Positions 1-64,000 of a stretch of 64,000 bases of DNA are shown here, one piece after another. This stretch comes from an uncultured Actinomycetes bacterium. Its GTDB lineage: Bacteria; Actinomycetota; UBA4738; HRBIN12. The stretch spans positions 63,091 to 127,090 of the forward strand of contig CAYUSA010000001.1 of NCBI GenBank assembly GCA_964447335.1, given 5' to 3'. The translations under genes were made by a program, and so were the position numbers. Position 1 is the stretch's first letter, and the number at the start of each line of letters is the position of its first letter. The notes beneath the pieces were generated by a model. That model had not been told where the DNA came from, searched no databases, and saw only the letters and a list, made by a program, of their open reading frames with translations.

Positions 1-253
1 CGACGACGATGACCTCCTTGTCGCGGAGGTACTCGTCCTGCATCTTCGCGATGACGTCGAAGTCCTCGCGGGTCATCGTCTTGCCAGAGGAGCGATCGGC
101 GACGACGTAGGTGCTGCCGGCCGAACGCGACACGACGCGCGTCTGCACGTTCACGTTGTCGAACTCGGTGAGCCGGGCCTGCGGCATCTCCTCAGTGAAG
201 CGCCGGAGGTCCTCCGGGGAGGGGTTGTCGTGCACGACCTTCGCGTCGACGGT
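1..253 (-). CDS. hypothetical protein, N-terminal part only (gene runs off the window's left edge)
   Basis: Minus-strand ORF starting at the ATG at 251-253 (MTVDAKVVHDNPSPEDLRRFTEEM...). Third-position GC bias is consistent with coding. No family recognised. Confidence 0.45.
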
Positions 254-399
254 CATCCTCGAGACTCCTTCTCCACGGCCAAGGGATGGCCTGAACGGGG
301 CGGCCTTGCTGGTGGGCGCCTAGTCTACAGAAGGAGTCGGAGCCCCTCCGCTGCGCCGCGCGCGAAGGCGGAGGCAGAGCGCTTGTACGGAACGGACAC

Positions 400-1410
400 A
401 TGGAGCTGAGCGAGGACGAGCTGATCGCGGCCATCCGCAGGGTGCTCTCCGGCGAGCAGCCGGGGGTCGTGCTCGGCATCGGCGACGACGCTGCCGTGGT
501 CGAGGCAGGCGCGGGCCAGCCCGTACTCACGACCGACATGCTCGTCGAGGGCGTGCACTTCGAGCTCGACTCGATCTCGGCGCGGGACCTCGGCGCGAAG
601 GCGATCGTCGTGAACGTCTCGGACATGGCGGCGATGGCCGCGAGCCCGCGGTACGCGTTGGCGTCGATCGGGCTCACGCGCGAGGTCGAGGCGGGTTGGG
701 TGGTCGAGCTGTACGGCGGGATGCGGGCCGCGTGCGCCGAGTACGCCCTTGCGCTCGTCGGCGGCGACACGAACCGCTCGCCCGCGATCGTCGTGTCCGT
801 CACCGTCGTGGGCGAGGTTGCGCCGGGGAGGGCCGTCACGCGCTCGGGCGCGCGACCCGGCGACCTGATCGTGGTCACGGGCTCGCTCGGCGCCGCCGCC
901 GGGGGACTGGCGCTCTCGCGGGCCGACCCGGTCCTGGCCTCGACGGCGCTGTCGGCACCGTGGGGCCGAGAGCTGATCGGCGCCCTGGCCCGGCCGGTCG
1001 CGCGGGTCGGTGAGGGCCAGACGCTCGCGCAGGCGGGGGCGACCGCGATGATGGACCTGTCCGACGGGCTGGCCAAGGATCTCGGACGCCTGTGCCGGGA
1101 GAGCGGCGCGGGCGCCCGGGTCGACCTGGAGCGCGTCCCGGTGTCTCCCGCGCTTCGCGAGGGCGCCGCGGTGCTGGGTGTGGACGCGCTGCACCTTGCG
1201 CTCGGTGGCGGGGAGGACTACGAGTTGCTCGCCACGCTGGATGCGGCCCACGTCGACCGAGCGCGGGCCGAGCTCAACGAGCGATTCGGGGTGTCGCTCA
1301 CCGAGGTCGGCGTCGTCATCGAGGGACACGACCTCGTGGGCATCGACGGGAGCGGGAGGACCTCGCCCCTCGCCCCGGCCGGATGGGACCACTTCGTCGA
1401 TGCCCGCTGA
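400..1410 (+). CDS. thiL: thiamine-monophosphate kinase
   Basis: 336-aa ORF with AIR-synthase-related fold motifs ([23 protein letters not shown]). Its stop overlaps the thiD start. Confidence 0.85.
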
Positions 1411-2212
1411 GACCCCCAGACCTCGCGCGCTCACGATCGCCGGATCGGACTCCGGCGGTGGGGCCGGCATCCAGGCCGACCTGAAGACCTTCAGCGCGCT
1501 CGGTGTGTACGGGATGACGGCGATCACGGCGGTCACCGTGCAGAACACGCTCGGCGTGAGCGGATACCAGGCGCTCTCGCCGGCGACGGTGGGAGACCAG
1601 ATCCGAGCCGTCGCCACGGACATCGGCGTGGACGCCGCGAAGACCGGCATGCTCGCCTCGCGCGAGATCGTCGACGCGGTCGCCGATGCGGTCGCGAAGA
1701 CCGAGATCCCGAACCTCGTGGTGGACCCCGTGTTCATGTCCAAGCACGGTCACGCGCTCCTGGCCGAGGACGCGGTGGACGCGCTCCGCACCCGGATCTT
1801 GCCCCTGTCGATGCTCGTCACGCCCAACCTGCCCGAGGCCGCGGGACTCGTCGGCTTCCCCGTCCGCTCGACCGACGACATGAGCCGCGCGGCCGAGGCG
1901 ATCCTGGGGTTCGGACCTCGAGCGGTGCTGGTCAAGGGGGGCCATCTCGAGGGCTCGGACCGCGCGGACGACCTCTTCTTCGACGGGGACCGGGTGGTGT
2001 GGGTCCAGGGTGTGCGCCTCGACACGCCGCACACGCACGGAACGGGGTGCACGCTCTCGGCGGCGATCGCGGCGCACCTGGCTCGCGGCGACGAGCTACT
2101 CGAGGCGGTCCGGGCCGGCAAGGCGTTCGTGACCGAGGCGATCCGTCACGCGCTCGCGATCGGGCATGGGATCGGCCCCGTCGACCAGCTCTGGTCCATC
2201 CCCGCCCGCTGA
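1400..2212 (+). CDS. thiD: hydroxymethylpyrimidine/phosphomethylpyrimidine kinase
   Basis: ATG at 1400 overlaps the thiL stop (ATGCCCGCTGA). Motifs [20 protein letters not shown] and KGGHLEG...[14 protein letters not shown] are typical of ThiD/PdxK. The ORF-track start at 1178 is an upstream in-frame artefact. Confidence 0.85.
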
Positions 2213-2296
2213 CGCCTCCACACCCGATCGCGCGCCTTGCCGCGTTGCCCCATCGCGCATGCGGGTTTCCCGCAACCGTGAGGGTGGTTCTCCCCG

Positions 2297-4000
2297 ATGG
2301 GCCGGCGTGCACGCGTGCCGAAGGTACGAACGACGATGGTGCAGGAGGGTGTGCTCGAGCTTCCCCGGGTCGACGCGCGTCGGCGTTGGCCGGCCTGGCT
2401 GTGGTTCCTCTCCGGGTCGCTTGCGGTGGCGGGCGTCCTGCCCCTGGTGCCGTGGGCCGCACGGGTGCGGCTGTACGAGGTCGTCTCCGTTGCCGGCGTC
2501 GTCGCCGCGTTCGTCGGCATCCACCGCGCGCGGCCCGAGCGGCTGCTCGCGTGGCAGGCGCTGGCCGTCGGGACCGCCTGCATCTTCGCCGGGGACGTGA
2601 TCTTCGACCTGTATCCAGCGCTCCGGCAGATCCTGGCTCCGTTCCCCTCCGCTGCCGACATCCTGTGGCTCCCCGGCTACGCGATGCTGGCCGTCGGTGG
2701 ATGGATGCTGTTCCAGATCTCGGGACCAGGCGGACGGCGAGTCGGGTGGATCGACGTCTCCATCGCCGGCGTCGCCCTGGTCGCGGCCCTGTGGGTGTTC
2801 TTCGTGGATCCGCAGCTGCGAGTGGGTCGGTTCGACGAGCTGGACATCGTGATCGCTGCGTATCCCCTGGTCGACATCTTCCTGATCTCGCTCGCGTGCC
2901 GATTCCTGTTCGTCGCCCGCCCGTGGGAGGTCGGCCTGCGGCTGTTCACGGTCGGCCTGGGCGGGCTGCTGTTCGCCGACCTGTGGTACTCGACCGCGCT
3001 CGCGAGGGGCATCACCCAGCCGGCCTGGCCGGTCAGCGTGGGGTGGCTGCTGTGGCCGATCGCCCTTGGGACGGTTGCGCTGCATCCATCCATGAAGACC
3101 CTTGGCTCCGACCTCACCGCCGAGCGAACTGGCTCGGTCCCCAGGTCACGGGTGTGGATGCTGGCCGTACTGGGGCTCGTGCCGGCGCTCGCGTGGGTGC
3201 AGGCCGAGCTCCTGGGGGTTCCGGTGGACGGCGATATGGTGCTGCTCCAGGGCATCGTGTCCGCCCTCATGCTGTTCCGCGTGGGTGGCCTTCTCCGCGA
3301 GGTCGCGGCGCACCGCGCTCGGTTGGCGGCTCGAGAGGAGGAGCGCGCGCGGCTGCTCGAGCGCCTGCACGCCGTCGCCGAGGAGGAGCGCGTGGAGCTC
3401 TCGCGGGAGTTGCACGACGGTCCGATCCAGCACCTCGCGGGGATCGAGCTCGGGCTCGAGCGAGTGCAGATGCGTCTGGCGGCAGGCGACGTCGAGCGGG
3501 CGGCCGCCATCGCCGGCCAGTTGCAGGCGCAGCTGCGCGAGGAGGTCATCGGGCTGCGGCGGCTCATGGCCGACCTGCGCCCGCCGATCCTCACCGAGCG
3601 CGGGCTCGCGGCGGCACTCAAGGATCACATCGACGCGCTCGGTCGCCGGACGGACCTTCGTGTGGCGATGCAGGCCACACTCGACCAGCGGCTGGAGCCG
3701 GACGCCGAGGCCGTCCTGTTCCGGGTCGCGCAGGAGAGCCTGTCCAACGTCGTCCGGCATGCCCGAGCGAACCACGTGTGGGTCTGGGTCCAACGCCTGG
3801 ACGGCCAGGTCGAGCTCACCGTGCGTGACGACGGGTTGGGATTCGAGCCCGAGACGGTCGCCGAGCGGACCGATCGGCTCGGCCTGGTCTTCATGAGTGA
3901 GCGCCTCGCGATGGTCGGAGGCACGCTCGAGGTGCACTCGCGGCCGGGGTCCGGCACGGTCGTGCGCGCACGACTGCCCGTCGGAACGGAGGCGGCGTGA
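2297..4000 (+). CDS. membrane sensor histidine kinase, NarL-partner type (HisKA_3 + HATPase_c)
   Basis: Polytopic N-terminal membrane domain, then the dimerisation/His box ELHDGPIQHLAGIELGLE and a C-terminal ATPase domain (RDDGLGFEPE...MSERLAMVGGTLEV). An alternative start is the Met near 2336. Confidence 0.75.
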   Translation: MGRRARVPKVRTTMVQEGVLELPRVDARRRWPAWLWFLSGSLAVAGVLPLVPWAARVRLYEVVSVAGVVAAFVGIHRARPERLLAWQALAVGTACIFAGDVIFDLYPALRQILAPFPSAADILWLPGYAMLAVGGWMLFQISGPGGRRVGWIDVSIAGVALVAALWVFFVDPQLRVGRFDELDIVIAAYPLVDIFLISLACRFLFVARPWEVGLRLFTVGLGGLLFADLWYSTALARGITQPAWPVSVGWLLWPIALGTVALHPSMKTLGSDLTAERTGSVPRSRVWMLAVLGLVPALAWVQAELLGVPVDGDMVLLQGIVSALMLFRVGGLLREVAAHRARLAAREEERARLLERLHAVAEEERVELSRELHDGPIQHLAGIELGLERVQMRLAAGDVERAAAIAGQLQAQLREEVIGLRRLMADLRPPILTERGLAAALKDHIDALGRRTDLRVAMQATLDQRLEPDAEAVLFRVAQESLSNVVRHARANHVWVWVQRLDGQVELTVRDDGLGFEPETVAERTDRLGLVFMSERLAMVGGTLEVHSRPGSGTVVRARLPVGTEAA

Positions 4001-4440
4001 GCGAGGGGCGGGTGCTCGTCGCCGACGACGACGGCCTGGTGCGCGAGGTCGTGCGCGAGCTGCTCGAGGACTATGGGTTCGACATCGTCGGCGAGGCCGA
4101 GGACGGCTCCGTCGCGGTCCGCCTCGCCGGCGAGCTGCTGCCCGACGTCGTGCTGATGGACATGCGGATGCCCGTGATGGACGGCATCGAGGCGACGGCC
4201 GAGATCCGCGGCCGGCAGCCGAACGTCCAGGTCGTGATGCTCTCGGCCTACGACGACGAGGGGTTCAAGCAGGACGCCGAGCAGGCCGGGGCCCTGTGCT
4301 ACCTCGTGAAGGGCATGGGCGGCGGGCTGATCCGGGACGTGCTCCGCTCGGCCGTGGACACGGCGCGAGGGCTGGCGCTGCGAGGGATGGCCGCGGAGGC
4401 GAGCGGGCCTAGCGGGCGCGCTGGACCTTGCCGGCCTTGA
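3997..4440 (+). CDS. single-domain response regulator (receiver only, no output domain)
   Basis: Receiver-domain motifs [25 protein letters not shown] and YLVKG. The 147-aa protein ends without a LuxR helix-turn-helix. The start overlaps the kinase stop, and the 3' end overlaps convergent rpmB by 32 bp. Confidence 0.7.
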
Positions 4441-4600
4441 TGCAGCTCGTGCACGCGTGAACGCGCTTCGGGGTTCCGTTCACCACGGCGCGGACCCGCT
4501 GGATGTTGGGGTTCCACCGGCGCGGGCTCCGGCGGTGGGAGTGGGAGACCTGCATGCCGAAGAACGGCTTCTTCCCGCAGATGTCGCAGACGGCTGCCAT
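4409..4600 (-). CDS. rpmB: 50S ribosomal protein L28
   Basis: [63 protein letters not shown]. The ORF-track N-terminal extension is rejected and the start is placed at the ATG at 4598-4600. Confidence 0.93.
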
Positions 4601-4748
4601 GGCCGAGCAAGGGTAGCAGACGACCGGAGGCGGCCAACCCACGATCCTGAGCTCGGGGCTGGGCCCGCGTGCGCGCTCGGTCGGCCCGGCGTACGTACCG
4701 CTCGACGCCTGAGCGGAACGCGGATGACCCTCGTGGTAGAACCGACCC

Positions 4749-6983
4749 ATGCTTCCACCATGTTCTTCGGAGCGCCCGGTGGCGCTGACGCTCGCCTCGC
4801 CGGTCGAGGCGATCGATCGGCAGCTCGCGAACCGCCGCACCGGGTTCCGGACCAAGGGAGACCCGGCGCACGAGGTCCTCTCAGCCTCGCTCGGCATCCA
4901 GATCGTGGGGCAGCTGTTGCACCACTACCCGCGCCGGTACATCGACCGCTCGCAGGTGGCCAGGATCCGCGACCTCAAGATCGGGCAGCAGGCGACCGTG
5001 ATCGCGACGGTGAAGCGCGCGGTCAAGCGCCAGACCCGGCGTCACCAGACGATGGTCACCGTCACGCTGTACGACGGCTCCGGGTACCTGGATCTCACGT
5101 TCTTCAACCAGCCCTGGATGGCCTCGATGTACAAGGAGGGACACGAGGTCGCGGTCTCGGGCGTCGTGCAGCTCTACAAGGGTCGGCTCCAGCTCGCGAA
5201 CCAGGAGGTCGAGCTCCTCAAGGGCGACGAGGCCGACCTGGTCCACACCGGTCGCATCACGCCGGTCCACCGCGCGACCGATGGCATCACGACGCGCACG
5301 ATCCGGGAGCTGGTGCATCGCGCGCTCGAGCAGCTCCGCACGATCGCCGACCCGATGCCGCCCGACGTCGTCGCGGCCGAGCGGCTCTCCGCGTTCGACG
5401 GCGCGATCCGCCAGGTCCACTTCCCCGCCTCGCAGGAGGAGCGCCGGGCGGCCGAGGAGCGCCTGAAGTTCGACGAGCTGTTCACGCTCGAGCTCGGCGT
5501 GGCGTTCCGCAAGCACCGCGTCGAGGCCGCCCAGACCGGCGTCCGGCACGAGCCGGACGGGGCCCTCGTCCGGCGCCTGCTCGCGACGCTGCCGTTCGAG
5601 CCGACCGGCGCGCAGACGCGCGCGATGGGCGAGATCGACACGGCGATGGCGCGCCCCCGCCCGATGAACTTGCTCCTGCAGGGCGACGTCGGCTCGGGCA
5701 AGACGCTCGTCGCGCTCCACGCCGCGCTCGTCGCGATCCAGTCCGGGCACCAGGCCGCGATCATGGCCCCGACCGAGGTCCTCGCGGGGCAGCACTTCCG
5801 GTCGATGGCGGCGCTGCTCGGCCCCTTCGGCGCGATCCCGTACCTCGAGCTCACGGGCGCGCCGGATGACGGGCCGCAGAGCTCACTGCTCGAAGGACCC
5901 GAGGACGTACCCGCCGAGGCCGGGGTCACGTACGCGCTCCTCACCGCCGGGGTCACCGGCAAGGACCGGGTGCGGATCCTCGAGGGCATCGCGGGCGGCG
6001 ACGTCGACCTGGTCGTGGGGACCCACGCGCTCGTCCAGGAAGGGGTCGCGTTCGCCGACCTCTCGCTCGCGGTGATCGACGAGCAACACCGCTTCGGCGT
6101 GCACCAGCGCATGGCACTGAAGGGGAAAGGCGGCTCGCCGGACGTCCTCATCATGACGGCGACGCCGATCCCGAGGACCCTCGCGCTCACGTACTACGGC
6201 GATCTCGACGTCGTCGTCCTCGACGAGATGCCGAAGGGCCGGCAGCCGGTCGAGACGAAGATCGCGCGCACCAAGCAGGAACGCGACGCCGCCTACGCGC
6301 TCATACGCCGCGAGGTCGAGGCCGGACGGCAGGCGTTCGTGGTCTGCGCCGCGATCGACGAGGCGAACAAGAGCGAGGTCCGCGCCGCCGAGGCGGAGGC
6401 GAAGCGGCTTGCCGAGGACGTCTTCCCCGACCTCTCGCTCCACCTGTTACACGGCCGCATGCGTCCCGCCGAGAAGGAGCGCGTGATGGAGGCGTTCCGC
6501 TCGGGCGAGCACCACCTGCTGATCTCGACCACCGTGATCGAGGTCGGTGTCGACGTGCCGAACGCGACGGTCATGCTCGTCGAGAACGCCGAGCGGTTCG
6601 GACTCGCGCAGCTCCACCAGCTCCGGGGCCGGATCGGCCGCGGCGAGCACGCCTCGTCCTGCGTGCTCTTCGACGAGTCGAAGCAGGACAACGAGGAGGC
6701 CCGCGCCCGCCTGGACGCGATGGTCCGCACGACCGACGGCTTCGAGCTCGCCGACGAGGACCTGCGGCTCAGAGGTGAGGGCACCCTCTTCGACGTGAAA
6801 CAGTCCGGCATGCCCGACCTGAAGCTTGCGCGCCTGGCCGAGGACCTCGAGCTCGTCAAGCGCGCCCGCGCCCGTGCGTTCGCCGTGATCGACGAAGACC
6901 CGTCCCTCGAACGGCACCCCGGCCTGCTCCTCGAGCTCCGCTCGCGCTTCGAGCGCTCGATCGAGTGGCTTTTCCACTCCTGA
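4749..6983 (+). CDS. recG: ATP-dependent DNA helicase RecG
   Basis: 744 aa with a wedge-domain N-terminus, helicase motifs GDVGSGKT and [10 protein letters not shown], and the C-terminal [12 protein letters not shown]. Confidence 0.92.
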
Positions 6984-7013
6984 TGCTCGCCCGGCGGATG
7001 GGCCGCGGATACC

Positions 7014-10000
7014 ATGCGCGTAGATGAGTCCGTGGAAGTGCAACACGTGACGCCCGACCCTGGCAACTCGGCCCCCGAGCCGGGGGCCGGAGCCGGGGGG
7101 TCCTCAGCGCCGCCGGCGCGTCCACCCCGCCCCGGCGTCGCGCGCGTCTGCGCGGCCGTCGCCGCCCTCCTCGGCGGCCTCGTCCTCGTCGGCTGGGCCC
7201 TCGGCATCGAGGTGCTGAGGAGCCCGCTCCCCGGCGAGGTCTCGATGAAGCCCAACACGGCCCTGTCGTTCCTGCTGCTCGGACCTGCGCTCCTCCTGCT
7301 CCTCGTCGGGAGGGCGGAACGCCGCCTTCGCGCCGCCGGAAGGCTCCTGGCCCTTGCTCCCGTGATCGTCTCCCTGCTCACGCTGGCGGAGTACGCGTTC
7401 GACCGTGACCTCGGGATCGACGAGCTGCTGTTCCGCGACACGACGGCCGCGGTTGCCACCGTCGTGCCGGGCAGGCCGGCGCCGTTGACGGCCGTCTGTT
7501 TCCTGCTGCTCGGGTCGGCGCTCCTCGTGCTCGATCGTCGACGCGGCGCAGGTCTCGCGCAGGTGCTCGGATCGGTCGCGGGCTTCGTGGGGCTCCTCGG
7601 GCTCCTGCCGTACCTCTACGGCCTGCGGTCGTCCTCGGGGCTCATCGCGCGCGAGACCCAGATGGCGATGCACACGGCGGTGGCGATGGTCCTCCTCGGA
7701 GTGGGCGTGGTGCTGGCTCGTCCGGATCGGGGGCCGATGGCCTTCGTCGGCAGCGACACGATCGGGGGGAGCCTTGCCCGGCGCCTGCTGCCCGTTGCGG
7801 TTGGCCTGCCCGTCGCCGCCGGCTGGCTGGCCGTGGGGGGCCAGCGCTTGGGGCTGTACGACCCCGGCTTCCGCGTCTCGGTCGTGGCGACCGCGAGCGC
7901 TGCCGTCCTCGCGGTGCTGACGTGGGTGGGGACTCGGTCCGCCCACCGCTCGGACCTCGCACGCAGGCAGGCGGAGCGAACGCGCGTGGACCTGTTCCGC
8001 GCCAATCCCAGCGCCGGGTGGGTCACCCGCATGTCCGATGGTCTGTTCGTCGACGTCAACGAGGCGTTCGCCCAGACCTTCGGCCGGGCCAGGGAAGACC
8101 TGATCGGCCGGACTTCCGTCGAGCTCAACATCTGGGCGGATCTGGGGGAGCGCGAGGCCGTGATGCGGATGCTTCGCGAGCAAGGGACGGTCGAGGGTAT
8201 GGAAGCGCACCTCCGCGACACCAACGGACGTTCGTTCCCCGCCCTGTTCGCGGCGAGGGTCGAGGAGATCGACGGCGAGCCGCACGTCGTGGGCTCGCTC
8301 CTGGACATATCCGAGCGGAGGCGCGCGGATGAGGAACGGGAACGGTCCGCGAGGCGTCTCGAGGGGCTGAACGCGATCGGTCGCGACATCCTGGGCGCCC
8401 GATCGACGGAAGAAGTGACTCGCGTGGGCCTCGCGCGCCTGCGCGAGCTGGTCCCCTGCATGCGGGCCTCCCTCGCCCGGTTCGACCCGGCGACGCAAGA
8501 GCTGGTGATCCTGGCTCTGGACGCGGAGGGGGAGACCGAGGTCGGGATCGGCGCGCGCTTCCCCCTCACCGCGGCCGGCCCAACGGACAGGCTCCGGCGC
8601 GGTGAGATCAACCGGATCCCCGACACGCTGGAGGTGCGGGACCCGTCACCGTCGGTGCGTCGATTGATCGAGGAGGGTGTACGGATGTACGCGAACGTAC
8701 CGATGGTGGCCGCGGGGGAGCTGATCGGCACCATCAACCTGTCGTCCGCAACGCCGGGCGGATTCGCAGAGGAGGAGCTCGATGCCACCCGGGAGGTGGC
8801 CGACCTCCTCACCGTGGCGCTGGTGGAGTCGGACCTCCGGGACGAGCTGCGACGGCACGCGGAGGACCTGGAGCAGCGGGTGGCCGAGCGGACCGCGGCT
8901 CTGTCCGAGAGCGAGACCCGCTGCCGGTCGCTCCTGGCCAACGCCCCCGACGGGGTCCTACTCGTCGACCCGGCGGGGGTGATCGCGTTGGCGAACGACA
9001 CGGCCGCGACGCTCTTCGGCTACGAGGTGATCGAGCTTCACGGGCTGCCCGTGGAGGTGCTCGTGCCCGAGTCGCTCTGGGCGACCCACGGGAGGCACCG
9101 GGAGGAGTACTCCACCGAGCACGTCGCTCGACCCATGGGAACGGGACTTGCGCTCCGCGGACGGCGCAAGGACGGGACGGAGTTCCCCGCCGACATCTCC
9201 CTGAACTCGATCCTCCCCGACAACGCCCACGGCGGGCCGAGCGCGATCGCATTCGTTCGGGACGTCACGGAGCGGGAGCGGATCGAGGAGGCGATCGTCG
9301 CGGCCAAGGAGGAGGCCGAACGGGCGAACCGGGCCAAGGACGAGTTCCTCTCGCGGATGAGCCACGAGCTCCGCACGCCGTTGAACGCGGTCCTCGGGTT
9401 CGCCCAGGTGCTCGAGATGGAGGATCTACCGCCCGAGCAGCACGACAGCGTCCGGCAGATCCGCATGGGAGGGCAACACCTGCTCGAGCTGATCAACGAG
9501 GTCCTGGACATCTCGCGGGTCGCGACCGGGGATCTCTCGCTCTCGCTCGAGCCGGTCGGGGTGAGCGAGACGCTCCGCGACGTCGTCGACCTCGCCCAGC
9601 CGCTCGCCGCCGACCGGGGCATCACGCTGCGGCTGGAGGATGCCAGCGGGCTCCACGTCCTGGCCGACCGCCAGCGGCTCAAGCAGGTCCTGTTCAATCT
9701 GCTCTCCAACGCGATCAAGTACAACCGCGAGGGGGGCAGTGTGGACGTCTCCTGGGCCGAGGCGCCGGAGGGGAAGCTCCGGATCCACGTCACCGACACG
9801 GGTCCCGGGATCCCCCCCGAGCGGATGGGGCAGGTGTTCGTCTCCTTCGACCGTCTGGGGGCCGAGGCGGGCGGCGTCGAGGGGACCGGCCTCGGGCTGT
9901 CCTTGTCGAAGGCCCTGGCCGAGGGGATGGGGGGAACGCTCGAGGTGAAGAGCGAGGTGGGGGCCGGCTCGGTCTTCACGGTCGAGCTGCCGCTCGCCGA

Positions 10001-10445
10001 GCCGCCCGACCAGCGCTACGAGCGGGAGCCCCGTGAGCACGACCGGATGGAGGAGCGCGGGCAGGCCCGGACCGTGCTGTACGTGGAGGACGACCTGTCC
10101 AACCTCCGGCTGATCGAACGGATCCTCGACCGACGGCCGGGGGTCCGCCTGCTGACCGCGATGCAGGGGCGCCTCGGGATCGAGCTCGCCCGAAAGCACA
10201 AGCCGGACCTCATCCTGCTCGACCTGCACCTGCCGGACATCGGCGGGGAGGAAGCGCTCCGCTGGCTCCGGGGAGATCCCGCCACGGCGGGCATCCCCGT
10301 CGTCGTGATCTCGGCGGATGCCACCCAAGCCCAGATCGAGACGCTGCTCGCCGCGGGGGCGCGTGAGTTCGTGACCAAGCCGATCGACGTGAAGCGGTTC
10401 CTGCAGGTCGTGGACGACGTGTTGCGAGGGCCCGAGGATGGGTGA
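7014..10445 (+). CDS. hybrid sensor histidine kinase (membrane domain, PAS/GAF/PAS, HisKA, HATPase_c, REC)
   Basis: 1143 aa. The HisKA motif is MSHELRTPLNAVLGFAQVLE; the ATPase G-boxes are DTGPGIPPE and GTGLGLSLSKALAEG; the C-terminal receiver carries TVLYVEDD, LILLDLHLPD and VTKPID. The true start may be downstream of 7014. Confidence 0.8.
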   Translation: MRVDESVEVQHVTPDPGNSAPEPGAGAGGSSAPPARPPRPGVARVCAAVAALLGGLVLVGWALGIEVLRSPLPGEVSMKPNTALSFLLLGPALLLLLVGRAERRLRAAGRLLALAPVIVSLLTLAEYAFDRDLGIDELLFRDTTAAVATVVPGRPAPLTAVCFLLLGSALLVLDRRRGAGLAQVLGSVAGFVGLLGLLPYLYGLRSSSGLIARETQMAMHTAVAMVLLGVGVVLARPDRGPMAFVGSDTIGGSLARRLLPVAVGLPVAAGWLAVGGQRLGLYDPGFRVSVVATASAAVLAVLTWVGTRSAHRSDLARRQAERTRVDLFRANPSAGWVTRMSDGLFVDVNEAFAQTFGRAREDLIGRTSVELNIWADLGEREAVMRMLREQGTVEGMEAHLRDTNGRSFPALFAARVEEIDGEPHVVGSLLDISERRRADEERERSARRLEGLNAIGRDILGARSTEEVTRVGLARLRELVPCMRASLARFDPATQELVILALDAEGETEVGIGARFPLTAAGPTDRLRRGEINRIPDTLEVRDPSPSVRRLIEEGVRMYANVPMVAAGELIGTINLSSATPGGFAEEELDATREVADLLTVALVESDLRDELRRHAEDLEQRVAERTAALSESETRCRSLLANAPDGVLLVDPAGVIALANDTAATLFGYEVIELHGLPVEVLVPESLWATHGRHREEYSTEHVARPMGTGLALRGRRKDGTEFPADISLNSILPDNAHGGPSAIAFVRDVTERERIEEAIVAAKEEAERANRAKDEFLSRMSHELRTPLNAVLGFAQVLEMEDLPPEQHDSVRQIRMGGQHLLELINEVLDISRVATGDLSLSLEPVGVSETLRDVVDLAQPLAADRGITLRLEDASGLHVLADRQRLKQVLFNLLSNAIKYNREGGSVDVSWAEAPEGKLRIHVTDTGPGIPPERMGQVFVSFDRLGAEAGGVEGTGLGLSLSKALAEGMGGTLEVKSEVGAGSVFTVELPLAEPPDQRYEREPREHDRMEERGQARTVLYVEDDLSNLRLIERILDRRPGVRLLTAMQGRLGIELARKHKPDLILLDLHLPDIGGEEALRWLRGDPATAGIPVVVISADATQAQIETLLAAGAREFVTKPIDVKRFLQVVDDVLRGPEDG

Positions 10446-12780
10446 GGCGGCAGAGCGACCGTCGACCGCGAGGGATCGCCTTTGGCGGTGGTACCTGGGA
10501 TCGGTCTTGTTCTTGGCGGTGCTCTTCGTCCCGCTGCGGGGATCCGACCGGGCGGTCGCCATCCTCAGCGTCGGAGGGATCACCTCGATGCTCGTGGCCA
10601 TCCCGGTGGGGCTCCGTCTCCACCGTCCGGCCGACGTGCGGCCCTGGTACGTGATCCTCGCCGGGATGGCGGGGTCCGTCGTCACGAACGCGATCTCGTA
10701 CTCGGCGAACACCCGGGCCGCCACGCCGGCGTACCCCTCCGTCGTGGACGTCCTCTACGTCGGAGCGTACGTCGTCGTCGTCGCGGGGTTCGCGCTGTTC
10801 GTTCGCGCGAAGATCGCACGGGGTGACCGGGACGGCTTCATCGACGCTCTGATCGTGACCGCGGGGCTGGGGGTGCTGTCCTTCGTCCTCCTGATCGATC
10901 CGTACCTGGACGACGCGAACCTTTCCGCTGTGGCCCGCGCGACGTCCATGTCCCACCCGCTCCTCGAGCTCGCGCTCCTGGGTATCGCCGCACGCCTCGT
11001 ATTCCTGCCGGGGAGGAGGCCCGTCGCGCTCTGGTTCGTCTGCCTGTACGCCGCCCTGTCGTTCGCCGGAGACGCCGTCTACGGCGTCCAGGTCCGGGCC
11101 GAGACCTTCTCGTTCGAGAGCGGGGCCAACGCGCTCTGGATCGCCTCGTTCGCTTTCTTCGGCGCCGGTGCGCTCCACCCGTCGATGCGGGAGCTGACGG
11201 AGCGCCGCAGAGGAGCCGTGTCGGGGAACGGGACGGCCCGACTGGTGGCCTTGGGGGTCATGGCGATGCTGGGCCCCGCGACGTTGGCGATCGGCTGGGG
11301 CCATGCCTCTGGGCACTTCCGTCAGGTTGGCGCGATCTCTGCGGCCGTGGTCGCCCTGGTCCTCGGCCGCATGTGGATGCTGACCGTGGGCCTCGAGACG
11401 CACCGCAGGGCCCAGCAGGCGCTCAGAGAGAGCGAGGAGCGGTCCCGGCGCCTGTCGGACGCGACCTTCGAGGGGGTCATCGTGATCGCGGACGGGAGGA
11501 TCGTCGAGGCGAACCGGGCGTTCCTCGAGATGTTGGGGCTGGAAGCCGAGCAGGTGGTGGGCCTGGCTCCGGAGGAGCTGATAGCGCCCGAGTCCGTCCC
11601 GACGATCTACGAGCACCTGCGCTCCGGGACCGAGGAGCCGTGGGAGATGGAGGTCGTTCTCCGTAACGACCGCCGGATGTGGCACGAGTCGAGGGCGAGC
11701 ACCATCCCCTATGGCGGGTCGGAGGCGCGGGTGATCTCGATCCGCGACATCACGGAGCGGAGGCGCGTGGACGCCGCGCTCCGGGAGAGCGAGCAGCGGT
11801 TCCGGACCTTGTTCGAGACGGCGCTCGACGCGATCGTGGTCATCGATGCTGAAAGCACGATCGTTCAGGCGAACCCGGCCGCTTCCGAGCTCGTCGGGGT
11901 CTCGACCGACCGGATGGTCGGACGCGGCTTCGGGGGGCTCATCGCCCCCGGCTTCGACGCCGACGCCGCACGGGAGACCGCCCACGGGATCGAGGGGTTC
12001 CGCGTGGACATCCCGATCGTGGCGGCCGATGGGACCGAGCGAAAGGTGGAGGCCACCGCCGGCCTGCTCCCCGACGGGAACCTGGTGATCGTCGCCAGGG
12101 ACGTCTCCGAGCGCCGGCGTGCCGAGGAGGAGCTCCGCCGGGCGGAGGACCGATACCGCTCGCTGGTGGAGCGGCTCCCCGGCGCCGTGTACGTGGATGT
12201 TCCCGAGGGCGGCTTGGCCGGGTACACGTCGGTCTTCATCAGCCCCCAGGCCGAGACCCTTCACGGCTACGCGCCGGAGGAGTTCCTGGCCGATCCCGAT
12301 CTCTGGCCCCGGATCCTTCATCCCGAGGACCGCGAGCGGGCCCTGGAGGCCGACGCTCGTCACTGGAAGACCGGCGAGCCCCTGGACCAGGAGTTCCGCG
12401 TGATCGCCAAGGACGGCCGGGTGGTGTGGGTCCGGGACCGGGCCGTCCTGTTGCGCGACGACCAGGGCCGGGCCCTGATGTCCCAGGGGTTCCTGACGGA
12501 CATGACGGACCAGAAGGAGGCGGAGACCCTGCGCGACGCCAGGGACGAGGCCGAGCGCGACAACCGGGTGAGAAGCGAGTTCCTGTCGCGCATGAGTCAC
12601 GAGCTCCGGACGCCGCTGAACGCCATCCTCGGGTTCGGCCAGGTGCTGGAATCATCGTCCCTCGCGCCGGAGGACCGCGACAGCGTGGAGCGGATCATGG
12701 AGGGCGGCCGCCGGCTGCTCGAGCTGGTCGACGACCTGCTCGAGATCTCGCGGACCGGCGGCGGCGCGGGGCGGGGCTAG
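10438..12780 (+). CDS. PAS-rich sensor kinase paralog lacking the ATPase domain (truncated)
   Basis: Membrane domain, three to four PAS repeats, and a HisKA box MSHELRTPLNAILGFGQVLE. It ends 20 aa after the dimerisation helix (LLELVDDLLEISRTGGGAGRG*) with no HATPase_c. The start overlaps the previous gene's stop. Confidence 0.7.
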   Translation: MGEAAERPSTARDRLWRWYLGSVLFLAVLFVPLRGSDRAVAILSVGGITSMLVAIPVGLRLHRPADVRPWYVILAGMAGSVVTNAISYSANTRAATPAYPSVVDVLYVGAYVVVVAGFALFVRAKIARGDRDGFIDALIVTAGLGVLSFVLLIDPYLDDANLSAVARATSMSHPLLELALLGIAARLVFLPGRRPVALWFVCLYAALSFAGDAVYGVQVRAETFSFESGANALWIASFAFFGAGALHPSMRELTERRRGAVSGNGTARLVALGVMAMLGPATLAIGWGHASGHFRQVGAISAAVVALVLGRMWMLTVGLETHRRAQQALRESEERSRRLSDATFEGVIVIADGRIVEANRAFLEMLGLEAEQVVGLAPEELIAPESVPTIYEHLRSGTEEPWEMEVVLRNDRRMWHESRASTIPYGGSEARVISIRDITERRRVDAALRESEQRFRTLFETALDAIVVIDAESTIVQANPAASELVGVSTDRMVGRGFGGLIAPGFDADAARETAHGIEGFRVDIPIVAADGTERKVEATAGLLPDGNLVIVARDVSERRRAEEELRRAEDRYRSLVERLPGAVYVDVPEGGLAGYTSVFISPQAETLHGYAPEEFLADPDLWPRILHPEDRERALEADARHWKTGEPLDQEFRVIAKDGRVVWVRDRAVLLRDDQGRALMSQGFLTDMTDQKEAETLRDARDEAERDNRVRSEFLSRMSHELRTPLNAILGFGQVLESSSLAPEDRDSVERIMEGGRRLLELVDDLLEISRTGGGAGRG

Positions 12781-12811
12781 CACGGCCTGTACGGACGGCG
12801 GGACGCCCGGC

Positions 12812-12883
12812 GCCTACCTCACGAAGCCGTTCGACGTGAAGCGATCCCTGGGCGTCGTCGGAGGTTCCCTCGGGGGCGCGTAG
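12812..12883 (+). pseudogene. receiver-domain C-terminal remnant (AYLTKPFDVKRSLGVVGGSLGGA*)
   Basis: A short peptide in a different frame, right after the truncated kinase. It matches the receiver tail of the 7014..10445 gene (FVTKPIDVKRFLQVV). Confidence 0.5.
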
Positions 12884-12893
12884 GGCCGAGTCC

Positions 12894-14096
12894 TCACCCG
12901 GCGCCCGGCGCTGAGCCCTCGGCGGGAGCCACGAGCCCACCGCCCGAGGTCGCGGTCGCCGGGACCCAGCACTCGACCGTCGTACCCTTCCCGGGCGCCG
13001 TGTCGACGCGCCACCAGCCCCCTGCGAGCTCGGCGCGTTCTCGCATCGCCTTGAGCCCGAGGTGGTGCGAGGTGAGCGACGGGGGTCGCTCGGGGTCGAA
13101 GCCCCTGCCGTCGTCTCGGACCGTGAGGCGGAATCCGTGGTCCGCCTCCTCCACCTCCACGGTGACGCTGGTGGCGCGTGCGTGCTTCGCCACGTTCGCG
13201 AGCGCCTCCTGCGCGATCCGGTACAAGAGCGTGCGCACCCCCAGCTCCGGTTCCTCCGTGATCCGCCGCTCGACGCGCCAGGTCCACCCGGTGTCGGGGG
13301 GCGTGCGCTCGAGGTACTCGGAGAGCGCCTCCGCCAGGCCACCCGAGTCGAGCGCGGAGGGGTGCAGCTCGAAGAGCATGCGTCGGAGCCGGTCCATGGC
13401 TTGATGCACGATCGCCTCGGTCGTCGCGAGCTCCGCGGCCTCCTCGGTCCCCTCGAGCTTGTCGCGGAGCATCTGGAGGCGCAGCACGGCCGCGACCATG
13501 GCCTGCACCGGGTCGTCGTGGATGTTGTACGCGATGCGCCGCTGCTCGTCCTCCTGCGCCGCCACGAGGCGCGCGAGGAGCAGCCGGCGCGTGTCCTGGG
13601 ACGCCCGGAGGTCCCGCAGGGCATCCGAGAGCTCGGCGGTCCGCTCCTCGACCAGCTGCTCCAGGTGCTCGGCGTGCAAGCGAACCTGGAGATGCAGGTC
13701 CCGCGTATGGAGCAGGTTCCGGATCCGAAGGACGGCCTCGACGGCATCGAACGGCTTGGTCAGGAAATCCGAGGCCCCAGCCGCGAGGGCCTTCCGCTTC
13801 GCCGCCTCCGTCACGTCCGCCGTCAGGACCAGCACCGGGAGGAAGTCCTCGGCCGGGACGACCTGGTGGAGGCCCTCGAGGATCTGGTGCCCGCTGACGT
13901 GGGGCATCAGCAGGTCGAGGAGGACGATGTCCGGCTGCCACTCGCGCACGAGCGGGATCGCCTCGCGCGCGTCGGTCGTCCCGTGCACGTGCGGGAACCC
14001 GGCTCCGTACAGCAATCGCTCGAGCAGGCGGACGTTCGGTTCCTCGTCGTCCACGATCAAGATCCGGTGGTCCGTCGGCGCGGTGGTCTCCGTCAT
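12894..14096 (-). CDS. hybrid response-regulator/histidine kinase (REC, HisKA_3, HATPase_c)
   Basis: N-terminal receiver (ILIVDDEE, DIVLLDLLMP, VLVLTAD, FLTKPFD), a coiled coil, the His box RIAYNIHDDPVQ, and an ATPase domain (ANVAKHA...TVRDDGRGFDP...GLKAMRERAELAGG). Confidence 0.8.
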   Translation of the reverse strand: MTETTAPTDHRILIVDDEEPNVRLLERLLYGAGFPHVHGTTDAREAIPLVREWQPDIVLLDLLMPHVSGHQILEGLHQVVPAEDFLPVLVLTADVTEAAKRKALAAGASDFLTKPFDAVEAVLRIRNLLHTRDLHLQVRLHAEHLEQLVEERTAELSDALRDLRASQDTRRLLLARLVAAQEDEQRRIAYNIHDDPVQAMVAAVLRLQMLRDKLEGTEEAAELATTEAIVHQAMDRLRRMLFELHPSALDSGGLAEALSEYLERTPPDTGWTWRVERRITEEPELGVRTLLYRIAQEALANVAKHARATSVTVEVEEADHGFRLTVRDDGRGFDPERPPSLTSHHLGLKAMRERAELAGGWWRVDTAPGKGTTVECWVPATATSGGGLVAPAEGSAPGAG

Positions 14097-14716
14097 GGTC
14101 GGTCCTCCTTCATCCGGCGTCGGCGAGGGTCTGGTCGAGGAGCTTGAGGAACCGCGCGACGTCGAGCGGTTTCGTCATGCATCCGCGAGCGCCCGCGGCG
14201 ACCAGCCGCTCCAGCTTGCTCCGGGTCGTGTCCGCGGTGAGCACGACCATCGAGGATGTGAGCGGTCTCCGGTTCCTCCAGCAGCTTCGAGAGCACGAGC
14301 TCTCCCGACATGTCGGGCAGGCGCAGGTCCAGGAGCACGAGGTCGGGGCGGGTCGTGCGCAGGTGTCGATGCCCAGCGCGCCCGAGGTGACGGCGAGCAG
14401 GTGGATGTGTGGGCGCCGCGTGAGGACCTTCTCGAGCAGCTTGACGTTCGTCGGGTTGTCCTCGATGTAGACGATGGTGGCCGGCCCGTCTCGGGAGCGC
14501 CTGGAACGCCTTGAGCGCCGGTGTCCTCTTGGGGGCCTCCAGGAGGTCGATGCGGAAGCTCGTCCCCCGGCCGGGCACGCTGCTGACGCGGATCGTCCCA
14601 CCTGTGGCCTCGACGAGACGCTTCGTGAGCGCGAGGCCGAGGCCAGCGCCGCGAACCGGGCCCGTCTCGGCGCCGAGCCGCTCGAAGGGGGAGACCTGAG
14701 CGACAGGTCCCGCCAT
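14093..14716 (-). pseudogene. frameshifted 3' fragment of a hybrid kinase (HATPase_c C-terminus plus REC)
   Basis: Homologous segments are split across three minus-strand frames: FERLGAETGPVRGAGLGLALTKRLVEATGGTIRVSS, TIVYIEDNPTNVKLLEKVL, PDLVLLDLRLPDMSGE and VVLTADTT...CMTKPLDVARFLKLL. There are no upstream HisKA or sensor parts. Confidence 0.65.
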
Positions 14717-14916
14717 GCGGAACGCAACTGCACACGCCCTCCTCTCTCTTCGCGGGCGCGGGATGTCGTTCCCGAGGACGCAACCCTAGCGCTTGGTTCC
14801 CCGGCTGCGAATAAGCCGAAGGTCACAGGTCTGCCGTCCCCTTTCCGGGTGATGCTCGATCCCGGGCGGGCCCCCACCGGCGTGAGCGACCCCGGGCTCC
14901 CGAGACGGCGCGGGCC

Positions 14917-16314
14917 GTGGGTGATAATGACCGTCCGGGACGGTCTCTCCAGGAGGGTCGGTTGAGGGACACGAGGCCGCACGAGCCTCGGGGAGCCATT
15001 CGTGGTCACGCCGGTAGCGGCGGTCGTGCTCTCCGGGCGGCGATCGTCTACGCGGTGCTGGGGGTCCTGTGGGTCCTGTTCTCCGACCGGCTCCTCGTGT
15101 GGCTGGTTCGCGACCCGCAGACGCGGGATGTGGTCCAGACCGCGAAGGGGTGGCTGTTCGTCTCGGTGTCTGCCGTGCTCGTGTACGGGTTCGTCCGGCT
15201 CGCCGAGCGGGCCGAGCGCCGTGCCGCTCGGGCCGAGGACTCCCTCCGGGCGAGCCAGGAGTGGCTTCGGAGCATCGCGGAGAACGTGACCGACATGATC
15301 TTCCGGTACCGGGTGGCGGAGCCGCAGGGGTACGAGTACGTGAGTCCCTCCTCGACCGAGATCACGGGTTTCACGCCGGAGGAGCACTACGCGGATCCCC
15401 GTCTGCCTTTCCAGATCGTCCACGGTGACGATCGGAGCGCGCTCGAGCGGCTGCTGTGCGGCGAGTCACGCGGCGAGCGCGTGCGCTTCCAGCGCAAGGA
15501 CGGCAGCACGATCTCGACCGAGTTCCGCGTGCGTGCGATCCTCGACGAGACGGGTCGGCCGGTCGCGGTCGAGGGGATCATTCGCGACGTCACGGCGCTC
15601 GCGCTCACCGAGCAGGAGCTGGAGGAGCGCGTTCTCGACTTCGGGAAGCTGGCCGAGGAACGGCTGGCGCTCATGCGCAAGCTCGTGCACGCGCAGGAGG
15701 AGGAGCGCCGGCGCATCGCGCTCGAGATCCACGACGGGATCGGCCAGGTGCTCACCTCGATCTCGCTCTACGCCTCGGATCTGCCGGAGGTCGTCCCCGA
15801 GGAGCACCGCGCCCGCGCCGAGAGGGTCCGCGAGCTCATCCAGCGTGCGATCGCCGACAGCCGGATGCTCGTCTGGAGCCTGCGTCCGCCGGACCTCGAG
15901 CGCCTGGGCCTGGTCCCGGCGATCCAGCACCTCGTCGAGAACCTCCTCGACCATGCGACGGAGCACCTCGACCATGCGACGGAGCACATCGATGTGCTGG
16001 ACGAGACCAAGGGCCGGCGCCTGACACCCGAGATCGAGACCGTGGTCTTCCGCATCGTGCAGGAGGCACTGAACAACGCGACGAAGTACGCGCACGCATC
16101 GTCCATCTCGGTCGTGGTGGCCATCCGGGACGGCGTGCTCTCCGCGGTGGTCGAGGACGACGGTCGTGGTTTCGACGTCGAGACCGTCGACACGTTCGGT
16201 GGCGTCGGTATGGGCGGGATGCGCGAGCGTGCGGACTTCGTGGGCGGTAGGTTGGTCGTCGAGTCGGCGAAGGACGTCGGCACCGTGGTCCGGCTGGAGG
16301 TCCCGATCCCGTGA
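14917..16314 (+). CDS. PAS sensor histidine kinase (HisKA_3 + HATPase_c)
   Basis: Two transmembrane helices, a PAS domain, the His box RRRIALEIHDGIGQ, and an ATPase domain (QEALNNATKYAHAS...VEDDGRGFD...GMGGMRERA). It contains an in-frame 21-bp tandem duplication (LDHATEH twice). The true start is probably downstream of 14917. Confidence 0.8.
   Translation: MGDNDRPGRSLQEGRLRDTRPHEPRGAIRGHAGSGGRALRAAIVYAVLGVLWVLFSDRLLVWLVRDPQTRDVVQTAKGWLFVSVSAVLVYGFVRLAERAERRAARAEDSLRASQEWLRSIAENVTDMIFRYRVAEPQGYEYVSPSSTEITGFTPEEHYADPRLPFQIVHGDDRSALERLLCGESRGERVRFQRKDGSTISTEFRVRAILDETGRPVAVEGIIRDVTALALTEQELEERVLDFGKLAEERLALMRKLVHAQEEERRRIALEIHDGIGQVLTSISLYASDLPEVVPEEHRARAERVRELIQRAIADSRMLVWSLRPPDLERLGLVPAIQHLVENLLDHATEHLDHATEHIDVLDETKGRRLTPEIETVVFRIVQEALNNATKYAHASSISVVVAIRDGVLSAVVEDDGRGFDVETVDTFGGVGMGGMRERADFVGGRLVVESAKDVGTVVRLEVPIP
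15947..15988 (+). repeat. perfect 21-bp tandem duplication (ctcgaccatgcgacggagcac twice) inside the kinase gene
   Basis: Direct reading of the sequence; it encodes LDHATEH twice. Confidence 0.85.
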
Positions 16315-16952
16315 GCGAGCGGCCCATCCAGGTGATGTTGATGGACGACCACAACGTCGTCCGCGAGGGCCTCCGGGCCCTCCTCGAGCGCCAGACCGAC
16401 ATCCGCGTCGTCGCGGAGGCCGGCACCGTCGCCGAGGCCGAGGCGGCCGAGGTCGAGCCCGACGTGGTCGTCGCCGACCTGGTGCTGCCTGACGAACGCG
16501 GCGCCGAGGTCGTCCGGCGCCTGCGCGAGCGATTCCCCCACTCGGCGATCCTGGTCCTCACGATGGTGGACAACCCGACCGACGTGCAGCTGTGCCTGGC
16601 GGCGGGTGCGAAGGGGTACCTGATGAAGGAGGCCGCGGGCGCCGAGCTGACGGACGCCGTGCGGGCGGTCGCTCAGGGACGCGAGTACCTGCAGCCGGCG
16701 CTCGGTGCGGTGCTCGCGCGGTGGCGCGAGGCACCCGGGAAGATCAGTGCGAAGGCGTCGGTCGACCTCGGCGAGCGCGAGCGCGAGGTGCTGCGCCTGA
16801 TCGCCCTCGGTCACACGAACGCCGAGATCGCGCGCCTACTGTTCCTGTCGGTCCGCACCGTCGAGAACCACCGCGCCAGCCTGATGCGCAAGCTCGGCGT
16901 GAAGACCAGGGCGGACCTGGTCCGGCACGCGACCCAGTCCGGTCTGGTCTGA
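16311..16952 (+). CDS. LuxR/NarL-family response regulator
   Basis: Receiver domain (VMLMDDH, VVVADLVLPD, ILVLTMVD, YLMK) plus a C-terminal LuxR helix-turn-helix (EREVLRLIALGHTNAEIARLLFLSVRTVENHRASLMRKL). The start overlaps the kinase stop. Confidence 0.88.
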   Translation: MSERPIQVMLMDDHNVVREGLRALLERQTDIRVVAEAGTVAEAEAAEVEPDVVVADLVLPDERGAEVVRRLRERFPHSAILVLTMVDNPTDVQLCLAAGAKGYLMKEAAGAELTDAVRAVAQGREYLQPALGAVLARWREAPGKISAKASVDLGEREREVLRLIALGHTNAEIARLLFLSVRTVENHRASLMRKLGVKTRADLVRHATQSGLV

Positions 16953-17012
16953 CGCCCCCTGCGGGACACGTGCCGTGCCTCGCCGCCGTACCCCGCCGCG
17001 TACAGTGACCGC

Positions 17013-17567
17013 GTGCGGGTCGTCGCCGGCAGCGCGAAGGGTGTCCGCCTCGGCCCGGTGCCCAAGGGCGTGAGGCCGGTCTCCGACATGGCCCGCGAGG
17101 GCCTGTTCTCCAGCCTCGGCCCCCGGGTCCCCGGCGCGCGGGTGCTCGACCTGTTCGCGGGCACGGGCGCGCTGGGCATCGAGGCCCTGTCCCGCGGGGC
17201 CGCCGAGGCCGTGTTCGTGGACCGGGCCCGTTTGGCGACGGCGGCCATCCAGGAGAACCTCGAGCGCACGCGCCTGACAGACGAGGCTGTGGTCGTCGGC
17301 GTGGATGTGCGTGCCTTTCTCACGAGAGATGACAAGAACGGGGCTCCGTTCGACCTCGTGCTGGCGGATCCGCCCTACGAGCTCCAGGGCCCCGAGCTGG
17401 ACGGCGTGCTCGCCGACCTCGCCGACGGGTGGCTGGCGGCGCCCGGGTGGACGGTGGCCCTGACCCGCAGGAAGGGGAGTTCCACGCCTGTCATTCCGGT
17501 AGACTGGCTCGCTGCCAGGCGCCTGGTGTACGGCGACACCCTGGTGGTGCTCTTGCGGGAGGCATAG
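17013..17567 (+). CDS. rsmD: 16S rRNA (guanine966-N2)-methyltransferase RsmD
   Basis: GTG start. Motifs VLDLFAGTGALGIEALSRGA and LADPPY. Confidence 0.85.
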   Translation: MRVVAGSAKGVRLGPVPKGVRPVSDMAREGLFSSLGPRVPGARVLDLFAGTGALGIEALSRGAAEAVFVDRARLATAAIQENLERTRLTDEAVVVGVDVRAFLTRDDKNGAPFDLVLADPPYELQGPELDGVLADLADGWLAAPGWTVALTRRKGSSTPVIPVDWLAARRLVYGDTLVVLLREA

Positions 17568-17569
17568 CG

Positions 17570-18055
17570 ATGGGCCTGACCGCCCTGTGTCCCGGGACGT
17601 TCGATCCCGTGACGAACGGTCATCTCGACATCATCGAACGTGCAGGTCAGCGCTTCGACGCGGTGGTCGTCGGCGTGCTCGACAACCCTGCCAAGCAGCC
17701 CTTGTTCAGCGTGGAGGAGCGCGTGCAGATGTTGAAGGAGGTCACCTCGGGGATGCCGAACGTCTCCGTGACCTCGTTCGGCGGATTGCTCGTCGAATCG
17801 GCAAAGTCGCTCGGCGCCGACGTCGTGGTGAAGGGCCTGCGGGCGGTCACCGATTTCGAGTACGAGATCCAGATGGCGCAGATGAACCACGCGCTCGCCG
17901 GCATGGAGACGCTGTTCATAACGACGAGCCCGGCCTGGTCGTTCCTGTCATCGTCCCTGGTCAAGGAGGTCGCCCGTTTCGGCGGCGACGTGAGCGGGCT
18001 CGTCCCGCCGATCGTCGCGAAGCGGCTGGCGGACAAGCTCGGAGGTGGTTCGTAG
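17570..18055 (+). CDS. coaD: phosphopantetheine adenylyltransferase
   Basis: MGLTALCPGTFDPVTNGHLDIIERA...SSSLVKEV. The start is placed at the ATG at 17570, rejecting the ORF-track 5' extension. Confidence 0.9.
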   Translation: MGLTALCPGTFDPVTNGHLDIIERAGQRFDAVVVGVLDNPAKQPLFSVEERVQMLKEVTSGMPNVSVTSFGGLLVESAKSLGADVVVKGLRAVTDFEYEIQMAQMNHALAGMETLFITTSPAWSFLSSSLVKEVARFGGDVSGLVPPIVAKRLADKLGGGS

Positions 18056-18601
18056 GTGGACCTGGCAGCCCGGCTCCAGCAGCTCGAGGACCTCGTCCGC
18101 GAGGCCAAGTCGATGCCGCTGTCATCCAGCGCCCTGCTGAACCGCGAGGAGGTGCTCGACCTCATCGGCGAGCTGAAGGTCGCCCTCCCCGAGGAGATCA
18201 AGCAGGCGCGCTGGGTCGTGAAGGACCGCGAGGAGCTCCTCGGGAAGGCCCGTCGCGACGCCGAGGCGATCGTCGAGCAGGCACGCGGCGAGCAGCTTGA
18301 GATGGCCCAGCGCGAAGCCATCGTGCAGCGCGCGGTGCAGGAGGCCGACCGGACGCGCTCGGACGCGGGCGAGGACGCCCGGCGCATGAAGCTCGAGGCC
18401 GAGGACTACGTGGACGCGAAGCTCGCGCAGTTCGAGACCGCGCTCCAGCAGATCACCGAGAAGCTTCTCGCGACCAACGACTCGGTGAGCCGGACGATCG
18501 ACCAGGTGCAGGCGGGCCGCGAGAAGCTGCGCGGCGTCGCACCGGCCACGAACGCCGACATCGGTCCCGACATCGCGTTCCCGGAGGACGAGGAGGCGTG
18601 A
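18056..18601 (+). CDS. conserved coiled-coil protein (DivIVA/ATP-synthase-b-like) between coaD and yceD
   Basis: GTG start. The whole length is predicted coiled-coil (LQQLEDLVREAK...EELLGKARRDAEAIVEQAR). This gene position is conserved in actinobacteria. Confidence 0.55.
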   Translation: MDLAARLQQLEDLVREAKSMPLSSSALLNREEVLDLIGELKVALPEEIKQARWVVKDREELLGKARRDAEAIVEQARGEQLEMAQREAIVQRAVQEADRTRSDAGEDARRMKLEAEDYVDAKLAQFETALQQITEKLLATNDSVSRTIDQVQAGREKLRGVAPATNADIGPDIAFPEDEEA

Positions 18602-19098
18602 TGCGCGCGATCGACGTCCGAGACCTGCTCGAGCGCCCGGGCTCCGCGAGGACCGTCAAGGTCCAGGAGCCGGTGCCGGGCCTGCAGACCGAGCTCGCGG
18701 AGGTCCCCGTGGACACGCCGATCGCCGGCGAGCTCACCCTCGAGAGCGTCATCGAGGGTATCTACGTGACGGGCTCGGTCTCCGGACGCATGGTGTTCCG
18801 GTGCGCCCGCTGCCTGAAGGAGTTCGACCGCGACTTCGACGTCGAGCTGCGTGAGCTGTTCGTGCGCGAGCCCGGTCCCGACGACGACTACGCGCTCGGG
18901 CCGGAGCTCGAGCTCGATCCCGAGCCGATGGTGCGCGACGCCGTCGTGCTCGACATGCCGTTCTCACCGCTCTGCACGCCGGATTGCCTCGGCCTGTGCG
19001 AGCGGTGCGGCGGCGACCGCAACCTCGGCGAGTGCTCCTGCGCCGAGCCGGTGGACCCCCGGTGGGCCGCCCTCGAGGGCTTCCGCGAGGAGCCCTGA
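18598..19098 (+). CDS. yceD: YceD/DUF177 family protein (large-subunit ribosomal accumulation protein)
   Basis: C-terminal Cys cluster (CTPDCLGLCERCGGDRNLGECSC) and its position immediately upstream of rpmF. Confidence 0.8.
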   Translation: MMRAIDVRDLLERPGSARTVKVQEPVPGLQTELAEVPVDTPIAGELTLESVIEGIYVTGSVSGRMVFRCARCLKEFDRDFDVELRELFVREPGPDDDYALGPELELDPEPMVRDAVVLDMPFSPLCTPDCLGLCERCGGDRNLGECSCAEPVDPRWAALEGFREEP

Positions 19099-19141
19099 CC
19101 CGACCCCGACCAGCGACCCACGACCCCGAAAGGAACGCACG

Positions 19142-19318
19142 ATGCCGGTTCCCAAGAGAAGGCAGAGCCACACCCGAACCGCGAAGCGCAAGGCGAACTG
19201 GAAGGCCAAGGTGCCGACGTTCTCCGAGTGCCCGCAGTGTCACCAGCCGAAGCTCCCGCACCGGGTCTGCGGCAACTGCGGCTACTACGCCGGGCGCCAG
19301 GCCGTCGAGGTCGAGTAG
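19142..19318 (+). CDS. rpmF: 50S ribosomal protein L32
   Basis: MPVPKRRQSHTRTAKRKANWK...CPQCHQPKLPHRVCGNCGYY. A small gene inside a longer ORF-track frame. Confidence 0.92.
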   Translation: MPVPKRRQSHTRTAKRKANWKAKVPTFSECPQCHQPKLPHRVCGNCGYYAGRQAVEVE

Positions 19319-19322
19319 CCGC

Positions 19323-20048
19323 GTGCCGCCGAGGGAGGTGGGGCCGGGCTCCAAGGCGCTGGACCGCGCCCTCGGGGTGCGGTTCCGCGACGCGGCCCTC
19401 CGCGAGCTCGCGGTCACGCACCGCTCGTACGCGTTCGAGCGGGAGCTCGGGTACAACAACGAGCGCCTGGAGTTCCTCGGGGACGCCGTGCTCGGCCTCG
19501 TCGTGACCGACATGGCCTTCCGCGACTTCCCCGAGCTGCCCGAGGGCGAGCTCGCGAAGCTCCGCGCGGCCATCGTGAACATGACGGCGCTCGCGGACGT
19601 GGCCCGAGACCTCGATCTCGGCGCGTTCATCTTCCTCGGCAAGGGTGAGGAGATGAGCGGCGGCCGCGACAAGGCGAGCATCCTTGCCGACGCGCTCGAG
19701 GCCACACTCGGGGCGGTCTACGTCGACCGGGGGCTCGACGTCGCGCGCAAGCTGATCGAGCGGCTCTTCCGTCCGCGCATGATCGCGTACGTGCGGGGCG
19801 AGGGCGGTCGCGACTACAAGACGATCCTGCAGGAGGTCGCGTCCTCCGAGCTGCACGCGCTCCCCGAGTACCGGATCTCCGAGCGCGGGCCCGATCACGA
19901 GAAGGAGTTCACCGCCACGGTCTTCCTCGCCGGGGAGTCGTGGGGGAGCGGTACCGGTCGCTCGAAGAAGGAGGCCGAGCAGCAGGCGGCACACGAGGCG
20001 TTCCGCAAGCTCTCCGAGCGAGCGGTCCAGGCGCGGGCGAACGGTTAG
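19323..20048 (+). CDS. rnc: ribonuclease III
   Basis: GTG start. Motifs ERLEFLGDAVL and EALLGAVY-like, plus a C-terminal dsRBD (KDYKTILQE...GSGRSKKEAEQQAA). Confidence 0.9.
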   Translation: MPPREVGPGSKALDRALGVRFRDAALRELAVTHRSYAFERELGYNNERLEFLGDAVLGLVVTDMAFRDFPELPEGELAKLRAAIVNMTALADVARDLDLGAFIFLGKGEEMSGGRDKASILADALEATLGAVYVDRGLDVARKLIERLFRPRMIAYVRGEGGRDYKTILQEVASSELHALPEYRISERGPDHEKEFTATVFLAGESWGSGTGRSKKEAEQQAAHEAFRKLSERAVQARANG

Positions 20049-20057
20049 GGGGGCGAA

Positions 20058-20900
20058 GTGGAACTGCCCGAAGTCGAAGTGATGCGCCGAGATCTCGAGA
20101 AGGACGTCGTCGGGCGCAAGGTGGTGAAGGCGGAGGTCCGCGCGTCGAAGAACGCGATGCGCATCATCCGCCGGCACGGCAAGCGCAAGGAGTTCACCGA
20201 TCGGCTCGTCGGACGCAAGGTCGCGAAGACCGAGCGACGGGGCAAGTACGTGCTGCTGCACCTGGACAACGGCGACGTGCTCGTCGCGCACTTCGGCATG
20301 AGCGGGCAGTTCATCCGGGGGAACAAGCGGCAGGCGCTGCCGCCGCACACGCATGTCGTCATCGACTTCCAGCAGGGCGGAGACCTGCGATACGTGGATC
20401 AGCGGACGTTCGGGGAGCTGTTCGTCGTGACCCCGGACGAGCTCGGCAAGGTGAAGGAGCTGCAGCACATCGCGATCGATCCGCTCGACCACGTCTTCAC
20501 GTGGCACGCGTTCGGCGCCGCGCTCGCCGAGCGGGCCTCGAAGATGAAGCCGCTCCTCATGGACCAGAAGTTCATCAGCGGCCTCGGCAACATCTACTCC
20601 GACGAGGTCCTCTTCGCGGCCGGCCTGCGCCACGACCGGATGTCGGACACGCTGTCCTCCCAGGAGGTCCGGCGCCTGTATCGGGCCCTCCAGGAGATCC
20701 TCCAGGACGCGATCCGGTTCCGCGGGACGACCCTGGACGATGAGGCCTACGTGGACCTGTTCGGCAAGCCCGGCGAGTTCCAGAGCGAGCTCAAGGTGTA
20801 CGGGCGCGCGGGACTTCCATGCCGCCGCTGCCGCACGCCGATCCAGGCCCTGAAGATCTCGGGACGCAACGCCTACTTCTGCCCCCAGTGCCAGAGCTGA
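20058..20900 (+). CDS. mutM: formamidopyrimidine-DNA glycosylase homolog (N-terminus MELPEVEV, no Pro2)
   Basis: H2TH and zinc-finger motifs (CRRCRTPIQ...CPQCQ). The only start available after the rnc stop gives M-E-L-P-E-V-E. Confidence 0.8.
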   Translation: MELPEVEVMRRDLEKDVVGRKVVKAEVRASKNAMRIIRRHGKRKEFTDRLVGRKVAKTERRGKYVLLHLDNGDVLVAHFGMSGQFIRGNKRQALPPHTHVVIDFQQGGDLRYVDQRTFGELFVVTPDELGKVKELQHIAIDPLDHVFTWHAFGAALAERASKMKPLLMDQKFISGLGNIYSDEVLFAAGLRHDRMSDTLSSQEVRRLYRALQEILQDAIRFRGTTLDDEAYVDLFGKPGEFQSELKVYGRAGLPCRRCRTPIQALKISGRNAYFCPQCQS

Positions 20901-20976
20901 AGGAGGTCACCCTCCCCGAGTCCTGAGCCCGGCTGGGCTCCGGACGCTCGGAGCCGGTCCGCTCCTCGGCGAGGTC

Positions 20977-21561
20977 TCAGGCGAGCTCGACGCCGGCCGC
21001 ACGCATGCGCTCGAGCGCGCGGTCGCCGTCGCCGGGCTCCAGGTCCACGGCGCGGACGCCCTGCAGGAGCACCGTGACGGGGAACCCCAGCCTCCGGGCG
21101 TCGAGCGCGGTCTCGACGACGCAGTAGTCGGTCGCGAGGCCGGCGATGACCACCCGCTCAACGCCGCGCTCCCGCAGGAGGAGCTCGAGCTCGGTCGCCG
21201 ACACCTCGCCGCTCTGCGGGTCGCGGACGCTGAAGCCCGAGTAGCCGTCGCCGCCGTCCACGCCCTTGCGCACGACCGGGCCCTCGACGCGAAGGTTCGG
21301 GTGGAAGGCTGCTCCCCAGGTCTCCCGCACGCAATGCACCGGCCAGATGCCGCCGTCCTGGGCGAAGTGGGGGGTGTGCTCGGGATGCCAGTCCTGCGTG
21401 GAGAGGACGGCCGCGCCCGCGGCGAGCGCGCGTTCGATCTCGGCGTTCACGAAGGCGACGGTCTCCTGTCCGCCGCGGACGTACAAGCTGCCGCTCGGGT
21501 CGGCGAAGTCGTTCTGGACGTCGACGACGACGAGCGCGGTCTTCGGGTCGTAGGTGAGCAC
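20977..21561 (-). CDS. pncA: nicotinamidase/pyrazinamidase (isochorismatase family)
   Basis: ALVVVDVQNDF, DWHPEHTPHF, and ATDYCV with the catalytic Cys. Confidence 0.75.
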   Translation of the reverse strand: MLTYDPKTALVVVDVQNDFADPSGSLYVRGGQETVAFVNAEIERALAAGAAVLSTQDWHPEHTPHFAQDGGIWPVHCVRETWGAAFHPNLRVEGPVVRKGVDGGDGYSGFSVRDPQSGEVSATELELLLRERGVERVVIAGLATDYCVVETALDARRLGFPVTVLLQGVRAVDLEPGDGDRALERMRAAGVELA

Positions 21562-21629
21562 GGCAGCTCGATGGTACTGCGGCGGAGGGCTACGGCCGCT
21601 CGCGGCCGTGCTGGTCGTAGCATCGCTTC

Positions 21630-21899
21630 GTGAAACGCGTTCGCGTCGTGGTGACGGGGCGGGTCCAGGGCGTGTTCTACCGGGCGAGCTGTGCGGCGGC
21701 CGCCCGGCGTCTCGAGCTCGGCGGGTTCGTGCGGAACCTCCCCGACGGACGCGTCGAGGCCGTCTTCGAGGGCCCCGAGCCTCGCGTCGAGGAGATGGTC
21801 GCCTGGTGCCGCCGGGGACCCGAGCTCGCGTACGTGGACGAGGTCGAGGTGTGCTCCGAACCCCTTGCCGGGGAGCGGGATTTCCTGGTCACGGGCTGA
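21630..21899 (+). CDS. acyP: acylphosphatase
   Basis: GTG start. [11 protein letters not shown] and [12 protein letters not shown] motifs; 89 aa. Confidence 0.8.
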
Positions 21900-21960
21900 A
21901 TCACAAGTTCGTGAGTCGATTCCCGGAATCCGTGCCTGGGCGCTGCTAGCATCGCCCGGA

Positions 21961-24900
21961 ATGTTCCTGCGCTCGCTTCAGATCCGAGGCTTCAAGAGCT
22001 TCGCGGACAAGACCGTCCTCGAGCTCGCTCCCGGCGTGAGCGTCATCGTCGGCCCCAACGGCAGCGGCAAGTCGAACCTCGTCGACGCCATCAGCTGGGT
22101 GCTCGGCGAGCAGGGGCCTCGCGCGCTGCGCGGCGGCCAGATGTCCGACGTGATCTTCGCCGGGAGCCCGCAGCGTCCGCAGCTCGGCATGTCCGAGGTG
22201 AAGCTGGTGATCGACAACTCCGCCGGCCTCATCCCCGTGCCGATGTCCGAGATCGAGATCAGCCGCGCGATCTTCCGCTCAGGGGAGTCCGAGTACCGGA
22301 TCGGCGGCCAGGTGGTCCGCCTGCTCGACGTGCAGGAGCTCCTGGCCGAGAGCGGCATCGGGCGCGCGCTCCACACGATCGTCTCCCAGGGCGAGCTCGA
22401 CGCGATCTTGTCGGCCCGCCCCGAGGATCGGCGCCAGTACGTCGAGGAGGCGGCGGGCGTCGCGAAGCACCGCAAGCGCAAGGAGCGCGCCGAGCGCAAG
22501 CTGGCGGGTCTCGACCAGGACCTCATGCGGCTGCAGGACGTGCTGGCGGAGCTCCGGCGCCAGCTGAAGCCGCTGAAGCAGCAGGCCGAGATGGCCAAGC
22601 GCCACGAGGAGCTCACCGCCGAGGCGGACGAGGTCTCCGTGAAGCTCGCGGCGGCGCGCCTGCGGACCCTCCTCGGCGAGCGCGAGCGCCGCCTGAGCGG
22701 CTGGGACGAAGGGCTCGACCGTCGGAAGACGGCACGCGCCCGCCTCGACGAGCTCGACGAGCGTGTGCAGGCCATCGCCGACGAACGGGCTCGCGCGATG
22801 TGGACGCTCCAGGAGGCCGAGGGCACGCTGCGCGAGGCGCACGACGCGAAGTCCGGCGCCGAGGTCTCGCTCCGTCGTGCCGTCGAGGCCGAGTCCGCGG
22901 CCCGCCAGGTCCTCGCGGCCGAGGCGACGCGCGGGGTGCGCCTGACTACGCTCGAGGACGACGCCCGGCGCATCGAGGCCCGGCTGGCCGAGGTCGCGAC
23001 GGAGCTGGAGAGCCGCGAGCGGGAGCTCGACGGGGCCGAGCGGACGTTCCGCCAGGAGCAGGAGCACCGCCGCGAGGTGGAGGAGGAGCGCCGCCGGATC
23101 TCGGAAGAGGCCGCCGCCCATCGCGCGGAGATGGAGACGCTCCGGCGCTCGGTCGCGAGCTACGAGCGAGACCGCAGCCGCTTGGACGAGCAGCTCACCG
23201 GCGCCCGCGGCAAGCGCATCGCCGCCGTCGCCGAGCGCGACCGGCTGACCTCGGAGATCGAGCGTCTCGACGCCGAGACGGCTCCGCTGTCGGAGCGGCG
23301 CGCCGAGCTCGAGCGCGAGCGGCACGGCCTCGCGGACCGCGTCGCCGAGCTCGAAGATGCGGTCCGCGGTCACGAGCGCCGCCGCGACGTGCTCGCGGCG
23401 CGCTTGCAGGACATCGAGGAGACCCCGGGATCGCGGTTCCTCGACGGGCACCGAGGCCGGTCGCTCGGGCTCCTGGGTGATCTCGTCGAGGCGCAGGACG
23501 GTTGGGAGTGGGCGCTCGCGGCCGGGCTCGGGCCGCTCGCCGACGCCGTCGTGTACCTGCAGGGCGAGGACGCGGTGGCCGACGCGCCCGAGGGCGACGG
23601 CGCCATCCTCGCGATCGCGGGCGGCGGACCCGGATCGTTCGTGCTGCAGGGCGAGCGGACCCTGCTTTCCATCGTGGCCGCCGACCCGGGCGCGCGCGGC
23701 CTCGTCTGCACGGTTCTGAAGGACATCTACCTCGCCGACAGCGTGGCCGAGGCCGCCGAGAAGCACGCGCGGCATCCGAAGGCCGCGTTCGTGACGCGCG
23801 ACGGTGTGCTCGTCGGGCCGGCGCTCATCCACACCACGCGCCGCGGCGATTCCCGCGCGGCCGAGATCCGGCGCGAGCTCGCGGTCGTGGAGCACGATCT
23901 CGCGCAGGGCCGCTCGGCGCTGCGGCCGAAGCAGGAGCGCGTCGAGCAGATCCAGCGCGAGATCGCGGACCTCGCCGGCCGCATCGACGAGTCCGACGCC
24001 GGCATCACGCGCGCGGCCGAGCGCCTCTCGCGCCTGGAGGCCGACCTCGCGTCGCTCACGAAGGAAGAGGAGATCGTCGGCGAGCGCCTCGGCGGGATGG
24101 ACGACGCCGCGGCCGCGTGGCGGGAGCGCCTCACGCAGGCCGAGCCGATCACCCACGAGCTCCCCGAGCTGCCGCGGATCGCGGAGCCGCCGATCCAGGC
24201 GCGCGTCGCGGTCGAGACCCTCCGTCGGGACCGCGCCGCGCTCGAGTCCCGGCGGTCCGGCGTCCGCGCCGAGCGCGACACCCTTGCGGCGCAGGACCCA
24301 GCGGCGCTCCAGGCCGCGGTCGACGAGTCCGAGGCCGGGCGCATCGCCGCCGAGATGACCCTCGCCGAGGCCGAGACGGCGCTCGAGGAGGCCACGGTCT
24401 TGCGCAACGCCGCGGCCGCATCCGACCGCGCCGCCGCCGAGGACGAGACCGAGGCCAACCGCGCGTGGCGCGAGTCCTCGACCGAGCTCGAGCGCCTCCG
24501 CGAGGAGTACGAGGACGAGGACCGCCTGCGCGGCGACCTCGAACGTCGGATCCGCGACGCCGAACGCCTGCTGCGCGAGGGCCACGGGCGAGAGCCGGCC
24601 GACGCGGTGGCGTTGCTGGCCGACGACGACTCCGTCGAGACACTCGAGAAGCGCGCCGAGCTCGTGCAGCGCCGCCTCGGATTGCTCGGGCGTGTGAACC
24701 TGCTCGCCGGCGGCGAGTTCGAGGCGATCCAGGAGCGACACGACTTCCTCGCGCGCGAGCTCGAGGACGTCCGCAAGGCCCGCCGTGATCTCCTCGAGGT
24801 CGTCCGCCGCGTAGAGGAGGAGATCGGCGTCACGTTCGAGGAGGCCTACCGCGACGTCGCCGCCGAGTTCGAACGCCTGTTCAAGGACCTGTTCCCCGGC

Positions 24901-25356
24901 GGAGAAGGTCGCCTGATCGCGACCGAGCCCGGCGACCTGCTCAACACCGGCATCGAGATCGAGGCCCGCCCGGGTCGCAAGCGCGTGAAGCGGATCAGCC
25001 TGCTCTCGGGCGGGGAGCGCGCGCTGACCGCGATGGCGTTCCTGTTCGCGATCTTCCGCGCCCGACCGAGCCCCTTCTACCTGATGGACGAGGTCGAGCC
25101 GGCGCTCGACGACGTGAACCTGCACCGGTTCCTCAAGCTCCTCGAGGGCTTCGCCGCGGACTCACAGGTCATCATCGTCACGCACCAGAAGCGCACGATG
25201 GAGGTCGCCGGGATGATGTACGGCGTCTCGATGAGCAAGGACGGCACCTCCAGGGTCGTCGCCCAACGCCTGGACGAGCCCGGCACGCGGGCGACGGTCG
25301 GCATCGAGCGCCTGCCCGAGCCCGTCGTGGTGCCGGAGCCCGACGCCGTTCGCTAG
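21961..25356 (+). CDS. smc: chromosome segregation protein SMC
   Basis: MFLRSLQIRGFKSFADKT...GPNGSGKSN Walker A, long coiled coils with a hinge, and a C-terminal LSGGERALTA...MDEVEPALD motif. The ORF-track start at 21691 is an upstream in-frame artefact. Confidence 0.92.
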   Translation: MFLRSLQIRGFKSFADKTVLELAPGVSVIVGPNGSGKSNLVDAISWVLGEQGPRALRGGQMSDVIFAGSPQRPQLGMSEVKLVIDNSAGLIPVPMSEIEISRAIFRSGESEYRIGGQVVRLLDVQELLAESGIGRALHTIVSQGELDAILSARPEDRRQYVEEAAGVAKHRKRKERAERKLAGLDQDLMRLQDVLAELRRQLKPLKQQAEMAKRHEELTAEADEVSVKLAAARLRTLLGERERRLSGWDEGLDRRKTARARLDELDERVQAIADERARAMWTLQEAEGTLREAHDAKSGAEVSLRRAVEAESAARQVLAAEATRGVRLTTLEDDARRIEARLAEVATELESRERELDGAERTFRQEQEHRREVEEERRRISEEAAAHRAEMETLRRSVASYERDRSRLDEQLTGARGKRIAAVAERDRLTSEIERLDAETAPLSERRAELERERHGLADRVAELEDAVRGHERRRDVLAARLQDIEETPGSRFLDGHRGRSLGLLGDLVEAQDGWEWALAAGLGPLADAVVYLQGEDAVADAPEGDGAILAIAGGGPGSFVLQGERTLLSIVAADPGARGLVCTVLKDIYLADSVAEAAEKHARHPKAAFVTRDGVLVGPALIHTTRRGDSRAAEIRRELAVVEHDLAQGRSALRPKQERVEQIQREIADLAGRIDESDAGITRAAERLSRLEADLASLTKEEEIVGERLGGMDDAAAAWRERLTQAEPITHELPELPRIAEPPIQARVAVETLRRDRAALESRRSGVRAERDTLAAQDPAALQAAVDESEAGRIAAEMTLAEAETALEEATVLRNAAAASDRAAAEDETEANRAWRESSTELERLREEYEDEDRLRGDLERRIRDAERLLREGHGREPADAVALLADDDSVETLEKRAELVQRRLGLLGRVNLLAGGEFEAIQERHDFLARELEDVRKARRDLLEVVRRVEEEIGVTFEEAYRDVAAEFERLFKDLFPGGEGRLIATEPGDLLNTGIEIEARPGRKRVKRISLLSGGERALTAMAFLFAIFRARPSPFYLMDEVEPALDDVNLHRFLKLLEGFAADSQVIIVTHQKRTMEVAGMMYGVSMSKDGTSRVVAQRLDEPGTRATVGIERLPEPVVVPEPDAVR

Positions 25357-25365
25357 CCTGAAGGC

Positions 25366-26358
25366 GTGGCGGACCTCTTCTTCGTCCTGCTGTTCATCGC
25401 CCTCGCTGCAGGCGGGCTGCTCTTCGTGCTCGCGAGGGCTCGGCGGAACCGGGAAGCCGGACGGCCCTCTACGGCGGCTCGGAAACCGCCGGCCTCGCCC
25501 GCAGCGGGTGGCCTGGGCGCCCGGGTTCGAGCCCTGTTCGCCGCCAGGCCCGCGGGCGAGGCCGAGTGGAGCGCGCTCGAGGAGCTCCTCGTCAAGGCCG
25601 ACGTCGGCCCGACGACGGCCGCGCGGATCGTGAGCGACCTGCGTCAGCGGTACGAGCCGGGCGAAGACCCCGCCGCGATGCTCGAGGCCGAGGTGGCGGA
25701 CGTCCTCTCGGGCGACGACACGGCGATGCACCTGCCCGACGACCGACTGGGTGTCGTGCTCGTGGTCGGGGTGAACGGCTCGGGCAAGACGACGACGATC
25801 GGCAAGCTCGCGGCTCGGCTCGCGAAAGATGGTCGGAAGGTGAGCCTGGCCGGCAGCGACACGTTCCGCGCGGCGGCCTCGCAGCAGCTCGAGGTGTGGG
25901 CCCAGCGGGCGGGCGCCCAGCTCGTCAGCCAGGAGCGTGGCGCCGATCCGGGAGCCGTCGCGTTCGACGCCGTGAAGGCCGCCGAGGCTCGGGGCATGGA
26001 CGTCCTCATCGTGGACACGGCGGGGCGGCTCCACACGAAGACGCCGCTGATGGACGAGCTCCAGAAGGTGCGCCGGGTGATCGAGAAGGCCTCGGGCCGG
26101 GTTCCCGACGAGACGCTGCTCGTCCTGGACGCCACGACGGGGCAGAATGGCATCGCACAGGCCCGCGCGTTCACCGACGCGGTGGAGGTCACCGGGGTGG
26201 CGCTCACGAAGCTGGACGGGACGGCGAAGGGGGGAGTCGTGCTGGCGGTCCGCGAGCAGCTCGGCGTCCCGGTCAAGCTCGTCGGCATCGGCGAGGGCAC
26301 CGACGACCTGCAGCCGTTCGACGCGCATCGGTTCGCTCGGCAGCTGCTCGAGGGGTGA
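25366..26358 (+). CDS. ftsY: signal recognition particle receptor FtsY
   Basis: NG domain with GVNGSGKTTTIGKLA, DTFRAAA and DTAGR motifs. Confidence 0.9.
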   Translation: MADLFFVLLFIALAAGGLLFVLARARRNREAGRPSTAARKPPASPAAGGLGARVRALFAARPAGEAEWSALEELLVKADVGPTTAARIVSDLRQRYEPGEDPAAMLEAEVADVLSGDDTAMHLPDDRLGVVLVVGVNGSGKTTTIGKLAARLAKDGRKVSLAGSDTFRAAASQQLEVWAQRAGAQLVSQERGADPGAVAFDAVKAAEARGMDVLIVDTAGRLHTKTPLMDELQKVRRVIEKASGRVPDETLLVLDATTGQNGIAQARAFTDAVEVTGVALTKLDGTAKGGVVLAVREQLGVPVKLVGIGEGTDDLQPFDAHRFARQLLEG

Positions 26359-26360
26359 CG

Positions 26361-26753
26361 ATGGCCAAAGCGGACATCTTGATCGTCGAGGACCATCCGA
26401 CGATGCGAGAGGCGATGCGTCTCGTGCTCGAGCACGAGGGGTTCGTGATCCGCGAAGCGGCCGACGGCCCGACCGCCCTCGCGATGGTGCGCGAGCAGCC
26501 GCCGGACCTGATGTTCCTCGACCTCAACATCCCCGGCGCGAGCGGCGCCGACGTCCTGCAGGAGCTGAAGTCCGACCCGATCACGGCGGGCGTCCGCGTG
26601 ATCATCGTGACGGCGACCGGCGAGGAGGGGCGGGACTTCGTCATCGCGCTCGGCGCCGATGAGTACTTCACGAAACCGTTCTCACCGACGGCGCTCCTCC
26701 GGACCGTGGAGCGCGTGCTCGACCTCGGTGGGGCGGCTTCCCCGACGACGTGA
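26361..26753 (+). CDS. single-domain (CheY-like) response regulator
   Basis: ILIVEDH, LMFLDLNIPG, IIVTATG and YFTKPF motifs; 130 aa. It sits inside a longer out-of-frame ORF-track entry. Confidence 0.75.
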   Translation: MAKADILIVEDHPTMREAMRLVLEHEGFVIREAADGPTALAMVREQPPDLMFLDLNIPGASGADVLQELKSDPITAGVRVIIVTATGEEGRDFVIALGADEYFTKPFSPTALLRTVERVLDLGGAASPTT

Positions 26754-26803
26754 GAACCTTGGGGCTCATGTAGCGAAGCGGTAGCCCCACAGGAGAAGGT
26801 CTC

Positions 26804-28141
26804 ATGTTCGACACGCTCACCGGCCGCCTGGACGGCATCTTCAAGAAGCTCCGCTCGCGCGGGAAGCTGCATCCCAAGCAGGTCGAGGGCGCGCTGCTCG
26901 AGATGCGCACCGCGCTCCTCGAGGCCGACGTCGCGGTCGAGGTCGCCGACGACCTGCTCGAGCGCGTCCGCACCCGCGCGCTGTCCGAGGAGGTCATGAA
27001 GAGCCTCACGCCGGCGCAGCAGGTCGTGAAGGTCGTGCGCGACGAGCTCCAGAGCACGATGGGTGGTACGCAGGCCCCGTTCCAGCTCGTCGGCGCCAAG
27101 CCGGCGGTCGTGATGATGGCCGGCGTGCAGGGCTCGGGCAAGACGACCGCGTGCGCGAAGCTCGCGGTGCAGCTGAGGTCCAAGGGCAAGCGACCGCTCC
27201 TCGTCGCCGCGGACCTGTGGCGGCCGGCGGCCGTCGAGCAGCTGATGACGCTCGGGCGCGAGATCGGCGTCGACGTCGTCTCGGACGGCAAGGACGCGGT
27301 GAAGGTCGCGAAGAGCGCGCTGAAGCACGCCGATCGCGAGGGCCACGACGTGGTCATCGTCGACACCGCCGGACGCCTGCACGTCGACGAGGAGATGATG
27401 CGCGAGGCCCGTCGCGTGAAGGACACCATCAAGCCCCACCACGTGCTCATGGCGTGCGACGCGATGACCGGTCAGGACGCCGTCGTGCAGGCCAAGGCCT
27501 TCATGCGCGAGGTCGACACGACCGGGTTCGTGCTCACCAAGCTCGACGGCGACGCGCGGGGTGGCGCCGCGCTCTCGATCACGGCGGTGACCGGTCGTCC
27601 GGTGTTCTTCGTCGGGACCGGCGAGAAGCCGCAGGATCTCGAGCCGTTCTACCCGGACCGGATGGCCTCGCGGATCATGGGCATGGGCGACGTGCTCACG
27701 CTCATCGACAAGGCGCAGGGGTCGATGGACGCGGAGACCGCCGCCGCGGCCGCCGAGAAGATGCTGAAGGCCCAGTTCACGCTCGAGGACTTCCTCGTCC
27801 AGATGCGTGAGATGAAGAAGCTCGGGCCTCTGCAGGACCTCTTGGCGATGCTTCCGGGGGTCCCCGGCGGCAAGAACGCCCTGAAGGACCTCCAGGTGGA
27901 CGAGGGCCAGATGGGCCGGGCCGAGGCCATCATCTGCTCGATGACCGGGGAGGAGCGCCGGAACCCCGCTATCATCGGTGGGTCCCGCCGCCTGCGGATC
28001 GCTCGCGGCTCCGGCGCGACGACGGCCGACGTGAACTCCCTGCTGAAGGAGTTCGAGGCCGCCAGGAAGATGATGAAGACGATGTTGGGCGGCAAGCGGA
28101 TGCCCCGGATCCCGGGGATGCCGACGATGCCGGGGATGTAG
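26804..28141 (+). CDS. ffh: signal recognition particle protein Ffh
   Basis: GVQGSGKTT, DTAGRLH, and a Met-rich M domain at the C-terminus. Confidence 0.92.
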   Translation: MFDTLTGRLDGIFKKLRSRGKLHPKQVEGALLEMRTALLEADVAVEVADDLLERVRTRALSEEVMKSLTPAQQVVKVVRDELQSTMGGTQAPFQLVGAKPAVVMMAGVQGSGKTTACAKLAVQLRSKGKRPLLVAADLWRPAAVEQLMTLGREIGVDVVSDGKDAVKVAKSALKHADREGHDVVIVDTAGRLHVDEEMMREARRVKDTIKPHHVLMACDAMTGQDAVVQAKAFMREVDTTGFVLTKLDGDARGGAALSITAVTGRPVFFVGTGEKPQDLEPFYPDRMASRIMGMGDVLTLIDKAQGSMDAETAAAAAEKMLKAQFTLEDFLVQMREMKKLGPLQDLLAMLPGVPGGKNALKDLQVDEGQMGRAEAIICSMTGEERRNPAIIGGSRRLRIARGSGATTADVNSLLKEFEAARKMMKTMLGGKRMPRIPGMPTMPGM

Positions 28142-28153
28142 GAAGGGAACCAG

Positions 28154-28444
28154 ATGTCGACGAGGATCAGGCTGAAGCGGCTGGGCGCGAAGAAGCGTCC
28201 CTTCTACCGCGTGGTGGTGGCGGACCAGCGCAGCCCGCGCGACGGCCGCTTCATCGAGAACATCGGCAAGTACCATCCGCTCGAGGACCCCTCGCTGATC
28301 GAGATCGACGAGGAGCGCGCTCTCTACTGGCTGGGCGTCGGCGCCCAGCCGAGCAACACCGTCCGCGTCCTCATGACGAAGGTCGGCATCTGGGAGAAGT
28401 TCCAGGCCGAGAAGCAGGCGAAGAAGGCCTCGACCGCATCGTGA
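28154..28444 (+). CDS. rpsP: 30S ribosomal protein S16
   Basis: [24 protein letters not shown]. Confidence 0.92.
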
Positions 28445-28671
28445 GAGACCTGCTGGAGTTCCTCGCCCGCGAGATCGTCGACGAGCCCGATGCGGTCGAG
28501 ATCGCCGAGAGCCACGACGACCGCGGCATGCTGCTCTCGCTGCACGTCGCGCCCGACGACATGGGCAAGGTCATCGGTCGGGGCGGGCGGACCGCCCGCG
28601 CCCTTCGAGCCGTGATCCGCGCGGCCGGCACGCGCACCGGCGTGCACGCCTCCGTGGAGATCGTCGACTGA
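28441..28671 (+). CDS. KH-domain RNA-binding protein (YlqC-like)
   Basis: GTG start overlapping the rpsP stop. KH motif [13 protein letters not shown]. Confidence 0.8.
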
Positions 28672-28673
28672 CC

Positions 28674-29189
28674 ATGGAGCCCGAGCCGACCGTCGTGGTC
28701 GGCCGCCTCACCCGCGTCCACGGCGTCCAGGGCGAGCTCTCCGTACTCGTGCTCTCCGAGGTACCCGGCCGGTTCGACGACGGAGCCGTCGTCTACCTCG
28801 AGGACGGGCGTGCGCTCACCGTCGAGTCCTCGCGCCCGCACAAGGATCGACTGCTCGTTCGCTTCCGCGAGGTACCCGATCGCACGGCCGCCGAGGCGCT
28901 CCGCGGCGCGCTCGTCGTCGTCCCGGCGTCCATGTCGCCGCCGCTGCCCGAGGGCTCGTGGTGGGACCACCAGCTCCTGGGCTGCGAGGTGCGCACCGAT
29001 GGCGACTTGGCTCTCGGGACGCTGACCGAGATCATCCACACCGCTGCGAACGACGTCTGGGCCGCCGTCGACGAGGCTGGGACGGAGACCCTCGTGCCCG
29101 CGCTGAAGGACGTGCTCGTCTCGGTGGACGTGGATGCGAAGCGGATCGTGGTGCGCGAGGTCCCCGGGCTCACGGTACCCGAGGACTGA
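28674..29189 (+). CDS. rimM: 16S rRNA processing protein RimM
   Basis: VGRLTRVHGVQGEL, then a PRC barrel. Confidence 0.88.
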   Translation: MEPEPTVVVGRLTRVHGVQGELSVLVLSEVPGRFDDGAVVYLEDGRALTVESSRPHKDRLLVRFREVPDRTAAEALRGALVVVPASMSPPLPEGSWWDHQLLGCEVRTDGDLALGTLTEIIHTAANDVWAAVDEAGTETLVPALKDVLVSVDVDAKRIVVREVPGLTVPED

Positions 29190-29204
29190 CGCGGGGAACC
29201 GCGT

Positions 29205-29699
29205 TCAGGACGGAGCCCGGCCGAGCGCCGCCTCGATCCGCGCGAGGCGCTCGTCGAGCCGATCGAGCCGCGTGATCGCTTGGCGGTCCACCTCGTAGTC
29301 GTGCTCGGCCTCGTCTCGGTCCATCGCCGACTGACGATTCTGGCTCATCATCACGACCGGCCCGGTGTACGCGGCCTGGAAGGACAACACGAGGTTGAGC
29401 AGGATGAACGGGTAGGGATCGAAGGGCTTGCCCCCGATCCAGTCCTTGATCAGGACGGCGTTCGCGAAGATCCACAGCCCGAGCAGCACGCTCTGCGTCG
29501 CGATGAACGGCCACGATCCGACGATGGCCGTCACACCGTCCGCGAGGCGCTCCCCGAGGGTCCGATCCTTGCCGTGGTGTCGGATGTTCACCGGATGCCG
29601 GTGAGCCTGCCGGTCCTTCGGGAACCGAAGCCGCATGTCCGCTCCTTCCGTGCGCCGCACCTTCCGGCCGAGCGGCAACGCTCGAACCGCCTTGCTCAC
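29205..29699 (-). CDS. DUF1003 family membrane protein
   Basis: Two transmembrane helices and a C-terminal coiled coil (SQNRQSAMDRDEAEHDYEVD...LDERLARIEA). The start may be the internal ATG at 29636, because only 28 bp separate 29699 from the divergent sigma gene. Confidence 0.65.
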   Translation of the reverse strand: MSKAVRALPLGRKVRRTEGADMRLRFPKDRQAHRHPVNIRHHGKDRTLGERLADGVTAIVGSWPFIATQSVLLGLWIFANAVLIKDWIGGKPFDPYPFILLNLVLSFQAAYTGPVVMMSQNRQSAMDRDEAEHDYEVDRQAITRLDRLDERLARIEAALGRAPS

Positions 29700-29727
29700 T
29701 CACCTAGTGTGACCGACCAGATGCCAC

Positions 29728-30183
29728 GTGGAGCTTGAAGATGTCTTCCGGGCCAACCAGAAGGCCGTGTTCGCCTACTTCCTGCGCGTCGTGGGGAGTC
29801 GGCAGGACGCCGAGGAGCTCACGCAGGAGACGTTCGTGCGGGCCTGCGGCGCCGCGCTCCGGTTCCGGGGCGACTCCTCGGTTCGGACCTGGCTGTTCGG
29901 CATCGCGCGACGCGTGCTGCTCGAGGCCGCGCGCGCGGGACTGTTCGAGCGGCGCCCCGAGCTCCCCGAGAACGCCGCACCGGCGGACGACCCGGACGAG
30001 CGGTTGGACCTCGAGCGCGCGTTGGGCTCGCTCGGCGTGGCCGACCGGGAGGCCCTCGTGATGGTGGACGTGCTCGGCTTCGAGCCGATCGAGGCAGCCG
30101 GACTCATCGGTGTCACGCCGGAGGCGATGCGCGTGCGGCTGCACCGCGCTCGAGCTCGGCTGCGGGAGGCGTACGGACGATGA
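29728..30183 (+). CDS. ECF-family RNA polymerase sigma factor
   Basis: GTG start. Sigma-2 region (AFAYFLRVVGSRQDAEELTQETFVRA) and sigma-4 region (DREALVMVDVLGFEPIEAAGLIGVTPEAMRVRLHRARARL). Confidence 0.85.
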   Translation: MELEDVFRANQKAVFAYFLRVVGSRQDAEELTQETFVRACGAALRFRGDSSVRTWLFGIARRVLLEAARAGLFERRPELPENAAPADDPDERLDLERALGSLGVADREALVMVDVLGFEPIEAAGLIGVTPEAMRVRLHRARARLREAYGR

Positions 30184-30713
30184 GCGACGAGACACCGCTC
30201 GACCTCCGTTCGCTCGCCGATGTCGAGTCCCCGGAAGTGGTCCGCGAGGCCTTGCGGACGTTCCGCCGCCGACTCTGGACGCGATACCTGTGGATCGGGC
30301 TCGCGATCGTGCTCGGCGCCGTGACCCTCGTCGTCGGGAACCGCCCCTCGAACTTGCGCGAGGAGATGGAACGGGCGGACGTGCGATCGGCTCCGGCAAG
30401 TCCCGTGTGGCACGTCGGCGGCCTATCGATCGCGCTCGCCGAGGTGGCCGACCTCGGTGACTCGACCGGCCTGCACTTCGTGGTGTTGCCCGATGCCGGA
30501 TCGAACGCATCGATCTGGGTCGGGGGTTCCACGTACGCGATGGCGTGGGGGGACTACGACACCTACGCGAAGGTTCCCAAGGGCACGAACGGGACCATCG
30601 AGGTGACGGTGGGACCCAGCGGGTGCGTCCCGACCTGTCCGAAGCAGGAGTCATTCGCCATCAACCTGCGAAAGCTGAGGATCCCGGCCAACGTCTGGAG
30701 GGAGGAGGGATGA
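30180..30713 (+). CDS. putative membrane-anchored anti-sigma factor (single transmembrane helix, extracytoplasmic Cys-containing domain)
   Basis: Translationally coupled to the sigma gene (ATGA overlap). A roughly 40-aa cytoplasmic N-terminus, one transmembrane helix (LWIGLAIVLGAVTLVV), and an exported domain with a CVPTC motif. No zinc-anti-sigma signature. Confidence 0.55.
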   Translation: MSDETPLDLRSLADVESPEVVREALRTFRRRLWTRYLWIGLAIVLGAVTLVVGNRPSNLREEMERADVRSAPASPVWHVGGLSIALAEVADLGDSTGLHFVVLPDAGSNASIWVGGSTYAMAWGDYDTYAKVPKGTNGTIEVTVGPSGCVPTCPKQESFAINLRKLRIPANVWREEG

Positions 30714-31147
30714 ACACCGAGGATCTGAACGCGCTCGATCGCACGACGCTGCGGGTTTGGCGGATCTGGAACCTTCTGGGCTGGGGCGCGCTGGGAGCCG
30801 TGGCCGGCATCGTGACCTTCGTGCTCTCGGCCAGGACCCTCGCCGGGGTGTTGATCGAGTTCCTCGACCTACCAGGTTTGGGGGTGGCGCTCCTCGTGTG
30901 CCTCGCGGCGGGCGCCGCGGTCGACGGCGTCATCGTCGGCAACCACGTGTACCGGTCGCCCGCATGGGTCGCGGCGATCGGCATCCTCGCGCCGGCGAGC
31001 GTGTTCGCGCTCAACACACCGATCGATGGTCCGGTCGAGAGTGCCATCGTGCTCGCCGGGCCGGTCGGCGGAGCGGTGATGGCGACGCTCGTCGCCCGAG
31101 CCCGGTTCCGTCGGCGGCCGCGCGCCCTGCGGGCCCCCGCCGCGTGA
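30710..31147 (+). CDS. small polytopic membrane protein (about four transmembrane helices)
   Basis: Strong ribosome-binding site GGAGGAGGG before the ATG at 30710. The start overlaps the previous stop. Hydrophobic helices throughout. Confidence 0.55.
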   Translation: MNTEDLNALDRTTLRVWRIWNLLGWGALGAVAGIVTFVLSARTLAGVLIEFLDLPGLGVALLVCLAAGAAVDGVIVGNHVYRSPAWVAAIGILAPASVFALNTPIDGPVESAIVLAGPVGGAVMATLVARARFRRRPRALRAPAA

Positions 31148-31170
31148 ACCCGCGCTGCTAGCCTGCGCTC

Positions 31171-31860
31171 GTGCGGATCGACGTCCTGACGATCTTCCCC
31201 GGCATCTTCGAGAGCTCGCTGCGCGAGAGCCTGCTCGGCAAGGCGATCGAGGCCGGACTCCTCGACGTCCGGCTGCACGACATCCGCGACTCGACGACCG
31301 ACAAGCACCGGCAGGTCGACGACGAGTCCTACGGCGGCGGGCCCGGCATGGTGATGAAGCCCGAGCCGGTGTTCGCGGCGGTCGACGCGCTCGGCGAGGG
31401 CTCCAAGCGCGTGCTCCTGCTCTCGCCGGCCGGTCGGCGGCTCGACCAGGCGCTCGTTCGTGAGCTCGCCGCCGAGCCGTGGCTCGTGCTGGTCTGCGGA
31501 CGCTACGAGGGCGTGGACGAGCGCGTCGTGGAGGGCCTGCCGGCCGAGGAGGTCTCGATCGGCGACTACGTGCTCTCCGGCGGCGAGGTGCCCGCGCTCG
31601 TGCTGCTCGAGGCGGTGACGCGCCTCGTGCCCGGAGTCATCGGCCGCGAGGAGTCGCACGAGCGCGATTCGTTCGGACCCGAGGGGCTCCTGGACCACCC
31701 CCACTACACGCGACCGGCCGAGTTCCGGGGGATGCGCGTGCCCGACGTGCTCCTGTCCGGCAACCACGCCGAGATAGAGCGTTGGCGCCGCGAGGCCGCC
31801 CTGGAGAAGACCCGCCGCAACCGCCCCGACCTGCTGGAAGACGGCTCCGAGCCCGGCTAG
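31171..31860 (+). CDS. trmD: tRNA (guanine37-N1)-methyltransferase
   Basis: [26 protein letters not shown] and GRYEGVDER motifs. Confidence 0.92.
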
Positions 31861-31896
31861 GCGCCGCGAGCTTCTGCTATCGTTCCTCGTCCCGCC

Positions 31897-32487
31897 ATGA
31901 AGAACACCGACCTCATCGACAAGGCGTACCTTCGCGCCGACCTGCCCGAGTTCCGACCCGGCGACACCGTCAAGGTGCACGTCCGCGTCGTCGAGGCGGG
32001 CCGCGAGCGCGTCCAGGTGTTCCAGGGCGTGGTCATCCGCCGGCAGGGTGGTGGACTCCAGGAGACCTTCACCGTCCGCAAGATCTCCTTCGGCGTCGGC
32101 GTGGAGCGCACGTTCCCGGTGCACTCGCCGTCGATCTCCAAGCTCGAGATCGTGTCCCGCGGCAAGGTCCGCCGGGCGAAGCTCTACTACCTGCGCGAGC
32201 TGCGCGGCAAGAAGGCGCGCATCAGGGAGCGCCGCATCGAGGGCGAGGACCTCGCCGCCGTGAACGCCGCCGCCATCGCCGCCGGTCTCGCCGCGGAGGA
32301 CTCGGGGACCGAGGAGCTCGAGCAGGACGCCGAGCTCGAGGCGGAGGCGATCCAGGAGCCCGTCCAGACCGAGGCTGAGGCCGAGGTCCAGGCGGCCGCC
32401 GAGGCCGACGCCGCCGAGCCCGAAGCCGCCGAGCCCGAAGCCGTCGAGGCTGACGCGCCCGCGGGCGACGCCGAGGCGCAAGCCTAG
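31897..32487 (+). CDS. rplS: 50S ribosomal protein L19 with an acidic Ala/Glu/Pro-rich C-terminal extension
   Basis: An L19 core of about 115 aa, then roughly 80 aa of AEPEA-type repeats. Confidence 0.9.
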
Positions 32488-33216
32488 GTGGACCAGCCGG
32501 CCGGCTCGGACGAGCCGGTCGAGGCCAACGCCCCGACCCCCATCGCTGCGGAGGACGGTTCCCCCGCGCCCTCCGCCGTCGACGACGCGTTCGCGGCGGG
32601 CCGCAAGGGCGACGACTCCCGCGAGCCCGACGGCAGCGCGATCGCCTTCTTCCGCGAGCTGCCGGTGCTCGTCATCATCGCGTTCGCGCTCGCGATCGTG
32701 CTGAAGACGTTCTTCGTGCAGGCCTTCTACATCCCCTCGGGCTCGATGGAGCCGACCCTCGAGCCGGGGGACCGGGTCCTCGTGATGAAGGCCTTCGACA
32801 CCCAGCGGCGCGGCGACATCGTGGTCTTCGAGGACCCCAAGCCCGGGCGCCAGCCCGATCGTGGCGTGATCGGCGGGTTCCTCCACTGGCTGTCCGAGGG
32901 CCTCGGGTTCGCGCGCCCGGCAGACGAGGATTTCATCAAGCGCGTGATCGGCCTGCCGGGGGAGACCGTCGAGCTCCGCAACGGGAAGCTGTTCGTGGAC
33001 GGCGAGCAGATCGACGAGCCCTACCTCCGAGGGCCCGTCGACACGCGCGACTACGGGCCCGTGACGGTGCCCGAGGGCAAGCTGTTCGTCCTCGGCGACA
33101 ACCGGCTGAACTCGAACGACTCGAGGTACGGGCTCGGCTTCGTCCCGCAGGGTAAGGTCATCGGCGAGGCGTTCGTCATCATCTGGCCGCCGTCTCGGAT
33201 CGGGTGGTTGCACTAA
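32488..33216 (+). CDS. lepB: signal peptidase I
   Basis: GTG start. SGSMEPTL, GDNRLNSNDSRY and GKVIG motifs. Confidence 0.88.
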   Translation: MDQPAGSDEPVEANAPTPIAAEDGSPAPSAVDDAFAAGRKGDDSREPDGSAIAFFRELPVLVIIAFALAIVLKTFFVQAFYIPSGSMEPTLEPGDRVLVMKAFDTQRRGDIVVFEDPKPGRQPDRGVIGGFLHWLSEGLGFARPADEDFIKRVIGLPGETVELRNGKLFVDGEQIDEPYLRGPVDTRDYGPVTVPEGKLFVLGDNRLNSNDSRYGLGFVPQGKVIGEAFVIIWPPSRIGWLH

Positions 33217-33839
33217 CGACGGATCTCGGGCGGTACGAGCGCACCCTGCGCGAGCAGGGCTTTGCGCGCATCGCCGGCGTCGACGAGGCCGGTCGCGGCG
33301 CCCTGGCGGGACCGATGGTCGCGGCCGCGGTCATCCTGCCCGGGGACTTCCCGCTCGAGGGCATCGCCGACTCGAAGGTGCTGACGGCGAACGCCCGCGA
33401 GGACGCGTACGCCAGGATCGTGGCGGGCGCCGTCGCGATGGCGGTGTGCCGGGCGATGCCCTCGCGGATCGATCACCGTGGGCTCCACCGTTCGAACCTG
33501 TGGCTGCTCCGTCGGGCCGTCACAGCCCTCGACGTCGAGCCCGACTACGTGCTCTCCGACGGGTTCCCCGTGCGACGGCTCCGGGTTCCGAGCCTCTCCA
33601 TCAAGAAGGGCGACGCGGTCACGGCCTCGGTCGCGGCGGCGTCGATCGTGGCGAAGGTGACGCGAGACCGCATGATGGACCGGTACCATCGGCGTTTCCC
33701 GGGCTACGGCTTCGATCGCCATCGGGGCTACGGCACGGCGGAGCACTTCGCGGCGCTCGAGCGGCTCGGGCCGTCGCCGATCCACCGGCTGTCGTTCCGG
33801 GGCGTGGGTCCGGACGGCTCGGACGAGGGGGACACATGA
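33204..33839 (+). CDS. rnhB: ribonuclease HII
   Basis: GVDEAGRGALAGPMV and DSK motifs. GTG start overlapping the lepB stop. Confidence 0.88.
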   Translation: MVALTTDLGRYERTLREQGFARIAGVDEAGRGALAGPMVAAAVILPGDFPLEGIADSKVLTANAREDAYARIVAGAVAMAVCRAMPSRIDHRGLHRSNLWLLRRAVTALDVEPDYVLSDGFPVRRLRVPSLSIKKGDAVTASVAAASIVAKVTRDRMMDRYHRRFPGYGFDRHRGYGTAEHFAALERLGPSPIHRLSFRGVGPDGSDEGDT

Positions 33840-34144
33840 ACCACCACGAGGACGATGACATCGAGCGGTTCGAGGAGGAGCGCGAGCTCGAGCTCTACCG
33901 CGAGTACCGCGACGTCGTTCCGATGTTCGGCTACGTCGTGGAGACCGAGCGCCGGTTCTACCTCGCGAACCAGGTGCAGATCCACGAGCGTCCCGACGGC
34001 TGGCTCGAGGTCGAGCTCGGCGACGCCTGGGTCTGGGACATGTTCCGCCCGGCACGCTTCGTCTCGTCCGTCCGCGTGATGACCCGTCGCGACGTGAACG
34101 TCGAGGAGCTCCGCAAGGACGACAACATCCAGCTCCCCGAGTAG
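33836..34144 (+). CDS. DUF2469 family protein
   Basis: 102 aa (MNHHEDDDIERFEEERELELYREYRDV...) in the conserved actinobacterial position after rnhB. The start was chosen inside a longer ORF-track frame. Confidence 0.7.
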   Translation: MNHHEDDDIERFEEERELELYREYRDVVPMFGYVVETERRFYLANQVQIHERPDGWLEVELGDAWVWDMFRPARFVSSVRVMTRRDVNVEELRKDDNIQLPE

Positions 34145-34185
34145 CGCTCGGCGGCGATGTCGGTGGGTCGTCCTAGGCTCGCCGG

Positions 34186-34548
34186 ATGGCCGTGGTCGAC
34201 GGGCGTCCCTCGAAGGGCAGGGCGGGCGAGGAGGCCGCCCTGCGCGTGTATGCCCGCCGTGGGTTTCGGCTCGTCGCCCGGAACTGGCGGTGCCCGCTCG
34301 GCGAGATCGATCTCGTCATCGAACGCGACGGCCTGCTGGTCTTCTGCGAGGTGAAGGCGCGCTCGGGCGCCGCGTTCGGCGGTGGGTTCGAGGCCGTCAC
34401 GTGGTCGAAGCGCCGCAAGCTGCGACAGCTCGCGGAGGCGTTCCTCGCGGCCGAGCGGCCCCGGCAGCCGGCGATCAGGTTCGACGTCGCGAGCGTGTGG
34501 CTCGGCCCTCGGGGAGCGGACGTGGAGGTCTTCGAGGACGCCTTCTGA
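34186..34548 (+). CDS. yraN: YraN-family (UPF0102) endonuclease
   Basis: GEIDLV...EVKAR motif; 120 aa. Confidence 0.75.
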   Translation: MAVVDGRPSKGRAGEEAALRVYARRGFRLVARNWRCPLGEIDLVIERDGLLVFCEVKARSGAAFGGGFEAVTWSKRRKLRQLAEAFLAAERPRQPAIRFDVASVWLGPRGADVEVFEDAF

Positions 34549-34590
34549 GGTCGGGCGGCTCCGAGGACCTATCATCCCGCGGCGGATGAG

Positions 34591-35610
34591 GTGCGCGAGG
34601 TGAACGTCGCGTTCGTGCTCGCCGTTGCGATGGCGCTCGCGTTCGCGCTCACGAACGGGTTCCACGACGCCGCGAACGCGATCGCCACCCTCGTCGCGAC
34701 CCGCGTCGCTCGCCCGCTCCCCGCGGTCGTCATGGCCTCCGTGTGCAACCTGCTCGGGCCGCTGCTCCTCGGGGCCGCGGTGGCGGACACGGTCGCGAGG
34801 ATCGTCCTGCCGCCGCCCGCCGACGTCGTGCCGGTGGTCGGAGCGGGGCTGACCGGCGCCGTGGTGTGGAACCTCGTGACGTGGCGGCGCGGGCTGCCAT
34901 CGAGCTCGAGCCACGCGCTCGTCGGCGGTCTCGTGGGAGCGGCCCTCGTCGCGGCGGGTTCCGACGCCGTGCACTGGGGCGGCCTCGAGGGCTGGCGTCC
35001 GGTCGGCGTGCTCGGCGTCCTGATCGCGCTCGCGGTGTCCCCGCTGCTCGGCTTCGGCGCGGCGGCGCTGATCGAAGCGGGGGCGCGACGCGGCGTGCGC
35101 CGCGCGTCGTCGGCCTTCGCGGTCCCGGTGCGCCGGGCGCAGTGGGTGACCTCGGCATGGCTCGCGCTCTCGCACGGCGCGAACGACGCGCAGAAGTCGG
35201 TCGGCATCGTCGCCGCGCTGCTCCTCGCGAACGGGAGCAGCCGAAGCCTCCACGCGCCAGTGTGGGTGAAGCTCGCATGCGCCGTCGCCCTCACGGCGGG
35301 CACCGCCCTCGGCGGGTGGACCATCGTGCGGACGATCGGGCGGCGGATCGTGCGGCTCCGCCCGCTCGACGGCCTCGTGAGCCAGACGAGCTCCGCGGCG
35401 CTCATCCTCGGCGCGTCGTTGCTCGGCGCGCCGGTCAGCACGACGCAGGTCGTGTCATCCTCGGTCGTGGGGGCGAGCGTCGGCCGGGGGAGAGTCCGGA
35501 GAGTCCGGTGGCAGGTGGTCCGCGGGATCGCGCTCGCGTGGGTGACGACGCTCCCCGCCGCGGGCCTGCTCGCGGCGGCGGTGCTCCCGATCTGGAGGTG
35601 GCTGGCGTGA
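34591..35610 (+). CDS. pit: inorganic phosphate transporter (PiT family)
   Basis: TNGFHDAANAIAT and GANDAQKSVGI signature repeats. Polytopic. Confidence 0.85.
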   Translation: MREVNVAFVLAVAMALAFALTNGFHDAANAIATLVATRVARPLPAVVMASVCNLLGPLLLGAAVADTVARIVLPPPADVVPVVGAGLTGAVVWNLVTWRRGLPSSSSHALVGGLVGAALVAAGSDAVHWGGLEGWRPVGVLGVLIALAVSPLLGFGAAALIEAGARRGVRRASSAFAVPVRRAQWVTSAWLALSHGANDAQKSVGIVAALLLANGSSRSLHAPVWVKLACAVALTAGTALGGWTIVRTIGRRIVRLRPLDGLVSQTSSAALILGASLLGAPVSTTQVVSSSVVGASVGRGRVRRVRWQVVRGIALAWVTTLPAAGLLAAAVLPIWRWLA

Positions 35611-36236
35611 AGAAACGATCGTGGTTCCTGCCGGAGTCGGCGGACGTGCTCGGCATGCTGCGCGAGCAGGCGCGCGTGACGATCGACGGCGTCGAGGCGC
35701 TCGTGGCCTGGGCGGCCGGCGACCCGGCCGGGGCCGACGCCGTGCGCGCGTGCGAGCATCGCGCCGACGATCGCAAGCGCGAGCTCCGACGAGCCCTCAC
35801 CGAGGCCTACACCACGCCGATCGACGCCGAGGACATCTACACGATGTCGGTGCGCCTGGACGGCGTGATGAACGGCGTGAAGGACGCCGTGCGCGAGTCC
35901 GAGGTGATGGCGATCGCGGCCGACGAGCACGTGCTCGCGATGGCCTCGCTCCTCGCGGACGGTGTTCGGCACCTCGCCGACGCGTTCGCCGGGCTCGACG
36001 GCGACGATCAACCCAACGGAGCCGGGAAGGCCGCGACCGAGGCCGCCGACGCGGCCGTCCGCAGTCAGCGACAGCTCGAGCGCGTGTACCGCAGCGCGAT
36101 GTCGGCGCTGCTCGATCTCGTCGACCTGCGCGAGGTCATGGGCAGGCGCGAGCTCTACCGCCGCTTCTCCCGCGTGAGCGAGGAGCTCGTCGAGGTCGCC
36201 GAGCGCGTCTGGTACGCCACCTTCAAAGAGGGCTAG
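35607..36236 (+). CDS. DUF47 (PhoU-like) phosphate-transport accessory protein
   Basis: GTG start overlapping the pit stop. It is all alpha-helical and pairs with PiT genes. Confidence 0.7.
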   Translation: MKKRSWFLPESADVLGMLREQARVTIDGVEALVAWAAGDPAGADAVRACEHRADDRKRELRRALTEAYTTPIDAEDIYTMSVRLDGVMNGVKDAVRESEVMAIAADEHVLAMASLLADGVRHLADAFAGLDGDDQPNGAGKAATEAADAAVRSQRQLERVYRSAMSALLDLVDLREVMGRRELYRRFSRVSEELVEVAERVWYATFKEG

Positions 36237-36284
36237 GCCGCGCCGAGCCGCCATGTCGGTACCTCGCGCTAGCGTCGCGCGATC

Positions 36285-37823
36285 GTGTACGGGCGGGTCA
36301 TCGGTGTCAGCGTGGTCGGGGTTCGCGGGCACCTCATCGTGGTCGAGGCGCACATCGGCCGCGGGCTGCCCTCGTTCATCCTGACCGGCCTCCCCGGCGC
36401 GCCGGTCCAGGACGCGCGAGACCGGATCCGGCCCGCCGTCGAGAGCGCCGGCCTCGAGTGGCCGCTCCGGCGCGTCGTCGTCAACCTGTCGCCGGGGAAC
36501 CTGCGCAAGGAGGGACCCGGCCTCGACCTGCCGGTCGCGATGGGCGTGCTCGCCGCATCCGCGCAGGTGCCGCCCAGCCGGCTGCCGCGGTACGCGTTCG
36601 CCGGCGAGCTCTCGCTGAAGGGGACGCTCGTGCCGACGCCCGGCGTGCTCTCGGTCGCGATGGCGGCCTCGCGCGAAGGCCTCGACGGTGTGGTGGTACC
36701 CGCCGAGAACGCGTCCGAGGCCGCCCTCGTCGAGGGCCTCGAGGTCGTCGGCGTGTCCTCGCTCGACGAGGCCGTCGGGTTCTTCCGCGGCTCGTGGCGC
36801 CCGGCACCGGCCGGGGTCGCCCCCCCGAGCACACCCGACGGGCGCGACGACGTGGACCTCGCGGAGGTGCGCGGGCAGGCGCAGGCCCGCCGTGCGCTCG
36901 AGATCGCCGCCGCCGGCGGTCACAACGTGCTGCTCGTCGGCTCCCCCGGCGCCGGCAAGACCATGCTCGCGCGGCGGCTCGCGACGATCCTGCCGGCCTT
37001 GTCGAGGGAGGAGGCGCTCGAGGTCACCCAGCTGCACTCGGTCGCCGGGCTCCTGGCCGAGGGCGCGTTGCTCCAGCGGCGTCCGTTCCGCTCGCCGCAT
37101 CATTCGATCTCGCTCCCGGCGCTCCTCGGTGGGGGATCGGCGTTCCTGCGGCCGGGCGAGGTCTCGCTCGCGCACCACGGCGTGCTGTTCCTGGACGAGC
37201 TGATGGAGTTCCGACGCGACGCGATCGAGGGCCTCCGCCAGCCGCTCGAGGACGGGCGGGTGGTGGTCTCGCGCATGGCCGGCTCCGTCGAGTTCCCCGC
37301 CCGGTTCACGCTGATCGCGGCGGCGAACCCCTGCCCCTGCGGTTTCCACGCCGACCCCGCTCGTCGGTGCGACTGCCCGGAGCATCGGGTGCTGGCCTAC
37401 CGGCAGAAGCTCTCGGGTCCGTTGCTCGACCGCATCGACATCCAGCTCGCCGTCCCGCGCCTGTCGAAGCAGGAGCTGCTCGGCGAGTCGCCGGGCGAGG
37501 CTTCGGCGCCGATCCGCGCGCGCGTCGAGGAGGCGCGCGCGGTCCAGCGCCGCAGGTACGCGGGACTCGGGTATCCCTGCAACGCACAGCTTCCCGGGCC
37601 GCTCGCGAGGCGGGAAGCGCGGATCACACCGAAGGCGCGCGAGCTCCTCGCGCAGGCGGTGGACCGGATGGGACTCACGGGACGTGGGTTCGACCGGGCG
37701 CTGAAGGTCGCGCGCACGATCGCCGATCTCGGCGGGGTCGAGTCCGTCGATGCCGACCATGTCGCCGAGGCGCTCGCGTACCGTATGAACGTCACCGAGA
37801 CCGGGCTCGCGCGTGTCGGGTAG
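36285..37823 (+). CDS. YifB/ComM-family Mg-chelatase-like AAA+ ATPase
   Basis: Lon-like N-terminal domain, Walker A (LLVGSPGAGKTMLARR), and GVLFLDELMEF. Confidence 0.88.
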   Translation: MYGRVIGVSVVGVRGHLIVVEAHIGRGLPSFILTGLPGAPVQDARDRIRPAVESAGLEWPLRRVVVNLSPGNLRKEGPGLDLPVAMGVLAASAQVPPSRLPRYAFAGELSLKGTLVPTPGVLSVAMAASREGLDGVVVPAENASEAALVEGLEVVGVSSLDEAVGFFRGSWRPAPAGVAPPSTPDGRDDVDLAEVRGQAQARRALEIAAAGGHNVLLVGSPGAGKTMLARRLATILPALSREEALEVTQLHSVAGLLAEGALLQRRPFRSPHHSISLPALLGGGSAFLRPGEVSLAHHGVLFLDELMEFRRDAIEGLRQPLEDGRVVVSRMAGSVEFPARFTLIAAANPCPCGFHADPARRCDCPEHRVLAYRQKLSGPLLDRIDIQLAVPRLSKQELLGESPGEASAPIRARVEEARAVQRRRYAGLGYPCNAQLPGPLARREARITPKARELLAQAVDRMGLTGRGFDRALKVARTIADLGGVESVDADHVAEALAYRMNVTETGLARVG

Positions 37824-38958
37824 GAGCGCGTTCGAACCGTGGCCCGCGTGGCCGCGGGGCTTCGCCACCGGCCGGCAGGACCGCGGCGCGGCGCTCGTCC
37901 TGTCCGCGCTCGCCGGGCTCACCCCCCGACGCCTGCTCGCGGCTGCTGTCGAGGCCGGCACGGCCGAGGCCTGCCTGGAGCTCGTGCGCGACGGCCGCCT
38001 CGGGAGCGAGGAGGACCGCCGGCTCACGGGGCTGCTCGAGCCGGAGGACCTCGCGGCGGCGGTGCAGGCCTGCGGTGCGCGGTTCGTCACCTGCGACGAG
38101 CCCGACTACCCCTCGCAGCTCGGGTCGATCCACGACCCGCCGTTCGGGCTGTTCATCCGCGGCGGCGACCTGCCCCGGGAGGTCGCGGCGGTCGCTGTGG
38201 TCGGCGCCAGGCGCTGCACGGAGCTCGGTCGCGAGATCGCCCGCGACATCGGGGGCGGCCTGGCCTGCCTCGGGGTGACGGTGGTGAGTGGCGCGGCGCG
38301 CGGCATCGATGCCGCCGCGCACGAGGGCGCCCTCAGGGCGTCGAGCGGCTCGGGCTCGGGCGTGACGGTCGCGGTGCTCGGCTGCGGGATCGACCAGGCG
38401 TACCCAGCGGGAAGCCGGGACCTCATCCGTCGCATCCTCGAGCGCGGAGCGCTCGTGAGCGAGTACCCACCGGGCGTACCGGCCAGACCGTTCCGCTTCC
38501 CGGCGCGGAACCGGATCGTCGCCGGGCTTTCCCGGGCGACCGTCGTCGTCGAGGGGGCCGACGGTAGCGGCTCGCTCATCACCGGGGAGCACGCGCTCGA
38601 GTTCGGGCGTGAGGTCTACGCGGTGCCAGGCGCCGTGAACAACGCGCTCGCGCAGGTGCCGCTCGCACTCGTCCGCGATGGCGCGACGATGATCCGCGGC
38701 GTTCAGGACCTGCTCGCCGACCTCGGGCTCGATGGCCTCGGGCCGGTGCGTCCCGCGGACCTCACGCTGGCGCAGCACGCGGCGATCGAGGCGCTGGCCG
38801 GCCCCACCCTGCCCGAGCGCGTCGCGCGCGAGGTCGGAATCCCGCTCACCGACGCGCTCACGCTGCTCATGGAGCTCGAGATGCGAGGGCTCGTGCGGGG
38901 CGTCGGCGGGCGGTTCGAGGCGACCCTCGCGGCCCACCCGGCCGGCGGGGGCGGCTGA
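37813..38958 (+). CDS. dprA: DNA processing protein DprA
   Basis: Rossmann-like DprA core (VVSGAARGIDAAAH...VVVEGADGSGSLITGEHALEFGREVYAVPG). Confidence 0.85.
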   Translation: MSGRSAFEPWPAWPRGFATGRQDRGAALVLSALAGLTPRRLLAAAVEAGTAEACLELVRDGRLGSEEDRRLTGLLEPEDLAAAVQACGARFVTCDEPDYPSQLGSIHDPPFGLFIRGGDLPREVAAVAVVGARRCTELGREIARDIGGGLACLGVTVVSGAARGIDAAAHEGALRASSGSGSGVTVAVLGCGIDQAYPAGSRDLIRRILERGALVSEYPPGVPARPFRFPARNRIVAGLSRATVVVEGADGSGSLITGEHALEFGREVYAVPGAVNNALAQVPLALVRDGATMIRGVQDLLADLGLDGLGPVRPADLTLAQHAAIEALAGPTLPERVAREVGIPLTDALTLLMELEMRGLVRGVGGRFEATLAAHPAGGGG

Positions 38959-38959
38959 C

Positions 38960-40417
38960 TCACCCCAGGCGGCGGAGCGCGGGCGGCACGCCCTCGCGCG
39001 CCACGAGGCGCACGGGGACGCCGGCCGCGTCGAGCAGGCTCGCCGCCATCGCCGAGCGATGGCCGCTCGCGCACGTCACGAGGATCTCGCCCCGGCTCGC
39101 GGTGCGCGCGAGCTCCGGGAGCCGGGCGGGCAGGTCGCCGACGAAGCAGTGCCGGCTCCCGGGCAGGTGGCCCTCCTCCCACTCCGTCGCCTCGCGGACA
39201 TCGAGGATGTGCGTGCCGCCGCGCTCGACCTCGGCGAGCAGGTCGGCGACCGTCGCGACGGGGTACGAGGCGAGCACGCGCCCGGAGGCACCCCAGGCGT
39301 CCACGCCGCCGTCGAGGAACCCGAGCAGGTGCTCGAACCCGATGCGGAAGAGCTGGACCTGCGCCTCGGCGCGCTCGGCGGCGTCCTCGGCGACGACGAC
39401 CAGCGGCGCGTCGAACGGCAGGAGCCAGCCGACATAGCTCGCGAAGGAGTCCTCGAGCCGCACGTTGAGCGAACCGGGCACGTGCGCCGCGGCGAAGGCC
39501 TCGCCGCCGCGGCCGTCCACGAGCCGCACGCCCGTCTCGAGCAGCCGAGCGACCTCGTCGGGGCCGAGCGGCGGGGCGGCCGGCGCGCCGCCGAGCACCC
39601 GAGGCCCGGCGCGGTTGATCGGCGCCATGTGCGCGTAGTACGCCGGGAAGGCACCCAGGCTCGCGAGCTGCTCGCGTACGAACGTCGCCTCGTCGGGCGA
39701 GGCGAGCGCTGGATCCGTCCTGCGCTCGCGGCCGATCGTCGAGGTCCGCTCCTCGTCCGGTGAGCCGGTCGCGCAGAAGCTCCCGGCGCCGTGGGTCGGG
39801 AGCAGGAGCGTCGCGTCGGGCATCGAGGCGAGACGCGCCATGGTGCCGTGCTGGGCCCGTGCGAGCTCCTCGGCCAGCTCGTCGCCGAGCAGGTCGGTGC
39901 GTCCGGCGCTCCCCACGATGAGGCTGCCGCCCGAGAACACCGCCACCGGCGCGTCGGCGCCGGGCGAGCGCACCACGTACGAGGTGTGCTCGGGGGTGTG
40001 CCCCGGCGTCGCGAGGGCCACGAGCCGGAGCTCACCGACCTCGAGCTCGTCGCCGTCCTCAACACCGCGGAACGCGAACGCGTAGCCGGCGCGGGCGGGG
40101 CCGACGATCTCGGCGCCGGTCACCGCGCGCACCTCGGCGGCGCCGGAGACGTAGTCGTTGTGGACGTGCGTCTCGAGCACGAACCGCACGCGGGCACCTC
40201 GTGCCTCGGCGGCGGCGAGCATCCGAGCCGCGTCGCGCTGCGGGTCGATGAGCACCGCTTCTCCTGCCGACGCGAGCAGGTAGCTGCTGTCGCCGAGCCC
40301 CGGGGTCACGAACGCCTCGAGGTCGAACCCGGGAACCATCCGCGCATGGTACGCCCCGCCGACCGGGTCCCGAGCCTGCGCGCGGGAGCTTGAACCGGAC
40401 CCGTCCGGTTGGTACAA
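38960..40417 (-). CDS. MBL-fold metallo-hydrolase fused to tandem rhodanese domains (persulfide-dioxygenase/sulfurtransferase-like)
   Basis: MBL motif region THVHNDY...TPGHTPEH, and a rhodanese active-site loop CASGHRS near the C-terminus. The likely start is the internal Met near 40342. Confidence 0.7.
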   Translation of the reverse strand: MYQPDGSGSSSRAQARDPVGGAYHARMVPGFDLEAFVTPGLGDSSYLLASAGEAVLIDPQRDAARMLAAAEARGARVRFVLETHVHNDYVSGAAEVRAVTGAEIVGPARAGYAFAFRGVEDGDELEVGELRLVALATPGHTPEHTSYVVRSPGADAPVAVFSGGSLIVGSAGRTDLLGDELAEELARAQHGTMARLASMPDATLLLPTHGAGSFCATGSPDEERTSTIGRERRTDPALASPDEATFVREQLASLGAFPAYYAHMAPINRAGPRVLGGAPAAPPLGPDEVARLLETGVRLVDGRGGEAFAAAHVPGSLNVRLEDSFASYVGWLLPFDAPLVVVAEDAAERAEAQVQLFRIGFEHLLGFLDGGVDAWGASGRVLASYPVATVADLLAEVERGGTHILDVREATEWEEGHLPGSRHCFVGDLPARLPELARTASRGEILVTCASGHRSAMAASLLDAAGVPVRLVAREGVPPALRRLG

Positions 40418-40446
40418 GGAGGCCGCCCCCCGACACCCCGAGGACG

Positions 40447-41382
40447 ATGCCGGCCCGCGAGGAACTTCCCCGAACGGATGACGAGCGGCTCATCGCCGAG
40501 TTCGCCGACCACCTGGCGTTCGAGCGCCGCCTGTCCGAGCACACGGTCGCGGCGTACCGGCGCGACCTCACGCAGCTCGCGGTGTTCCTCTCGCGGCAGC
40601 GGCGGAGCCTCGTCGCCGCGACGTACCCCGAGCTGCGGCGGTTCCTCGCGCAGCAGGCGACCCTCGGGTACGCGCGCTCCTCGATCGCGCGCCGGGTCGG
40701 GGCCATCCACACCTTCTACCGCTGGGCCACCGGACGGCGTCTCGTCCCTCGTGACCCGGCGGCGCTCCTCGGCCGGCCGAAGGTCGTGAATCGCCTGCCG
40801 ACGGTCCTTCGCGTCCGCGAGGCCGCCGAGCTCGTTGAGGCGCCGACGGCACCCGAGGACGCCGACCCGGCCGGGTCGGCGGTGGCCCTCCGCGACCGGG
40901 CGATCCTCGAGCTCATGTACGGCTCGGGGCTCCGCGTGGCCGAGGTCGCCGGCCTCACCGTCGACCGCGTCGACCTCGCCCGCGGCCGCGTCATGGTGCT
41001 CGGCAAGGGCTCCAAGGAGCGCGAGGTCCCGATGTCCGAGCCGGCGTGCGTGGCCGCGGAGGCGTACCTCGCGCTGGCTCGCGCCGAGATGTCCGAGAAG
41101 GGCTCGGTGGCGATGTTCTTCAACCGAAGGGGAAACCCCATCGGAACACGCGACATCCGCCGCCTTGTGGCACGATACGGAGCGCAGATGCCGTCGGGGC
41201 GGCACGTCACGCCGCACACGCTCCGGCACTCGTTCGCGACGCACCTGCTCGAGGGAGGAGCCGACATCAGGGCCGTCCAGGAGCTGCTCGGCCACGCGAG
41301 CGTGGCGACCACACAGCGGTACACGCACGTCTCGCGCACACGCCTGTTCGAGGCCTACAAGCAGAGCCACCCGAGGGCCTGA
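40447..41382 (+). CDS. xerC: tyrosine recombinase XerC
   Basis: Catalytic residues sit in the R...[12 protein letters not shown]...[13 protein letters not shown] context. The start was chosen at the internal ATG of the ORF-track frame. Confidence 0.85.
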
Positions 41383-42281
41383 TGCCACGCGCCGCGAAGA
41401 CGACCGAGCGCAAGCCCGCGGCGAAGGCTGCGCCGAAGGCCAAGGCGAAGCCCGAGGAGCCCGCGAAGGGCCGCAAGACCCTCAAGCCCGCGAAGCCACC
41501 GCTCACGCCCGAGGCCGAAGCCGCCGCCGCGGAGCTCGCCGAGCTGTGGGACGCCTTCAAGAGCACGGCCGACGCCGGGATGCGCGAGCGGCTGATCCTG
41601 CACTACGCGCCGCTCGTGAAGTACGTCGCGAGCCGCGTTGCCACCGGACTGCCGGCGAGCGTCGATCAGGCCGATCTCGTCTCCTACGGGATGTTCGGGC
41701 TGATCGACGCCCTCGAGAAGTTCGAGCCGGCGCGGGGCAACAAGTTCGAGACGTACGCCATCCCTCGTATCAAGGGCGCGATCATCGACGAGCTCCGCGC
41801 GATGGACTGGGTCCCGCGTTCGGTGCGCTTCAAGGCTCGCGAGATCGAGAAGGCGTACGCGGACCTGGAGGCGATGCTGAAGCGCGCGCCTAGCGAGAAG
41901 GAGGTCGCCGGCCGACTCGGCGTCTCGCTCCCCGAGCTCCACGACGTCATCAACCAGATCTCCTTCGTGTCCGTGCTCGCGCTCGACGAGCTGCTCGCGG
42001 TCGGCAGCGACCGCGGCGAGCACGTGTCGCTCATGGACACCCTGGCCGACCGGAGCGTCGATCCGACGACCGGGCTGGAGGGCCAGGAGACGAGGGGACT
42101 CCTCGCCGCCGCGATCAACTCGCTGTCCGAGCGCGAGAAGATCGTCGTCACCCTCTACTACTTCGAGGGCCTCACCCTCGCCGAGATCGGCGACATCCTG
42201 GGCGTGACGGAGTCCCGCGTCTGCCAGATCCACACGAAAGCGGTCGGCCAGCTCCGCCTCCAGCTCGTCGAGGTCGAGTGA
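41382..42281 (+). CDS. FliA/WhiG-family (group 3) RNA polymerase sigma factor with a Lys/Ala/Pro-rich N-terminal tail
   Basis: ATG overlapping the xerC stop. Sigma regions 2, 3 and 4 are present ([11 protein letters not shown], ...[37 protein letters not shown]). Confidence 0.82.
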
Positions 42282-42303
42282 CGCTCGTCGAGGTCGAGTG
42301 ACA
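42264..42303 (+). repeat. perfect 20-bp tandem duplication (gctcgtcgaggtcgagtgac twice) spanning the stop codon of the sigma gene
   Basis: Direct reading. The second copy repeats the last 17 nt plus the stop. Confidence 0.85.
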
Positions 42304-42313
42304 ACCCGTCGGG

Positions 42314-42329
42314 TGTGACCTTGTTCACA
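42314..42329. promoter_or_regulatory. CRP/FNR-type palindrome TGTGA-N6-TCACA
   Basis: Exact match to the TGTGAnnnnnnTCACA consensus, 53 bp upstream of the M23 peptidase start. Confidence 0.5.
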
Positions 42330-42381
42330 GCGCCCGGGCCTCGTCCGGCGTAGCGTCGACGCGTTCGGCCAAGGAGGTCCG

Positions 42382-42918
42382 GTGCTGCGATCGTGGAGCC
42401 TGGTCCTCCCCCTCGTGCTCGGCCTGGCGGCGCCCGGTCGCGTGTCCGCATCCGTCGGGGCACCGGTGGTGCAAGCGTGGGCGTGGCCGGTCGTCGGTCC
42501 GGTCATCCGCGACTACGACCCGCCCGAGAACCCCTACGGCTCGGGCCACCGTGGGATCGACATCGCGGCCGCTGTGGGGACCACCATCTCGGCGCCCGAG
42601 GCCGGCGAGGTGAGCTTCGCCGGCAAGGTCGGGGGGCAGCTCTTCGTCACGCTGGATCACGGGGGCGGCCTCTCGAGCACGTACTCGTGGCTCTCGGCCA
42701 TCCTGGTCCGCAAGGGCGACGTCGTCCCGCTGGGAGCGCGGATCGGGCTCACGGGTCTCGGACATCCGGGCTCGACGGCTCCCCACCTGCACTTCGGGGT
42801 GAAGCTCGACGGAGCCTACCTGGACCCGCTCGACCTGCTCGGCCCCGCGCCGGTCGCAGGCCTCATCCATCTCGCCCCGGAGCTGGCGGTTCCCGCGCCT
42901 TCGCCCGGCGGAGCCTGA
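42382..42918 (+). CDS. secreted M23-family metallopeptidase
   Basis: Signal peptide, HRGIDIAA, and HLHFGV motifs. Confidence 0.82.
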   Translation: MLRSWSLVLPLVLGLAAPGRVSASVGAPVVQAWAWPVVGPVIRDYDPPENPYGSGHRGIDIAAAVGTTISAPEAGEVSFAGKVGGQLFVTLDHGGGLSSTYSWLSAILVRKGDVVPLGARIGLTGLGHPGSTAPHLHFGVKLDGAYLDPLDLLGPAPVAGLIHLAPELAVPAPSPGGA

Positions 42919-43023
42919 CGCGCCGGGGCGCACCTCGAACCGCTGTTCCCGCGTCTCGACGCGACCCGCGGTCGCCGGTCGAGGTCGCTGCGCCGGCGCT
43001 AGGATGGGCGCCCCCGACCGAGG

Positions 43024-44529
43024 ATGGCCCGCCTGCGCTCTCACCCCGTCCGCCCGATCTGCCGCGCCGCGCTCGCGGCGCTGGTGCTCGCGTGCCTCGG
43101 GGCGTGGCCGGCGCTCGCGCAGGAGGGCGGTGATCTCGAGTGGCCGCAGTTCCAGGGCGGCCCGGGGCATGCCGGCGTGGCCGTACAGGCGCCGGTGCCC
43201 CCGTATCGCGAGCTGTGGCGGTTCACTCCCGCCGACGGTGCGCTCTCCGGGGCGGTCGTCGCTGGAGGCCTGGCGATCTCGGTCGGCATCGACGCGGTCT
43301 ACGCGCTCGACCTGCGGACCGGGGACGTCGCCTGGCAGGTGCCGAGGAACGGCGGGCTCCTCAGCATGCCGGCCGCCGGTCTCGCGGGCGAGCGGCAGGT
43401 GCTCGTCTTCATCGACGGACCCCGGGGCGCCGAGGACGACGCAGACGCCTCGTCCACCCCAAGTGCGAGCCCGACCTCGTCCCCATCGGCGAGCGTCTCG
43501 CCCAGCCCCGGTGCCGAGCCCGCCGGCGCGGCGGTTTCGGAGCTCGTCGCGATCGACCTCGCCGACCACTCGGAGCTGTGGCGCACCCCGCTCGGGGCCG
43601 TGAGCCGGAGCGGCGTCACGATCGACGGCGATCGAGCATTCGTCGCCGACGACGACGGAACGGTGTCGGCGGTGGAGCTCGGGACCGGCGCCGTGGCGTG
43701 GACGGCCGAGGCGGTCGGCCGCGTGGAGTCCCCGCCGGCGGCTGCGGACGGCCAGGTCTACGTCGTCGCGCGCGACGCCGACGGCCAGAAGGCGCAGGTC
43801 CTCGCGCTCGACGAGGCGACCGGCGGGCGCGCGTGGGAGTTCTCCCCGCAGGCCGGCGCGGTCGCCGTCTCCGCCGCCGCCGCGGGCGGCGGAGCCGTGG
43901 AGTTCGGGGCCGCGGACCGCCTGGTGCGCGGCCTGTCCGCCGGGGACGGGGAGGTCCGCTTCACCGCGCTCTCCCTCACGCTCTTCTCGCCGGTGAGCGC
44001 GCCGGCACTCGCCCCGAACGGGGTGTTCATCGCGGACGCCTCCGGCGGCGTCTACCGCATCGACCCGACCGATGGCGCGCGCACGTGGCAGCACCAGCTG
44101 AATGACCTCATCGTGCGGAGCTCGCCGGTGGTGACGGGCTCGTTCGCGCTCGTCGGGCTGAACGACGGGCGGCTGGTCGCGCTCGACGTGGAGACCGGCG
44201 ACCTGGTGTGGGAGAGCGCGGCGACACCGGGACTGATCGGCACGATCGCCCTCGCGCGCGACGTGGTCGTCGCGGTCAAGGGCGGCAAGGAGGCCGGGCT
44301 CATCGCGTTCGAGCACGACCCGGAGGGCACGCTCGTGCGCGTGCCGTCGCCCACCGTGATGGACGCCGGTCGGCTGTTCGGCAACTTCGCCATCGCCTTC
44401 GTCGTCGCCGCGGTCGCCATCTTCGTTCCGTTCCGGCTCCTGCGCGCGCGCCTCGGGCCGGCGTTCTGGCGCGAGCCCGGCGGCGACGACCTCACCGATG
44501 AGGACTCCGACGACGAGGAAGCGCCGTGA
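43024..44529 (+). CDS. secreted PQQ-repeat beta-propeller protein with a C-terminal membrane anchor and acidic tail
   Basis: Signal peptide, repeated D...TG...W motifs (LDLRTGDVAWQ, VELGTGAVAWT, LDEATGGRAWEF, LDVETGDLVWE), then a hydrophobic segment and a D/E tail. Confidence 0.7.
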   Translation: MARLRSHPVRPICRAALAALVLACLGAWPALAQEGGDLEWPQFQGGPGHAGVAVQAPVPPYRELWRFTPADGALSGAVVAGGLAISVGIDAVYALDLRTGDVAWQVPRNGGLLSMPAAGLAGERQVLVFIDGPRGAEDDADASSTPSASPTSSPSASVSPSPGAEPAGAAVSELVAIDLADHSELWRTPLGAVSRSGVTIDGDRAFVADDDGTVSAVELGTGAVAWTAEAVGRVESPPAAADGQVYVVARDADGQKAQVLALDEATGGRAWEFSPQAGAVAVSAAAAGGGAVEFGAADRLVRGLSAGDGEVRFTALSLTLFSPVSAPALAPNGVFIADASGGVYRIDPTDGARTWQHQLNDLIVRSSPVVTGSFALVGLNDGRLVALDVETGDLVWESAATPGLIGTIALARDVVVAVKGGKEAGLIAFEHDPEGTLVRVPSPTVMDAGRLFGNFAIAFVVAAVAIFVPFRLLRARLGPAFWREPGGDDLTDEDSDDEEAP

Positions 44530-45500
44530 CGAGCAAGCGCCGGAAGAAGCCGACGGGCTACCGCTCCGCCCCCGTGATGCCGGCGTCGGCCGCCGCGAGG
44601 GCGGCGAAGGCCTCGAAGACCGCCGAGGCACCGGCTCGGGCCGGGGCCCCCGGCATCCTCGGCTGGCTGTCTCGACCCACGGGGGACTCATCGTGGCCGA
44701 CGATCTGGAAGTCGCTCGGCCGCGGGTTCGCCACGGTCGGCTCCTCGGCCGTCGTGCTCCTCACCGCATCCGTCCTGCTGCTGGTGATGTGGGTGGCCCT
44801 GGTCGCTCTCGGGCTGGCGGGACCGCCCGCGCGCCTGGTGAATCTCCTCGCTCTCCCGCCGATCAGCACCTACTTCGACGCCCTGAACGGGGTGACGATG
44901 TACGGGTTCGGACCCCAGGGGTTCATCTCGGCAACCGCGTTCCTGCTCGTGCGCGCGGTCGTGCTCGCGCTGCTCACCGCGCTCGTCGTGCGCATCTACG
45001 AGGGCGAGGGCACGCTCGGCGAGGCGCTCGCGCGCGGTGTCCGAGCGATCCCCGTCGCGGTCGCGGTCAACCTGCTCACGCTCGCGATGATGGTGGGGGG
45101 CAGCATAGTCCTCCCGCTGCTGGGGGCCGGACTCGGGTTCCTGGCCTCCGTGCTCACGCTGGTGGCGGCGCTGTTCCTGTTCGTCTTCGCGCCGATCCTC
45201 GCGGTGCGGGAGCCCGAGCGACCCTTCTACGACATCGTCCGTCGGGGTGCCCGCGCGGCGATGCTGCCCGGGAGCCGGCACCTGCTCATGAGCATGCTCT
45301 ACATCTTCCTCACGCTGCCGATCCTGGTCGCACTCGCGCCCGGAGGCTCGCTCCTCGGCGTGAACCCGACGGTCGCGATGTGGATCTACGCGCTCGTGTG
45401 CACCTTCGTCCACCTCGCGTTCCTGGCCGCGTTCGCGTTCCGCGTGCTGTCGATCGAGGACGAGATCCCCGATCAGCCGGTGAAGATGCGCCGACGGTAG
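44526..45500 (+). CDS. polytopic membrane protein, function unknown
   Basis: The start overlaps the previous stop. Basic N-terminus, then about six hydrophobic helices. Confidence 0.55.
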
Positions 45501-45660
45501 GCAGGGCCGCCGTCGCATCGCCGCTGCTAGACTGCCCGCCGCCGGCGTGAGAGCGCCGAGCACACACGCCCGGGGACCGATCCAACCGGGGTCTTGGCCG
45601 CGAGGCCGAGCCGGGGACGGGACGAACCGGGCGGAGGGACAACCGGAAGGAGGAAGCACC

Positions 45661-46563
45661 GTGCCTGTCGTCACCAGGCGGGAGCTCCTCGAGGCAGGCG
45701 TCCACTTCGGGCACCAGACGAGGCGCTGGAACCCGAAGATGGGTCGGTACCTGTACGGGGAACGCTCCGGCATCTACATCATCGACCTCGAGAAGACCCT
45801 CACCGGCCTCGTGGAAGCGCACGCGTTCGCCAGGGACCTCGGCCGCCGCAACGGCATCGTCCTGTTCGTGGGCACGAAGAAGCAAGCGCAAGAGGTCATC
45901 TCGGACAACGCGATCCGCGTCGGCATGCCGTACGTCACGACGCGCTGGCTGGGCGGCATGCTCACGAACTTCCAGACGGTCTCGCGCCGGCTGATCCGCC
46001 TGCGCGAGCTCCGCGAGATGGAGCGCACGGGCGCCTTCGACTACCTGCCGAAGAAGGAGGCGATCCGCCTGCGGCACGAGGCCGACAAGCTCGACCGCAA
46101 CCTCGGCGGGATGCAGGCGCTCGAGCGGCTGCCCGATGCCATCTTCGTGATCGACACGAAGAAGGAGCACATCGCGGTCGGCGAGGCGCGCAAGCTCAAC
46201 ATGCCGGTCATCGCGATCGTGGACACGAACTGCGACCCGGACGAGGTCGACTACGTGATCCCCGGCAACGACGACGCGATCCGCTCGGTGTCGCTCGTGA
46301 CCAGGATCATCGCCGACGCGCTCGCCGAGGGCCGCCAGGAGGGCCGCGAGGCCGTGGTCACCCGGGCAACCGGCCCGGAGATCGAGCCCGAGCCCGAGCC
46401 GGCCGTCGCACCGATCCCGACGCCCGAGCCCGAGCCGGTCGTCGTGACCGCCCCCGAGCCCGAGCCGATCCCGGCCTCGGCCGCCGTCGACCCGACGCCC
46501 GAAGTCGCTCCTGAAGCGACCGTGGTCGAGCCGGCCCCCGACGCTCCGCAGGAAGAGAGCTGA
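45661..46563 (+). CDS. rpsB: 30S ribosomal protein S2 with a Pro/Glu-rich C-terminal extension
   Basis: GTG start after the ribosome-binding site [23 protein letters not shown] motif, then a C-terminal PEPEP-type tail of about 70 aa. Confidence 0.92.
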
Positions 46564-46569
46564 CGTTCC

Positions 46570-47178
46570 ATGGCCGAGATCAGCGCAGGGCAGGTCAAGG
46601 AACTTCGGGAGATGTCCGGGGTCGGGATGATGGACTGCAAGAAGGCCCTGCAGGACGCCGAGGGCGACATGGACAAGGCCTTCGAGCTCCTGCGACTGAA
46701 GGGCATCGCCTCGGCCGCCAAGCGCGCCGATCGCGCGGCCAACCAGGGCCTCATCGACTCCTACATCCACTTCAACAACACGGTCGGCGTGCTCGTCGAG
46801 GTGAACTGCGAGACGGACTTCGTCGCGAACACGCCCGAGTACCGCCAGCTCGTGAAGGACATCGCGCTGCACATCGCGAGCCCGTCGGCCCCGCGGTACG
46901 TCACGCGCGAGGAGATCCCCGCCGACGTCGTCGAGGGCGAGCGCCGCGTCTACGAGGCGCAGGCCAAGGAGATGGGCAAGCCGGACAACGTCGTCCCCAA
47001 CATCGTCGAGGGCAAGATGAAGGCCTTCTACGAGCAGACGGTCCTGCTGGACCAGAAGTATGTGAAGGACGACGAGAAGACGATCCAGCAGCTCCTCGAC
47101 GAGATGGCCGCCAAGGTCGGCGAGAAGGTTGCCGTCCGTCGGTTCGCCCGGTACAAGCTGGGCGAGGAAGTGGGCTAG
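46570..47178 (+). CDS. tsf: elongation factor Ts
   Basis: [19 protein letters not shown] motif. Confidence 0.92.
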
Positions 47179-48500
<1,322 letters not shown>

Positions 48501-50111
48501 GTGACCGAGGGCGAGGACCGCGAAGACCGCGAGGACCTGTTCGAGGACCTGGACAAGTTCTTCGCTCCCATCCAGGACGTGGACTGGGCGGAGTCCGGCG
48601 CGCCCGCGCCGACGCCGCCGACGCCCGAACCCCCGGCTGGCGAGCCCGAGCCCCCCGTGCCACCGGAGCCCTCGGAGCCCTCGGCGCCGGAGGCCGAGAC
48701 CACCGAGGTCTTCGGGGAGGACGTCTTCGCCGCGGAGGCGCCGGCGGTCTCCGAGGAGCTGTTCGAGCAGGAGCCGGCGCCGGCTGCATGGACCTCCGCG
48801 TCCGAGGAGGATGAGGAGGAGGGCGGCATCGAGGCCTTCCTGTTCGCGGAGGAGGAGGAGCAGGAGGAGGTCGTGGTGGGGGAGGCCACCCCCTCCGAGC
48901 CCTCGGCCCCGTCCGAGGCGTCCGTCGGTCTGCCTGGGCCGGACGAGATCGCCGAGGAGGGCGAGGGGGCGCTCGAGGACATCGTGGTCGCCGACGAGCC
49001 GATCGAGGAGACGCCTTCGGCCGAGGAACTCGCCGCCGCGGCGGAGCATTTCGCCGAGTCGGTGCGCGACGAGGTCCATGTCGAGCCCGAGCTCGAGGTC
49101 CCCGTGGGCGGCTTCGACACACAGCCCGACGCCGCGATCGCAGACCTCCTCGGCCCGGACGAACAGGGCGAGGACGAGCTCGCCGAGGAGCTCGGGACGC
49201 CGGTGCGCACCGTCCGGGTGGGCACGGAAGGGCTCGGCGGGCCGAGCTGGCAGGAGCCGACCACGGTCGAGGTCGGACCCGACGCCGAGCGCCGCGGCCC
49301 CGGCCGCAACGTGCAGCTCGCGTTCCTCACCGGGATCGTGCTCGCCGCGCTCGCGGTCGGCGCGATCGCGATCGGCCCCGGCCCGTTCGCCGTCCTCGCG
49401 GGGGTCGTGGTCCTCATCGCTCAGGGCGAGTTCTACTTCGCGCTCCAGAAGCGCCACTACCAGCCGGCGACGGCGCTCGGCCTCGTGTCGGGTGGACTCG
49501 TGCTCGCGGCCGGCTACTACCGGGGCGAGTCCGCGATGCTCGCGGTCACCGCCCTCGGCGTAATCGCGTCGTTCCTTTGGTACATGACCGTCCCGGCGCA
49601 GCACCGGCGCAACGTGATCTCGAACATCGGGCTCACGGTGCTCGGCATCGTCTGGATCCCGATGTTCGCCGGCTACCTGCTCACCGTGCTGCCCTTCACC
49701 GACGGCCGGGGTCTCGTCCTCGCGATCCTCGGCCTCACGGTCGCCTACGACGCCTCGGCATTCGCCGTCGGCTACTTCTGGGGGAGCCGGCCGCTGTCGC
49801 CCAACGTCTCGCCGAAGAAGTCCTGGGAAGGTGCCATCGGCGCCACGCTCGTGGTCGTGGCGGTCGCGGTCGGCGTCGTGGCGCCGAGCGTGAGCCTGCT
49901 CGACACCATCCCGAGGGCCGTCGGCCTGGCGGTCGTCGTCGCGCTGTTCGCGCCGCTCGGGGACCTCGCCGAGTCGCTCGTGAAGCGGGATCTCGGGATC
50001 AAGGACATGGGCAGCATCCTGCCGGGCCACGGCGGGGTCCTGGACCGGATCGACGCGATGCTGTTCGTCGCGCCGGCCGCGCTCCTGTACCTGCGTCTGA
50101 TCCTGTCCTGA
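48501..50111 (+). CDS. cdsA: phosphatidate cytidylyltransferase with a roughly 265-aa acidic low-complexity N-terminal extension
   Basis: C-terminal CdsA signature SPKKSWEGAIGA...GDLAESLVKRDLGIKDMGSILPGHGGVLDRIDA. The N-terminal 48501-49300 is an E/P/A-rich coding-like sequence in the same frame. Confidence 0.82.
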   Translation: MTEGEDREDREDLFEDLDKFFAPIQDVDWAESGAPAPTPPTPEPPAGEPEPPVPPEPSEPSAPEAETTEVFGEDVFAAEAPAVSEELFEQEPAPAAWTSASEEDEEEGGIEAFLFAEEEEQEEVVVGEATPSEPSAPSEASVGLPGPDEIAEEGEGALEDIVVADEPIEETPSAEELAAAAEHFAESVRDEVHVEPELEVPVGGFDTQPDAAIADLLGPDEQGEDELAEELGTPVRTVRVGTEGLGGPSWQEPTTVEVGPDAERRGPGRNVQLAFLTGIVLAALAVGAIAIGPGPFAVLAGVVVLIAQGEFYFALQKRHYQPATALGLVSGGLVLAAGYYRGESAMLAVTALGVIASFLWYMTVPAQHRRNVISNIGLTVLGIVWIPMFAGYLLTVLPFTDGRGLVLAILGLTVAYDASAFAVGYFWGSRPLSPNVSPKKSWEGAIGATLVVVAVAVGVVAPSVSLLDTIPRAVGLAVVVALFAPLGDLAESLVKRDLGIKDMGSILPGHGGVLDRIDAMLFVAPAALLYLRLILS

Positions 50112-50166
50112 GCCCTCCGCCTCGCCGTTGAGCGGTTTCCCCGAGAGCCGGGGTACTCTTCCTGGC

Positions 50167-51324
50167 ATGCGCACGCTCGTCATCCTCGGGTCGACGGGAT
50201 CGGTCGGGACGCAGGCCCTGGACGTCGTCCGGCGGAACCCGGACCGGTTCAAGGTCGTCGGGCTCTCCGCCGGAACGAACCAGGAACTGCTCATCGGCCA
50301 GATCCGGGAGTTCCTGCCGCCCTACGTCGCGATCGCGAACGAGGACGCCGCGACCGATCTGAAGGAGCGCCTCGCGGGCATCCGGGGCGTCGAGATCCTC
50401 GTCGGTCCCGAGGCCGCGGAGATGCTCGCCCGGGACACCGAGGCCGACATGGTGCTGAACGCGCTCGTCGGCTCGGCGGGCCTCGCGCCGACGCTCGCGG
50501 CCCTCCAGGCCGGCAAGACGCTCGCCCTCGCGAACAAGGAGAGCCTCGTCGTCGGCGGCGAGCTGGTGCTCGATCTCATCAAGGGCGAGCCCGAGCGACT
50601 GATCCCCGTGGACTCCGAGCACGCGGCGCTCGCGCAGTGCCTGCGCGGGGAGCGGCGCGACGACGTGAAGCGCGTCGTGCTCACCGGCTCGGGCGGTCCC
50701 TTCCGCGGGTGGACGCACGCCGAGCTCGCGAAGGCCTCCGTGAAGGAGGCGCTCGCCCACCCGGTGTGGGTCATGGGCCCGAAGATCACGATTGACTCCG
50801 CCACGCTGATGAACAAGGGCCTCGAGGTGATCGAGGCGCACTACCTGTTCGGCATCGACTACTCGCAGATCCACGTCGTGATCCATCCGGAGGGCATCGT
50901 GCACGCGATCGCCGAGTTCCGGGACGGCTCGATGACCGCACAGCTCGCGGTGCCGGACATGAAGCTCCCGATCCAACTCGCGCTCGGCTGGCCGGAGCGG
51001 CTGCCGAACGGCGTCGAGCCCGTGCCGCTCACCGAGCGCAATCTCACCTTCGAGCCGGTGGACCGCGAGGCCTTCCCGGCGATCGACCTGGCCTACCGCG
51101 TCGGCGAGCTCGGACTCACCTTCCCCGCGGTCATGAGCGCGGCCAACGAGGTCGCGGTCATGGCGTTCCTCGAGGGCAAGATCCCGCTCACGCGCATCGT
51201 CGAGGTCGTCACGGCGGTCGTCGACGAGCACGAGGTGCCCTCGTCGGTGGTCTCGGTCGTGAGCCTCGAGCGGGCGGACGCATGGGCCCGCAGGCGCGCC
51301 GCGGAGACCATCGAGGCTCGTTGA
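50167..51324 (+). CDS. dxr: 1-deoxy-D-xylulose 5-phosphate reductoisomerase
   Basis: ILGSTGSVGTQALDV, LANKESLV and MGPKITIDSATLMNKG motifs. Confidence 0.92.
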   Translation: MRTLVILGSTGSVGTQALDVVRRNPDRFKVVGLSAGTNQELLIGQIREFLPPYVAIANEDAATDLKERLAGIRGVEILVGPEAAEMLARDTEADMVLNALVGSAGLAPTLAALQAGKTLALANKESLVVGGELVLDLIKGEPERLIPVDSEHAALAQCLRGERRDDVKRVVLTGSGGPFRGWTHAELAKASVKEALAHPVWVMGPKITIDSATLMNKGLEVIEAHYLFGIDYSQIHVVIHPEGIVHAIAEFRDGSMTAQLAVPDMKLPIQLALGWPERLPNGVEPVPLTERNLTFEPVDREAFPAIDLAYRVGELGLTFPAVMSAANEVAVMAFLEGKIPLTRIVEVVTAVVDEHEVPSSVVSVVSLERADAWARRRAAETIEAR

Positions 51325-51337
51325 CCGGGACGCGCTG

Positions 51338-52459
51338 ATGGCCGGCACCGTTGGTACCGTCGGGTTCTTCGTCGCCCTCGTCGCGGTGATCGTCGTGCAC
51401 GAGCTCGCGCACTTCGGCGTGGCGAAGGCGTTCGGGATCAAGGTGACGGAGTTCTTCGTCGGCTTCGGTCCGCGCATCTGGTCCACCCGCCGCGGTGAGA
51501 CCGAGTACGGCGTGAAGTGGATCCCGGCGGGGGGCTACGTGAAGATCGCCGGGATGAACCCGTACGAGGAGGTTCCGCCCGAGGACCTGCCTCGCACCTT
51601 CGGATCCAAACCGATCTGGCAGCGCGTGCTCGTGATCGTGGCCGGCCCGAGCACCCACTTCGTGCTGGCGTTCCTGCTCTTCGCGCTGTGGCTCGGGTTC
51701 GTCGGTCAACCGGTCGCGAGCAGTCCGCTCATCGCGGACGTGGCGCCGACGCTCGGGGGCGTGGCGTCGCCCGCGGCGACCGCGGGGCTCCAAGCAGGCG
51801 ACCGCATCGTCGTCATCGGCGGCATCGAGGATCCGACGGACGCGCAGCTCGTTGCCTTCACGCGGAACCACGTCGGCGAGCCCGTGCCGTTCGTCATCGA
51901 GCGCGACGGCGAGCGGTTCGACGTGACGCTCGCCCCGGTGCTCGCGACCGTCGAGGGCAGGCAGGTCGGGCGGATCGGCGTGATCCTCGGCTGGGCTCGG
52001 GAGGAGACGAGCCCGATCGGATCCATCACCGGCGGCGCGAGGCTCGTGTGGTCCTCGCTGGGCGACACGGTCCGCAACGTCAGCCGGATCTTCGGGCCCG
52101 AGGGCATCGGCCGCGTGTTCCGGCTCCTGTTCACCGACACGCCGCGCGCGGATACGGATCCGGCGAGCGTCGTCGGCATCGGGCAGCTCGCGAGCCAGAC
52201 GGCCTCGGGCGGCGATGCCGGAGATCTCATCTACCTGTTCGCGATCGTGAACGTGTTCATCGGGTTCCTGAACCTGCTGCCGCTGCCGCCGTTCGACGGC
52301 GGCCACGTCGCCGTGCTCGCGATCGAGAAGGTCCGCGGCAAGAGCGTCGACATGCGCAAGGTGGTGCCGGTCTCGGTCGCGGTGGCCGCGTTCTTCATCG
52401 TGTTCACGGTCTCGATCATCTACCTGGACATCGTGAAGCCGATCAGCCTCACGCCGTAG
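51338..52459 (+). CDS. rseP: site-2 protease (M50 zinc metalloprotease RseP/Rip)
   Basis: HELAHF, a PDZ region, and NLLPLPPFDGGH motifs. Confidence 0.88.
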   Translation: MAGTVGTVGFFVALVAVIVVHELAHFGVAKAFGIKVTEFFVGFGPRIWSTRRGETEYGVKWIPAGGYVKIAGMNPYEEVPPEDLPRTFGSKPIWQRVLVIVAGPSTHFVLAFLLFALWLGFVGQPVASSPLIADVAPTLGGVASPAATAGLQAGDRIVVIGGIEDPTDAQLVAFTRNHVGEPVPFVIERDGERFDVTLAPVLATVEGRQVGRIGVILGWAREETSPIGSITGGARLVWSSLGDTVRNVSRIFGPEGIGRVFRLLFTDTPRADTDPASVVGIGQLASQTASGGDAGDLIYLFAIVNVFIGFLNLLPLPPFDGGHVAVLAIEKVRGKSVDMRKVVPVSVAVAAFFIVFTVSIIYLDIVKPISLTP

Positions 52460-52517
52460 CGCACCGCCACAACTTCTCAACACCCTGCCCGGAGAGGGGC
52501 AACGACCTGCGGATACG

Positions 52518-53243
52518 ATGGGGAACGTGAGCCAGCAGACCGTGCTGGTCGTGGACGACGAGGAGGCGATCGCCGAAGCCGTCCGCGCCCGACTGCAGAG
52601 CGAGGGGTACGAGGTCCTCGTGGCGGGCGACGGGCCCGAGGCGATCGCGGTCTGCGACCGAGCGCACCCAGACCTCGTCGTGCTCGACCTCATGCTGCCC
52701 GGGATGGACGGCCTGGAGGTCTGCAAGCGCATCCAGCACGACCGGTGGGTCCCGGTCCTGATGCTGACGGCGCGCACCGAGGAGGCCGACAAGGTCGCCG
52801 GGTTCGCCGTCGGTGCCGACGACTACCTCACGAAACCCTTCAGCCTGCGCGAGCTCGCGGTGCGGGTCCGCGCGATCTTGCGCCGGGTCGAGCGCGTCGC
52901 CGCGGCGGAGTCCGGTTCGCCGGAAGAGCCGCTCGAGCGTGGCGGGCTGACGATCGACGCCGGCCGGCGCCGGGTCACGGTCGACGGCGAGGAGATCCCC
53001 CTCACGCCGCTCGAGTTCGAGATCCTGCTCACCCTCGCGCGCGAGCCCGGCGTGGTGTTCACGCGCGAGCAGCTGATGGACCGCGTCTGGGGATACCGCG
53101 ACTACGCGGGCGGACGCGTGGTGGACTCGCACGTCGCGCGGATCCGGCGCAAGCTTCGGGAGGACGGCAACGAGCCGCGGTTCATCCGGACCGTGCACGG
53201 CGTCGGCTACGCGTTCCGTGAGGACGAGGCGGCCGGGCGATGA
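52518..53243 (+). CDS. OmpR-family response regulator
   Basis: Receiver domain (VLVVDDEE, LVVLDLMLPGMDG) plus a winged helix-turn-helix (LTPLEFEILLTLA...VHGVGY). Confidence 0.88.
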   Translation: MGNVSQQTVLVVDDEEAIAEAVRARLQSEGYEVLVAGDGPEAIAVCDRAHPDLVVLDLMLPGMDGLEVCKRIQHDRWVPVLMLTARTEEADKVAGFAVGADDYLTKPFSLRELAVRVRAILRRVERVAAAESGSPEEPLERGGLTIDAGRRRVTVDGEEIPLTPLEFEILLTLAREPGVVFTREQLMDRVWGYRDYAGGRVVDSHVARIRRKLREDGNEPRFIRTVHGVGYAFREDEAAGR

Positions 53244-54301
53244 AGCTGCTGCAGAAGCTGCCGACGATCCGGGCGAAGCTCGGTTCGGTGATCGTGTTCG
53301 CGGTCGGGATGACGATCCTGCTCGTCTACCTGCTCCTCGGCATCGTGTTCCATGTGTTCGCGATCCGCGAGCACTGGTGGGAGCTGCTGCTCGCGGGGGC
53401 GCTCGGCGCCGGGCTCGCGCTCCTCATCGCCCGGTGGGTCGCGCGGGGGATGACGCAGCCGCTGCGAGACATGGCACAGGCCGCCCGGCGCATGGAGCGC
53501 GGCGACTACGCCCAGCGCGTCGTCACGGCCTCGGTCGACGAGGTCGGACAGCTCGCGCAGGCCTTCAACCGCATGAGCGCCGAGCTCGACCAGCTGGAAG
53601 GCCTCCGCCGCGACCTCGTCGCGAACGTCAGCCATGAGCTGAAGACGCCGATCTCGGCGCTCCGCGCGCACCTGGAGAACCTCCTCGACGGTGTGGAGCA
53701 ACCCGACCCCGACACCCTGCAGGTCATGCTCGCGCAGTCCGAGCGGCTCGGGCGTCTCGTCGACCAGCTGCTCGAGCTCTCGCGGATCGAGTCGGGCGAC
53801 GTGCCGCTGCGGCGCGAGGAGGTCTATCTCGGTCCGCTCGTCTCGGAGGTCGTTTCGGAGATCGAGGTGGCCCGGGCCGACCGCGGTGTGGCACTCGAGC
53901 GCGCGATGCCCGCGGATCTGCCGGCCGTCTTCGCGGACCGCGAGCGGATCCACCAGGTCCTGTTCAACCTGCTCGACAACGCCGTGCGCTTCACGCCCTC
54001 TGGCGGGCGCGTGACGGTGACGGCCGACCGTCACAACGGTGCGGTCGACGTGCACGTCGCCGACACCGGCCCCGGCATCGCGGCCGAGCACCTGCCGCGG
54101 CTGTTCGAGCGCTTCTACCGTGTCGACCCCGCGCGATCGCAGAAGGACGGCGGGACCGGTATCGGCCTCGCGATCGCGCGCTCGGTCGTCGAGGCCCACG
54201 GCGGCCGCATCTGGGCGGAGAGCAGCCCGGGGGTCGGAAGCGTGTTCACGTTCGAGCTACCGGTCGCACCCGCGGCCGCAACGACAAGGAGGGAACCGTG
54301 A
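53240..54301 (+). CDS. intramembrane-type sensor histidine kinase (two transmembrane helices, HAMP, HisKA, HATPase_c)
   Basis: VSHELKTPISAL His box and G boxes DTGPGI and GTGIGLAIA. No substantial periplasmic loop. Confidence 0.85.
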   Translation: MKLLQKLPTIRAKLGSVIVFAVGMTILLVYLLLGIVFHVFAIREHWWELLLAGALGAGLALLIARWVARGMTQPLRDMAQAARRMERGDYAQRVVTASVDEVGQLAQAFNRMSAELDQLEGLRRDLVANVSHELKTPISALRAHLENLLDGVEQPDPDTLQVMLAQSERLGRLVDQLLELSRIESGDVPLRREEVYLGPLVSEVVSEIEVARADRGVALERAMPADLPAVFADRERIHQVLFNLLDNAVRFTPSGGRVTVTADRHNGAVDVHVADTGPGIAAEHLPRLFERFYRVDPARSQKDGGTGIGLAIARSVVEAHGGRIWAESSPGVGSVFTFELPVAPAAATTRREP

Positions 54302-54747
54302 GGTCGGTCACCACCACGGTCGAGGTCGCCGCGCCGCAGCGCTACGCCTACCTCGACCTCACCGAGGAGCTCCAGCGCGCGATCAAGGACTCGGGCGTCA
54401 CCGACGGAGCCGCGATCGTCTTCTGCGCGCACACGACGTGCGCCCTGCTCATCAACGAGTGGGAGGACGGCGCGATGCAGGACTTCCGGTCGCGGATGCA
54501 GCACCTCGTACCCGAGGACACCTACTACGCGCACGACGATCTCGACCGGCGGACGCAGAACCTCGAGGAATCGCACGAGCGCCGCAACGGGCACTCGCAC
54601 GTGAAGTCGATGCTGTTGTCGGCGAGCTCCCACGCGATCCCCGTGGTGGCGGGCGAGCCGGCGCTCGGCCGGTGGCAGCGACTCATCCTGTTCGAGATGG
54701 ACGAGCCGAAGGAGCGCCAGGTCCTGTTCCACGTGTTCGGCGAGTGA
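54298..54747 (+). CDS. YjbQ/UPF0047 family protein (secondary thiamine-phosphate synthase-like)
   Basis: GTG start overlapping the kinase stop. AIVFCAHTTCALLINEWEDG...GHSH motifs. Confidence 0.75.
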   Translation: MRSVTTTVEVAAPQRYAYLDLTEELQRAIKDSGVTDGAAIVFCAHTTCALLINEWEDGAMQDFRSRMQHLVPEDTYYAHDDLDRRTQNLEESHERRNGHSHVKSMLLSASSHAIPVVAGEPALGRWQRLILFEMDEPKERQVLFHVFGE

Positions 54748-54768
54748 GCCGGTAGCCTGGGAACCGAG

Positions 54769-55863
54769 ATGCTCGCGGAGCGGAGGAAGACCCGGCAGGT
54801 CACGGTCGGCGACGTCACGATCGGTGGCGACGCGCCGATCCGCCTGCAGTCGATGACGACCACGAAGACGGCCGACATCGACGCGACGCTGCAGCAGATC
54901 GCGTCGCTCGTGGCCGCGGGAGTCGACATCGTGCGCGTGGCGGTGCCGCGCTGGGAGGACGCCGAGGCGCTCCCCGAGATCGCCGCGAAGTCGACGGTTC
55001 CGGTGATCGCGGACATCCACTTCCAATGGAAGTACGCGATGGCCGCGCTCGAGGCCGGCATCCAGGGGCTGCGGATCAACCCCGGCAACATCAAGTACCA
55101 CGACAAGGTCCGGCTCATCGCGCGCGAGGCGAAGGCCCGTGGGGTGCCGATCAGGATCGGCGTGAACGCCGGCTCGCTCGAGAAGGATCTGCTCGAGCGC
55201 TACGGCTCGCCGACGCCCGAAGCGCTCGTCGAGAGCGCGCTGAACGAAGCGCGGATCCTCGAGGACGAGGACTTCTTCGACATCAAGATCAGCGTGAAGC
55301 ACTCGAGCGCCGCGACGATGATCCAGGCCTACCGGATGCTCGCCGAGAAGTGCGACTACCCGCTCCACCTCGGCGTGACGGAGGCCGGCCCGATGCCGAT
55401 GGGCGGTGTGAAGAGCGCGGTCGGCATCGGCGCGCTCCTCGCCGAGGGGATCGGCGACACGATCCGCGTCAGCCTCACCGACGACCCGGTCGAGGAGGTC
55501 AAGGTCGGCACGTGGATCCTGGGGTCGCTCGGGCTGCGCAAGCGCGGGCTGGACCTGGTCGCGTGCCCCTCGTGCGGCCGCGCCGAGGTCAACGTGCTCG
55601 AGCTCACCCGTAAGGTGAACGAGGCGATCGAACGCGAGCGGTTCACCGTGCCGATGCGCGTCGCCGTGATGGGGTGTGTCGTGAACGGCCCCGGCGAGGC
55701 GCGCGAGGCCGACGTCGGCATCGCCGCGGGCAACGGTCTCGGCTTCATCGTCCGCCAGGGCCAGGTCGTGGCGAAGGTCCCCGAGGCCGAGCTCGTGGAC
55801 GCGCTCCTCTTCGAAGCCCGCAAGGTCGCCGCCGAGAAGGCAACCGAGCCGGCCGACGCCTGA
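54769..55863 (+). CDS. ispG: 4-hydroxy-3-methylbut-2-enyl diphosphate synthase
   Basis: GcpE family, including the C-terminal Cys triad (CPSCGR...GCVVNGPGE). Confidence 0.92.
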
Positions 55864-55881
55864 TCCGTCGTCGCGCGGCGC

Positions 55882-56943
55882 TCACGGCTTCCGGAACAGG
55901 TAGTGAGCCGCCGCCGTGCGCAGGTCGGCGTCGGAGGCCGCTCGGAACGGCGCCGCGAGGCGGGCGCGGTCGATGCCCGGTTCGCCCTCCTGCGCCTCGC
56001 GCTCCGTCTCCACGTAGCGGTGAGACGGCAGCACCATGCGGCGCATCGCGATGCGCTCGAACCCAGCGCGCTCGAGCAGGTCGGCGATCTGGGAGGGCAG
56101 CAGGCGGTTGTGGTACGCGAGCGGATGCCCGAACAGCGCGTGGTAGGACGCCCGGCCAAACCGCAGGTGGTTGAGGAACGGCCACGACGGATCGGCGTGG
56201 TGGAGATGGTCGCGATGGTCCACGACGTGGGACATCACCGCACCGGGCCGCAGGATCCGGCGGCACTCCTCCAGGAGGATGCGGAGCTCGCGCGGGCGGT
56301 GGTGTTCCAGCACGCCGCCGGAATGGCACAGGTCCACGGAAGCATCCGGTAGCGGGATGCGGCCGTCGGCGGCCACCTCGACGACGCGTCCCCCGATCCT
56401 CTCGACGGCGGTGAGGGCGCTCGGCGACCCCCGGAGAGTTTCGAGCTGCGCGCGACGCGCCGGGAGATCCGGTAGGTCGGGCAAGGGGCAGGCGAGGGCC
56501 CCGTCGAGGGCCGGCACGAGATAGCGGTTCACGATCCTCGCGTCTCGGTTCGTCACCACACCGGCCTTCCCGGTGACCAGGTGGCTCGCGAAGGACGGGA
56601 ACGGGGTCCACCCGCCCTGGTAGATCCACGCGTCCGCGCCCTCCAGGTCCAGCAGTGAGCGCCAGACGTCGACGTACCCGGGCCAGACGCGGGCGAGCTT
56701 GTCGACGTGCGTGCGCTGCGTGCCCATCCACTCGCGGGTGACGATCCGGTAGGCATGAGGCCCGCCGGGCAGGCTTCCCGCGACCGTCAGGAGGGCGGCC
56801 TTGCCGACGGCTCGCCACACGACGCCTGCTCCTCGCTCGGCTCGTACAGGACCCGGCCCCGGTTGTGGGCGACCTGCTCGTCCACGAGCACGGTGCCGTC
56901 CGGCCGCGCGATCCGGCGCAGGATCCGGTTCTCGCGCATCCAC
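55882..56943 (-). CDS. putative class I SAM-dependent methyltransferase
   Basis: Methyltransferase 11-like core (VDLCHSGGVLEHH...RILRPGAVM). The ORF-track 5' end overlaps vanW by about 150 bp, so the real start is probably internal (about 56730-56823). Confidence 0.55.
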   Translation of the reverse strand: MDAREPDPAPDRAAGRHRARGRAGRPQPGPGPVRAERGAGVVWRAVGKAALLTVAGSLPGGPHAYRIVTREWMGTQRTHVDKLARVWPGYVDVWRSLLDLEGADAWIYQGGWTPFPSFASHLVTGKAGVVTNRDARIVNRYLVPALDGALACPLPDLPDLPARRAQLETLRGSPSALTAVERIGGRVVEVAADGRIPLPDASVDLCHSGGVLEHHRPRELRILLEECRRILRPGAVMSHVVDHRDHLHHADPSWPFLNHLRFGRASYHALFGHPLAYHNRLLPSQIADLLERAGFERIAMRRMVLPSHRYVETEREAQEGEPGIDRARLAAPFRAASDADLRTAAAHYLFRKP

Positions 56944-57716
56944 ACGTCACCGTCCCGGAAGAAGCGATGGCCCTCCTCTCGCACCTCGACGCGGATCCGG
57001 GGGTCGCGCGCGGTCCGCAACTCGCACACGAAGGTGCCGTCCTCGACGCGGGTGCGAAGGACCACCGGCACGACAAGCGGGTTCTGGAACCGCAGGTCGG
57101 TATGGCGCCACACGACGGTCGCGCCGCAACCGAACGGAACGGTCCGTTGGTGGTCCGGGAACAGGTCGAGGCCGTGCCGGTGGCGTTCGACGATCCGCAT
57201 CCCTGCCTGCACCGCCACCCAGTACAGCCCGTTCGACACCTGACAGAGCCCGCCGCCGACACCGCGACTCGATCGGCCGTCGTGGAGCTCGAGGCCGAGG
57301 CGGAACCCGCGGCGCAGGCTCGGCCGCCCCACCGCGTGGTGGTACGAGAACACCCGGCCGGGCTCGATGAGCGTTCCGTCGAGGATCCGGGCGCCGAGAC
57401 CAACGTTCGCCTCCTTGCCTCGTTGCAGATCGGCGGCGATGGCGCCGGGGTCCCGCTCGAGTGGCGACATGTGCGTCGCGAGCCCCCACCGGTAGCCGAC
57501 GAGCTCCGAGGGCGACAGCGAGCGCCGCGCCATCGATCTGCGCTCTGCGATCCATCGGGGAGCGAGCAGGAGGTTCACGAGCGCCAACCGGACGCGGAAC
57601 GGCACGATCCGCCGGGCGAGCGATCGGATCCGCGAGGAACCGGCGACGCGCGGTGCCTGGGCGGTTGCGGGCGTCATCACCCCACCGACCCGTCGGGAGC
57701 CGGAGCGGTTCCGCAC
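56787..57716 (-). CDS. VanW-family protein
   Basis: VanW core (GGGLCQVSNGLYWVAVQAGMRIVERHRHGLDL...GCGATVV). Confidence 0.7.
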   Translation of the reverse strand: MRNRSGSRRVGGVMTPATAQAPRVAGSSRIRSLARRIVPFRVRLALVNLLLAPRWIAERRSMARRSLSPSELVGYRWGLATHMSPLERDPGAIAADLQRGKEANVGLGARILDGTLIEPGRVFSYHHAVGRPSLRRGFRLGLELHDGRSSRGVGGGLCQVSNGLYWVAVQAGMRIVERHRHGLDLFPDHQRTVPFGCGATVVWRHTDLRFQNPLVVPVVLRTRVEDGTFVCELRTARDPRIRVEVREEGHRFFRDGDVWMRENRILRRIARPDGTVLVDEQVAHNRGRVLYEPSEEQASCGEPSARPPS

Positions 57717-57720
57717 GGCG

Positions 57721-58290
57721 TCAGCCGCGCGCGAGCGTGAGGAAGTTGCGCACGATCCTCGGGCCCTCGGGCGTGAGGATCGACTCGGGATGGAACTGCA
57801 CGCCGAACCGCGGCAGCGTGCGGTGCTGCATCGCCATCACCAGGCCCTCGTCGCTCCACGCGGTGAGCTCGAGCTCCTCGGGCAGGCCCTCGCGCAGGAC
57901 GACGAGCGAGTGGTAGCGCCCGGCCTCGAACGGGTTCGGCAGGCCGGCGAGGATCCCCTTGCCCTCGTGGAAGACCAGGCTCGCCTTGCCGTGGACCGGG
58001 GCCGCGCGGTCGACGCGGCCGCCGGCGACGAGCCCCATCGCCTGGTGGCCGAGGCAGACGCCGAGCACCGGGGTCTCGGCCGGCAGCAGCCTCAGGAGGT
58101 CGGTGAAGACGCCGGCGTCCTCGGGGCGGCCGGGTCCGGGGGACAGGATAACGGCCGCGGGATCGCGCGCGACGAGCGCCTCGGCGGGCTCGGCGTCGCT
58201 CTTCACGACCTCGGTCGCGAACCCAAGGCTCTCGACCAGCTGGACGAGGTTGTAGGTGAAGCTGTCGTAGTTGTCGACGACGAGGATCAC
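57721..58290 (-). CDS. glutamine amidotransferase subunit of anthranilate/aminodeoxychorismate synthase (TrpG/PabA)
   Basis: MILVVDNYDSFTYNL, GVCLGHQ and FHPES motifs (class I glutamine amidotransferase triad). Confidence 0.9.
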   Translation of the reverse strand: MILVVDNYDSFTYNLVQLVESLGFATEVVKSDAEPAEALVARDPAAVILSPGPGRPEDAGVFTDLLRLLPAETPVLGVCLGHQAMGLVAGGRVDRAAPVHGKASLVFHEGKGILAGLPNPFEAGRYHSLVVLREGLPEELELTAWSDEGLVMAMQHRTLPRFGVQFHPESILTPEGPRIVRNFLTLARG

Positions 58291-59753
58291 GTCGCGCCTC
58301 CCTCGAGTACCGCGGGCAGGAGCGCCGCGGCCTTGCTCTTCGTCTCCTGGAGCTCGGCGTCGGGGTCCGAGTCCGCGACGATCCCCGCACCGGTCTGGAT
58401 GTGCGCGACGCCGTCGGCTACGACCGCGGTGCGGATCGTGATGCAGAAGTCCAGATCGCCGGCGAACGTGCAGTAGCCGACGGCGCCGGCGTACGGGCCT
58501 CGAGCGGTCGGTTCGTTCGCCGCGATGATCTCCATCGCGCGGCGCTTCGGCGCGCCGGTCACCGTCCCGGCGGGGAACGTGACCGCCAGCGCATCGAGTG
58601 GGTGCATGCCCTCGGCGAGCTCACCCTCGACGGTGCTCACGATGTGCATGACCTTCGAGAAGCGCTCGACCGTCATGAGCTCGGTCGGGCGCACGGTCCC
58701 CGGCGTGCAGACGCGGCCGAGGTCGTTCCGCGCGAGGTCCACAAGCATCGCGTGCTCGGCGCGCTCCTTCGGGTCGGCGAGGAGCTCGTGCTCGTACAGG
58801 CGGTCCCGCAGCTCGGTCTCGCCGCGCGGGCGCGTGCCGGCGATCGGGCGCGTCGTCACCGTGCGGCCCTCGACCCGCACGAGCGGCTCGGGCGAGGAGC
58901 CGGCGAGCTCGAGGCCGAGCATCCGCACGAAGAACATGTACGGGGCCGGGTTCGACACGCGCAGGCGCCGGTAGATGGGGAACCCGCCGCGGCTCGCGGG
59001 GAACGACACACGGCGCGACGGCACGCCCTGGAAGATGTCTCCGGCGAGGATGTGCTCCTTCATCCCACGGACGATCTCCCGGTAGCGCTCGTCGGGCATG
59101 TTCGGCTCGCCGGTGACGTCGACGTACGCCGCCCCGCCGCCGAGCGGCTCGGGCGGAGGTGCGGTCGGTGTCGCCAGTCTCGCGGCCAGGTCCTCGAGCG
59201 CGGCGACCCCGTCGTCGTAGCCGCCTGCCGGCACGTGCGCGACGAGGAGCAGCCGTTGCCGCCAGTGGTCGAACACGACGGCGCGGTCCACCACGAGGAG
59301 CCCGATCGGCGGGCCCGTGACGTCGCCCTCGGGCGTGGGATGGCCGTCCAGGAGCCCGGCGGCCTCGTAGGAGAGGTAGCCCATCAGGCCACCCGTGAGC
59401 GAGGGGAGTCCTTCCAGGCGAGGGGAGCGCAGCCCCTCGGCGAGCGCTCGGAGATCGGCGCGGGCGTCACCCGTCGAGGCCGCGGCCGGCAGCGGCCGGG
59501 CCACGTCCCCCACGCGGAGACCATCCTCGTCCACGACGACGACCGCGGCCGGGTCGCCGGCGACGAACGAGTAGCGTCCCCAGCGTTCGGAGCGCTCCAC
59601 GCTCTCGAGCAGGATCCCGGGACCGTCGCCGGCGAGGGACGGGAACACCCCGACCGGTGTCGAGACGTCGGCGAGGAGCTCGGTCCACACGGGAACGAGC
59701 GGCCACGATGCGGCGAGCGCCTCGAACGCCGAGCGATCCGGCCGAACCAGCAC
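58287..59753 (-). CDS. anthranilate/aminodeoxychorismate synthase component I (TrpE/PabB)
   Basis: Chorismate-binding domain ([47 protein letters not shown]). GTG start at 59753 preceded by GGAGGAGG. The ORF-track 990-aa frame is an artefactual upstream extension. Confidence 0.85.
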   Translation of the reverse strand: MLVRPDRSAFEALAASWPLVPVWTELLADVSTPVGVFPSLAGDGPGILLESVERSERWGRYSFVAGDPAAVVVVDEDGLRVGDVARPLPAAASTGDARADLRALAEGLRSPRLEGLPSLTGGLMGYLSYEAAGLLDGHPTPEGDVTGPPIGLLVVDRAVVFDHWRQRLLLVAHVPAGGYDDGVAALEDLAARLATPTAPPPEPLGGGAAYVDVTGEPNMPDERYREIVRGMKEHILAGDIFQGVPSRRVSFPASRGGFPIYRRLRVSNPAPYMFFVRMLGLELAGSSPEPLVRVEGRTVTTRPIAGTRPRGETELRDRLYEHELLADPKERAEHAMLVDLARNDLGRVCTPGTVRPTELMTVERFSKVMHIVSTVEGELAEGMHPLDALAVTFPAGTVTGAPKRRAMEIIAANEPTARGPYAGAVGYCTFAGDLDFCITIRTAVVADGVAHIQTGAGIVADSDPDAELQETKSKAAALLPAVLEGGAT

Positions 59754-59891
59754 CCCGTTCCTCCTCCGCGGTAGGCGGCTCGTGGCCGAGCCCGCCCTCT
59801 CGGTCGTTCGAGGGTACCCGTCCCGCCGCGCGGCCGACGCTCGGCGGGTGCGTGCGTGACGCACCCAGCGACGTCCGCTAGGGTCGGCGAG

Positions 59892-61472
59892 ATGCGCAAC
59901 CTCGACTCGCGCCGGCTCGCGCTCCTCGCCATGTCGCTCGTGGCGGCGGTCGCACTCGCGGCGTCGCCCGCCGGGGCGTTGAGCCCGTCCGAGGCCGACG
60001 CGCGCCTGCGGACCTCGGCGCCGATGGCCCGACGGGTCGTCACGGCTCCCGGCCTGGATCGCCACGCGACGTCCCAGATCCGCCCGGCGGCCGAGGCGAG
60101 CTCCCGCACGACGTTCCGCGGCATCGACCCGACGACCGTCTTCTCGTTCGACGCGATCGGGCGGATCGGCGGCAACTGGCCGGCCGATCCGACTGGCGCC
60201 GTCAGCGACACCTGGTACTTCACCGCCGTGAACACGCACTACGCCCTCTACGACCTCACGGGAGCGGAGACCCTCGGGCCGACGTCGTTCGCCGGAGTGT
60301 TCGACCTGCCTGCCGGCACGCAGGTGTTCGATCCCAAGGTCGTGTACGACCCGTACGGCGACACGTTCGTCCTCGCGTTCCTCGGCGTGAACGACGCGCA
60401 GCAGCGGTCGTGGATCCTCGTGGTCACGATCCCCGACGCGACCGCGGACCAGCGCTCGACGTGGTGCGGGACCAGGATCGGCGGCGACCGCACGAGCGGC
60501 GACGGCAAGCAGTGGCCCGACTACCCCGGCCTCGGGTTCAGCGGGGATCGCGTCACGATCTCGACGAACCAGTTCGACTTCTCCGGCGGGGCTTTCGCCT
60601 CGGCCCAGATCCTGTCCTTCCCGAAGGACAACCTGTACGACTGCTCCCGGGAGGTCTCGTTCGACACCTTCGCCGGCTCCGACACGCGGAACCCGAGCGG
60701 CACGCAGGCCTTCACGATCCTGCCGGCGATCTCCGCGGGCTCCCCGCCCGGGTCGCAGTTCCTCGTCTCGCTCTACGAGGGCAAGCCGGCGAGCCTTGTG
60801 GTGTGGCGCATCAAGCCCTCGGCGGACGGCGCGTCGCTGAAGCGCGCGGCGCTCCCGCTCGGCGGGAAGGTGTCGATCGCGCCGTACGGCACCCAGTGCG
60901 ACGGCAGCCTCCAGCGCTCGGACACGTGGTGGGACCCTGGCGACCTGCGGTTCGTGACCGCGTTCTACGACGCCGATCGTGAGCGGCTGTTCGCCGCCCA
61001 CCCGATCGCGAAGGACATCGGGCCGGACCCGCAGACCGGTGGGTACGTCGAATCCGTGATCCGGTGGTACGACGTGCGGCTGGCCACGAAGCTGGCCGGC
61101 TCGGACATCATGCGGCGCGGGGTCATCGGCGAGCCCGAGTCCGACGTCGGGTGGCCGGCACTCGCGACGGACGTCGACGGGAACCTCATCGTCGCGTACA
61201 GCCAGGCGAGCGCGCCGAACGACGAGTGCCTCTCGGCGCGAGCGGCGCAGGTCCTGCACGAGCGGACCGCCGCCTCGACGGTGCTGCTCGTCCCGGGGGA
61301 GGCGCGGACGGAGGCCATCAAGGGTCCCGAACGCTGGGGCGACTACGCTGCGGCGGTGCGAGACCCCGTCGACGGCACCCGCGTGGTGCTGATCGATCAG
61401 TACGCGGCGGCCGACGGCGGGCAGACCACGATCGACTGGCAGCAGGTCGTGTACGTGCTCACCGCCGGCTGA
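59892..61472 (+). CDS. secreted hypothetical protein (signal peptide, beta-rich)
   Basis: ATG at 59892, a signal peptide (LALLAMSLVAAVALAASPAGA), and 527 aa with no recognised catalytic motif. Confidence 0.6.
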   Translation: MRNLDSRRLALLAMSLVAAVALAASPAGALSPSEADARLRTSAPMARRVVTAPGLDRHATSQIRPAAEASSRTTFRGIDPTTVFSFDAIGRIGGNWPADPTGAVSDTWYFTAVNTHYALYDLTGAETLGPTSFAGVFDLPAGTQVFDPKVVYDPYGDTFVLAFLGVNDAQQRSWILVVTIPDATADQRSTWCGTRIGGDRTSGDGKQWPDYPGLGFSGDRVTISTNQFDFSGGAFASAQILSFPKDNLYDCSREVSFDTFAGSDTRNPSGTQAFTILPAISAGSPPGSQFLVSLYEGKPASLVVWRIKPSADGASLKRAALPLGGKVSIAPYGTQCDGSLQRSDTWWDPGDLRFVTAFYDADRERLFAAHPIAKDIGPDPQTGGYVESVIRWYDVRLATKLAGSDIMRRGVIGEPESDVGWPALATDVDGNLIVAYSQASAPNDECLSARAAQVLHERTAASTVLLVPGEARTEAIKGPERWGDYAAAVRDPVDGTRVVLIDQYAAADGGQTTIDWQQVVYVLTAG

Positions 61473-61507
61473 CGGACGCCCGGCGGCGACGGGTATCCTT
61501 CCAGCCC

Positions 61508-63217
61508 ATGCGACTGTCCGAACTGTTCGTCCCCACGCTCCGCGAAGATCCGGCCGAGGCCGAAGCCGTAAGTCACCGGCTGCTGCTCCGCGGGGGATTC
61601 GTCCGGCAGCTGGCGTCGGGGATCTACACGACGCTGCCGCTCGGCGTCCGCACGATGCGCAAGATCGAGACCATCGTGCGCGAGGAGATGGACGCCTCGG
61701 GCGCGCAGGAGATCCGCATGCCCATCACGCTCCCCGCCGAGGCGTGGAAGGCCTCGGGCCGCTGGGACCTCTACGGCGACCTGCTGTTCCGCTTCACCGA
61801 CCGTCACGGCCGCGAGATGCTCCTCGGCCCGACGCAGGAAGAGGTCGTGACACCGCTCGTCGCGGGGGACCTGCCCTCGTACCGCGACCTTCCCGTCAAC
61901 CTGTACCAGGTCGAGTGGAAGTACCGGGACGAGTTCCGCCCACGGTTCGGCCTGCTCCGCGTCCGCGAGTTCCTGATGAAGGACGCGTACTCGTTCGATC
62001 GCGACGAGCCCGGCATGGCGCGCTCGTACGACGTGATGTACGGCGCGTACCAGCGCATCTTCGATCGGTGCGGCCTCCGGTACGTGATCGTCGAGGCCGA
62101 CCCGGGTCAGATCGGGGGCGGGATCAACCACGAGTTCATGGCGCCGGCCGAGATCGGGGAGGACCTGTTCGTCGAGTGCGAGAACGGCGACTACCTCGCC
62201 GACACCGAGGCCGCCCGTCCCGCGGCCCCCGAGCCGGCCGACCCGACCGACCTCGCGCCCCTCGAGATGCTCGACACGCCCGACACGCCGGCGATCGAGT
62301 CGCTCGCGGCGCTCCTGGACGTCCCCGCGTCACGGACGCTGAAGTGCATCCTGTTCGACGCCGGCGGGCAGACGCTCGCCGTGCTCGTCCCCGGCGACCG
62401 CGAGGTGAACGAGCCGAAGCTCGAGCGCCTGTTCTTCCCGACGCCGGTGCGGGCGTTCGAGGACGCGGACTTCGCCGCTCGGGGCTTCGTGAAGGGCTAC
62501 GTCGGGCCGCAGGCCATGTCCGCCGACGCCGTGGTCCTCGCCGACCACTCGGTGCTCGGCGGCCGGGACTGGGTGACCGGGGCGAACGAGGTCGACCACC
62601 ACGTGTGCGGCGCGAACACGCCGCGCGATTTCCGCGTCGACCGATACGAGGACCTCGTGCAGATCCGCGAGGGTGACCGCTGCCCGAACGACAGCGGCGA
62701 GCTCCGCGTCGGGCGCTCGATCGTGGTCGGGCACATCTACCAGCTCCACACGAAGTACTCGGAGCCGCTGCAGGCGCGCTTCGTTGACGAGGACGGCACC
62801 GAGCGCCTGTACCAGATGGGCTCCTACGGCATCGGTATCTCGCGCATCATGGCCGCCGCCGCCGAGCAGTTCCACGACGACGCCGGCCTCGCGTGGCCGA
62901 AAGCCCTCGCCCCCTTCGAGGTGGTCGTGGTCGTCGCGACCCGGGACCACGAGCGGGCGGTCGCCGAGGCCGAGCGCATCTACAAGGAGCTCCGCGAGCG
63001 CGGCGTCGCCGCGGTGATCGACGACCGCGAGCAGACGGCCGGCGTGAAGTTCGCCGATGCCGACCTCGTCGGGTACCCGGTGCAGGTCGTGATCGGCAAG
63101 CGCGGCATCGAGGCCGGCACCGCCGACCTGAAGCTCCGCGCGACCGGGGAGCGCTCGCAGGTGCCGCTCGCTGTGGCCACCGATGCCGCGCTGGACCTCC
63201 TCGCGTCCGCGCCGTAG
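61508..63217 (+). CDS. proS: prolyl-tRNA synthetase
   Basis: Class II aminoacyl-tRNA synthetase motifs with a bacterial-type insertion domain. The start was chosen at the internal ATG of the ORF-track frame. Confidence 0.9.
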   Translation: MRLSELFVPTLREDPAEAEAVSHRLLLRGGFVRQLASGIYTTLPLGVRTMRKIETIVREEMDASGAQEIRMPITLPAEAWKASGRWDLYGDLLFRFTDRHGREMLLGPTQEEVVTPLVAGDLPSYRDLPVNLYQVEWKYRDEFRPRFGLLRVREFLMKDAYSFDRDEPGMARSYDVMYGAYQRIFDRCGLRYVIVEADPGQIGGGINHEFMAPAEIGEDLFVECENGDYLADTEAARPAAPEPADPTDLAPLEMLDTPDTPAIESLAALLDVPASRTLKCILFDAGGQTLAVLVPGDREVNEPKLERLFFPTPVRAFEDADFAARGFVKGYVGPQAMSADAVVLADHSVLGGRDWVTGANEVDHHVCGANTPRDFRVDRYEDLVQIREGDRCPNDSGELRVGRSIVVGHIYQLHTKYSEPLQARFVDEDGTERLYQMGSYGIGISRIMAAAAEQFHDDAGLAWPKALAPFEVVVVVATRDHERAVAEAERIYKELRERGVAAVIDDREQTAGVKFADADLVGYPVQVVIGKRGIEAGTADLKLRATGERSQVPLAVATDAALDLLASAP

Positions 63218-63226
63218 TCTCCGGCC

Positions 63227-63508
63227 GTGATCGCGCGCCCCCCCGGTCGACTCCAGGACTTCGTGAAGCTCCGCCCCGAGGTCGAGGCCGTCCTGCAGCA
63301 CGTCGGACGCGAGACCTGGGACCTCGTCCTCATCGACCTCGACGGCACCTGGATCCGCGAGGAGTTCCCCTCGAGCGAGACCGCCGAGGCCGCCTGCGGG
63401 GTGCTCGGCGTGCGTCTGCACGCCGGGTGGGACGATCCGAGGATGGCCCGGCGCATGAACGCCCGCGACCATTGGAGCACTCCGGGTGGCCAGCGTCGGG
63501 CCCTCTGA
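63227..63508 (+). CDS. small hypothetical protein
   Basis: 93-aa ORF with a GTG start and third-position GC bias. No homolog recognised. Confidence 0.4.
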   Translation: MIARPPGRLQDFVKLRPEVEAVLQHVGRETWDLVLIDLDGTWIREEFPSSETAEAACGVLGVRLHAGWDDPRMARRMNARDHWSTPGGQRRAL

Positions 63509-63580
63509 GCAGCGGTTCCACTCCCGATCGGGCGCCGCTCCGCTATACTGAACACGTCAACGGAGCGGTTTCACCCCCGG

Positions 63581-63607
63581 AAGTGGGCTCGCGCCCACTT
63601 TCTTTTT
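63581..63607 (+). terminator. intrinsic terminator / leader attenuator hairpin (AAGTGGGC-TCGC-GCCCACTT + TCTTTTT)
   Basis: A perfect 8-bp GC-rich stem with a 4-nt loop and a T-tract, which is rare in this GC-rich sequence. It lies 13 bp upstream of rimP. Confidence 0.6.
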
Positions 63608-63620
63608 CGAGGGACGGAGC

Positions 63621-64000
63621 ATGGACGTCGAGGCACTGGTCGGGCCGGTGGTCGAGGCGTCCGGGCTGGAGCTGTGGCAGGTCTCGTTCCGCGGGGAGGG
63701 CGGACGGAGCGTCCTGCGGGTCTCGGTCGACCGCGAGGGCGGCGTCGACATCGACGCGATCGCGGAGGTCTCCGAGCGCCTGTCCAGGCGCCTCGACCTC
63801 GAGGACTTCGGGCCTCGCGGCTACACGCTCGAGGTGAGCTCCCCGGGGCTCGAGCGGCCGCTCCGGACGCCGCGCCACTTCGAGCGCAGCGTCGGGCAGC
63901 AGGTGAAGGTGAAGACGGTGGAGCCGATCGACGGCTCCAAGGTGCACGAGGGCGCGCTGGTCTCGGCCGATGCGGAGGCGATCGTGGTCGCATCCGCCGG
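63621..64000 (+). CDS. rimP: ribosome maturation factor RimP (5' part; runs off the window's right edge)
   Basis: MDVEALVGPVVEASGLELWQV...YTLEVSSPGLERPL. Confidence 0.85.
   Translation, partial: MDVEALVGPVVEASGLELWQVSFRGEGGRSVLRVSVDREGGVDIDAIAEVSERLSRRLDLEDFGPRGYTLEVSSPGLERPLRTPRHFERSVGQQVKVKTVEPIDGSKVHEGALVSADAEAIVVASA

Follow-up and report, generated by a model that had tools for sequence, protein, structure and literature searches.

A composite two-component gene cluster between recG and rsmD of an uncultured actinobacterium, probably old and eroding differently among its relatives

New histidine kinases arise by gene duplication and replacement of the sensor domain, the operon structure with the cognate regulator is lost, and kinase repertoires vary between close relatives (Alm, Huang and Arkin 2006; PMC1630713). 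Networks of several kinases have been described around GacS, on which RetS acts via the DHp interface (PMC8498467). In Corynebacterium glutamicum, a frameshift in the ATPase domain of ChrS produced a beneficial pseudokinase, ChrS_CA-fs, which heterodimerises with HrrS (PMC9491836). Here, we describe a group of two-component system (TCS) genes that shares features with each of these cases and lies at the junction of two core genes in an uncultured actinobacterium.

The locus is contained in a 64-kb stretch of DNA, which we refer to as the window, from a metagenome-assembled genome (MAG) of a soil-type, Solirubrobacterales-like actinobacterium. Based on a gene map built from a GC3 frame plot, Pfam searches and tblastn, the left flanking core gene is recG (4779..6983, plus strand; Pfam RecG_wedge, DEAD, Helicase_C and RecG_dom3_C). 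Its longest ORF begins at 4749, but comparison with relatives, whose orthologs have 734 aa, places the likely start at 4779. The right flanking core gene is rsmD (17013..17567, plus strand), a Cons_hypoth95 methyltransferase assigned by Pfam and by synteny in all relatives. Between them, at 7014-16952, we counted seven TCS loci; those named here are g2, g3, g6 and g7 on the plus strand and g4 and the pseudogene g5psi on the minus strand. All ORFs of at least 100 aa in the coding frames of this interval are TCS genes, and the density of seven loci in 10 kb, against only five further TCS genes found in the other 54 kb of the window, exceeds chance. An earlier note on this DNA had listed, among other loci, a hybrid kinase, a REC-HisKA_3-HATPase protein and a PAS kinase with its LuxR regulator, and the Pfam domain search recovered them. 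GC content (0.69-0.72) and GC3 (0.89-0.94) are alike for the island genes and the flanking genes, with no compositional anomaly. Neither the ORF list nor Pfam revealed an integrase, recombinase or transposase in or at the edge of the interval, and no tRNA or Rfam element was found in the window. Other variable inserts were found on both sides of recG.

The first gene of the interval, g2 (7014..10445, plus strand; likely true start GTG at 7047), encodes an intact membrane hybrid histidine kinase, as seen from Pfam, TM prediction and motifs, in which about eight TM helices are followed by PAS-GAF-PAS-HisKA-HATPase_c-REC. The HisKA domain (774-837, E 4e-18; sequence SRMSHELRTPLN) contains the phospho-acceptor histidine in the H-box SHELRTPLN. 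The catalytic ATP-binding domain, characterised by N, G1, F and G2 boxes, is present as HATPase_c (885-995, E 8e-29), with the N, G1 and G2 boxes found and LLSNAIKYN, DTGPGI and GTGLGL visible, while the C-terminal Response_reg domain (1021-1133, E 1e-20) shows the DD..D..K pattern of a receiver in VEDD, LILLDLHLPD and TKPID. The ortholog of g2, P0242, is 70% identical at the amino-acid level, and synonymous divergence is mosaic along the length of the gene, with dS ranging from 0.2 to 0.5. In alignments with the locus L092, the recG-g2 spacer (6984..7046, plus strand), taken with the final 39 nt of recG, is identical at 75/76 positions to the region upstream of the L092 g2 ortholog; the spacer is probably the g2 promoter or leader.

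The second gene, g3 (10438..12780, plus strand), begins within g2, with an overlap of 8 nt with the g2 stop. It encodes a multi-TM sensor, three PAS domains and a HisKA domain at 712-774 of its 780 residues; no HATPase or REC domain was detected by Pfam in the protein, which confirms the presence of a kinase paralog without an ATPase domain. The C-terminal end reads LLEISR followed by TGGGAGRG and a stop, 6 residues past the HisKA domain and 9 codons past the HisKA helix. The nearest full-length homolog of g3, P0002 (986 aa), possesses both HATPase and REC, and the g3 sensor resembles that of P0002 and that of an upstream kinase at 2297-4000. Downstream of g3, nucleotide identity and translation identified an out-of-frame relic of the REC alpha5 tail, GAYLTKPFDVKRSLGVVGGSLGGA, with its original stop (12809..12883, plus strand). 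The relic has 82% nucleotide identity to the g2 tail, and its core aligns collinearly, with 32/35 identical nt, to the REC tail of a kinase of the relative L174, which is of the g2 type throughout and whose tail is the closest to the relic. This out-of-frame tail indicates that a deletion of about 0.83 kb, or about 277 codons, took the HATPase domain and most of REC. The g3 transmitter would have come from a g2-type duplicate that was joined to a different sensor and was later truncated by the out-of-frame deletion.

The minus-strand unit is convergent with g3 and consists of g4 and g5psi. The 400-aa product of g4 (12894..14096, minus strand; Pfam) is a REC-HisKA_3-HATPase_c kinase with an ortholog in L174 (72.7% amino-acid identity), and an AGGAGG ribosome-binding site for it lies 13 nt past the g5psi stop. 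The pseudogene g5psi (14110..14689, minus strand), the frameshifted HATPase and REC remnant of the earlier note, is a 3' fragment of a hybrid kinase, identified by tblastn in two frames and by Pfam on the corrected peptide. It spans the G2-box region in the C-terminal half of HATPase through the full REC domain, the 5' part is missing, and neither HisKA nor the N-terminal part of HATPase remains upstream. Three frame changes occur near 14490, 14362 and 14251; against the uninterrupted ORF of L174, two of the three resolve into 1-nt indels, one a deletion and the other an insertion, and the frame-corrected peptide matches REC at 1-110/111 (E 4e-18). With its disrupted frame and lost part, g5psi is a pseudogene, whose parent g5 would have lost its 5' part and gained the three frameshifts. 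The earlier observation that two members are visibly decaying is therefore correct, and of the three large sensor kinases of the cluster two are broken. A hybrid kinase followed by a REC-kinase is also seen in metagenome loci unrelated to this one (L087, L096, L108, L117, L121, L162 and L157).

The last two genes form a conserved cognate pair with exactly the architecture of NarL/LuxR-family two-component systems. The product of g6 (14917..16314, plus strand; Pfam) is a PAS-HisKA_3-HATPase_c kinase with two TM helices, and that of the co-oriented, adjoining g7 (16311..16952, plus strand; Pfam) is a NarL/LuxR-type response regulator (REC-GerE). The coding regions overlap by 4 nt (16311-16314), and dN/dS in the closest relative, L003, is low (0.14 for g7). 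The L003 orthologs are 74% (g6, amino acids) and 88% (g7, tblastn) identical, and g6 holds a perfect 21-nt tandem duplication at 15945-15986. No NCBIfam equivalog model scored above its cut-off for g6-g7; the nearest were MctS/MctR and MadS/MadR.

Comparison of the recG-rsmD junction among relatives showed that recG is directly followed by rsmD in six of them (L004, L007, L009, L089, L090 and L091; recG 73-88% identical), which we take as the normal and ancestral arrangement in this lineage. Nothing has been replaced at this site, contrary to the proposal that the island displaced a usual gene content. Nor is there support for the cluster being lineage-specific, as had also been proposed, since L003 and L174 carry parts of it at this very site and L092 has its first two genes. 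In L003, only g6-g7 are present, with about 34 nt between recG and g6; window positions 4725-6996 match L003 9948-12220, and positions 14917-24962 match L003 12240-22205. In L174 (recG 80%), recG is followed by the g2-type kinase and then, in opposite orientation, by g4 and a g5 that is intact, without g3; this locus is collinear with window positions 12815-14436, and its sequence ends inside g5. In L092, g2 (70%) and g3 again follow each other with an overlap of 8 nt, away from the recG site and behind 3' fragments of recG. The g3 copy of L092 has a frame change and is cut in HisKA by an IS-like sequence, which we tentatively take to be an IS from its N-terminal transposase motif; this sequence had no match in Pfam, NCBIfam or plasmid tblastn, and its N-terminus had none in the window by tblastn. 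L005 and L006 have a different kinase at this junction. No relative examined was found to carry the full set of genes undamaged at the corresponding position, which speaks against a conserved locus.

The segment missing in L003 measures 7.9 kb (about 6984-14880) and is composed of two mutually convergent operon-like units: g2 to g3, both membrane kinases and translationally coupled, and g5 to g4, in which the REC-HisKA_3 kinase comes 13 nt behind the hybrid kinase. Its right edge is marked by a stretch homologous to the L003 spacer between the recG stop and g6 (14881..14916, plus strand; blastn and local alignment). Between this ancestral spacer and the g5 remnant lie 190 nt (14690..14880) for which blastn searches of the window and of every locus gave self matches only.

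Based on these results, we consider it probable that the interval is a composite TCS cluster that is being remodelled and eroded, and that it is old and decays differently in each lineage. The cluster would predate the species, the relatives holding different subsets with lesions of their own and many holding none. Relative to L174, dS is 0.62 for recG, 0.63 for g4 and 0.70 for the upstream REC; at a GC3 of about 0.9 such values are compressed and their equality is weak evidence, yet the equal synonymous divergence of g4 and recG suggests an old resident cluster that is eroding differently by lineage. The members of the cluster are only 33-47% identical to one another in amino-acid sequence, which makes the duplications old; the shared sequence pointed out in the earlier note thus holds as family-level likeness and not as the product of a recent burst of duplication. 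The rapid evolution it proposed is borne out, since the sensor genes g2 and g3 evolve faster (dN/dS about 0.5) than recG, g7 and rsmD (0.13-0.18) and the cluster varies between close relatives.

A possible, although doubtful, alternative is that the g2-g5 segment was inserted recently just past the recG stop as a true lineage-specific island, with L174 and L092 each having gained its own copy at a hot spot, through recombination or horizontal transfer. The segment is missing in the five closest relatives whose contigs extend beyond recG, and the short recG-g6 spacer of L003, the different kinase in L005 and L006 and the other variable inserts around recG would fit a recent gain, as would the mosaic divergence of g2 and the new context of the L092 copy with its recG fragment. 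On the recG tree, an old resident would require at least four independent clean losses, and gains by recombination are about equally parsimonious. Additionally, both segment ends carry a short motif, TGA(T/G)G.TCG..CCCGG.CG; nevertheless, the flanking repeat of about 20 nt scores 22, no better than shuffled sequence (20.1 +/- 2.7). The match of g4 and the upstream REC to recG in synonymous divergence from L174 also weighs against a recent arrival, as do the lack of an integrase, transposase or tRNA and a GC and GC3 equal to those of the flanks.

The history of g3 can be read in a second way, in which the gene is not decaying and its product is a functional pseudokinase that modulates g2 by heterodimerising, or shuttles phosphate in place of a missing Hpt. 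The reading frame is open through all 780 codons (GC3 0.92), the H-box histidine is present, the overlap with the g2 stop is kept in L092, and dN/dS relative to L092 (0.5-0.57) is below 1. ChrS/HrrS (PMC9491836) and the action of RetS on GacS (PMC8498467) are precedents. Like ChrS_CA-fs, g3 is actinobacterial, lost its ATPase domain by mutation, keeps the sensor and DHp domains and lies beside a paralogous intact kinase; ChrS, however, is of the HisKA_3 type, has a known regulator and was truncated in laboratory evolution, whereas g3 is of the HisKA type and lost REC as well. Also, a REC-PAS-HisKA protein of L087 stops right past HisKA beside a g4-like gene. Nevertheless, the REC tail and original stop lying out of frame 30 nt downstream of g3 mark the truncation as an accidental, fairly recent deletion and not an evolved architecture; no ortholog shares it, L174 is entirely without g3, and the L092 ortholog was broken independently. 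We therefore regard decay as the better account of g3 and its preservation as a functional pseudokinase as unlikely. Similarly, it is quite improbable that the truncated protein is still used, co-made with g2, as a natural pseudokinase or a DHp-only phosphotransfer partner. If it were, g3 could tune g2 through heterodimers or replace the missing Hpt between the g2 and g4 receivers, and HisKA-ending kinases beside REC-HisKA_3 kinases, here and in L087, would be a recurring functional arrangement and not debris.

That the g3 truncation and the g5 frameshifts are assembly or binning errors, of the homopolymer, indel or chimeric-join kind that occurs in MAGs, is highly improbable, because L001 and L002, Logan assemblies of separate sequencing runs, reproduce window positions 4168-16283 and 9359-16283 at 100% identity without a single mismatch or gap, over 12.1 kb and 6.9 kb that cover both lesions; the lesions also differ in type (one large deletion that left a relic, one loss of a 5' part and three distinct frame changes), and the genes on either side show no such damage.

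From domain types and gene order, g2 would sense a membrane or PAS/GAF-borne signal and autophosphorylate, and g2, formerly also g5, would pass phosphate to the g4 receiver. The two HisKA_3 kinases, g4 and g6, may then act on the NarL-type regulator g7, so that several kinases would feed, as a small network, into one transcriptional output. As in the GacS/RetS-type networks (PMC8498467; PMC8175716), several sensor kinases, hybrid ones among them, are encoded together, the N-terminal receiver of g4 could place this kinase under the control of another, and convergence on one output regulator is plausible. Similarity to GacS, RetS, LadS and PA1611 is only at the level of domain families, with NCBIfam matches far below the cut-offs. 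Unlike those networks, the cluster has no Hpt module, and the term phosphorelay in the earlier note is therefore not upheld. A His-Asp-His-Asp phosphorelay needs an Hpt domain or protein, or a transferase of the Spo0B or ChpT type, between two receivers. Pfam gave no Hpt match in any island ORF, and an L087 REC-Hpt protein used as a tblastn query against the window matched REC regions only, although Hpt domains diverge in sequence and the genome could encode one beyond the 64 kb.

The process is that already known for TCS evolution, namely duplication, domain shuffling and decay, and no new kind of system is involved. As in the expansion described by Alm et al., a g2-type transmitter is joined to a different sensor in g3, PAS unit number varies between orthologs, and g2, g3 and g4 have no adjacent DNA-binding regulator. 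Here, in contrast, the events are confined to a single core-gene junction, decay is explicit in a deletion relic, frameshifts and an apparent IS, and the lesion is different in each of three relatives. The locus is a compact and well-resolved natural example, in three related genomes, of the turnover of a sensor-kinase repertoire. Beside a core gene, it brings together duplication with sensor swap, a PAS unit gained or lost, point frameshifts, an internal deletion with a datable relic, an apparent IS insertion and a translocation that dragged a recG fragment along. It could be used for teaching, or as a benchmark, in pseudogene-aware MAG annotation, and it suggests a testable wiring in which a hybrid kinase would signal to a REC-HisKA_3 kinase and this in turn to a NarL-type regulator.

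The interval between the core genes recG (4779-6983, plus strand, 734 aa) and rsmD (17013-17567, plus strand, 184 aa), which stand at the left-hand and right-hand cluster edges, was mapped from a plot of GC per codon position, in which coding frames and strands separated cleanly, together with an ORF listing and Pfam searches. On the plus strand, g2 (7014-10445, 1143 aa) encodes about eight transmembrane (TM) helices followed by PAS, GAF, PAS, HisKA, HATPase_c and REC domains identified by Pfam, and g3 (10438-12780, 780 aa) encodes about eight TM helices of another type than those of g2, three PAS domains and a HisKA domain (712-774 of the protein), after which it stops. Two minus-strand loci follow, g4 (12894-14096, 400 aa; REC, HisKA_3, HATPase_c) and the pseudogene g5psi (14689-14110; the C-terminal half of an HATPase plus REC). 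The plus-strand genes g6 (14917-16314, 465 aa; two TM helices, PAS, HisKA_3, HATPase_c) and g7 (16311-16952, 213 aa; REC, GerE) form a standard NarL-type pair. The loci that the earlier note had listed were all recovered by the GC plot, the ORFs, Pfam and tblastn; the amendments are that g4 and the HATPase-REC remnant lie on the minus strand and that the likelier start of g2 is the GTG at 7047, based on the alignment with its ortholog in L092, a locus from another genome. Within g6, a perfect 21-nt tandem duplication (15945-15986, two copies of CCTCGACCATGCGACGGAGCA) adds LDHATEH in frame between the HisKA_3 and ATPase domains; the ortholog in L003, the closest relative, has one diverged copy of the unit.

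The window has a GC content of about 71%, and GC and GC3 of the island are those of the flanking genes. Searches for an integrase, a tRNA or an Rfam element in the island and window found none. A promoter and terminator scan of the island found no promoter-like sites and one terminator-like site, with 2.0 expected from shuffles. Short direct repeats at the island ends, considered as candidate att sites, score no better than shuffled sequence and are not significant.

Many relatives carry recG at 73-91% identity, in MAGs labelled Actinomycetota or Solirubrobacterales; among the matches listed in a recG scan of the genome collection, most were distant homologs sharing conserved motifs, and the useful ones were L007 and L009. 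In six relatives, rsmD directly follows recG: L089 (recG 88%), L090 (86%), L091 (85%), L004 (83%), L007 (79%) and L009 (73%). The expectation that housekeeping genes normally occupy this interval is thus wrong for this lineage. L005 and L006 (recG 80%) have a single, different PAS-PAS-HisKA_3 kinase before rsmD, and L003 (recG 91%) has orthologs of g6 (74%) and g7 (88%) before rsmD. Because blastn places the breakpoints between L003 and the window at 6996/6997 and 14916/14917, and homology to the recG-stop region of L003 resumes at about 14881 of the window, the 7.9-kb segment with g2 to g5psi is missing from L003.

The homologous locus L174 (recG 80%) shows the order: ortholog of the kinase/receiver pair upstream in the window, recG, g2-type kinase, and then, on the opposite strand, a g4 ortholog and an intact g5 that runs to the end of the contig. 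Window 12815-14436 is collinear with this locus at 74% nucleotide identity, g4 being 72.7% identical at the amino-acid level. At L174 6440-6520, the g2-type kinase has a stop after HATPase, and the REC continues in another frame, called as a separate 120-aa ORF; this break may be a natural split or one more frameshift. That the kinase is a g2/g3 recombinant was rejected, as it is g2-type in sensor (52%), HisKA-HATPase (60%) and REC (65%).

Other parts of the neighborhood also vary. The rpmB-recG gap, which holds nothing in the window, contains a redoxin gene in most relatives compared (L003, L004, L005, L089, L090 and L091), a PAS-GAF-HisKA_3 kinase in L003 (7278-9878) and an adenylate-cyclase/AAA/TPR protein in L005 (5919-9416). 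Upstream of recG, between thiD and rpmB, a second variable signalling insert (2297-4440) encodes a 567-aa HisKA_3-HATPase kinase with multiple TM helices and a stand-alone receiver of 147 aa; the insert is absent from L003, L004, L089, L090 and L091 and present in L174 (receiver 63% identical). Further two-component genes in the window are a stand-alone receiver at 26364-26720, between ftsY-like and ffh-like genes and conserved in L004, and a regulator/kinase pair at 52530-54268.

With g2 as the tblastn query, the HATPase half and REC of g5psi gave minus-strand matches whose frame alternates, with switches near 14490, 14362 and 14251. Once corrected for frame, the peptide matched the whole length of Pfam Response_reg (E 4e-18) as well as positions 61-107 of the 111 in HATPase_c. 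The L174 g5 ortholog is a single uninterrupted ORF across this region, relative to which the window has a 1-nt deletion and a 1-nt insertion, exactly at two frame switches. No HisKA or N-terminal HATPase sequence is left upstream of 14689. After the g5psi stop (14112-14110) come AGGAGG and, 13 nt on, the g4 start codon; therefore, g5 and g4 once formed an operon. Two Logan assemblies, from the different runs SRR13723394 and SRR13723397, both encode the exact g3 protein; they match window 4168-16283 and 9359-16283 at 100% identity, free of mismatches and gaps. The g3 and g5psi lesions are real.

Past the g3 stop codon, translation of 12809-12883 in another frame gives GAYLTKPFDVKRSLGVVGGSLGGA and then a stop, a REC alpha5 tail comparable to that of g2 (AAGAREFVTKPIDVKRFLQVVDDVLRGPEDG and stop). 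Because this out-of-frame tail persists, a frame-shifting deletion, located between about 12754 and 12808, has cost g3 about 277 codons, comprising HATPase and most of REC. The closest full-length g3 homolog, P0002, is a 986-aa hybrid kinase (45% identity) with both domains. The minus-strand remnant was considered as the inverted missing 3' part of g3 and rejected, since each has its own tail and stop. The relic is collinear with, and most similar to, the L174 kinase tail (core 32/35 nt identical). Sequence similar to the g3 sensor region occurs in P0002 and in the membrane domain of the multi-TM kinase upstream of recG (2297-4000), which aligns with the g3 N-terminus at 25.6% over 220 aa (E 6e-10). 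Read most simply, g3 would be a g2-type duplicate that picked up another kind of sensor and whose catalytic half was subsequently lost. This proposed origin fits published descriptions of how kinase families expand and shuffle their domains (PMC1630713).

In L092, g2 (70% amino-acid identity) and g3 likewise lie in tandem and overlap by 8 nt, in another genomic context. On their 5' side are two recG 3'-end fragments (SGMPDLKL, and RFERSIERLFHS with its stop) and the recG-g2 spacer; L092 9865-9971 matches window 6803-6826 and 6945-7020, the latter at 75/76 positions versus about 76% for the rest of the block. L003 departs from the window at 8 of the 39 nt that close recG. Either constraint on a promoter/leader or recent recombination confined to this patch could account for the 75/76-identical stretch. 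L092 g3 has a frame change and two PAS units (14278-15258) versus three in the window (11419-12100, 357-nt repeat spacing), so that one unit was gained or lost between the orthologs. It is interrupted in HisKA (15259-15456) by sequence starting TGTGGGG, at which the contig ends. The interrupting sequence encodes MSFVLYLVV...DIEILVLRHQLKVLRRKAGQP (also given as MSFVLYLVV..DIEILVLRHQLKVLRR), which we take to be the N-terminus of a DDE/rve-type actinobacterial transposase at a putative insertion sequence end; Pfam, NCBIfam and plasmid tblastn searches gave no match to it.

The truncated g3 may be debris, or it may serve as a pseudokinase, for which ChrS_CA-fs (PMC9491836) is a precedent. We favour debris, because of the downstream REC-tail relic and the independent disruption of L092 g3. 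In the metagenome locus L087 (7437-9865), a 393-aa REC-PAS-HisKA protein resembles g3 in stopping shortly after HisKA, 8 residues past it, and a g4-like REC-HisKA_3-HATPase gene lies 41 nt 3' of it; elsewhere on the contig are genes of the REC-HD, OmpR-type, REC-Hpt and CheW kinds, along with two hybrid kinases akin to g2 and g3.

The N-terminal sensor regions of g2 and g3 matched no Pfam family and, in NCBIfam, gave sub-threshold generic kinase matches only. The g2 N-terminus (7047-8030, about eight TM helices) contains a motif repeated three times (NTALSFLLLGPALLLL, LTAVCFLLLGSALLVL and HTAVAMVLLGVGVVLA), also present in an L087 hybrid kinase (57% over 44 aa).

The duplication history that the earlier note had proposed to reconstruct by all-against-all alignment came down to family-level identities of 33-47%: g2 and g3, 40% over PAS-HisKA; g5psi and g2, 47%; g4 and g6, 33%; and the g4 and g2 REC domains, 40%. 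By these values, the island kinases are old paralogs with no recent duplication burst. For the HisKA segments of g2 and g3, which share 81% nucleotide identity over 113 nt, recent gene conversion was rejected, as all HisKA copies, including orthologs from other genomes, are 70-81% identical.

Nei-Gojobori estimates of dN/dS between the window and L003 were 0.13 for recG, 0.14 for g7, 0.18 for rsmD and 0.31 for g6; against L092, they were 0.48 for g2 (0.39-0.61 by region) and 0.49-0.57 for g3. Sensor kinases clearly evolve faster than the neighboring genes, and divergence along g2 is mosaic. Against L174, dS was equal for recG (0.62), g4 (0.63) and the upstream REC (0.70), which suggests that the cluster co-diverged with recG, dS being compressed at this GC3; an estimate for the g2 N-terminus against L174 was left out because its coordinates were out of register. 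In a recG neighbor-joining tree, the window clusters with L003 and L088, next with L089 and L090, and then with L004, L091 and L174. Repeated gain, a possible but rather doubtful history, takes at least two gains at the same junction, and an old cluster requires at least four losses. Old residence with erosion is favoured over repeated gain, as a modestly probable history.

As HisKA_3 kinases pair with NarL/LuxR regulators, g4, like g6, may act on g7. The g4 protein is a kinase with an N-terminal receiver, originally encoded directly 3' of the hybrid kinase g5. Among the matches listed in a metagenome scan with g4, most were distant homologs, and the adjacency pattern was the useful part: a hybrid kinase followed by a REC-kinase recurs in at least seven unrelated loci (L087, L096, L108, L117, L121, L157 and L162), which speaks for a link from one kinase to the next. 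Since g5 is dead, g2 would be the sole HisKA-type kinase still intact that could feed the receiver of g4. Because no Hpt domain was found by Pfam on the island ORFs or by tblastn of the window, the classical phosphorelay of the earlier note is not supported; its observation stands and its interpretation holds in part. The locus offers a clear, if ordinary, example of how two-component genes turn over at a core-gene junction that varies.

Follow-up and report, generated by a model that had tools for sequence, protein, structure and literature searches.

Results

Organization of the locus

The window analyzed here is a stretch of 64,000 nt from an uncultured Actinomycetes bacterium, with a GC content of 71%. 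It contains a run of two-component genes and gene remnants, listed below.

7014..10445, + strand: paralog A, an intact hybrid sensor kinase of 1143 aa (HisKA 774-837, HATPase_c 885-995, Response_reg 1021-1133)
10438..12780, + strand: gene B, a truncated sensor kinase (780 aa), with a TAG stop after 8 unrelated codons
12571..12759, + strand: HisKA/DHp domain of gene B, from Pfam
12754..12820, + strand: putative deletion scar, the 67 nt flanked on both sides by bases alignable to paralog A in local DNA alignments, containing the TAG at 12778-12780
12782..12883, + strand: remnant of a receiver C terminus in frame +1, from translation, DNA alignment, and ungapped scan; stop at 12881-12883
12894..14096, - strand: RR-HK gene (receiver-HisKA_3-HATPase_c), intact, 400 aa, convergent with gene B
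14110..14695, - strand: remnant C, a decayed hybrid kinase (ORFs 14093..14716 and 14110..15423, tblastn in two frames)

Gene B encodes a multi-pass membrane domain (residues ~1-330), three PAS domains (~337-684), and a complete HisKA/DHp domain (712-774). A Pfam search of the ORF recovered the PAS domains and HisKA (residues 712-774, E = 1e-18), and neither HATPase_c nor Response_reg was found, in agreement with a previous sequence-only reading of this DNA, which had described a HisKA protein with its phospho-acceptor box and without an ATPase domain. The H-box, MSHELRTPLNAILGF (SHELRTPL), places the phospho-acceptor His codon at 12598-12600, and the HExxT motif retains the Glu beside the His as well as the Thr located three positions past that Glu. 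The DHp aligns with the DHp sequences of GacS and RetS, PDB entries 7n0e and 6dk7 being among the structure matches, and it is alignable to the very end of two constructs crystallized as isolated DHp domains, 7n0e_A and 4mt8_A. From its last alignable residue to the stop there are 8 codons (LLEISR, followed by TGGGAGRG and the stop), and not the 20 or so residues past the dimerisation helix estimated earlier.

Gene B has the DHp with a phospho-acceptor His in its H-box that is expected of a HisKA-family kinase. It lacks the HATPase_c domain (N, G1, F, and G2 boxes) that follows the DHp in an autokinase, and also the fused receiver with a phospho-acceptor Asp that characterizes a hybrid histidine kinase. 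Because the ATP-binding domain is absent, the product would be unable to autophosphorylate and, because the receiver Asp is absent, no phosphate transfer would take place within the same protein. The 780-codon frame contains no frameshift and no internal stop, its GC3 (0.92) is comparable to that of other genes in the window, and its start is overlapped 8 nt by the stop codon of paralog A, as in co-translated operon genes.

Paralog A and the relatives of gene B

Paralog A, which served as the reference for the parts missing from gene B, is composed of a membrane domain, PAS, GAF, PAS, HisKA, HATPase_c, and receiver. The two proteins are 40% identical over the last PAS and HisKA, and the genes share 73% DNA identity in HisKA, where they are most similar; the GAF domain is present in A and absent from B. 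Because these identities are only 40% and 73%, and given the GAF difference, gene B is an old paralog of A and not a recent duplicate of 7014..10445, the gene from which a duplication had been proposed.

The closest homolog of gene B is the metagenomic protein P0002 (locus L008), with 45% identity, and a large protein search for an intact or closer ortholog returned none above this value in the databases searched. A scan of genome contigs for orthologs retrieved only distant PAS/HisKA relatives, and a search with the membrane domain alone gave mostly GGDEF proteins. Named relatives belong to Acidimicrobiales, Rhabdothermincola, and Actinomycetota. Among the best 120 homologs, gene B alone ends at most 110 aa from its H-box. 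Moreover, of the 68 listed representatives (gene B included) whose best match reaches the DHp end, 63 continue for at least 150 aa beyond the DHp, the remaining four relatives being contig-end fragments or frameshifted reads. Database relatives with frameshifts include P0028, P0044, P0244, and P0339. By these comparisons, the architecture of gene B is a singleton among its relatives.

A receiver tail out of frame downstream of gene B

The frame starting at 12782 translates to TACTDGGTPGAYLTKPFDVKRSLGVVGGSLGGA, with its stop at 12881-12883, and the conserved core of this peptide, YLTKPFDVKRSLGVV, corresponds to 12815-12859. Its LTKPFD motif starts 38 nt past the gene B stop codon, where an out-of-frame peptide about 40 bp downstream had been recognized as a receiver end. 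The peptide corresponds to the C-terminal ~23 residues of a receiver, and the stretch around the KP motif is presumably β5-α5. It carries YLTKP[LF]DV.R.L, the motif that marks the C terminus in this subfamily of hybrid-kinase receivers, and it is co-linear, ending near the ancestral stop.

The 23-residue receiver tail of paralog A was scanned, ungapped and with BLOSUM62, against all six frames of the window, giving a score of 43 at 12803. All other matches with scores of at least 35 were genuine receiver domains, and the tail scores level with the real receiver tails in the window. In 100 windows simulated with an order-2 Markov model the best match was 33 (mean 25.3, SD 3.1); the tail exceeds chance. 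Also, at the DNA level, 12821-12858 is 81.6% identical to 10374-10411 of paralog A (38 nt; E = 5e-5 for this pair of sequences); a lack of homology between the tail and a receiver 3' end had been named in the original proposal as a refutation. A Pfam search of the tail gave no match, and our own receiver HMM gave 4.7 bits, the same level as chance matches, the tail being too short for profile methods.

Breakpoints and size of the putative deletion

In local DNA alignments, the homology between gene B and paralog A breaks at 12753 and returns at 12821, which locates the junction that the earlier reading had proposed to find by such an alignment. In the comparison with the P0002 gene the corresponding positions are 12760 and 12815. 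Between the same anchors there are 855 nt in both paralog A and P0002, and 67 nt in gene B, a net loss of 788 nt (~0.79 kb). The 67-nt scar shows no homology to the catalytic domain of paralog A or P0002. As 788 is 2 mod 3, the tail should lie in the +1 frame, as observed. These data support a net internal deletion that would have taken HATPase_c and all of the receiver except its last ~23 residues; the loss of these parts is as had been proposed, at a size smaller than the roughly 1 kb first given. Compared with all close homologs, gene B has lost essential parts and left non-coding homology behind, as expected of a pseudogene or gene remnant.

Neighboring genes and the L008 locus

The RR-HK gene is 42% identical to the gene adjoining P0002 in L008, its ortholog there, which lies upstream of P0002 and on the same strand. 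A metagenome scan with patterns of the RR-HK receiver domain found receiver relatives only, the kinase half being matched at one locus. The 113-nt spacer between the convergent gene B and RR-HK gene contains no terminator-like site and folds no better than its shuffles (z = +1.75), and an Rfam search over the window gave no match.

Remnant C holds the C-terminal half of a HATPase_c domain and a whole receiver, read in frames -1/-2/-1/-2, that is, with three frameshifts in ~600 nt. It is without any N-terminal part, beginning at about residue 945 of paralog A, past the G1 box, and it has its own receiver tail and stop, 1.3 kb from gene B. No stand-alone ATP-binding ORF was found in the window by tblastn with full-length paralog A, the HATPase_c matches falling only in complete kinases or in remnant C.

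The L008 locus also holds decayed two-component genes, two further cases. A kinase that ends right past its DHp adjoins the RR-HK ortholog there; its H-box is degenerate (MHEMCAP), and it is a singleton, all of its relatives having HATPase_c.

Discussion

Gene B as a probably decaying hybrid kinase

Based on the comparisons reported here, the ancestral gene B would have encoded a complete hybrid sensor kinase, with a membrane domain, three PAS domains, HisKA, HATPase_c, and a receiver, in the same family as paralog A and P0002. A deletion of net 788 nt would then have extended from just past the DHp helix to ~23 codons ahead of the original stop, leaving a kinase frame that now meets a TAG after 8 new codons and a receiver tail shifted to +1. 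It is probable that this truncation is young and lineage-specific, and that the gene is neutral or heading to loss. The deletion would be recent because the similarity of the tail to that of paralog A equals the one seen for the tail of a functional ortholog, and because G/C still prevails at its third codon positions (19/22, counted by eye).

Gene B resembles truncated or pseudogenised histidine kinase genes of paralog-rich two-component clusters in its domain loss, the out-of-frame leftover, the singleton distribution, and the decayed paralogs nearby. We take it to be one of several decaying two-component genes in the cluster and not a dedicated new type of signaling protein; the case is most likely one of ordinary gene decay within a gene-rich signaling cluster, with no new kind of system. 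Read as decay, it bears chiefly on annotation: the 780-aa ORF does not belong among the working histidine kinases, and both 12782-12883 and 14110-14695 call for a remnant flag. The locus is also a clear case, one that could in principle be dated, of the loss of members from large paralogous two-component clusters.

Some observations count against decay. At the frameshift density of remnant C, gene B would carry roughly ten frameshifts and has none; the H-box HELRTP is intact, and the gene start overlaps the stop of paralog A. Unlike ordinary pseudogenes, gene B has an untouched 780-codon frame and a clean end at the DHp/ATP-binding boundary, and a stable, foldable product is conceivable. Since the frame of gene B is intact whereas remnant C carries three frameshifts, either gene B is far younger than remnant C or selection is keeping it.

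Could the truncated protein be a modulator?

A possible but less probable reading is that the product, a membrane PAS-DHp protein without kinase activity, has been retained and is functional. Its action could be to dephosphorylate a receiver such as that of paralog A, to form mixed DHp complexes that damp the autophosphorylation of A in a RetS-GacS-like manner, or to be phosphorylated in trans by the ATP-binding domain of A as an extra phosphotransfer step. The phosphatase, scaffold, or dominant-negative role suggested by the sequence-only reading is biochemically plausible (PMC8498467). The DHp is complete, to the end of the crystallized stand-alone constructs, and its HExxT motif has kept the His, the Glu beside it, and the Thr; the Thr/Asn is the phosphatase residue (PMC3510030). 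For example, DHp fragments of EnvZ/NtrB are alone sufficient for phosphatase activity, with a constitutive phosphatase phenotype in vivo (PMC3510030). Gene B is like these fragments in having a DHp without an ATP-binding domain and in retaining the HExxT residues. However, the fragments were engineered in the laboratory and act upon a cognate regulator that is a protein of its own, whereas gene B is natural, keeps the membrane and PAS domains, and has its own fused receiver, the original substrate, deleted. Also, Pseudomonas aeruginosa RetS, a kinase-family protein that modulates another one, blocks GacS through DHp-DHp contact (PMC8498467, PDB code: 7n0e). A RetS-like role of gene B would be indicated only by the similarity of its DHp sequence and its adjacency to A, and RetS, unlike B, is a member of a conserved family and still has its receiver and an ATP-binding-like domain.

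The overlap of the gene B start with the stop of A, an ORF that is intact, unlike remnant C, and the second DHp-terminal kinase beside the RR-HK ortholog in L008 also speak for a retained function. Nonetheless, no conserved family has such an architecture, gene B and the L008 protein both being singletons whose relatives all have HATPase_c, and the degenerate H-box of the latter suggests relaxed constraint. Moreover, the recognizable out-of-frame tail indicates a recent event, so an intact ORF is expected without selection; gene B has lost its own receiver partner along with the ATP-binding domain, and A and B are only ~40% identical in the last PAS and DHp. Decay is at least as likely as a functional modulator, because the architecture is a singleton and the neighboring remnant C is plainly decaying. 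Only if the truncated protein were kept and active would there be a natural case of a hybrid kinase modulated by a DHp-only protein, which the two-component field would find moderately interesting. More broadly, and quite doubtfully, truncation at the DHp/ATP-binding boundary might be a recurrent route in this lineage to modulators composed of input domains and a DHp, which tune paralogous hybrid kinases. Gene B, co-translated with A, would then target the receiver or DHp of A, whether by phosphatase activity, by RetS-like inhibition, or as a relay phosphorylated in trans; the L008 DHp-terminal protein would be a second, independent example.

A phospho-acceptor His on a DHp-like bundle that does not autophosphorylate alone is also found in the split kinase Rv0600c/Rv0601c and in the histidine phosphotransferases Spo0B and ChpT, to which phosphate passes from a receiver. 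In the split system the ATP-binding half is encoded by a partner gene, whereas Spo0B and ChpT retain a degenerate C-terminal α/β domain. Gene B differs from the former in that the window contains no partner ORF with a complete ATP-binding domain, remnant C being without the N-terminal half of it, and from the latter in that no C-terminal domain follows the DHp. The Rv0600c/Rv0601c-TcrA locus of Mycobacterium tuberculosis comprises two kinase genes and one regulator (PMC3544749).

Alternative origins of the breakpoints

The preferred reading, decay following a single deletion, could be modified if the breakpoints came from a larger event, which is rather improbable and would leave the outcome for gene B, the loss of its ATP-binding and receiver domains, unchanged. 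Such an event may have been a deletion from the gene B DHp into the tail of a further downstream tandem paralog, or it may have been tied to an inversion of the block carrying the RR-HK gene and remnant C. Gene B and the RR-HK gene are convergent, unlike the arrangement in L008, which implies at least one inversion breakpoint near the 3' end of gene B; remnant C, on the opposite strand, holds the kinds of domain that gene B is missing, and a 788-nt loss would match the frame by coincidence in one case out of three. On the other hand, paralog A and P0002 give exactly the same anchor distance, and the frame fits a single event. Two specific versions were rejected. Remnant C as the missing half of gene B, moved by a simple inversion, is excluded by the complete receiver tail and stop that C has of its own, and an inversion between the LTKPFD-coding inverted repeats at 12817-12834 and 13747-13764 implies an ancestral RR-HK architecture that is contradicted by the L008 ortholog.

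Finally, it is very improbable that the gene is intact in the real genome or in most cells and that the deletion in the contig reflects a collapse or a rare allele. The window comes from a metagenome-assembled contig, and both Logan contigs may share one study with it. On the other hand, three assemblies, built with different software from no fewer than two separate runs, do not differ by a single base across the junction, with over 3 kb of sequence on either side of it; the DNA identity of A and B is only 73% at their most similar part, and no repeat of at least 17 nt within the window could drive a collapse. The assembly collapse that had been named as a concern is unlikely because the assemblies L006 (SRR13723394) and L007 (SRR13723397) are 100% identical to the window across the junction, over 12.1 kb and 6.9 kb, and because no k-mer of 17 nt or longer from 12650-12950 recurs elsewhere in the window. 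The gene B protein is likewise identical in two Logan assemblies.

Results

Gene B, a truncated sensor kinase, starts 8 nt upstream of the stop codon of gene A, an intact hybrid sensor kinase. Both belong to a two-component cluster (7014-16952) bounded by recG and an rsmD-like gene, with otherwise housekeeping flanks (rpmB-recG and mutM-smc-ftsY-ffh).

Features of the cluster and its borders (G+C of the window, 71%)
4749..6983, recG
7014..10445, + strand, gene A, 1143 aa
10438..12780, + strand, gene B, ORF of 780 aa
12894..14096, - strand, RR-HK, receiver-HisKA_3-HATPase_c
about 14110-14695, - strand, remnant C, C-terminal half of HATPase_c and a whole receiver
14917..16314, PAS-HisKA_3 kinase
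16251..16952, NarL-type regulator
16953..17567, rsmD-like methyltransferase gene

In Pfam, A contains PAS, GAF, PAS, HisKA (774-837), HATPase_c (885-995), and Response_reg (1021-1133), whereas B shows three PAS regions (residues ~337-684) and HisKA (712-774, E=1e-18), with no match to HATPase_c or a receiver. The H-box of B is MSHELRTPLNAILGF (His codon 12598-12600), and past ...LLELVDDLLEISR the frame continues as TGGGAGRG up to the stop at 12778-12780. This is 8 codons beyond the last residue alignable to the dimerisation and phospho-acceptor hairpin (DHp), not the roughly 20 residues of the sequence-only reading. The DHp hairpin of B is complete, because the C-terminal 109 residues of B align through the final residue of 7n0e_A (60 aa) and 4mt8_A (102 aa), both crystallised stand-alone DHp constructs.

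Residues 1-330 (10438-11427) form a multi-pass membrane input domain, found outside this kinase family mostly in GGDEF diguanylate cyclase fusions (Frankia, Parafrankia, Actinoplanes, Candidatus Limnocylindria, and metagenomes). As GGDEF and PAS are the only Pfam domains recorded for these matches, the membrane region appears to be without a Pfam model.

Downstream of B, translation in the +1 frame, starting at 12782, gives TACTDGGTPGAYLTKPFDVKRSLGVVGGSLGGA and ends in a stop codon (12881-12883) that approximately coincides with that of A. This piece is too short for profile methods, giving no Pfam match and 4.7 bits with a custom receiver HMM. However, an ungapped six-frame scan of the whole window with the last 23 conserved residues of A scored 43 at 12803, compared with a maximum of 33 (mean 25.3, sd 3.1) when the window was simulated 100 times with an order-2 Markov model; all remaining matches of at least 35 are genuine receiver domains. 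The motif YLTKP[LF]DV.R.L near the C-terminus is the signature of the receivers of this hybrid-kinase subfamily. Moreover, 12821-12858 is 81.6% identical in DNA to A 10374-10411, contrary to a tail lacking homology to a receiver 3' end. Thus, the earlier description of a HisKA protein without ATPase domain, followed by an out-of-frame receiver tail, is upheld.

Local DNA alignments located the junction. B aligns with A up to 12753 (A 9518) and again from 12821 (A 10374); with the gene of P0002, the closest homolog of B, it aligns up to 12760 and again from 12815. Equal anchors are separated by 855 nt (285 codons) in both A and the P0002 gene but by 67 nt in B, a net loss of 788 nt. Being 2 mod 3, this loss predicts that downstream codons of the B frame (1 mod 3) shift to 2 mod 3, exactly the frame observed for the tail. 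One deletion of ~0.79 kb within the gene therefore explains the missing domains, the early stop, and the remnant frame; this supports the internal deletion first proposed, at a smaller size than the roughly 1 kb given then. A compound rearrangement, such as a larger deletion extending into the tail of a tandem paralog that has since disappeared, would give B the same outcome and seems unlikely.

The exact 780-aa protein is present on two Logan contigs from separate runs (SRR13723394 and SRR13723397), which match window positions 4168-16283 and 9359-16283 with 100% identity and zero gaps, both spanning the junction. Also, no k-mer of at least 17 nt from 12650-12950 is repeated elsewhere in the window, and A and B reach only 73% DNA identity at their most similar stretch. 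A repeat-driven collapse at the junction is therefore very unlikely, and an assembly or minor-allele artefact is highly improbable; a minority intact allele may still exist. Both this and a compound rearrangement are less likely than the decay and modulator readings discussed below.

Both contigs end at 16283, where the 14917..16314 kinase gene encodes HATPase_c, which suggests either a strain-level break or a repeat in common with a further paralog.

B was first read as a duplicate of A. However, the two share 40% identity over the last PAS and HisKA and differ in architecture, and B is not a recent copy. Among ~5.8 billion proteins, the closest is P0002 (986 aa, JGI sample 3300036760), which has the membrane domain and N-terminal PAS of B and remains complete up to and including HATPase_c and receiver; an intact relative thus exists, although at only 45% identity. 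B alone among its best 120 homologs ends within 110 residues of the H-box. Residues 561-780 were also searched exhaustively against 1.84 billion representatives; the best match reaches the DHp end in 68 of the 150 listed, B included, and 63 of these 68 continue for at least 150 residues beyond it. Besides B, the exceptions comprise two frameshifted reads and two sequences apparently cut off at contig ends. The truncated architecture is thus unique among the relatives, with no conserved family of DHp-terminal proteins among the 120 homologs or the 68 representatives.

Discussion

B is a truncated sensor-kinase paralog, a well-known kind, and has the sequence features of a gene remnant. It differs from a functional HisKA autokinase in lacking the catalytic domain, from a hybrid kinase in lacking the receiver, from a split kinase in that no stand-alone ATP-binding partner was found in the window, and from Spo0B/ChpT-type phosphotransferases in lacking their C-terminal domain. 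Its product has neither an ATP-binding domain nor the receiver Asp and, from what is established for HisKA kinases, is unable to autophosphorylate or to relay phosphate to its own receiver.

B probably represents a truncation that arose recently and only in this lineage, and that is either neutral or on course to be lost. The tail resembles A no less than the tail of a functional ortholog does, and its third codon positions are mostly G/C (19/22, counted by eye), pointing to a young deletion, which would suffice to account for the uninterrupted 780-codon frame.

The main alternative, retention of the protein as a kinase-dead modulator, is biochemically credible. On their own, the DHp domains of EnvZ and NtrB have phosphatase activity in vivo, with the conserved Thr of HExxT as phosphatase residue (PMC3510030), and RetS inhibits GacS via DHp contact (PMC8498467). 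Also, B retains HELRT, overlaps A start to stop, and has zero frameshifts, compared with three in ~600 nt of remnant C. Nonetheless, that B is a singleton speaks against a dedicated role, and we consider such retention doubtful.

Decay is also seen nearby. Remnant C, left from a second hybrid kinase and adjoining the upstream end of the intact RR-HK gene, is readable only through frame switches (-1/-2/-1/-2), and no HisKA, sensor, or other N-terminal part lies upstream of it. C was rejected as the missing piece of B because it ends in a receiver tail and stop codon of its own.

The locus carrying P0002 (L008) has an RR-HK ortholog (42% identity) and, 41 nt upstream of it, a 393-aa receiver-PAS-HisKA protein (L008 7437-8618). 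This protein terminates ~10 residues past its DHp, has a degenerate H-box (MHEMCAP, in MMHEMCAPL), and is a singleton whose homologs all have HATPase_c; its truncation is independent of that of B but falls at the same boundary between domains. Just downstream of P0002, an OmpR-type response regulator is apparently split into two small ORFs (L008 13008-13291), one with 36 aa of the receiver and the other with 57 aa of Trans_reg_C. Two-component paralog decay is evidently common in this lineage, and recurrent, selected production of DHp-only modulators seems improbable.

Finally, a stand-alone receiver-domain gene (~26340-26750, + strand) is flanked by ftsY (25357..26358) and ffh (26774..28141), where a two-component gene is unusual.

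Follow-up and report, generated by a model that had tools for sequence, protein, structure and literature searches.

A HisKA_3 histidine kinase with an N-terminal receiver, probably stranded in a broken signaling module

What is a histidine kinase that carries a receiver domain in the position of a sensor, and which proteins might it exchange phosphate with? The question is raised by a gene on the minus strand, positions 12894..14096, of a 64-kb stretch of DNA that we refer to as "the window". A sequence-only reading of the window had proposed that the 400-aa product of this gene, the target, has an unusual architecture and may be gated by phosphorylation from another kinase. We consider it probable that the target is a soluble Rec-controlled histidine kinase (Rec-HK) of the HisKA_3 (NarX/DesK) type, controlled through its receiver, that belongs in the middle of a cascade and is stranded in this genome. 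Here, we describe the gene, its linker, its neighbors and those of its relatives, and weigh the competing explanations.

A receiver in the position of the sensor

The target gene is complete, encoding a receiver (REC), a signaling helix (S-helix), a DHp domain, and a catalytic (CA) domain. It begins with ATG, and its GC3 of 0.93 is similar to that of adjacent genes. Direct inspection of the sequence places a Shine-Dalgarno motif (AGGAGGA, 14103..14109, minus strand) 6 nt 5′ of the ATG at 14096; a promoter and terminator scan of 12600–15100 found nothing. A Pfam search bears out the proposed REC-HisKA_3-HATPase order, with all three domains scoring above the gathering cut-offs: Response_reg at residues 12–124 (13725..14063; E 1.4e-23), HisKA_3 at residues 184–249 (13350..13547; E 3.3e-8, 34.4 bits vs a cut-off of 24), and HATPase_c at residues 287–381 (12954..13238; E 2.3e-17), all on the minus strand. 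These were the only domains found by Pfam, with no further sensor or input domain, and neither HWE_HK nor HisKA_2 was among the five Pfam matches at E up to 0.01. Because the receiver precedes the DHp domain, the order is not that of a classical hybrid kinase (HK-REC).

The residues expected of each domain are in place. The receiver retains D16, D17, the phospho-acceptor D61 (codon 13914–13916), T92, F111, and K114, the last four being invariant in an alignment of 56 homologues; the claim that an intact receiver, with its Asp, Thr, and Lys, replaces the sensor is therefore correct. In the kinase core, the phospho-accepting H193 (codon 13518–13520) opens the sequence HDDPVQ (H193-D194-D-P-V-Q198), which contains a DxxxQ phosphatase motif (PMC3510030) whose Q198 is invariant in the family. 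The N box (N301) and G1 box (D328-G330-G332, i.e., D328xGxG332) of the HATPase_c domain are intact, and their columns are invariant. All of these receiver and kinase residues are invariant or ≥90% conserved among the 56 homologues. The locus is reproduced at 100% identity over 4–12 kb in three SRA assemblies, which come from different runs but possibly from one study and hence are not fully independent; this reproduction indicates that the target is not a chance match and was not fused during assembly.

The architecture is, however, not unusual. It occurs in 120 of the 120 best database clusters, which are 44–73% identical to the target. With clusters at 50% identity, it is found in at least 43 of the top 150. 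Moreover, the Rec-HK class, also known as hybrid response regulators, is named, common, and structurally and mechanistically solved; in addition to LvrB, the studied cases include ExsG, CheS3, and PhcR. Because the design is both widespread and already named, the target is an ordinary further member of this class and, as one more Rec-HK, carries little weight by itself. Our literature searches found no studied Rec-HK of the HisKA_3 type, and no biochemistry for any, nothing under "REC-HisKA_3" style architecture, and no paper linking HisKA_3, receiver input, and EAL.

Linker, predicted structure, and selection

Between the receiver and the DHp domain lies an S-helix linker (residues 125–183; 13548..13724, minus strand), identified from an AlphaFold model, residue spacing, and the ERT motif as defined previously (PMC1592074). 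The linker includes LEQLVEERTAEL, with the ERT signature at residues 151–153, and the signature LExxVxERTxEL is conserved across the homologue alignment. The spacing from K114 to H193 is 79 aa in 52 of 56 homologues; the outlying values are 72 and 86, meaning that the variants differ from 79 by exactly 7. In the AlphaFold model, the target consists of the receiver, one long helix, a DHp hairpin, and the CA domain, with REC alpha5 running unbroken through the S-helix into DHp alpha1. A single helix spans residues 118–194 with a mean pLDDT of 86.9, and pLDDT by block is mostly 81–97; the model is of a monomer and says nothing about dimer states. When the model was compared to the PDB with Foldseek, the best match was full-length LvrB (8VC9; E 6e-16, ~400 columns), at a TM-score of only 0.30 and 16% identity, and the catalytic domain matched those of VraS and DesK. 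Together, the fixed 79-residue spacing, the ERT helix, and the unbroken modeled helix fit a kinase that is controlled, like LvrB, through phosphorylation of its receiver.

The gene is still under purifying selection. Relative to the 73% identical ortholog at locus L084, dN/dS is 0.27, a value that averages over the full time since the two copies split; the corresponding value for recG is 0.21. Within the target, dN/dS is lowest in the linker (0.155). Of 91 conserved positions, the target departs from the family consensus at 5, a count inside the 0–8 seen across the family. Two of its substitutions affect conserved positions of the H box: R185Q, at a 100%-conserved position, is unique among the 56 homologues, and D191N is rare. 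These two changes could alter or weaken kinase function.

Conserved modules in relatives and a broken one in the window

In relatives of the target, the Rec-HK gene typically sits in a module consisting of a kinase or hybrid kinase, the Rec-HK, and a REC-EAL regulator. A REC-EAL gene is directly downstream in 11 of 16 loci (L005, L006, L085, L088, L089, L091, L092, L172, L173, L174, and L175), often overlapping the Rec-HK gene by 1–4 nt. These REC-EAL proteins have an intact EAL motif and a NarL-like receiver; L174 and L175 add a REC-GerE gene beside REC-EAL. Eight of the 16 loci (L004, L005, L006, L084, L090, L091, L172, and L173) have a kinase or hybrid kinase gene immediately upstream in the same orientation, and this gene often overlaps the Rec-HK gene. 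REC-Hpt genes are nearby in 2 of the 16 loci. A metagenome scan with the family alignment yielded mostly partial or distant matches and added one clean context, L092.

In the window, this module is broken: the donor gene has decayed into a pseudogene, the neighboring convergent kinase lacks its ATPase domain, and REC-EAL is missing. The upstream neighbor (14113..14698, minus strand) is the remnant of an LvrA-like hybrid kinase gene, recognized by three-frame translation, tblastn, and nucleotide alignment. It keeps the C-terminal third of HATPase_c and a REC domain but lacks the 5′ portion of the original gene. When it is aligned with its intact ortholog at L084, −1/+1 indels are seen to disrupt the REC of the remnant around the segment with the phospho-acceptor, and tblastn matches to the remnant are split across two frames. 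Sequencing errors are an unlikely source of these frameshifts since the assemblies from different runs, though possibly from one study, agree at 100%.

On the other side of the target is a convergent kinase gene (10438..12780, plus strand) whose Pfam domains are TM-PAS x3-HisKA and whose product ends just past the DHp domain, without an ATPase domain; the gene call is identical in independent assemblies. A receiver-domain tail (YLTKPFDVKRSLGVV...) left from this kinase persists at 12815..12883 (plus strand), as seen by tblastn and in the sequence itself, with its own TAG stop at 12881–12883 and 26 nt that exactly match the end of the L084 receiver. The kinase has thus lost HATPase_c and most of its REC by an internal deletion that the tail marks. 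We also considered that the target segment, together with the HATPase/REC remnant, might be an inverted piece of 10438–12780. We rejected this idea because the plus strand still carries the separate receiver tail and its stop codon; moreover, the same convergent arrangement at L084 counts against an inversion, and no significant inverted repeats flank the minus-strand segment.

Which proteins in the window could serve as partners? The sequence-only reading had named the neighboring hybrid kinases as candidate donors. The two flanking genes are defective, but a third, at 7014..10445 (plus strand; PAS-GAF-PAS-HisKA-HATPase_c-REC by Pfam), is intact; no other complete hybrid kinase lies close to the target. 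The receivers of the two proteins share 36% identity, and this hybrid kinase is the most plausible local phosphodonor and may be the present one. The target receiver is nearer to hybrid-kinase receivers (36%) than to receivers of the NarL-like type, the usual partners of HisKA_3 cores (22–32%); comparisons of receiver subtype and of DHp domains give only weak hints of partnership, the pairs being too few for covariation. The output-less receivers at 3997 and 26361, also put forward as partners, make weak candidates. The former is NarL-like and single-domain (3997–4440) and its translation is coupled to that of a HisKA_3 kinase of its own (2297–4000), whose DHp differs from that of the target; the two form a self-contained pair (2297..4440, plus strand) that is conserved in L084. 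The latter (26361–26753) is not NarL-like, unlike the usual partners of the family. A divergent PAS-HisKA_3-HATPase_c kinase (14917–16314) and a NarL-type REC-GerE regulator (16311–16952) form a further self-contained pair by Pfam (14917..16952, plus strand). No partner with a NarL-type receiver adjoins the target in the window, the 64 kb contain no REC-EAL gene, and the window proteins scanned, a set that includes only part of the ORFs at 31–64 kb, yielded no Hpt domain.

Proposed control, its alternatives, and known systems

We propose that the target acts as a dimer in which D61 of the N-terminal receiver would be phosphorylated by another kinase. Phosphorylation would re-pack the two receivers of the dimer, and the signal would pass along the rigid ~60-residue ERT signaling helix, from receiver alpha5 to the first DHp helix. 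The DHp/CA core would then toggle between a kinase state, with autophosphorylation of H193, and a phosphatase state involving the DxxxQ motif. By analogy with LvrB, receiver phosphorylation would switch the kinase on, although the sign of control is not predictable for the target, as ExsG is inhibited and the LvrB switch residues are absent here. The idea that another kinase gates the target is sound by comparison with LvrA→LvrB, CheA3→CheS3, and BphP1→ExsG, and with the upstream kinase in half of the loci. The family would form the middle tier of a cascade that leads from a sensor or hybrid kinase through the Rec-HK to a NarL-like REC-EAL, a c-di-GMP phosphodiesterase, with a REC-LuxR regulator sometimes following REC-EAL. 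The copy in this genome would be stranded, its acceptor being encoded elsewhere or re-assigned. This account draws on the architecture, its conservation, the heptad-quantized linker, the modeled helix, synteny, decay of the neighbors, and purifying selection; from these, we infer each step of phosphotransfer, whether control is positive or negative, and which proteins are the partners.

The most serious competitor concerns the sign. Phosphorylation of the receiver might turn the kinase off, as in ExsG, such that the target would run unless restrained by an upstream kinase. We regard this as unlikely but worth keeping in view. In ExsG, a REC-HWE kinase, phosphoramidate or BeFx lowered autophosphorylation in a D62-dependent manner (PMC3899027); CheA3 phosphorylation of REC1 in CheS3 derepresses cyst formation (PMC3868531); and the target has the canonical T92/F111 pair in place of the inverse switch residues of LvrB. 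However, ExsG is a hexameric HWE kinase for which no S-helix linker is described in the sections consulted, whereas the target carries a long, heptad-quantized ERT coiled coil of the kind that, in LvrB, forms upon phosphorylation and frees the CA domain. It is rather improbable that, in this genome, the target gene is a stranded relic that is decaying into a pseudogene and no longer takes part in signaling. Both flanking partner genes have decayed, REC-EAL is absent from the window, the upstream gene of the operon is gone, presumably together with the promoter, and R185Q and D191N alter the H box; yet the reading frame is unbroken and preceded by a strong ribosome-binding site, its GC3 is like that of its neighbors, the number of deviant positions is within the family range, and dN/dS is low, albeit averaged since the split from L084.

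Still less probable is that the receiver serves as an internal acceptor or phosphate sink for H193, making the target a self-limiting kinase or phosphate buffer, rather than as an external input. Intramolecular His-to-Asp transfer is documented for hybrid kinases such as CheA3, and the target gene has been conserved although the local donor gene is dead. By contrast, gene order in the family puts a kinase or hybrid kinase just ahead of the Rec-HK, the receiver resembles those of hybrid kinases more than NarL-like ones, and the AlphaFold model keeps D61 and H193 apart by a rigid ~77-residue helix. Lastly, the notion that assembly or gene calling wrongly joined two genes into an artificial fusion is refuted by the three identical assemblies, the 120 homologous clusters with the architecture in a single ORF, and the conserved, continuous helix of the linker; we found no evidence in its favor.

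Receiver control of a mid-cascade kinase thus remains our preferred explanation, and its wider meaning lies with the HisKA_3 branch, whose conserved neighborhood, with its REC-EAL genes, predicts a relay to c-di-GMP degradation. We suggest tentatively, with somewhat less than even confidence, that HisKA_3-type Rec-HKs of uncultivated Actinomycetota and Chloroflexota form a distinct, undescribed cascade ending in a NarL-like REC-EAL (or REC-HD-GYP-like) protein. If so, a two-tier kinase relay would be wired to c-di-GMP breakdown, and the window copy would be a natural "stranded" survivor of the loss of donor and acceptor genes, its survival implying re-wiring to other partners. The locus illustrates the decay of a cascade, with the middle kinase under selection and the donor and neighboring kinase genes deleted or frameshifted, and would be a small natural example of pathway re-wiring.

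Among the known systems that come closest is LvrB, the prototype of the class, for which both the mechanism and the heptad-multiple linker lengths of Rec-HKs have been described (PMC13269768). LvrB (378 aa vs 400 aa) has the same REC-DHp-CA order without another sensor, one long helix joining REC alpha5, the signaling helix, and DHp alpha1, and heptad-quantized linkers. It is phosphorylated by LvrA, a hybrid kinase encoded upstream in the same operon (PMC5863495), and relatives of the target likewise have a hybrid kinase gene directly upstream. Nevertheless, the structural alignment shows only 16% identity, and LvrB is missing among the 60 matches listed from a family-profile search of PDB sequences. 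The target DHp is of the HisKA_3 type with a DxxxQ motif, and 132 residues separate D61 from H193, vs 105 between D56 and H161 in LvrB. Activation of LvrB involves an "inverse Y-T switch" (S84/T86/Y87), whereas the target has T92-A-D-V and the canonical T92/F111 pair. The usual downstream partner also differs, being REC-EAL in the target family and the REC/anti-sigma protein LvrC for LvrB.

CheS3 of Rhodospirillum centenum has two receivers and a PAS domain ahead of its kinase and, unlike the target, is part of a Che-like cluster. As in the target, a receiver is N-terminal to the kinase; this receiver is phosphorylated by the hybrid kinase CheA3, and the kinase, in turn, phosphorylates a single-domain receiver (PMC3868531). 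ExsG of Sinorhizobium/Agrobacterium also joins an N-terminal receiver to a kinase core and is a regulator and kinase positioned between BphP1, upstream, and the single-domain receiver ExsF, downstream (PMC3899027); ExsG has a core of the HWE type, is hexameric, and is inhibited by receiver phosphorylation, whereas the target DHp is HisKA_3. The kinase core of the target, with its H box and DxxxQ motif, is homologous to those of NarX/NarQ, DesK, LiaS/VraS, UhpB, and MctS, with profile and structure matches to DesK and VraS, but these canonical HisKA_3 kinases have N-terminal membrane or ligand sensors. NCBIfam kinase equivalogs match the target only in residues 125–383, the kinase core and its helical lead-in, and the scores are far below the cut-offs for MctS, MadS, UhpB, LiaS, and NarQ/NarX (the best, MctS, at 125 bits vs 700), placing the target in no named equivalog. 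Finally, the target resembles the S-helix class of Anantharaman, Balaji, and Aravind (2006, PMC1592074), with ERT in the central heptad, between a receiver and a catalytic output; the receiver/S-helix/histidine kinase architecture is listed there, within a class that is a general structural module rather than a functional family.

Domain architecture and its distribution

The gene under study, on the minus strand at 12894..14096, encodes a 400-aa protein from an ATG start, with a strong Shine-Dalgarno sequence (AGGAGGA) 6 nt upstream and a third-position GC of 0.93, similar to that of the genes around it. Three Pfam domains score above their gathering cut-offs: Response_reg (residues 12–124, E = 1.4e-23), HisKA_3 (184–249, E = 3.3e-8) and HATPase_c (287–381, E = 2.3e-17); no fourth domain passes the Pfam cut-offs. 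NCBIfam equivalogs each cover one half of the protein, with every score far under the family cut-off: kinase models (MctS, MadS, UhpB, LiaS, NarQ/X) match residues 125–383, and response-regulator models match the N-terminal receiver. The sequence occurs exactly in a 128 kb NCBI contig and in three Logan assemblies, which are 100% identical to the window across 4–12 kb; an assembly artefact is excluded as the source of the fusion. Because the Pfam domains, the ORF features and the identical assemblies agree, the receiver–HisKA_3–HATPase_c order described in the sequence-only reading is borne out throughout, down to the intact Asp, Thr and Lys.

That reading had also called the architecture unusual, a view that, by its own yardstick of a fused design being widespread and already characterised, is refuted at the level of the class. 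In a set of 5.8 billion proteins, the best 120 clusters all have the same three domains at 44–73% identity, most with query coverage >90% and a size of ~380–430 aa; where named, they are called “response regulator” or “ATP-binding response regulator”. An exhaustive search of representatives clustered at 50% identity gave, within the top 150 clusters, at least 43 full-length, single-stretch matches (348–432 aa); many others have an additional domain between receiver and kinase. Named matches come from MAGs of Actinomycetota and Chloroflexota. [quoted passage not shown] We found no study of a HisKA_3-type Rec-HK in the literature.

Family anatomy and gene neighborhood

Among 56 aligned homologous HisKA_3-type Rec-HKs, residues that are conserved (invariant or ≥90%) comprise D16/D17, D61, T92, F111 (the aromatic switch position) and K114 in the receiver, H193, D194 and Q198 in the H-box, and N301 and D328xGxG332 in the ATPase domain. 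D194 and Q198 form the DxxxQ motif next to the His that has been described as the phosphatase motif of HisKA_3 kinases (PMC3510030). K114 and H193 stand 79 residues apart in 52 of the 56 sequences; in the other four the spacing is 72 or 86, i.e., exactly one heptad shorter or longer. Conserved in the linker is LExxVxERTxEL (residues 145–156), the “ERT” signature of the signalling helix, a module described as joining receivers to outputs that include histidine kinases (Anantharaman et al., PMC1592074). In the AlphaFold model of the target (mean pLDDT 86.9), residues 118 (in receiver alpha5) to 194 (in the His region) form a single helix without a break; the DHp hairpin comes next, then the CA domain. 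The target departs from the consensus at five of 91 highly conserved positions (family range, 0–8). Two of these departures lie in the H-box and are specific to its lineage: R185Q occurs in no other of the 56 members, all the rest keeping Arg there, and D191N lies two residues N-terminal to the phospho-His. Neither change is present in the 73% identical ortholog.

Gene context was compared across 16 independent loci with compact family members, picked by assembled stretch size or best match and blind to context. A REC-EAL gene, encoding a receiver with an EAL (c-di-GMP phosphodiesterase) domain, lies directly 3′ on the same strand in 11 of them (L005, L006, L085, L088, L089, L091, L092, L172, L173, L174 and L175), frequently overlapping the family gene by 1–4 nt. 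It is followed by a REC-GerE regulator in L174 and L175, and replaced by a REC-HD_5 (HD-GYP-like) gene in L004. A kinase or hybrid kinase lies directly 5′, again on the same strand, in 8 of the 16 (L004, L005, L006, L084, L090, L091, L172 and L173), with REC-Hpt genes close by in L004 and L090. HisKA_3 cores usually pair with NarL-type receivers. The REC-EAL proteins have an intact EAL motif, and their receivers, NarL-like and marked by DVxMPGGG, fit this customary pairing. With a kinase 5′ and REC-EAL 3′, the family appears, from synteny, to occupy the middle tier of a cascade that leads from kinase through Rec-HK to REC-EAL. No paper joining HisKA_3, receiver input and EAL was found; this family-level link is apparently undescribed and, with the stranded state of the target copy, is of chief interest.

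Decayed and already paired candidate partners in the window

The target copy is stranded: of the local partners proposed for it, most have decayed or belong to pairs of their own. Two-component genes have been inserted into a housekeeping backbone (thiL, rpmB-recG, rsmD, fpg, smc, ftsY, ffh, rimM) whose synteny we take to be Actinomycetota-like. The closest locus, L084, which carries the 73% ortholog, likely represents the ancestral state. There, the gene upstream of the Rec-HK ends in an intact receiver, its stop codon overlaps the Rec-HK start (ATGA), and a hybrid kinase converges on the Rec-HK 3′ end. In the window, this former operon partner, intact in L084, is a minus-strand hybrid kinase remnant (14113–14698): HATPase_c is cut down to its G2-box end, and the receiver, the only other part, lies in a different reading frame. 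Nucleotide alignment with L084 places two single-nucleotide indels, one deletion and one insertion, on either side of the phospho-acceptor segment. No DHp or N-terminal ATPase part is left up to the divergent gene at 14917.

The convergent kinase (TM-PAS x3-HisKA; 10438–12780, plus strand) stops directly after the DHp, without an ATPase domain. About 35 nt farther on, the last ~20 codons and stop of its receiver survive (12815–12883, plus), with 26 nt that match L084 exactly. The surviving tail indicates that roughly 1 kb, comprising HATPase_c and most of the receiver, was lost by internal deletion. A product with the DHp alone might retain a phosphotransferase or phosphatase role. The only intact hybrid kinase in the area lies at 7014–10445 (plus). 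L084 has one hybrid kinase (1571–5261), its receiver annotated as an ORF of its own (120 aa), versus the two tandem kinase genes at 7014–12883 of the window. Since the sensor half of the L084 kinase matches gene 7014–10445 (66–68% nt) and its HisKA region is closer to gene 10438–12780 (78% versus 69.5%), the sequences suggest that paralogous kinases recombined, or lost the DNA between them, in one lineage, that of the window or that of L084.

The HisKA_3 kinases at 2297–4000 and 14917–16314 (both plus) belong to their own translationally coupled pairs. The former has an ATGA overlap with a NarL-like single-domain receiver (3997–4440, plus), and the pair, inserted between thiamine genes and rpmB/recG, is kept in L084. 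The latter, divergent from the remnant, is coupled with a NarL-type regulator (16311–16952, plus); an in-frame 21-nt tandem duplication within this kinase gene (15945–15992, plus; 2.3 copies, 96% matches) yields LDHATEH-LDHATEH between DHp and ATPase domain. No EAL domain is encoded within the window. The receiver here that most resembles those of the family's REC-EAL proteins is 3997–4440 (82.8 bits); the regulator at 16311–16952 scores 70.7 bits and receiver 26361–26753 just 32.8 bits. Both single-domain receivers had been proposed as partners of the target. Receiver 26361–26753 is not of the NarL-like type usual for the family's partners, and receiver 3997–4440 is already paired with a kinase whose DHp is clearly unlike that of the target, which keeps the family-consensus residues. 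Receiver 26361–26753 (plus) lies between ftsY (ending at 26358) and ffh (starting at 26804), 3 nt past the ftsY stop, an odd site for a two-component gene. Elsewhere, an ECF-type sigma factor gene (29728–30183, plus) is overlapped by a 177-aa ORF (30180–30713) without a Pfam match, possibly its anti-sigma factor, and a DUF1003 gene adjoins them on the opposite strand.

Proposed mechanism and comparison with studied Rec-HKs

The target is probably a Rec-HK that works as a dimer. When another kinase phosphorylates D61, the paired receivers would rearrange, the ERT signalling helix would pass the change to the DHp/CA core, and the core would toggle between a kinase mode and a DxxxQ-dependent phosphatase mode, with phosphoryl on H193 passing to a NarL-like receiver. 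The relay-node function proposed earlier is reasonable and matches LvrB, ExsG and CheS3. As to neighboring hybrid kinases as donors, 7014–10445, which is intact and has a receiver 36% identical to that of the target, is the best local candidate; the flanking 14113–14698 and 10438–12780 have decayed.

The sign of control is uncertain. Activation by receiver phosphorylation is our choice by analogy with LvrB and from the long coiled-coil linker. That phosphorylation instead turns the kinase off is a doubtful but arguable reading: ExsG, a REC-HWE kinase placed between BphP1 and ExsF, is inhibited by receiver phosphorylation (PMC3899027), and the inverse-switch residues of LvrB are absent from the target. 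The ancestral donor gene (14113–14698) is dead in this genome; that the receiver is a self-phosphorylating sink, not an outside input, is nevertheless very improbable. It is also unlikely, if not to the same degree, that the target is a functionless relic here; dN/dS against the L084 ortholog, an average over the entire divergence of the two, is 0.27 for the whole gene and 0.155 for the linker, with 0.21 for recG from the same two loci.

For the dimeric Rec-HK that we favor, the closest structural counterpart is full-length LvrB of Leptospira (8VC9, “hybrid response regulator, phosphorylated REC form”), the top Foldseek match of the target model in the PDB (E = 6e-16, about 400 columns, 16% identity); the next matches include the kinase cores of VraS and DesK. 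In LvrB, alpha5, alphaS and DHp alpha1 are fused in one helix; when the receiver is phosphorylated, the alphaS helices pair as a coiled coil, which breaks symmetry and releases one CA domain for autophosphorylation (Nat Commun 2026, PMC13269768). Across the class, Rec-DHp linker lengths favor multiples of seven, and PhcR of Ralstonia is named as a further case (PMC13269768). LvrB is phosphorylated by the hybrid kinase LvrA, whose gene immediately precedes lvrB in their shared operon (PMC5863495), and the receiver of CheS3 by CheA3 (PMC3868531). While the target is without LvrB's inverse switch, both proteins have one continuous alpha5-to-DHp helix, in the target as modeled by AlphaFold.

Follow-up and report, generated by a model that had tools for sequence, protein, structure and literature searches.

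A probable hybrid sensor histidine kinase pseudogene preceding an intact receiver-led kinase gene in an uncultured actinomycete

RESULTS

A block of two-component genes between recG and two downstream ORFs

The window analyzed here is the whole 64,000-nucleotide stretch of DNA taken from contig CAYUSA010000001.1 (assembly GCA_964447335.1, positions 63,091 to 127,090) of an uncultured Actinomycetes bacterium. It has a GC content of 71.4%, and searches for rRNA and tRNA genes found none. The GC content, the gene order around recG, and the best match to gene B (described below) suggest a high-GC bacterium that probably belongs to Actinomycetota. A two-component block of ~10 kb (7014-16952) lies in it between recG (4749..6983) and ORFs at 17013-18055, which from their translations we take to be rsmD and coaD. 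The recG, rsmD, and coaD genes are near neighbors in many Actinomycetota, and the two-component block may be a lineage-specific insertion. Its content is three hybrid-kinase paralogs, two of them damaged, two HisKA_3 kinases, and one LuxR-type regulator. The first paralog, HK1 (7014..10445, plus strand), is intact and encodes 1143 aa with the Pfam domain order PAS-GAF-PAS-HisKA-HATPase_c-REC. The second, HK2 (10438..12780, plus strand), was identified from the ORF list and Pfam as a 780-aa gene with three PAS domains and HisKA, after which it stops. On the minus strand lies gene B (12894..14096), an intact gene of 400 aa with the order REC-HisKA_3-HATPase_c, full-length Pfam domains, and a GC3 of 0.93. 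It is preceded by the damaged third paralog that is the subject of this study. The remaining genes of the block, a divergent PAS-HisKA_3-HATPase kinase (14917..16314) and the LuxR-type regulator (16311..16952), are both on the plus strand and were also assigned from the ORF list and Pfam.

The C-terminal part of a hybrid kinase upstream of gene B

The remnant of the third paralog (HK3) lies on the minus strand from about 14692 to 14110 and comprises the last ~50 residues of HATPase_c, a linker, a complete REC, and its own stop codon. The initial annotation had reported the last ~60 aa of an ATPase domain followed by a complete receiver at 14093-14716. A fragment is indeed present there, with similarity far above chance, and the receiver is complete, but the homologous DNA extends only from ~14692 to 14110; the 14093..14716 interval is a 207-codon incidental open frame on the minus strand that covers the remnant. 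A tblastn search of the window with the HK1 protein (7014..10445), the comparison which that annotation had suggested, gave two matches in different frames, one at 14686..14255 in frame -1 (HK1 aa 945-1094; 39%, E of 4e-16) and the other at 14478..14125 in frame -2 (HK1 aa 1020-1137; 37.5%, E of 1.5e-20). The Pfam matches of the unrepaired frames were only partial, covering 60-107/111 of the HATPase_c profile (E of 1.6e-8) and 32-73/111 of Response_reg. When the frames were joined into a single translation of 204 aa, which is without in-frame stops, Response_reg was matched over 1-110/111 with 65.4 bits, compared to 74.2 bits for the HK1 receiver, and the HATPase_c match (60-107/111) still began only at profile position 60. 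The receiver is full length only after this conceptual repair; in the actual DNA it is divided between two frames. No match to HisKA was found in the remnant by Pfam.

The repaired remnant was 46% identical to HK1 over 197 aa and 44-52% identical to many (hundreds of) hybrid kinases. Compared with 5.8 billion proteins, it matched 228 at an E of ≤1e-20 (lowest E, 3e-56), almost all of which carry HATPase_c plus Response_reg. In the alignments, the G2 box can still be read, as can the receiver positions E-D, D, T, and K. No close relative, that is, none above 52% identity, was found among the genome contigs, the metagenome contigs, and the 5.8 billion proteins. Proteins of 229-278 aa that start in the middle of HATPase_c and run into the receiver without a HisKA or sensor region were also seen on contigs of 37 kb to 1.4 Mb (P0006, P0018, P0079, and P0104 among them). 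These may be 5′-truncated or split hybrid kinases like the remnant, or they may be gene-calling artifacts.

Three net frameshifts interrupt the remnant

A purpose-written frameshift-tolerant protein-to-DNA alignment was run with HK1 and with three unrelated homologues. All four alignments required three net shifts and followed the path a-b-a-b through two minus-strand frames. The earlier count of at least three frameshifts for a one-gene reading is therefore borne out, whereas the pieces do not occupy three frames, as had been proposed, since tblastn, alignment, and GC3 place them in two frames only. The first segment, in frame a (14536..14716), is the C-terminal part of HATPase_c with the G2 box (GAGLGLALTKRLVEATGG). 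Confident homology starts in it near 14692, with the frameshift-aware alignments beginning at 14692, or at 14719 with gaps, and these alignment starts place the putative 5′ deletion junction at ~14692-14719. The inter-domain linker (14481..14535) contains frameshift 1, a net +1 change from frame a to frame b, as seen from the different frames on its two flanks. The homologues place this shift at 14475-14535, and as linkers are not conserved, it cannot be localized more closely. Receiver segment 1 (TIVYIEDNPTNVKLLEKVLTRRPHIHLLAVTSGALGIDTCA; 14363..14480) follows in frame b, carries the acidic E-D pair, and was found by tblastn in frame -2 and by alignment.

Frameshift 2, from frame b back to frame a, was placed by all four alignments at 14348..14362, directly before the PDLVLLD strand, and consists of 1 nt lost or 2 nt gained; counted from GI to PD, the residues of the homologues leave 8 nt where 9 are expected. 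Receiver segment 2 (PDLVLLDLRLPDMSGELVLSKLLEEPETAHI; 14255..14347), which carries the phospho-acceptor Asp, lies in frame a and was found by tblastn in frame -1 and as the Response_reg match at 32-73. At frameshift 3 (14251..14254), also placed by all alignments, 1 nt has been gained, so that CTCG replaces the single Pro codon of the homologues and the reading passes from frame a to frame b. Receiver segment 3 (MVVLTADTTRSKLERLVAAGARGCMTKPLDVARFLKLLDQTLADAG; 14110..14250), found by tblastn and alignment in frame b, contains the conserved Thr and Lys and ends with the original stop codon at 14112..14110. The GC3 values of the four segments, in this order, were 0.88, 0.97, 0.91, and 0.91, compared to 0.89-0.94 for the intact genes of the window, and the phase of this signal flips exactly at the inferred shifts. 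The last segment was reported by automatic gene callers as a 46-aa gene (14110..14250, minus strand) on the Logan contigs described below. Both this ORF and the 207-codon frame are apparently a consequence of the high GC content and not genes.

Three Logan contigs (L001-L003) carry the exact gene B protein, and they come from runs SRR13723393, SRR13723394, and SRR13723397. Over aligned lengths of 4071, 12116, and 6925 bp, in the order of the runs, these independently assembled contigs match the window with 100% identity. All of the frameshift sites are included, as are the junction at the 5′ end of the remnant and that between HK2 and gene B. Because three assemblies of different runs agree completely, the frameshifts are not random sequencing errors; the runs have neighboring numbers and probably belong to one study and one pipeline, so that this agreement excludes random error and not a shared systematic artifact. 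The initial annotation had named sequencing error as the finding that would overturn its reading, and at the level of assemblies no such error appeared. Inspection of the sequence showed no long homopolymers at the frameshift sites. The long genes in the neighborhood, HK1 (1143 aa) and RecG (744 aa), are intact, and the sequence quality is therefore judged to be good. Programmed frameshifting was considered and rejected, since the shift sites lack slippery homopolymers and heptamers and since it would be implausible for a gene to have three such shifts, with the direction alternating.

The kinase body is absent from the upstream spacer

The remnant is separated from the divergent kinase gene by a noncoding spacer (14717..14916) that shows no homology to the N-terminal parts of kinases, no codon periodicity, and no Pfam or Rfam match. 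Sensitive tblastn searches (word size 2, E up to 20) with HisKA and the first half of HATPase_c from HK1 and the three homologues gave no match on either strand of 14717-15000. Nor does the sequence upstream of the remnant contain a counterpart to the N and G1 boxes of the homologues. The GC periodicity by codon position was absent from 14717-14961, and the open upstream frame had no Pfam match. The ~700-900 missing residues have left no coding signal upstream of the remnant. Because homology and periodicity are absent and the divergent gene begins only ~200 nt away, the body of the kinase is gone rather than hidden in another frame. The view that only noncoding sequence lies from 14717 onward thus stands, and tblastn, Pfam, the alignments, and the upstream search agree with the initial annotation that this is the 3′ fragment of a hybrid kinase without a gene body. 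Neither a plausible start codon nor a Shine-Dalgarno sequence was found for the homologous frame.

The interval 14717-14961 was also examined for a structured RNA or a regulatory element, and both were rejected. No Rfam family was found in this interval, the sole match being a sub-threshold chance snoRNA inside gene B; the RNA fold of the spacer was nothing unusual (z = 0.70); and no sigma-70 or terminator consensus was found in 14717-14961, although such promoter scans are weak for high-GC organisms. An 18-nt inverted repeat (14481-14498 and 14896-14913, 16/18 complementary) flanks the ATPase remnant and the spacer. Its 13-nt core has 3 matches in the window compared to 1.16 expected, and 11 of 100 shuffles reach 3. 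The repeat was rejected as the ends of a mobile element on account of this chance frequency and of the kinase homology, which continues through it, and it is probably meaningless.

HK2 is a damaged paralog, probably separate from the remnant

The plus strand directly after HK2 reads GAYLTKPFDVKRSLGVVGGSLGGA and a stop codon at ~12809-12884, out of the HK2 frame. Within it, YLTKPFDVKRSLGVVGGSLGGA and the stop (12815..12884) form an out-of-frame REC tail, the translation of which is 57% identical to HK1 aa 1119-1139 (12 of 21 aa; E of 1e-3 in a 2.35-kb target). By hand count, only 9 of the 21 aa are identical between the HK2 tail and that of the remnant. Similarity between inverted repeats (I1, I22) also links the HK2 REC tail to other REC tails. 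Judged from sequence, this arrangement points to an internal deletion of ~270 aa in HK2, which took out the ATPase domain along with the larger part of the receiver (HK1 ~841-1114), together with a change of frame. The initial annotation had called this paralog at 10438 truncated; it is damaged, but not simply truncated, as the deletion is internal and the gene keeps a REC tail of its own. The kinase encoded by HK2 would lack an ATPase domain, and the gene is probably a second pseudogene. Because HK2 keeps its own REC tail and the remnant has a complete receiver and tail, the remnant is assigned to a third, separate kinase gene. An excised and reinserted piece of HK2 was rejected as its source, as the receiver tail, stop, and ribosome-binding site of the remnant overlap in content with the tail retained by HK2.

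Gene B follows a hybrid kinase at distant loci

The stop codon of the remnant (14112..14110) is followed after 13 nt by the ATG of gene B (14096) on the same strand, and an AAGGAGG ribosome-binding site overlaps the stop. Such a junction is typical of an operon. This context had been missed in the initial annotation. Searches of genome and metagenome collections retrieved 160 loci with the gene B receiver, of which 141 were informative. At 91 of these 141 loci, a hybrid-kinase C-terminus matching the whole repaired remnant was found on the same strand 10-220 nt upstream of the receiver-led gene, a count that refers to loci fetched by generic receiver motifs and scored by our own rule, not to a curated ortholog set. 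The recurring pair spans many phyla (L004-L163), with examples at L004 (5430-9564), L017 (4041-8285), L053 (6621-9370), and L012 (5145-9495). The downstream gene opens with the receiver motif IVDDEEPN ... DFLTKPFD; its output domains vary, and HisKA_3-HATPase as in gene B is present only at some loci.

The best full-length relative of gene B (49% identity) was found at locus L004, in an Actinomycetota metagenome-assembled genome (JBBDHU010000003.1). This locus has a hybrid kinase of 973 aa (5430..8351) and, 4 nt further on, a REC-HisKA_3-HATPase gene of 402 aa (8356..9564). The arrangement resembles the one described here in gene order, strand, tight spacing (4 nt compared to 13 nt), and the architecture of the downstream gene. 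It differs in that the upstream kinase is intact whereas only the last ~195 codons are left here, and the likeness is one for which strict orthology is not established. The L004 kinase resembles HK1 (56%) more than the remnant (45%) and has an HK2-like PAS region. Also among the closest relatives of gene B are full-length genes (45-48%) in two Chloroflexota metagenome-assembled genomes (L005, 9-1795; L006, 5754-8125), which follow a HisKA-HATPase kinase without a receiver. In these, the gene-B-type receiver occupies the place where the receiver of a hybrid kinase would be, and the pair may exist there in fused or minimal form. Gene B and HK2 have no cluster mates at 90% identity, both being singletons. 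Because the pair recurs at distant loci and the spacing is of the operon type, the best reading of the remnant is that its gene once preceded gene B as a partner in an operon, an interpretation drawn from conserved gene order rather than from strict orthologs.

DISCUSSION

The remnant is very probably a genuine pseudogene of a third hybrid sensor histidine kinase, HK3, that once shared an operon with gene B and was then disabled by a deletion and by small insertions or deletions. It combines significant homology to a functional gene family with disabling lesions that do not come from random error, as expected of a pseudogene. HK3 (sensor-HisKA-HATPase_c-REC) and gene B would once have formed a two-gene operon. 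A deletion would then have taken the promoter-proximal part of HK3, namely, the sensor, HisKA, and about the first 60% of the ATPase domain, and the same event would have joined the rest of HK3 to the spacer before the divergent kinase gene at 14917. Afterwards or alongside, the frame of the receiver would have been broken by three small indels. The DNA of the remnant would now most likely be only a transcribed 5′ leader that still bears the ribosome-binding site of gene B, and the promoter now serving gene B presumably lies in, or beyond, the 14717-14916 spacer. We infer the order of these events, the recency of the decay, and the present transcription start of gene B. The GC pattern by codon position is kept, the motifs are intact, and the repaired reading has no in-frame stops, all of which suggests that the inactivation was recent.

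Most probably, the remnant no longer encodes a working protein. As it lacks HisKA, the N box, and the G1 box, it cannot bind ATP or autophosphorylate, and since its receiver, lying in two frames, cannot fold either, no functional protein would be made from it. Another role for this DNA was nevertheless weighed, in which the remnant has been retained for a function, with the 207-codon frame (14716..14093) serving as a coupling leader or with a small peptide, the 46-aa receiver end, being made. The open frame does cover the whole remnant, its TGA overlaps the ATG of gene B (ATGA), and the 46-aa ORF was predicted by gene callers. However, long off-frame ORFs are usual in DNA of 71% GC and occur by the dozens in the window, the 14716 ATG has no Shine-Dalgarno sequence at a usable distance, half of the 207-codon frame reads the receiver codons out of register, gene B has its own strong AAGGAGG, and no relatives showing conservation appeared among the proteins and clusters searched. 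To our knowledge, a 46-aa α4-β5-α5 piece cannot fold as a receiver (the CheY fold), which counts against the small peptide. Retention for a function is thus very improbable. In a related proposal, gene B has lost its own upstream hybrid kinase and would now receive its input from HK1 (7014..10445), with the remnant kept as a transcribed or translated leader that sets the expression of gene B through the ATGA overlap. HK1 was put forward as the new feeder of gene B because, of the kinases in the window, it is the most similar to the partners of gene-B-type proteins (56% compared to 45% at L004). If true, a multi-kinase relay would have been caught here in the course of being rewired, but we give this proposal only a slim chance.

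Two further explanations concern where the fragment came from. The frameshifts, the truncation, or both could be artifacts of sequencing or assembly that conceal an intact hybrid kinase, and the assembly is apparently derived from a metagenome and its high-GC DNA is prone to drops in coverage. Against this, three assemblies of different runs are identical over 4071-12116 bp, including all of the shifts and both junctions; the shift sites are not long homopolymers and the flanking long genes are unbroken; and there is no upstream coding sequence for ~700-900 residues, with a divergent intact gene starting ~200 nt away. An artifact is accordingly very improbable. A different origin would be that the remnant is the lost C-terminus of HK2, flipped along with gene B by an inversion with breakpoints in the HK2 ATPase domain and beyond gene B. 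HK2 ends right after HisKA and the remnant starts in the middle of HATPase_c, so that each roughly supplies what the other lacks; the gene order and strands, with the 5′ part of HK2 on the plus strand and then gene B and the remnant on the minus strand, are exactly as such an inversion predicts; and at L004 a kinase with an HK2-like PAS region stands directly before the relative of gene B. However, HK2 already has a 3′ end of its own, the REC tail and stop at 12815-12884 on the plus strand, and this tail is nearer to that of HK1 (12/21) than to that of the remnant (9/21). Moreover, ~108 aa (HK1 837-944) are absent from both HK2 and the remnant, inverted repeats flanking the segment were not found, and the model calls for at least two deletions on top of the inversion, compared to two deletions if HK3 was a separate gene. 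An inversion is therefore unlikely, and the loss of most of a separate HK3 gene is the reading that we prefer.

If HK3 is a pseudogene, the ORFs at 14093..14716 and 14110..14250 should be annotated as one pseudogene and not as proteins. The annotation of the kinase HK2 (780 aa, 10438..12780) should note an internal deletion with loss of the ATPase domain. The locus would record the ordinary turnover of paralogous two-component genes, in which a receiver-regulated kinase can outlast its upstream partner. The remnant challenges nothing in current understanding.

Among known systems, the repaired remnant is most like the hybrid sensor kinases (TorS, ArcB, BarA, HrmK, and the NahK/ErcS type), with which it shares the order HATPase_c-REC. 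It aligns unbroken with the TorS, ArcB, and HrmK NCBIfam models across the end of HATPase, the linker, and the receiver (for TorS, model positions 633-822 with an E of 1.7e-26), although at scores far under the curated cutoffs (92 compared to 676 bits). It differs from these kinases in having no sensor, HisKA, N box, or G1 box and in a frame that is broken three times. By sequence comparison, the hybrid histidine kinases are the family of origin of the remnant, which does not count among their functional members. Its closer counterparts are ordinary bacterial pseudogenes, with which it has in common a truncated 5′ end, several frameshifts, a kept codon-position composition, and an intact neighbor. 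Truncation and frameshifts together with preserved codon-position composition are the textbook signs of a fairly young pseudogene, and the remnant is probably just that, an ordinary and young one. The only difference from such cases, and a slightly unusual one, is the second damaged paralog with its internal deletion (10438..12780), which lies just 1.3 kb away.
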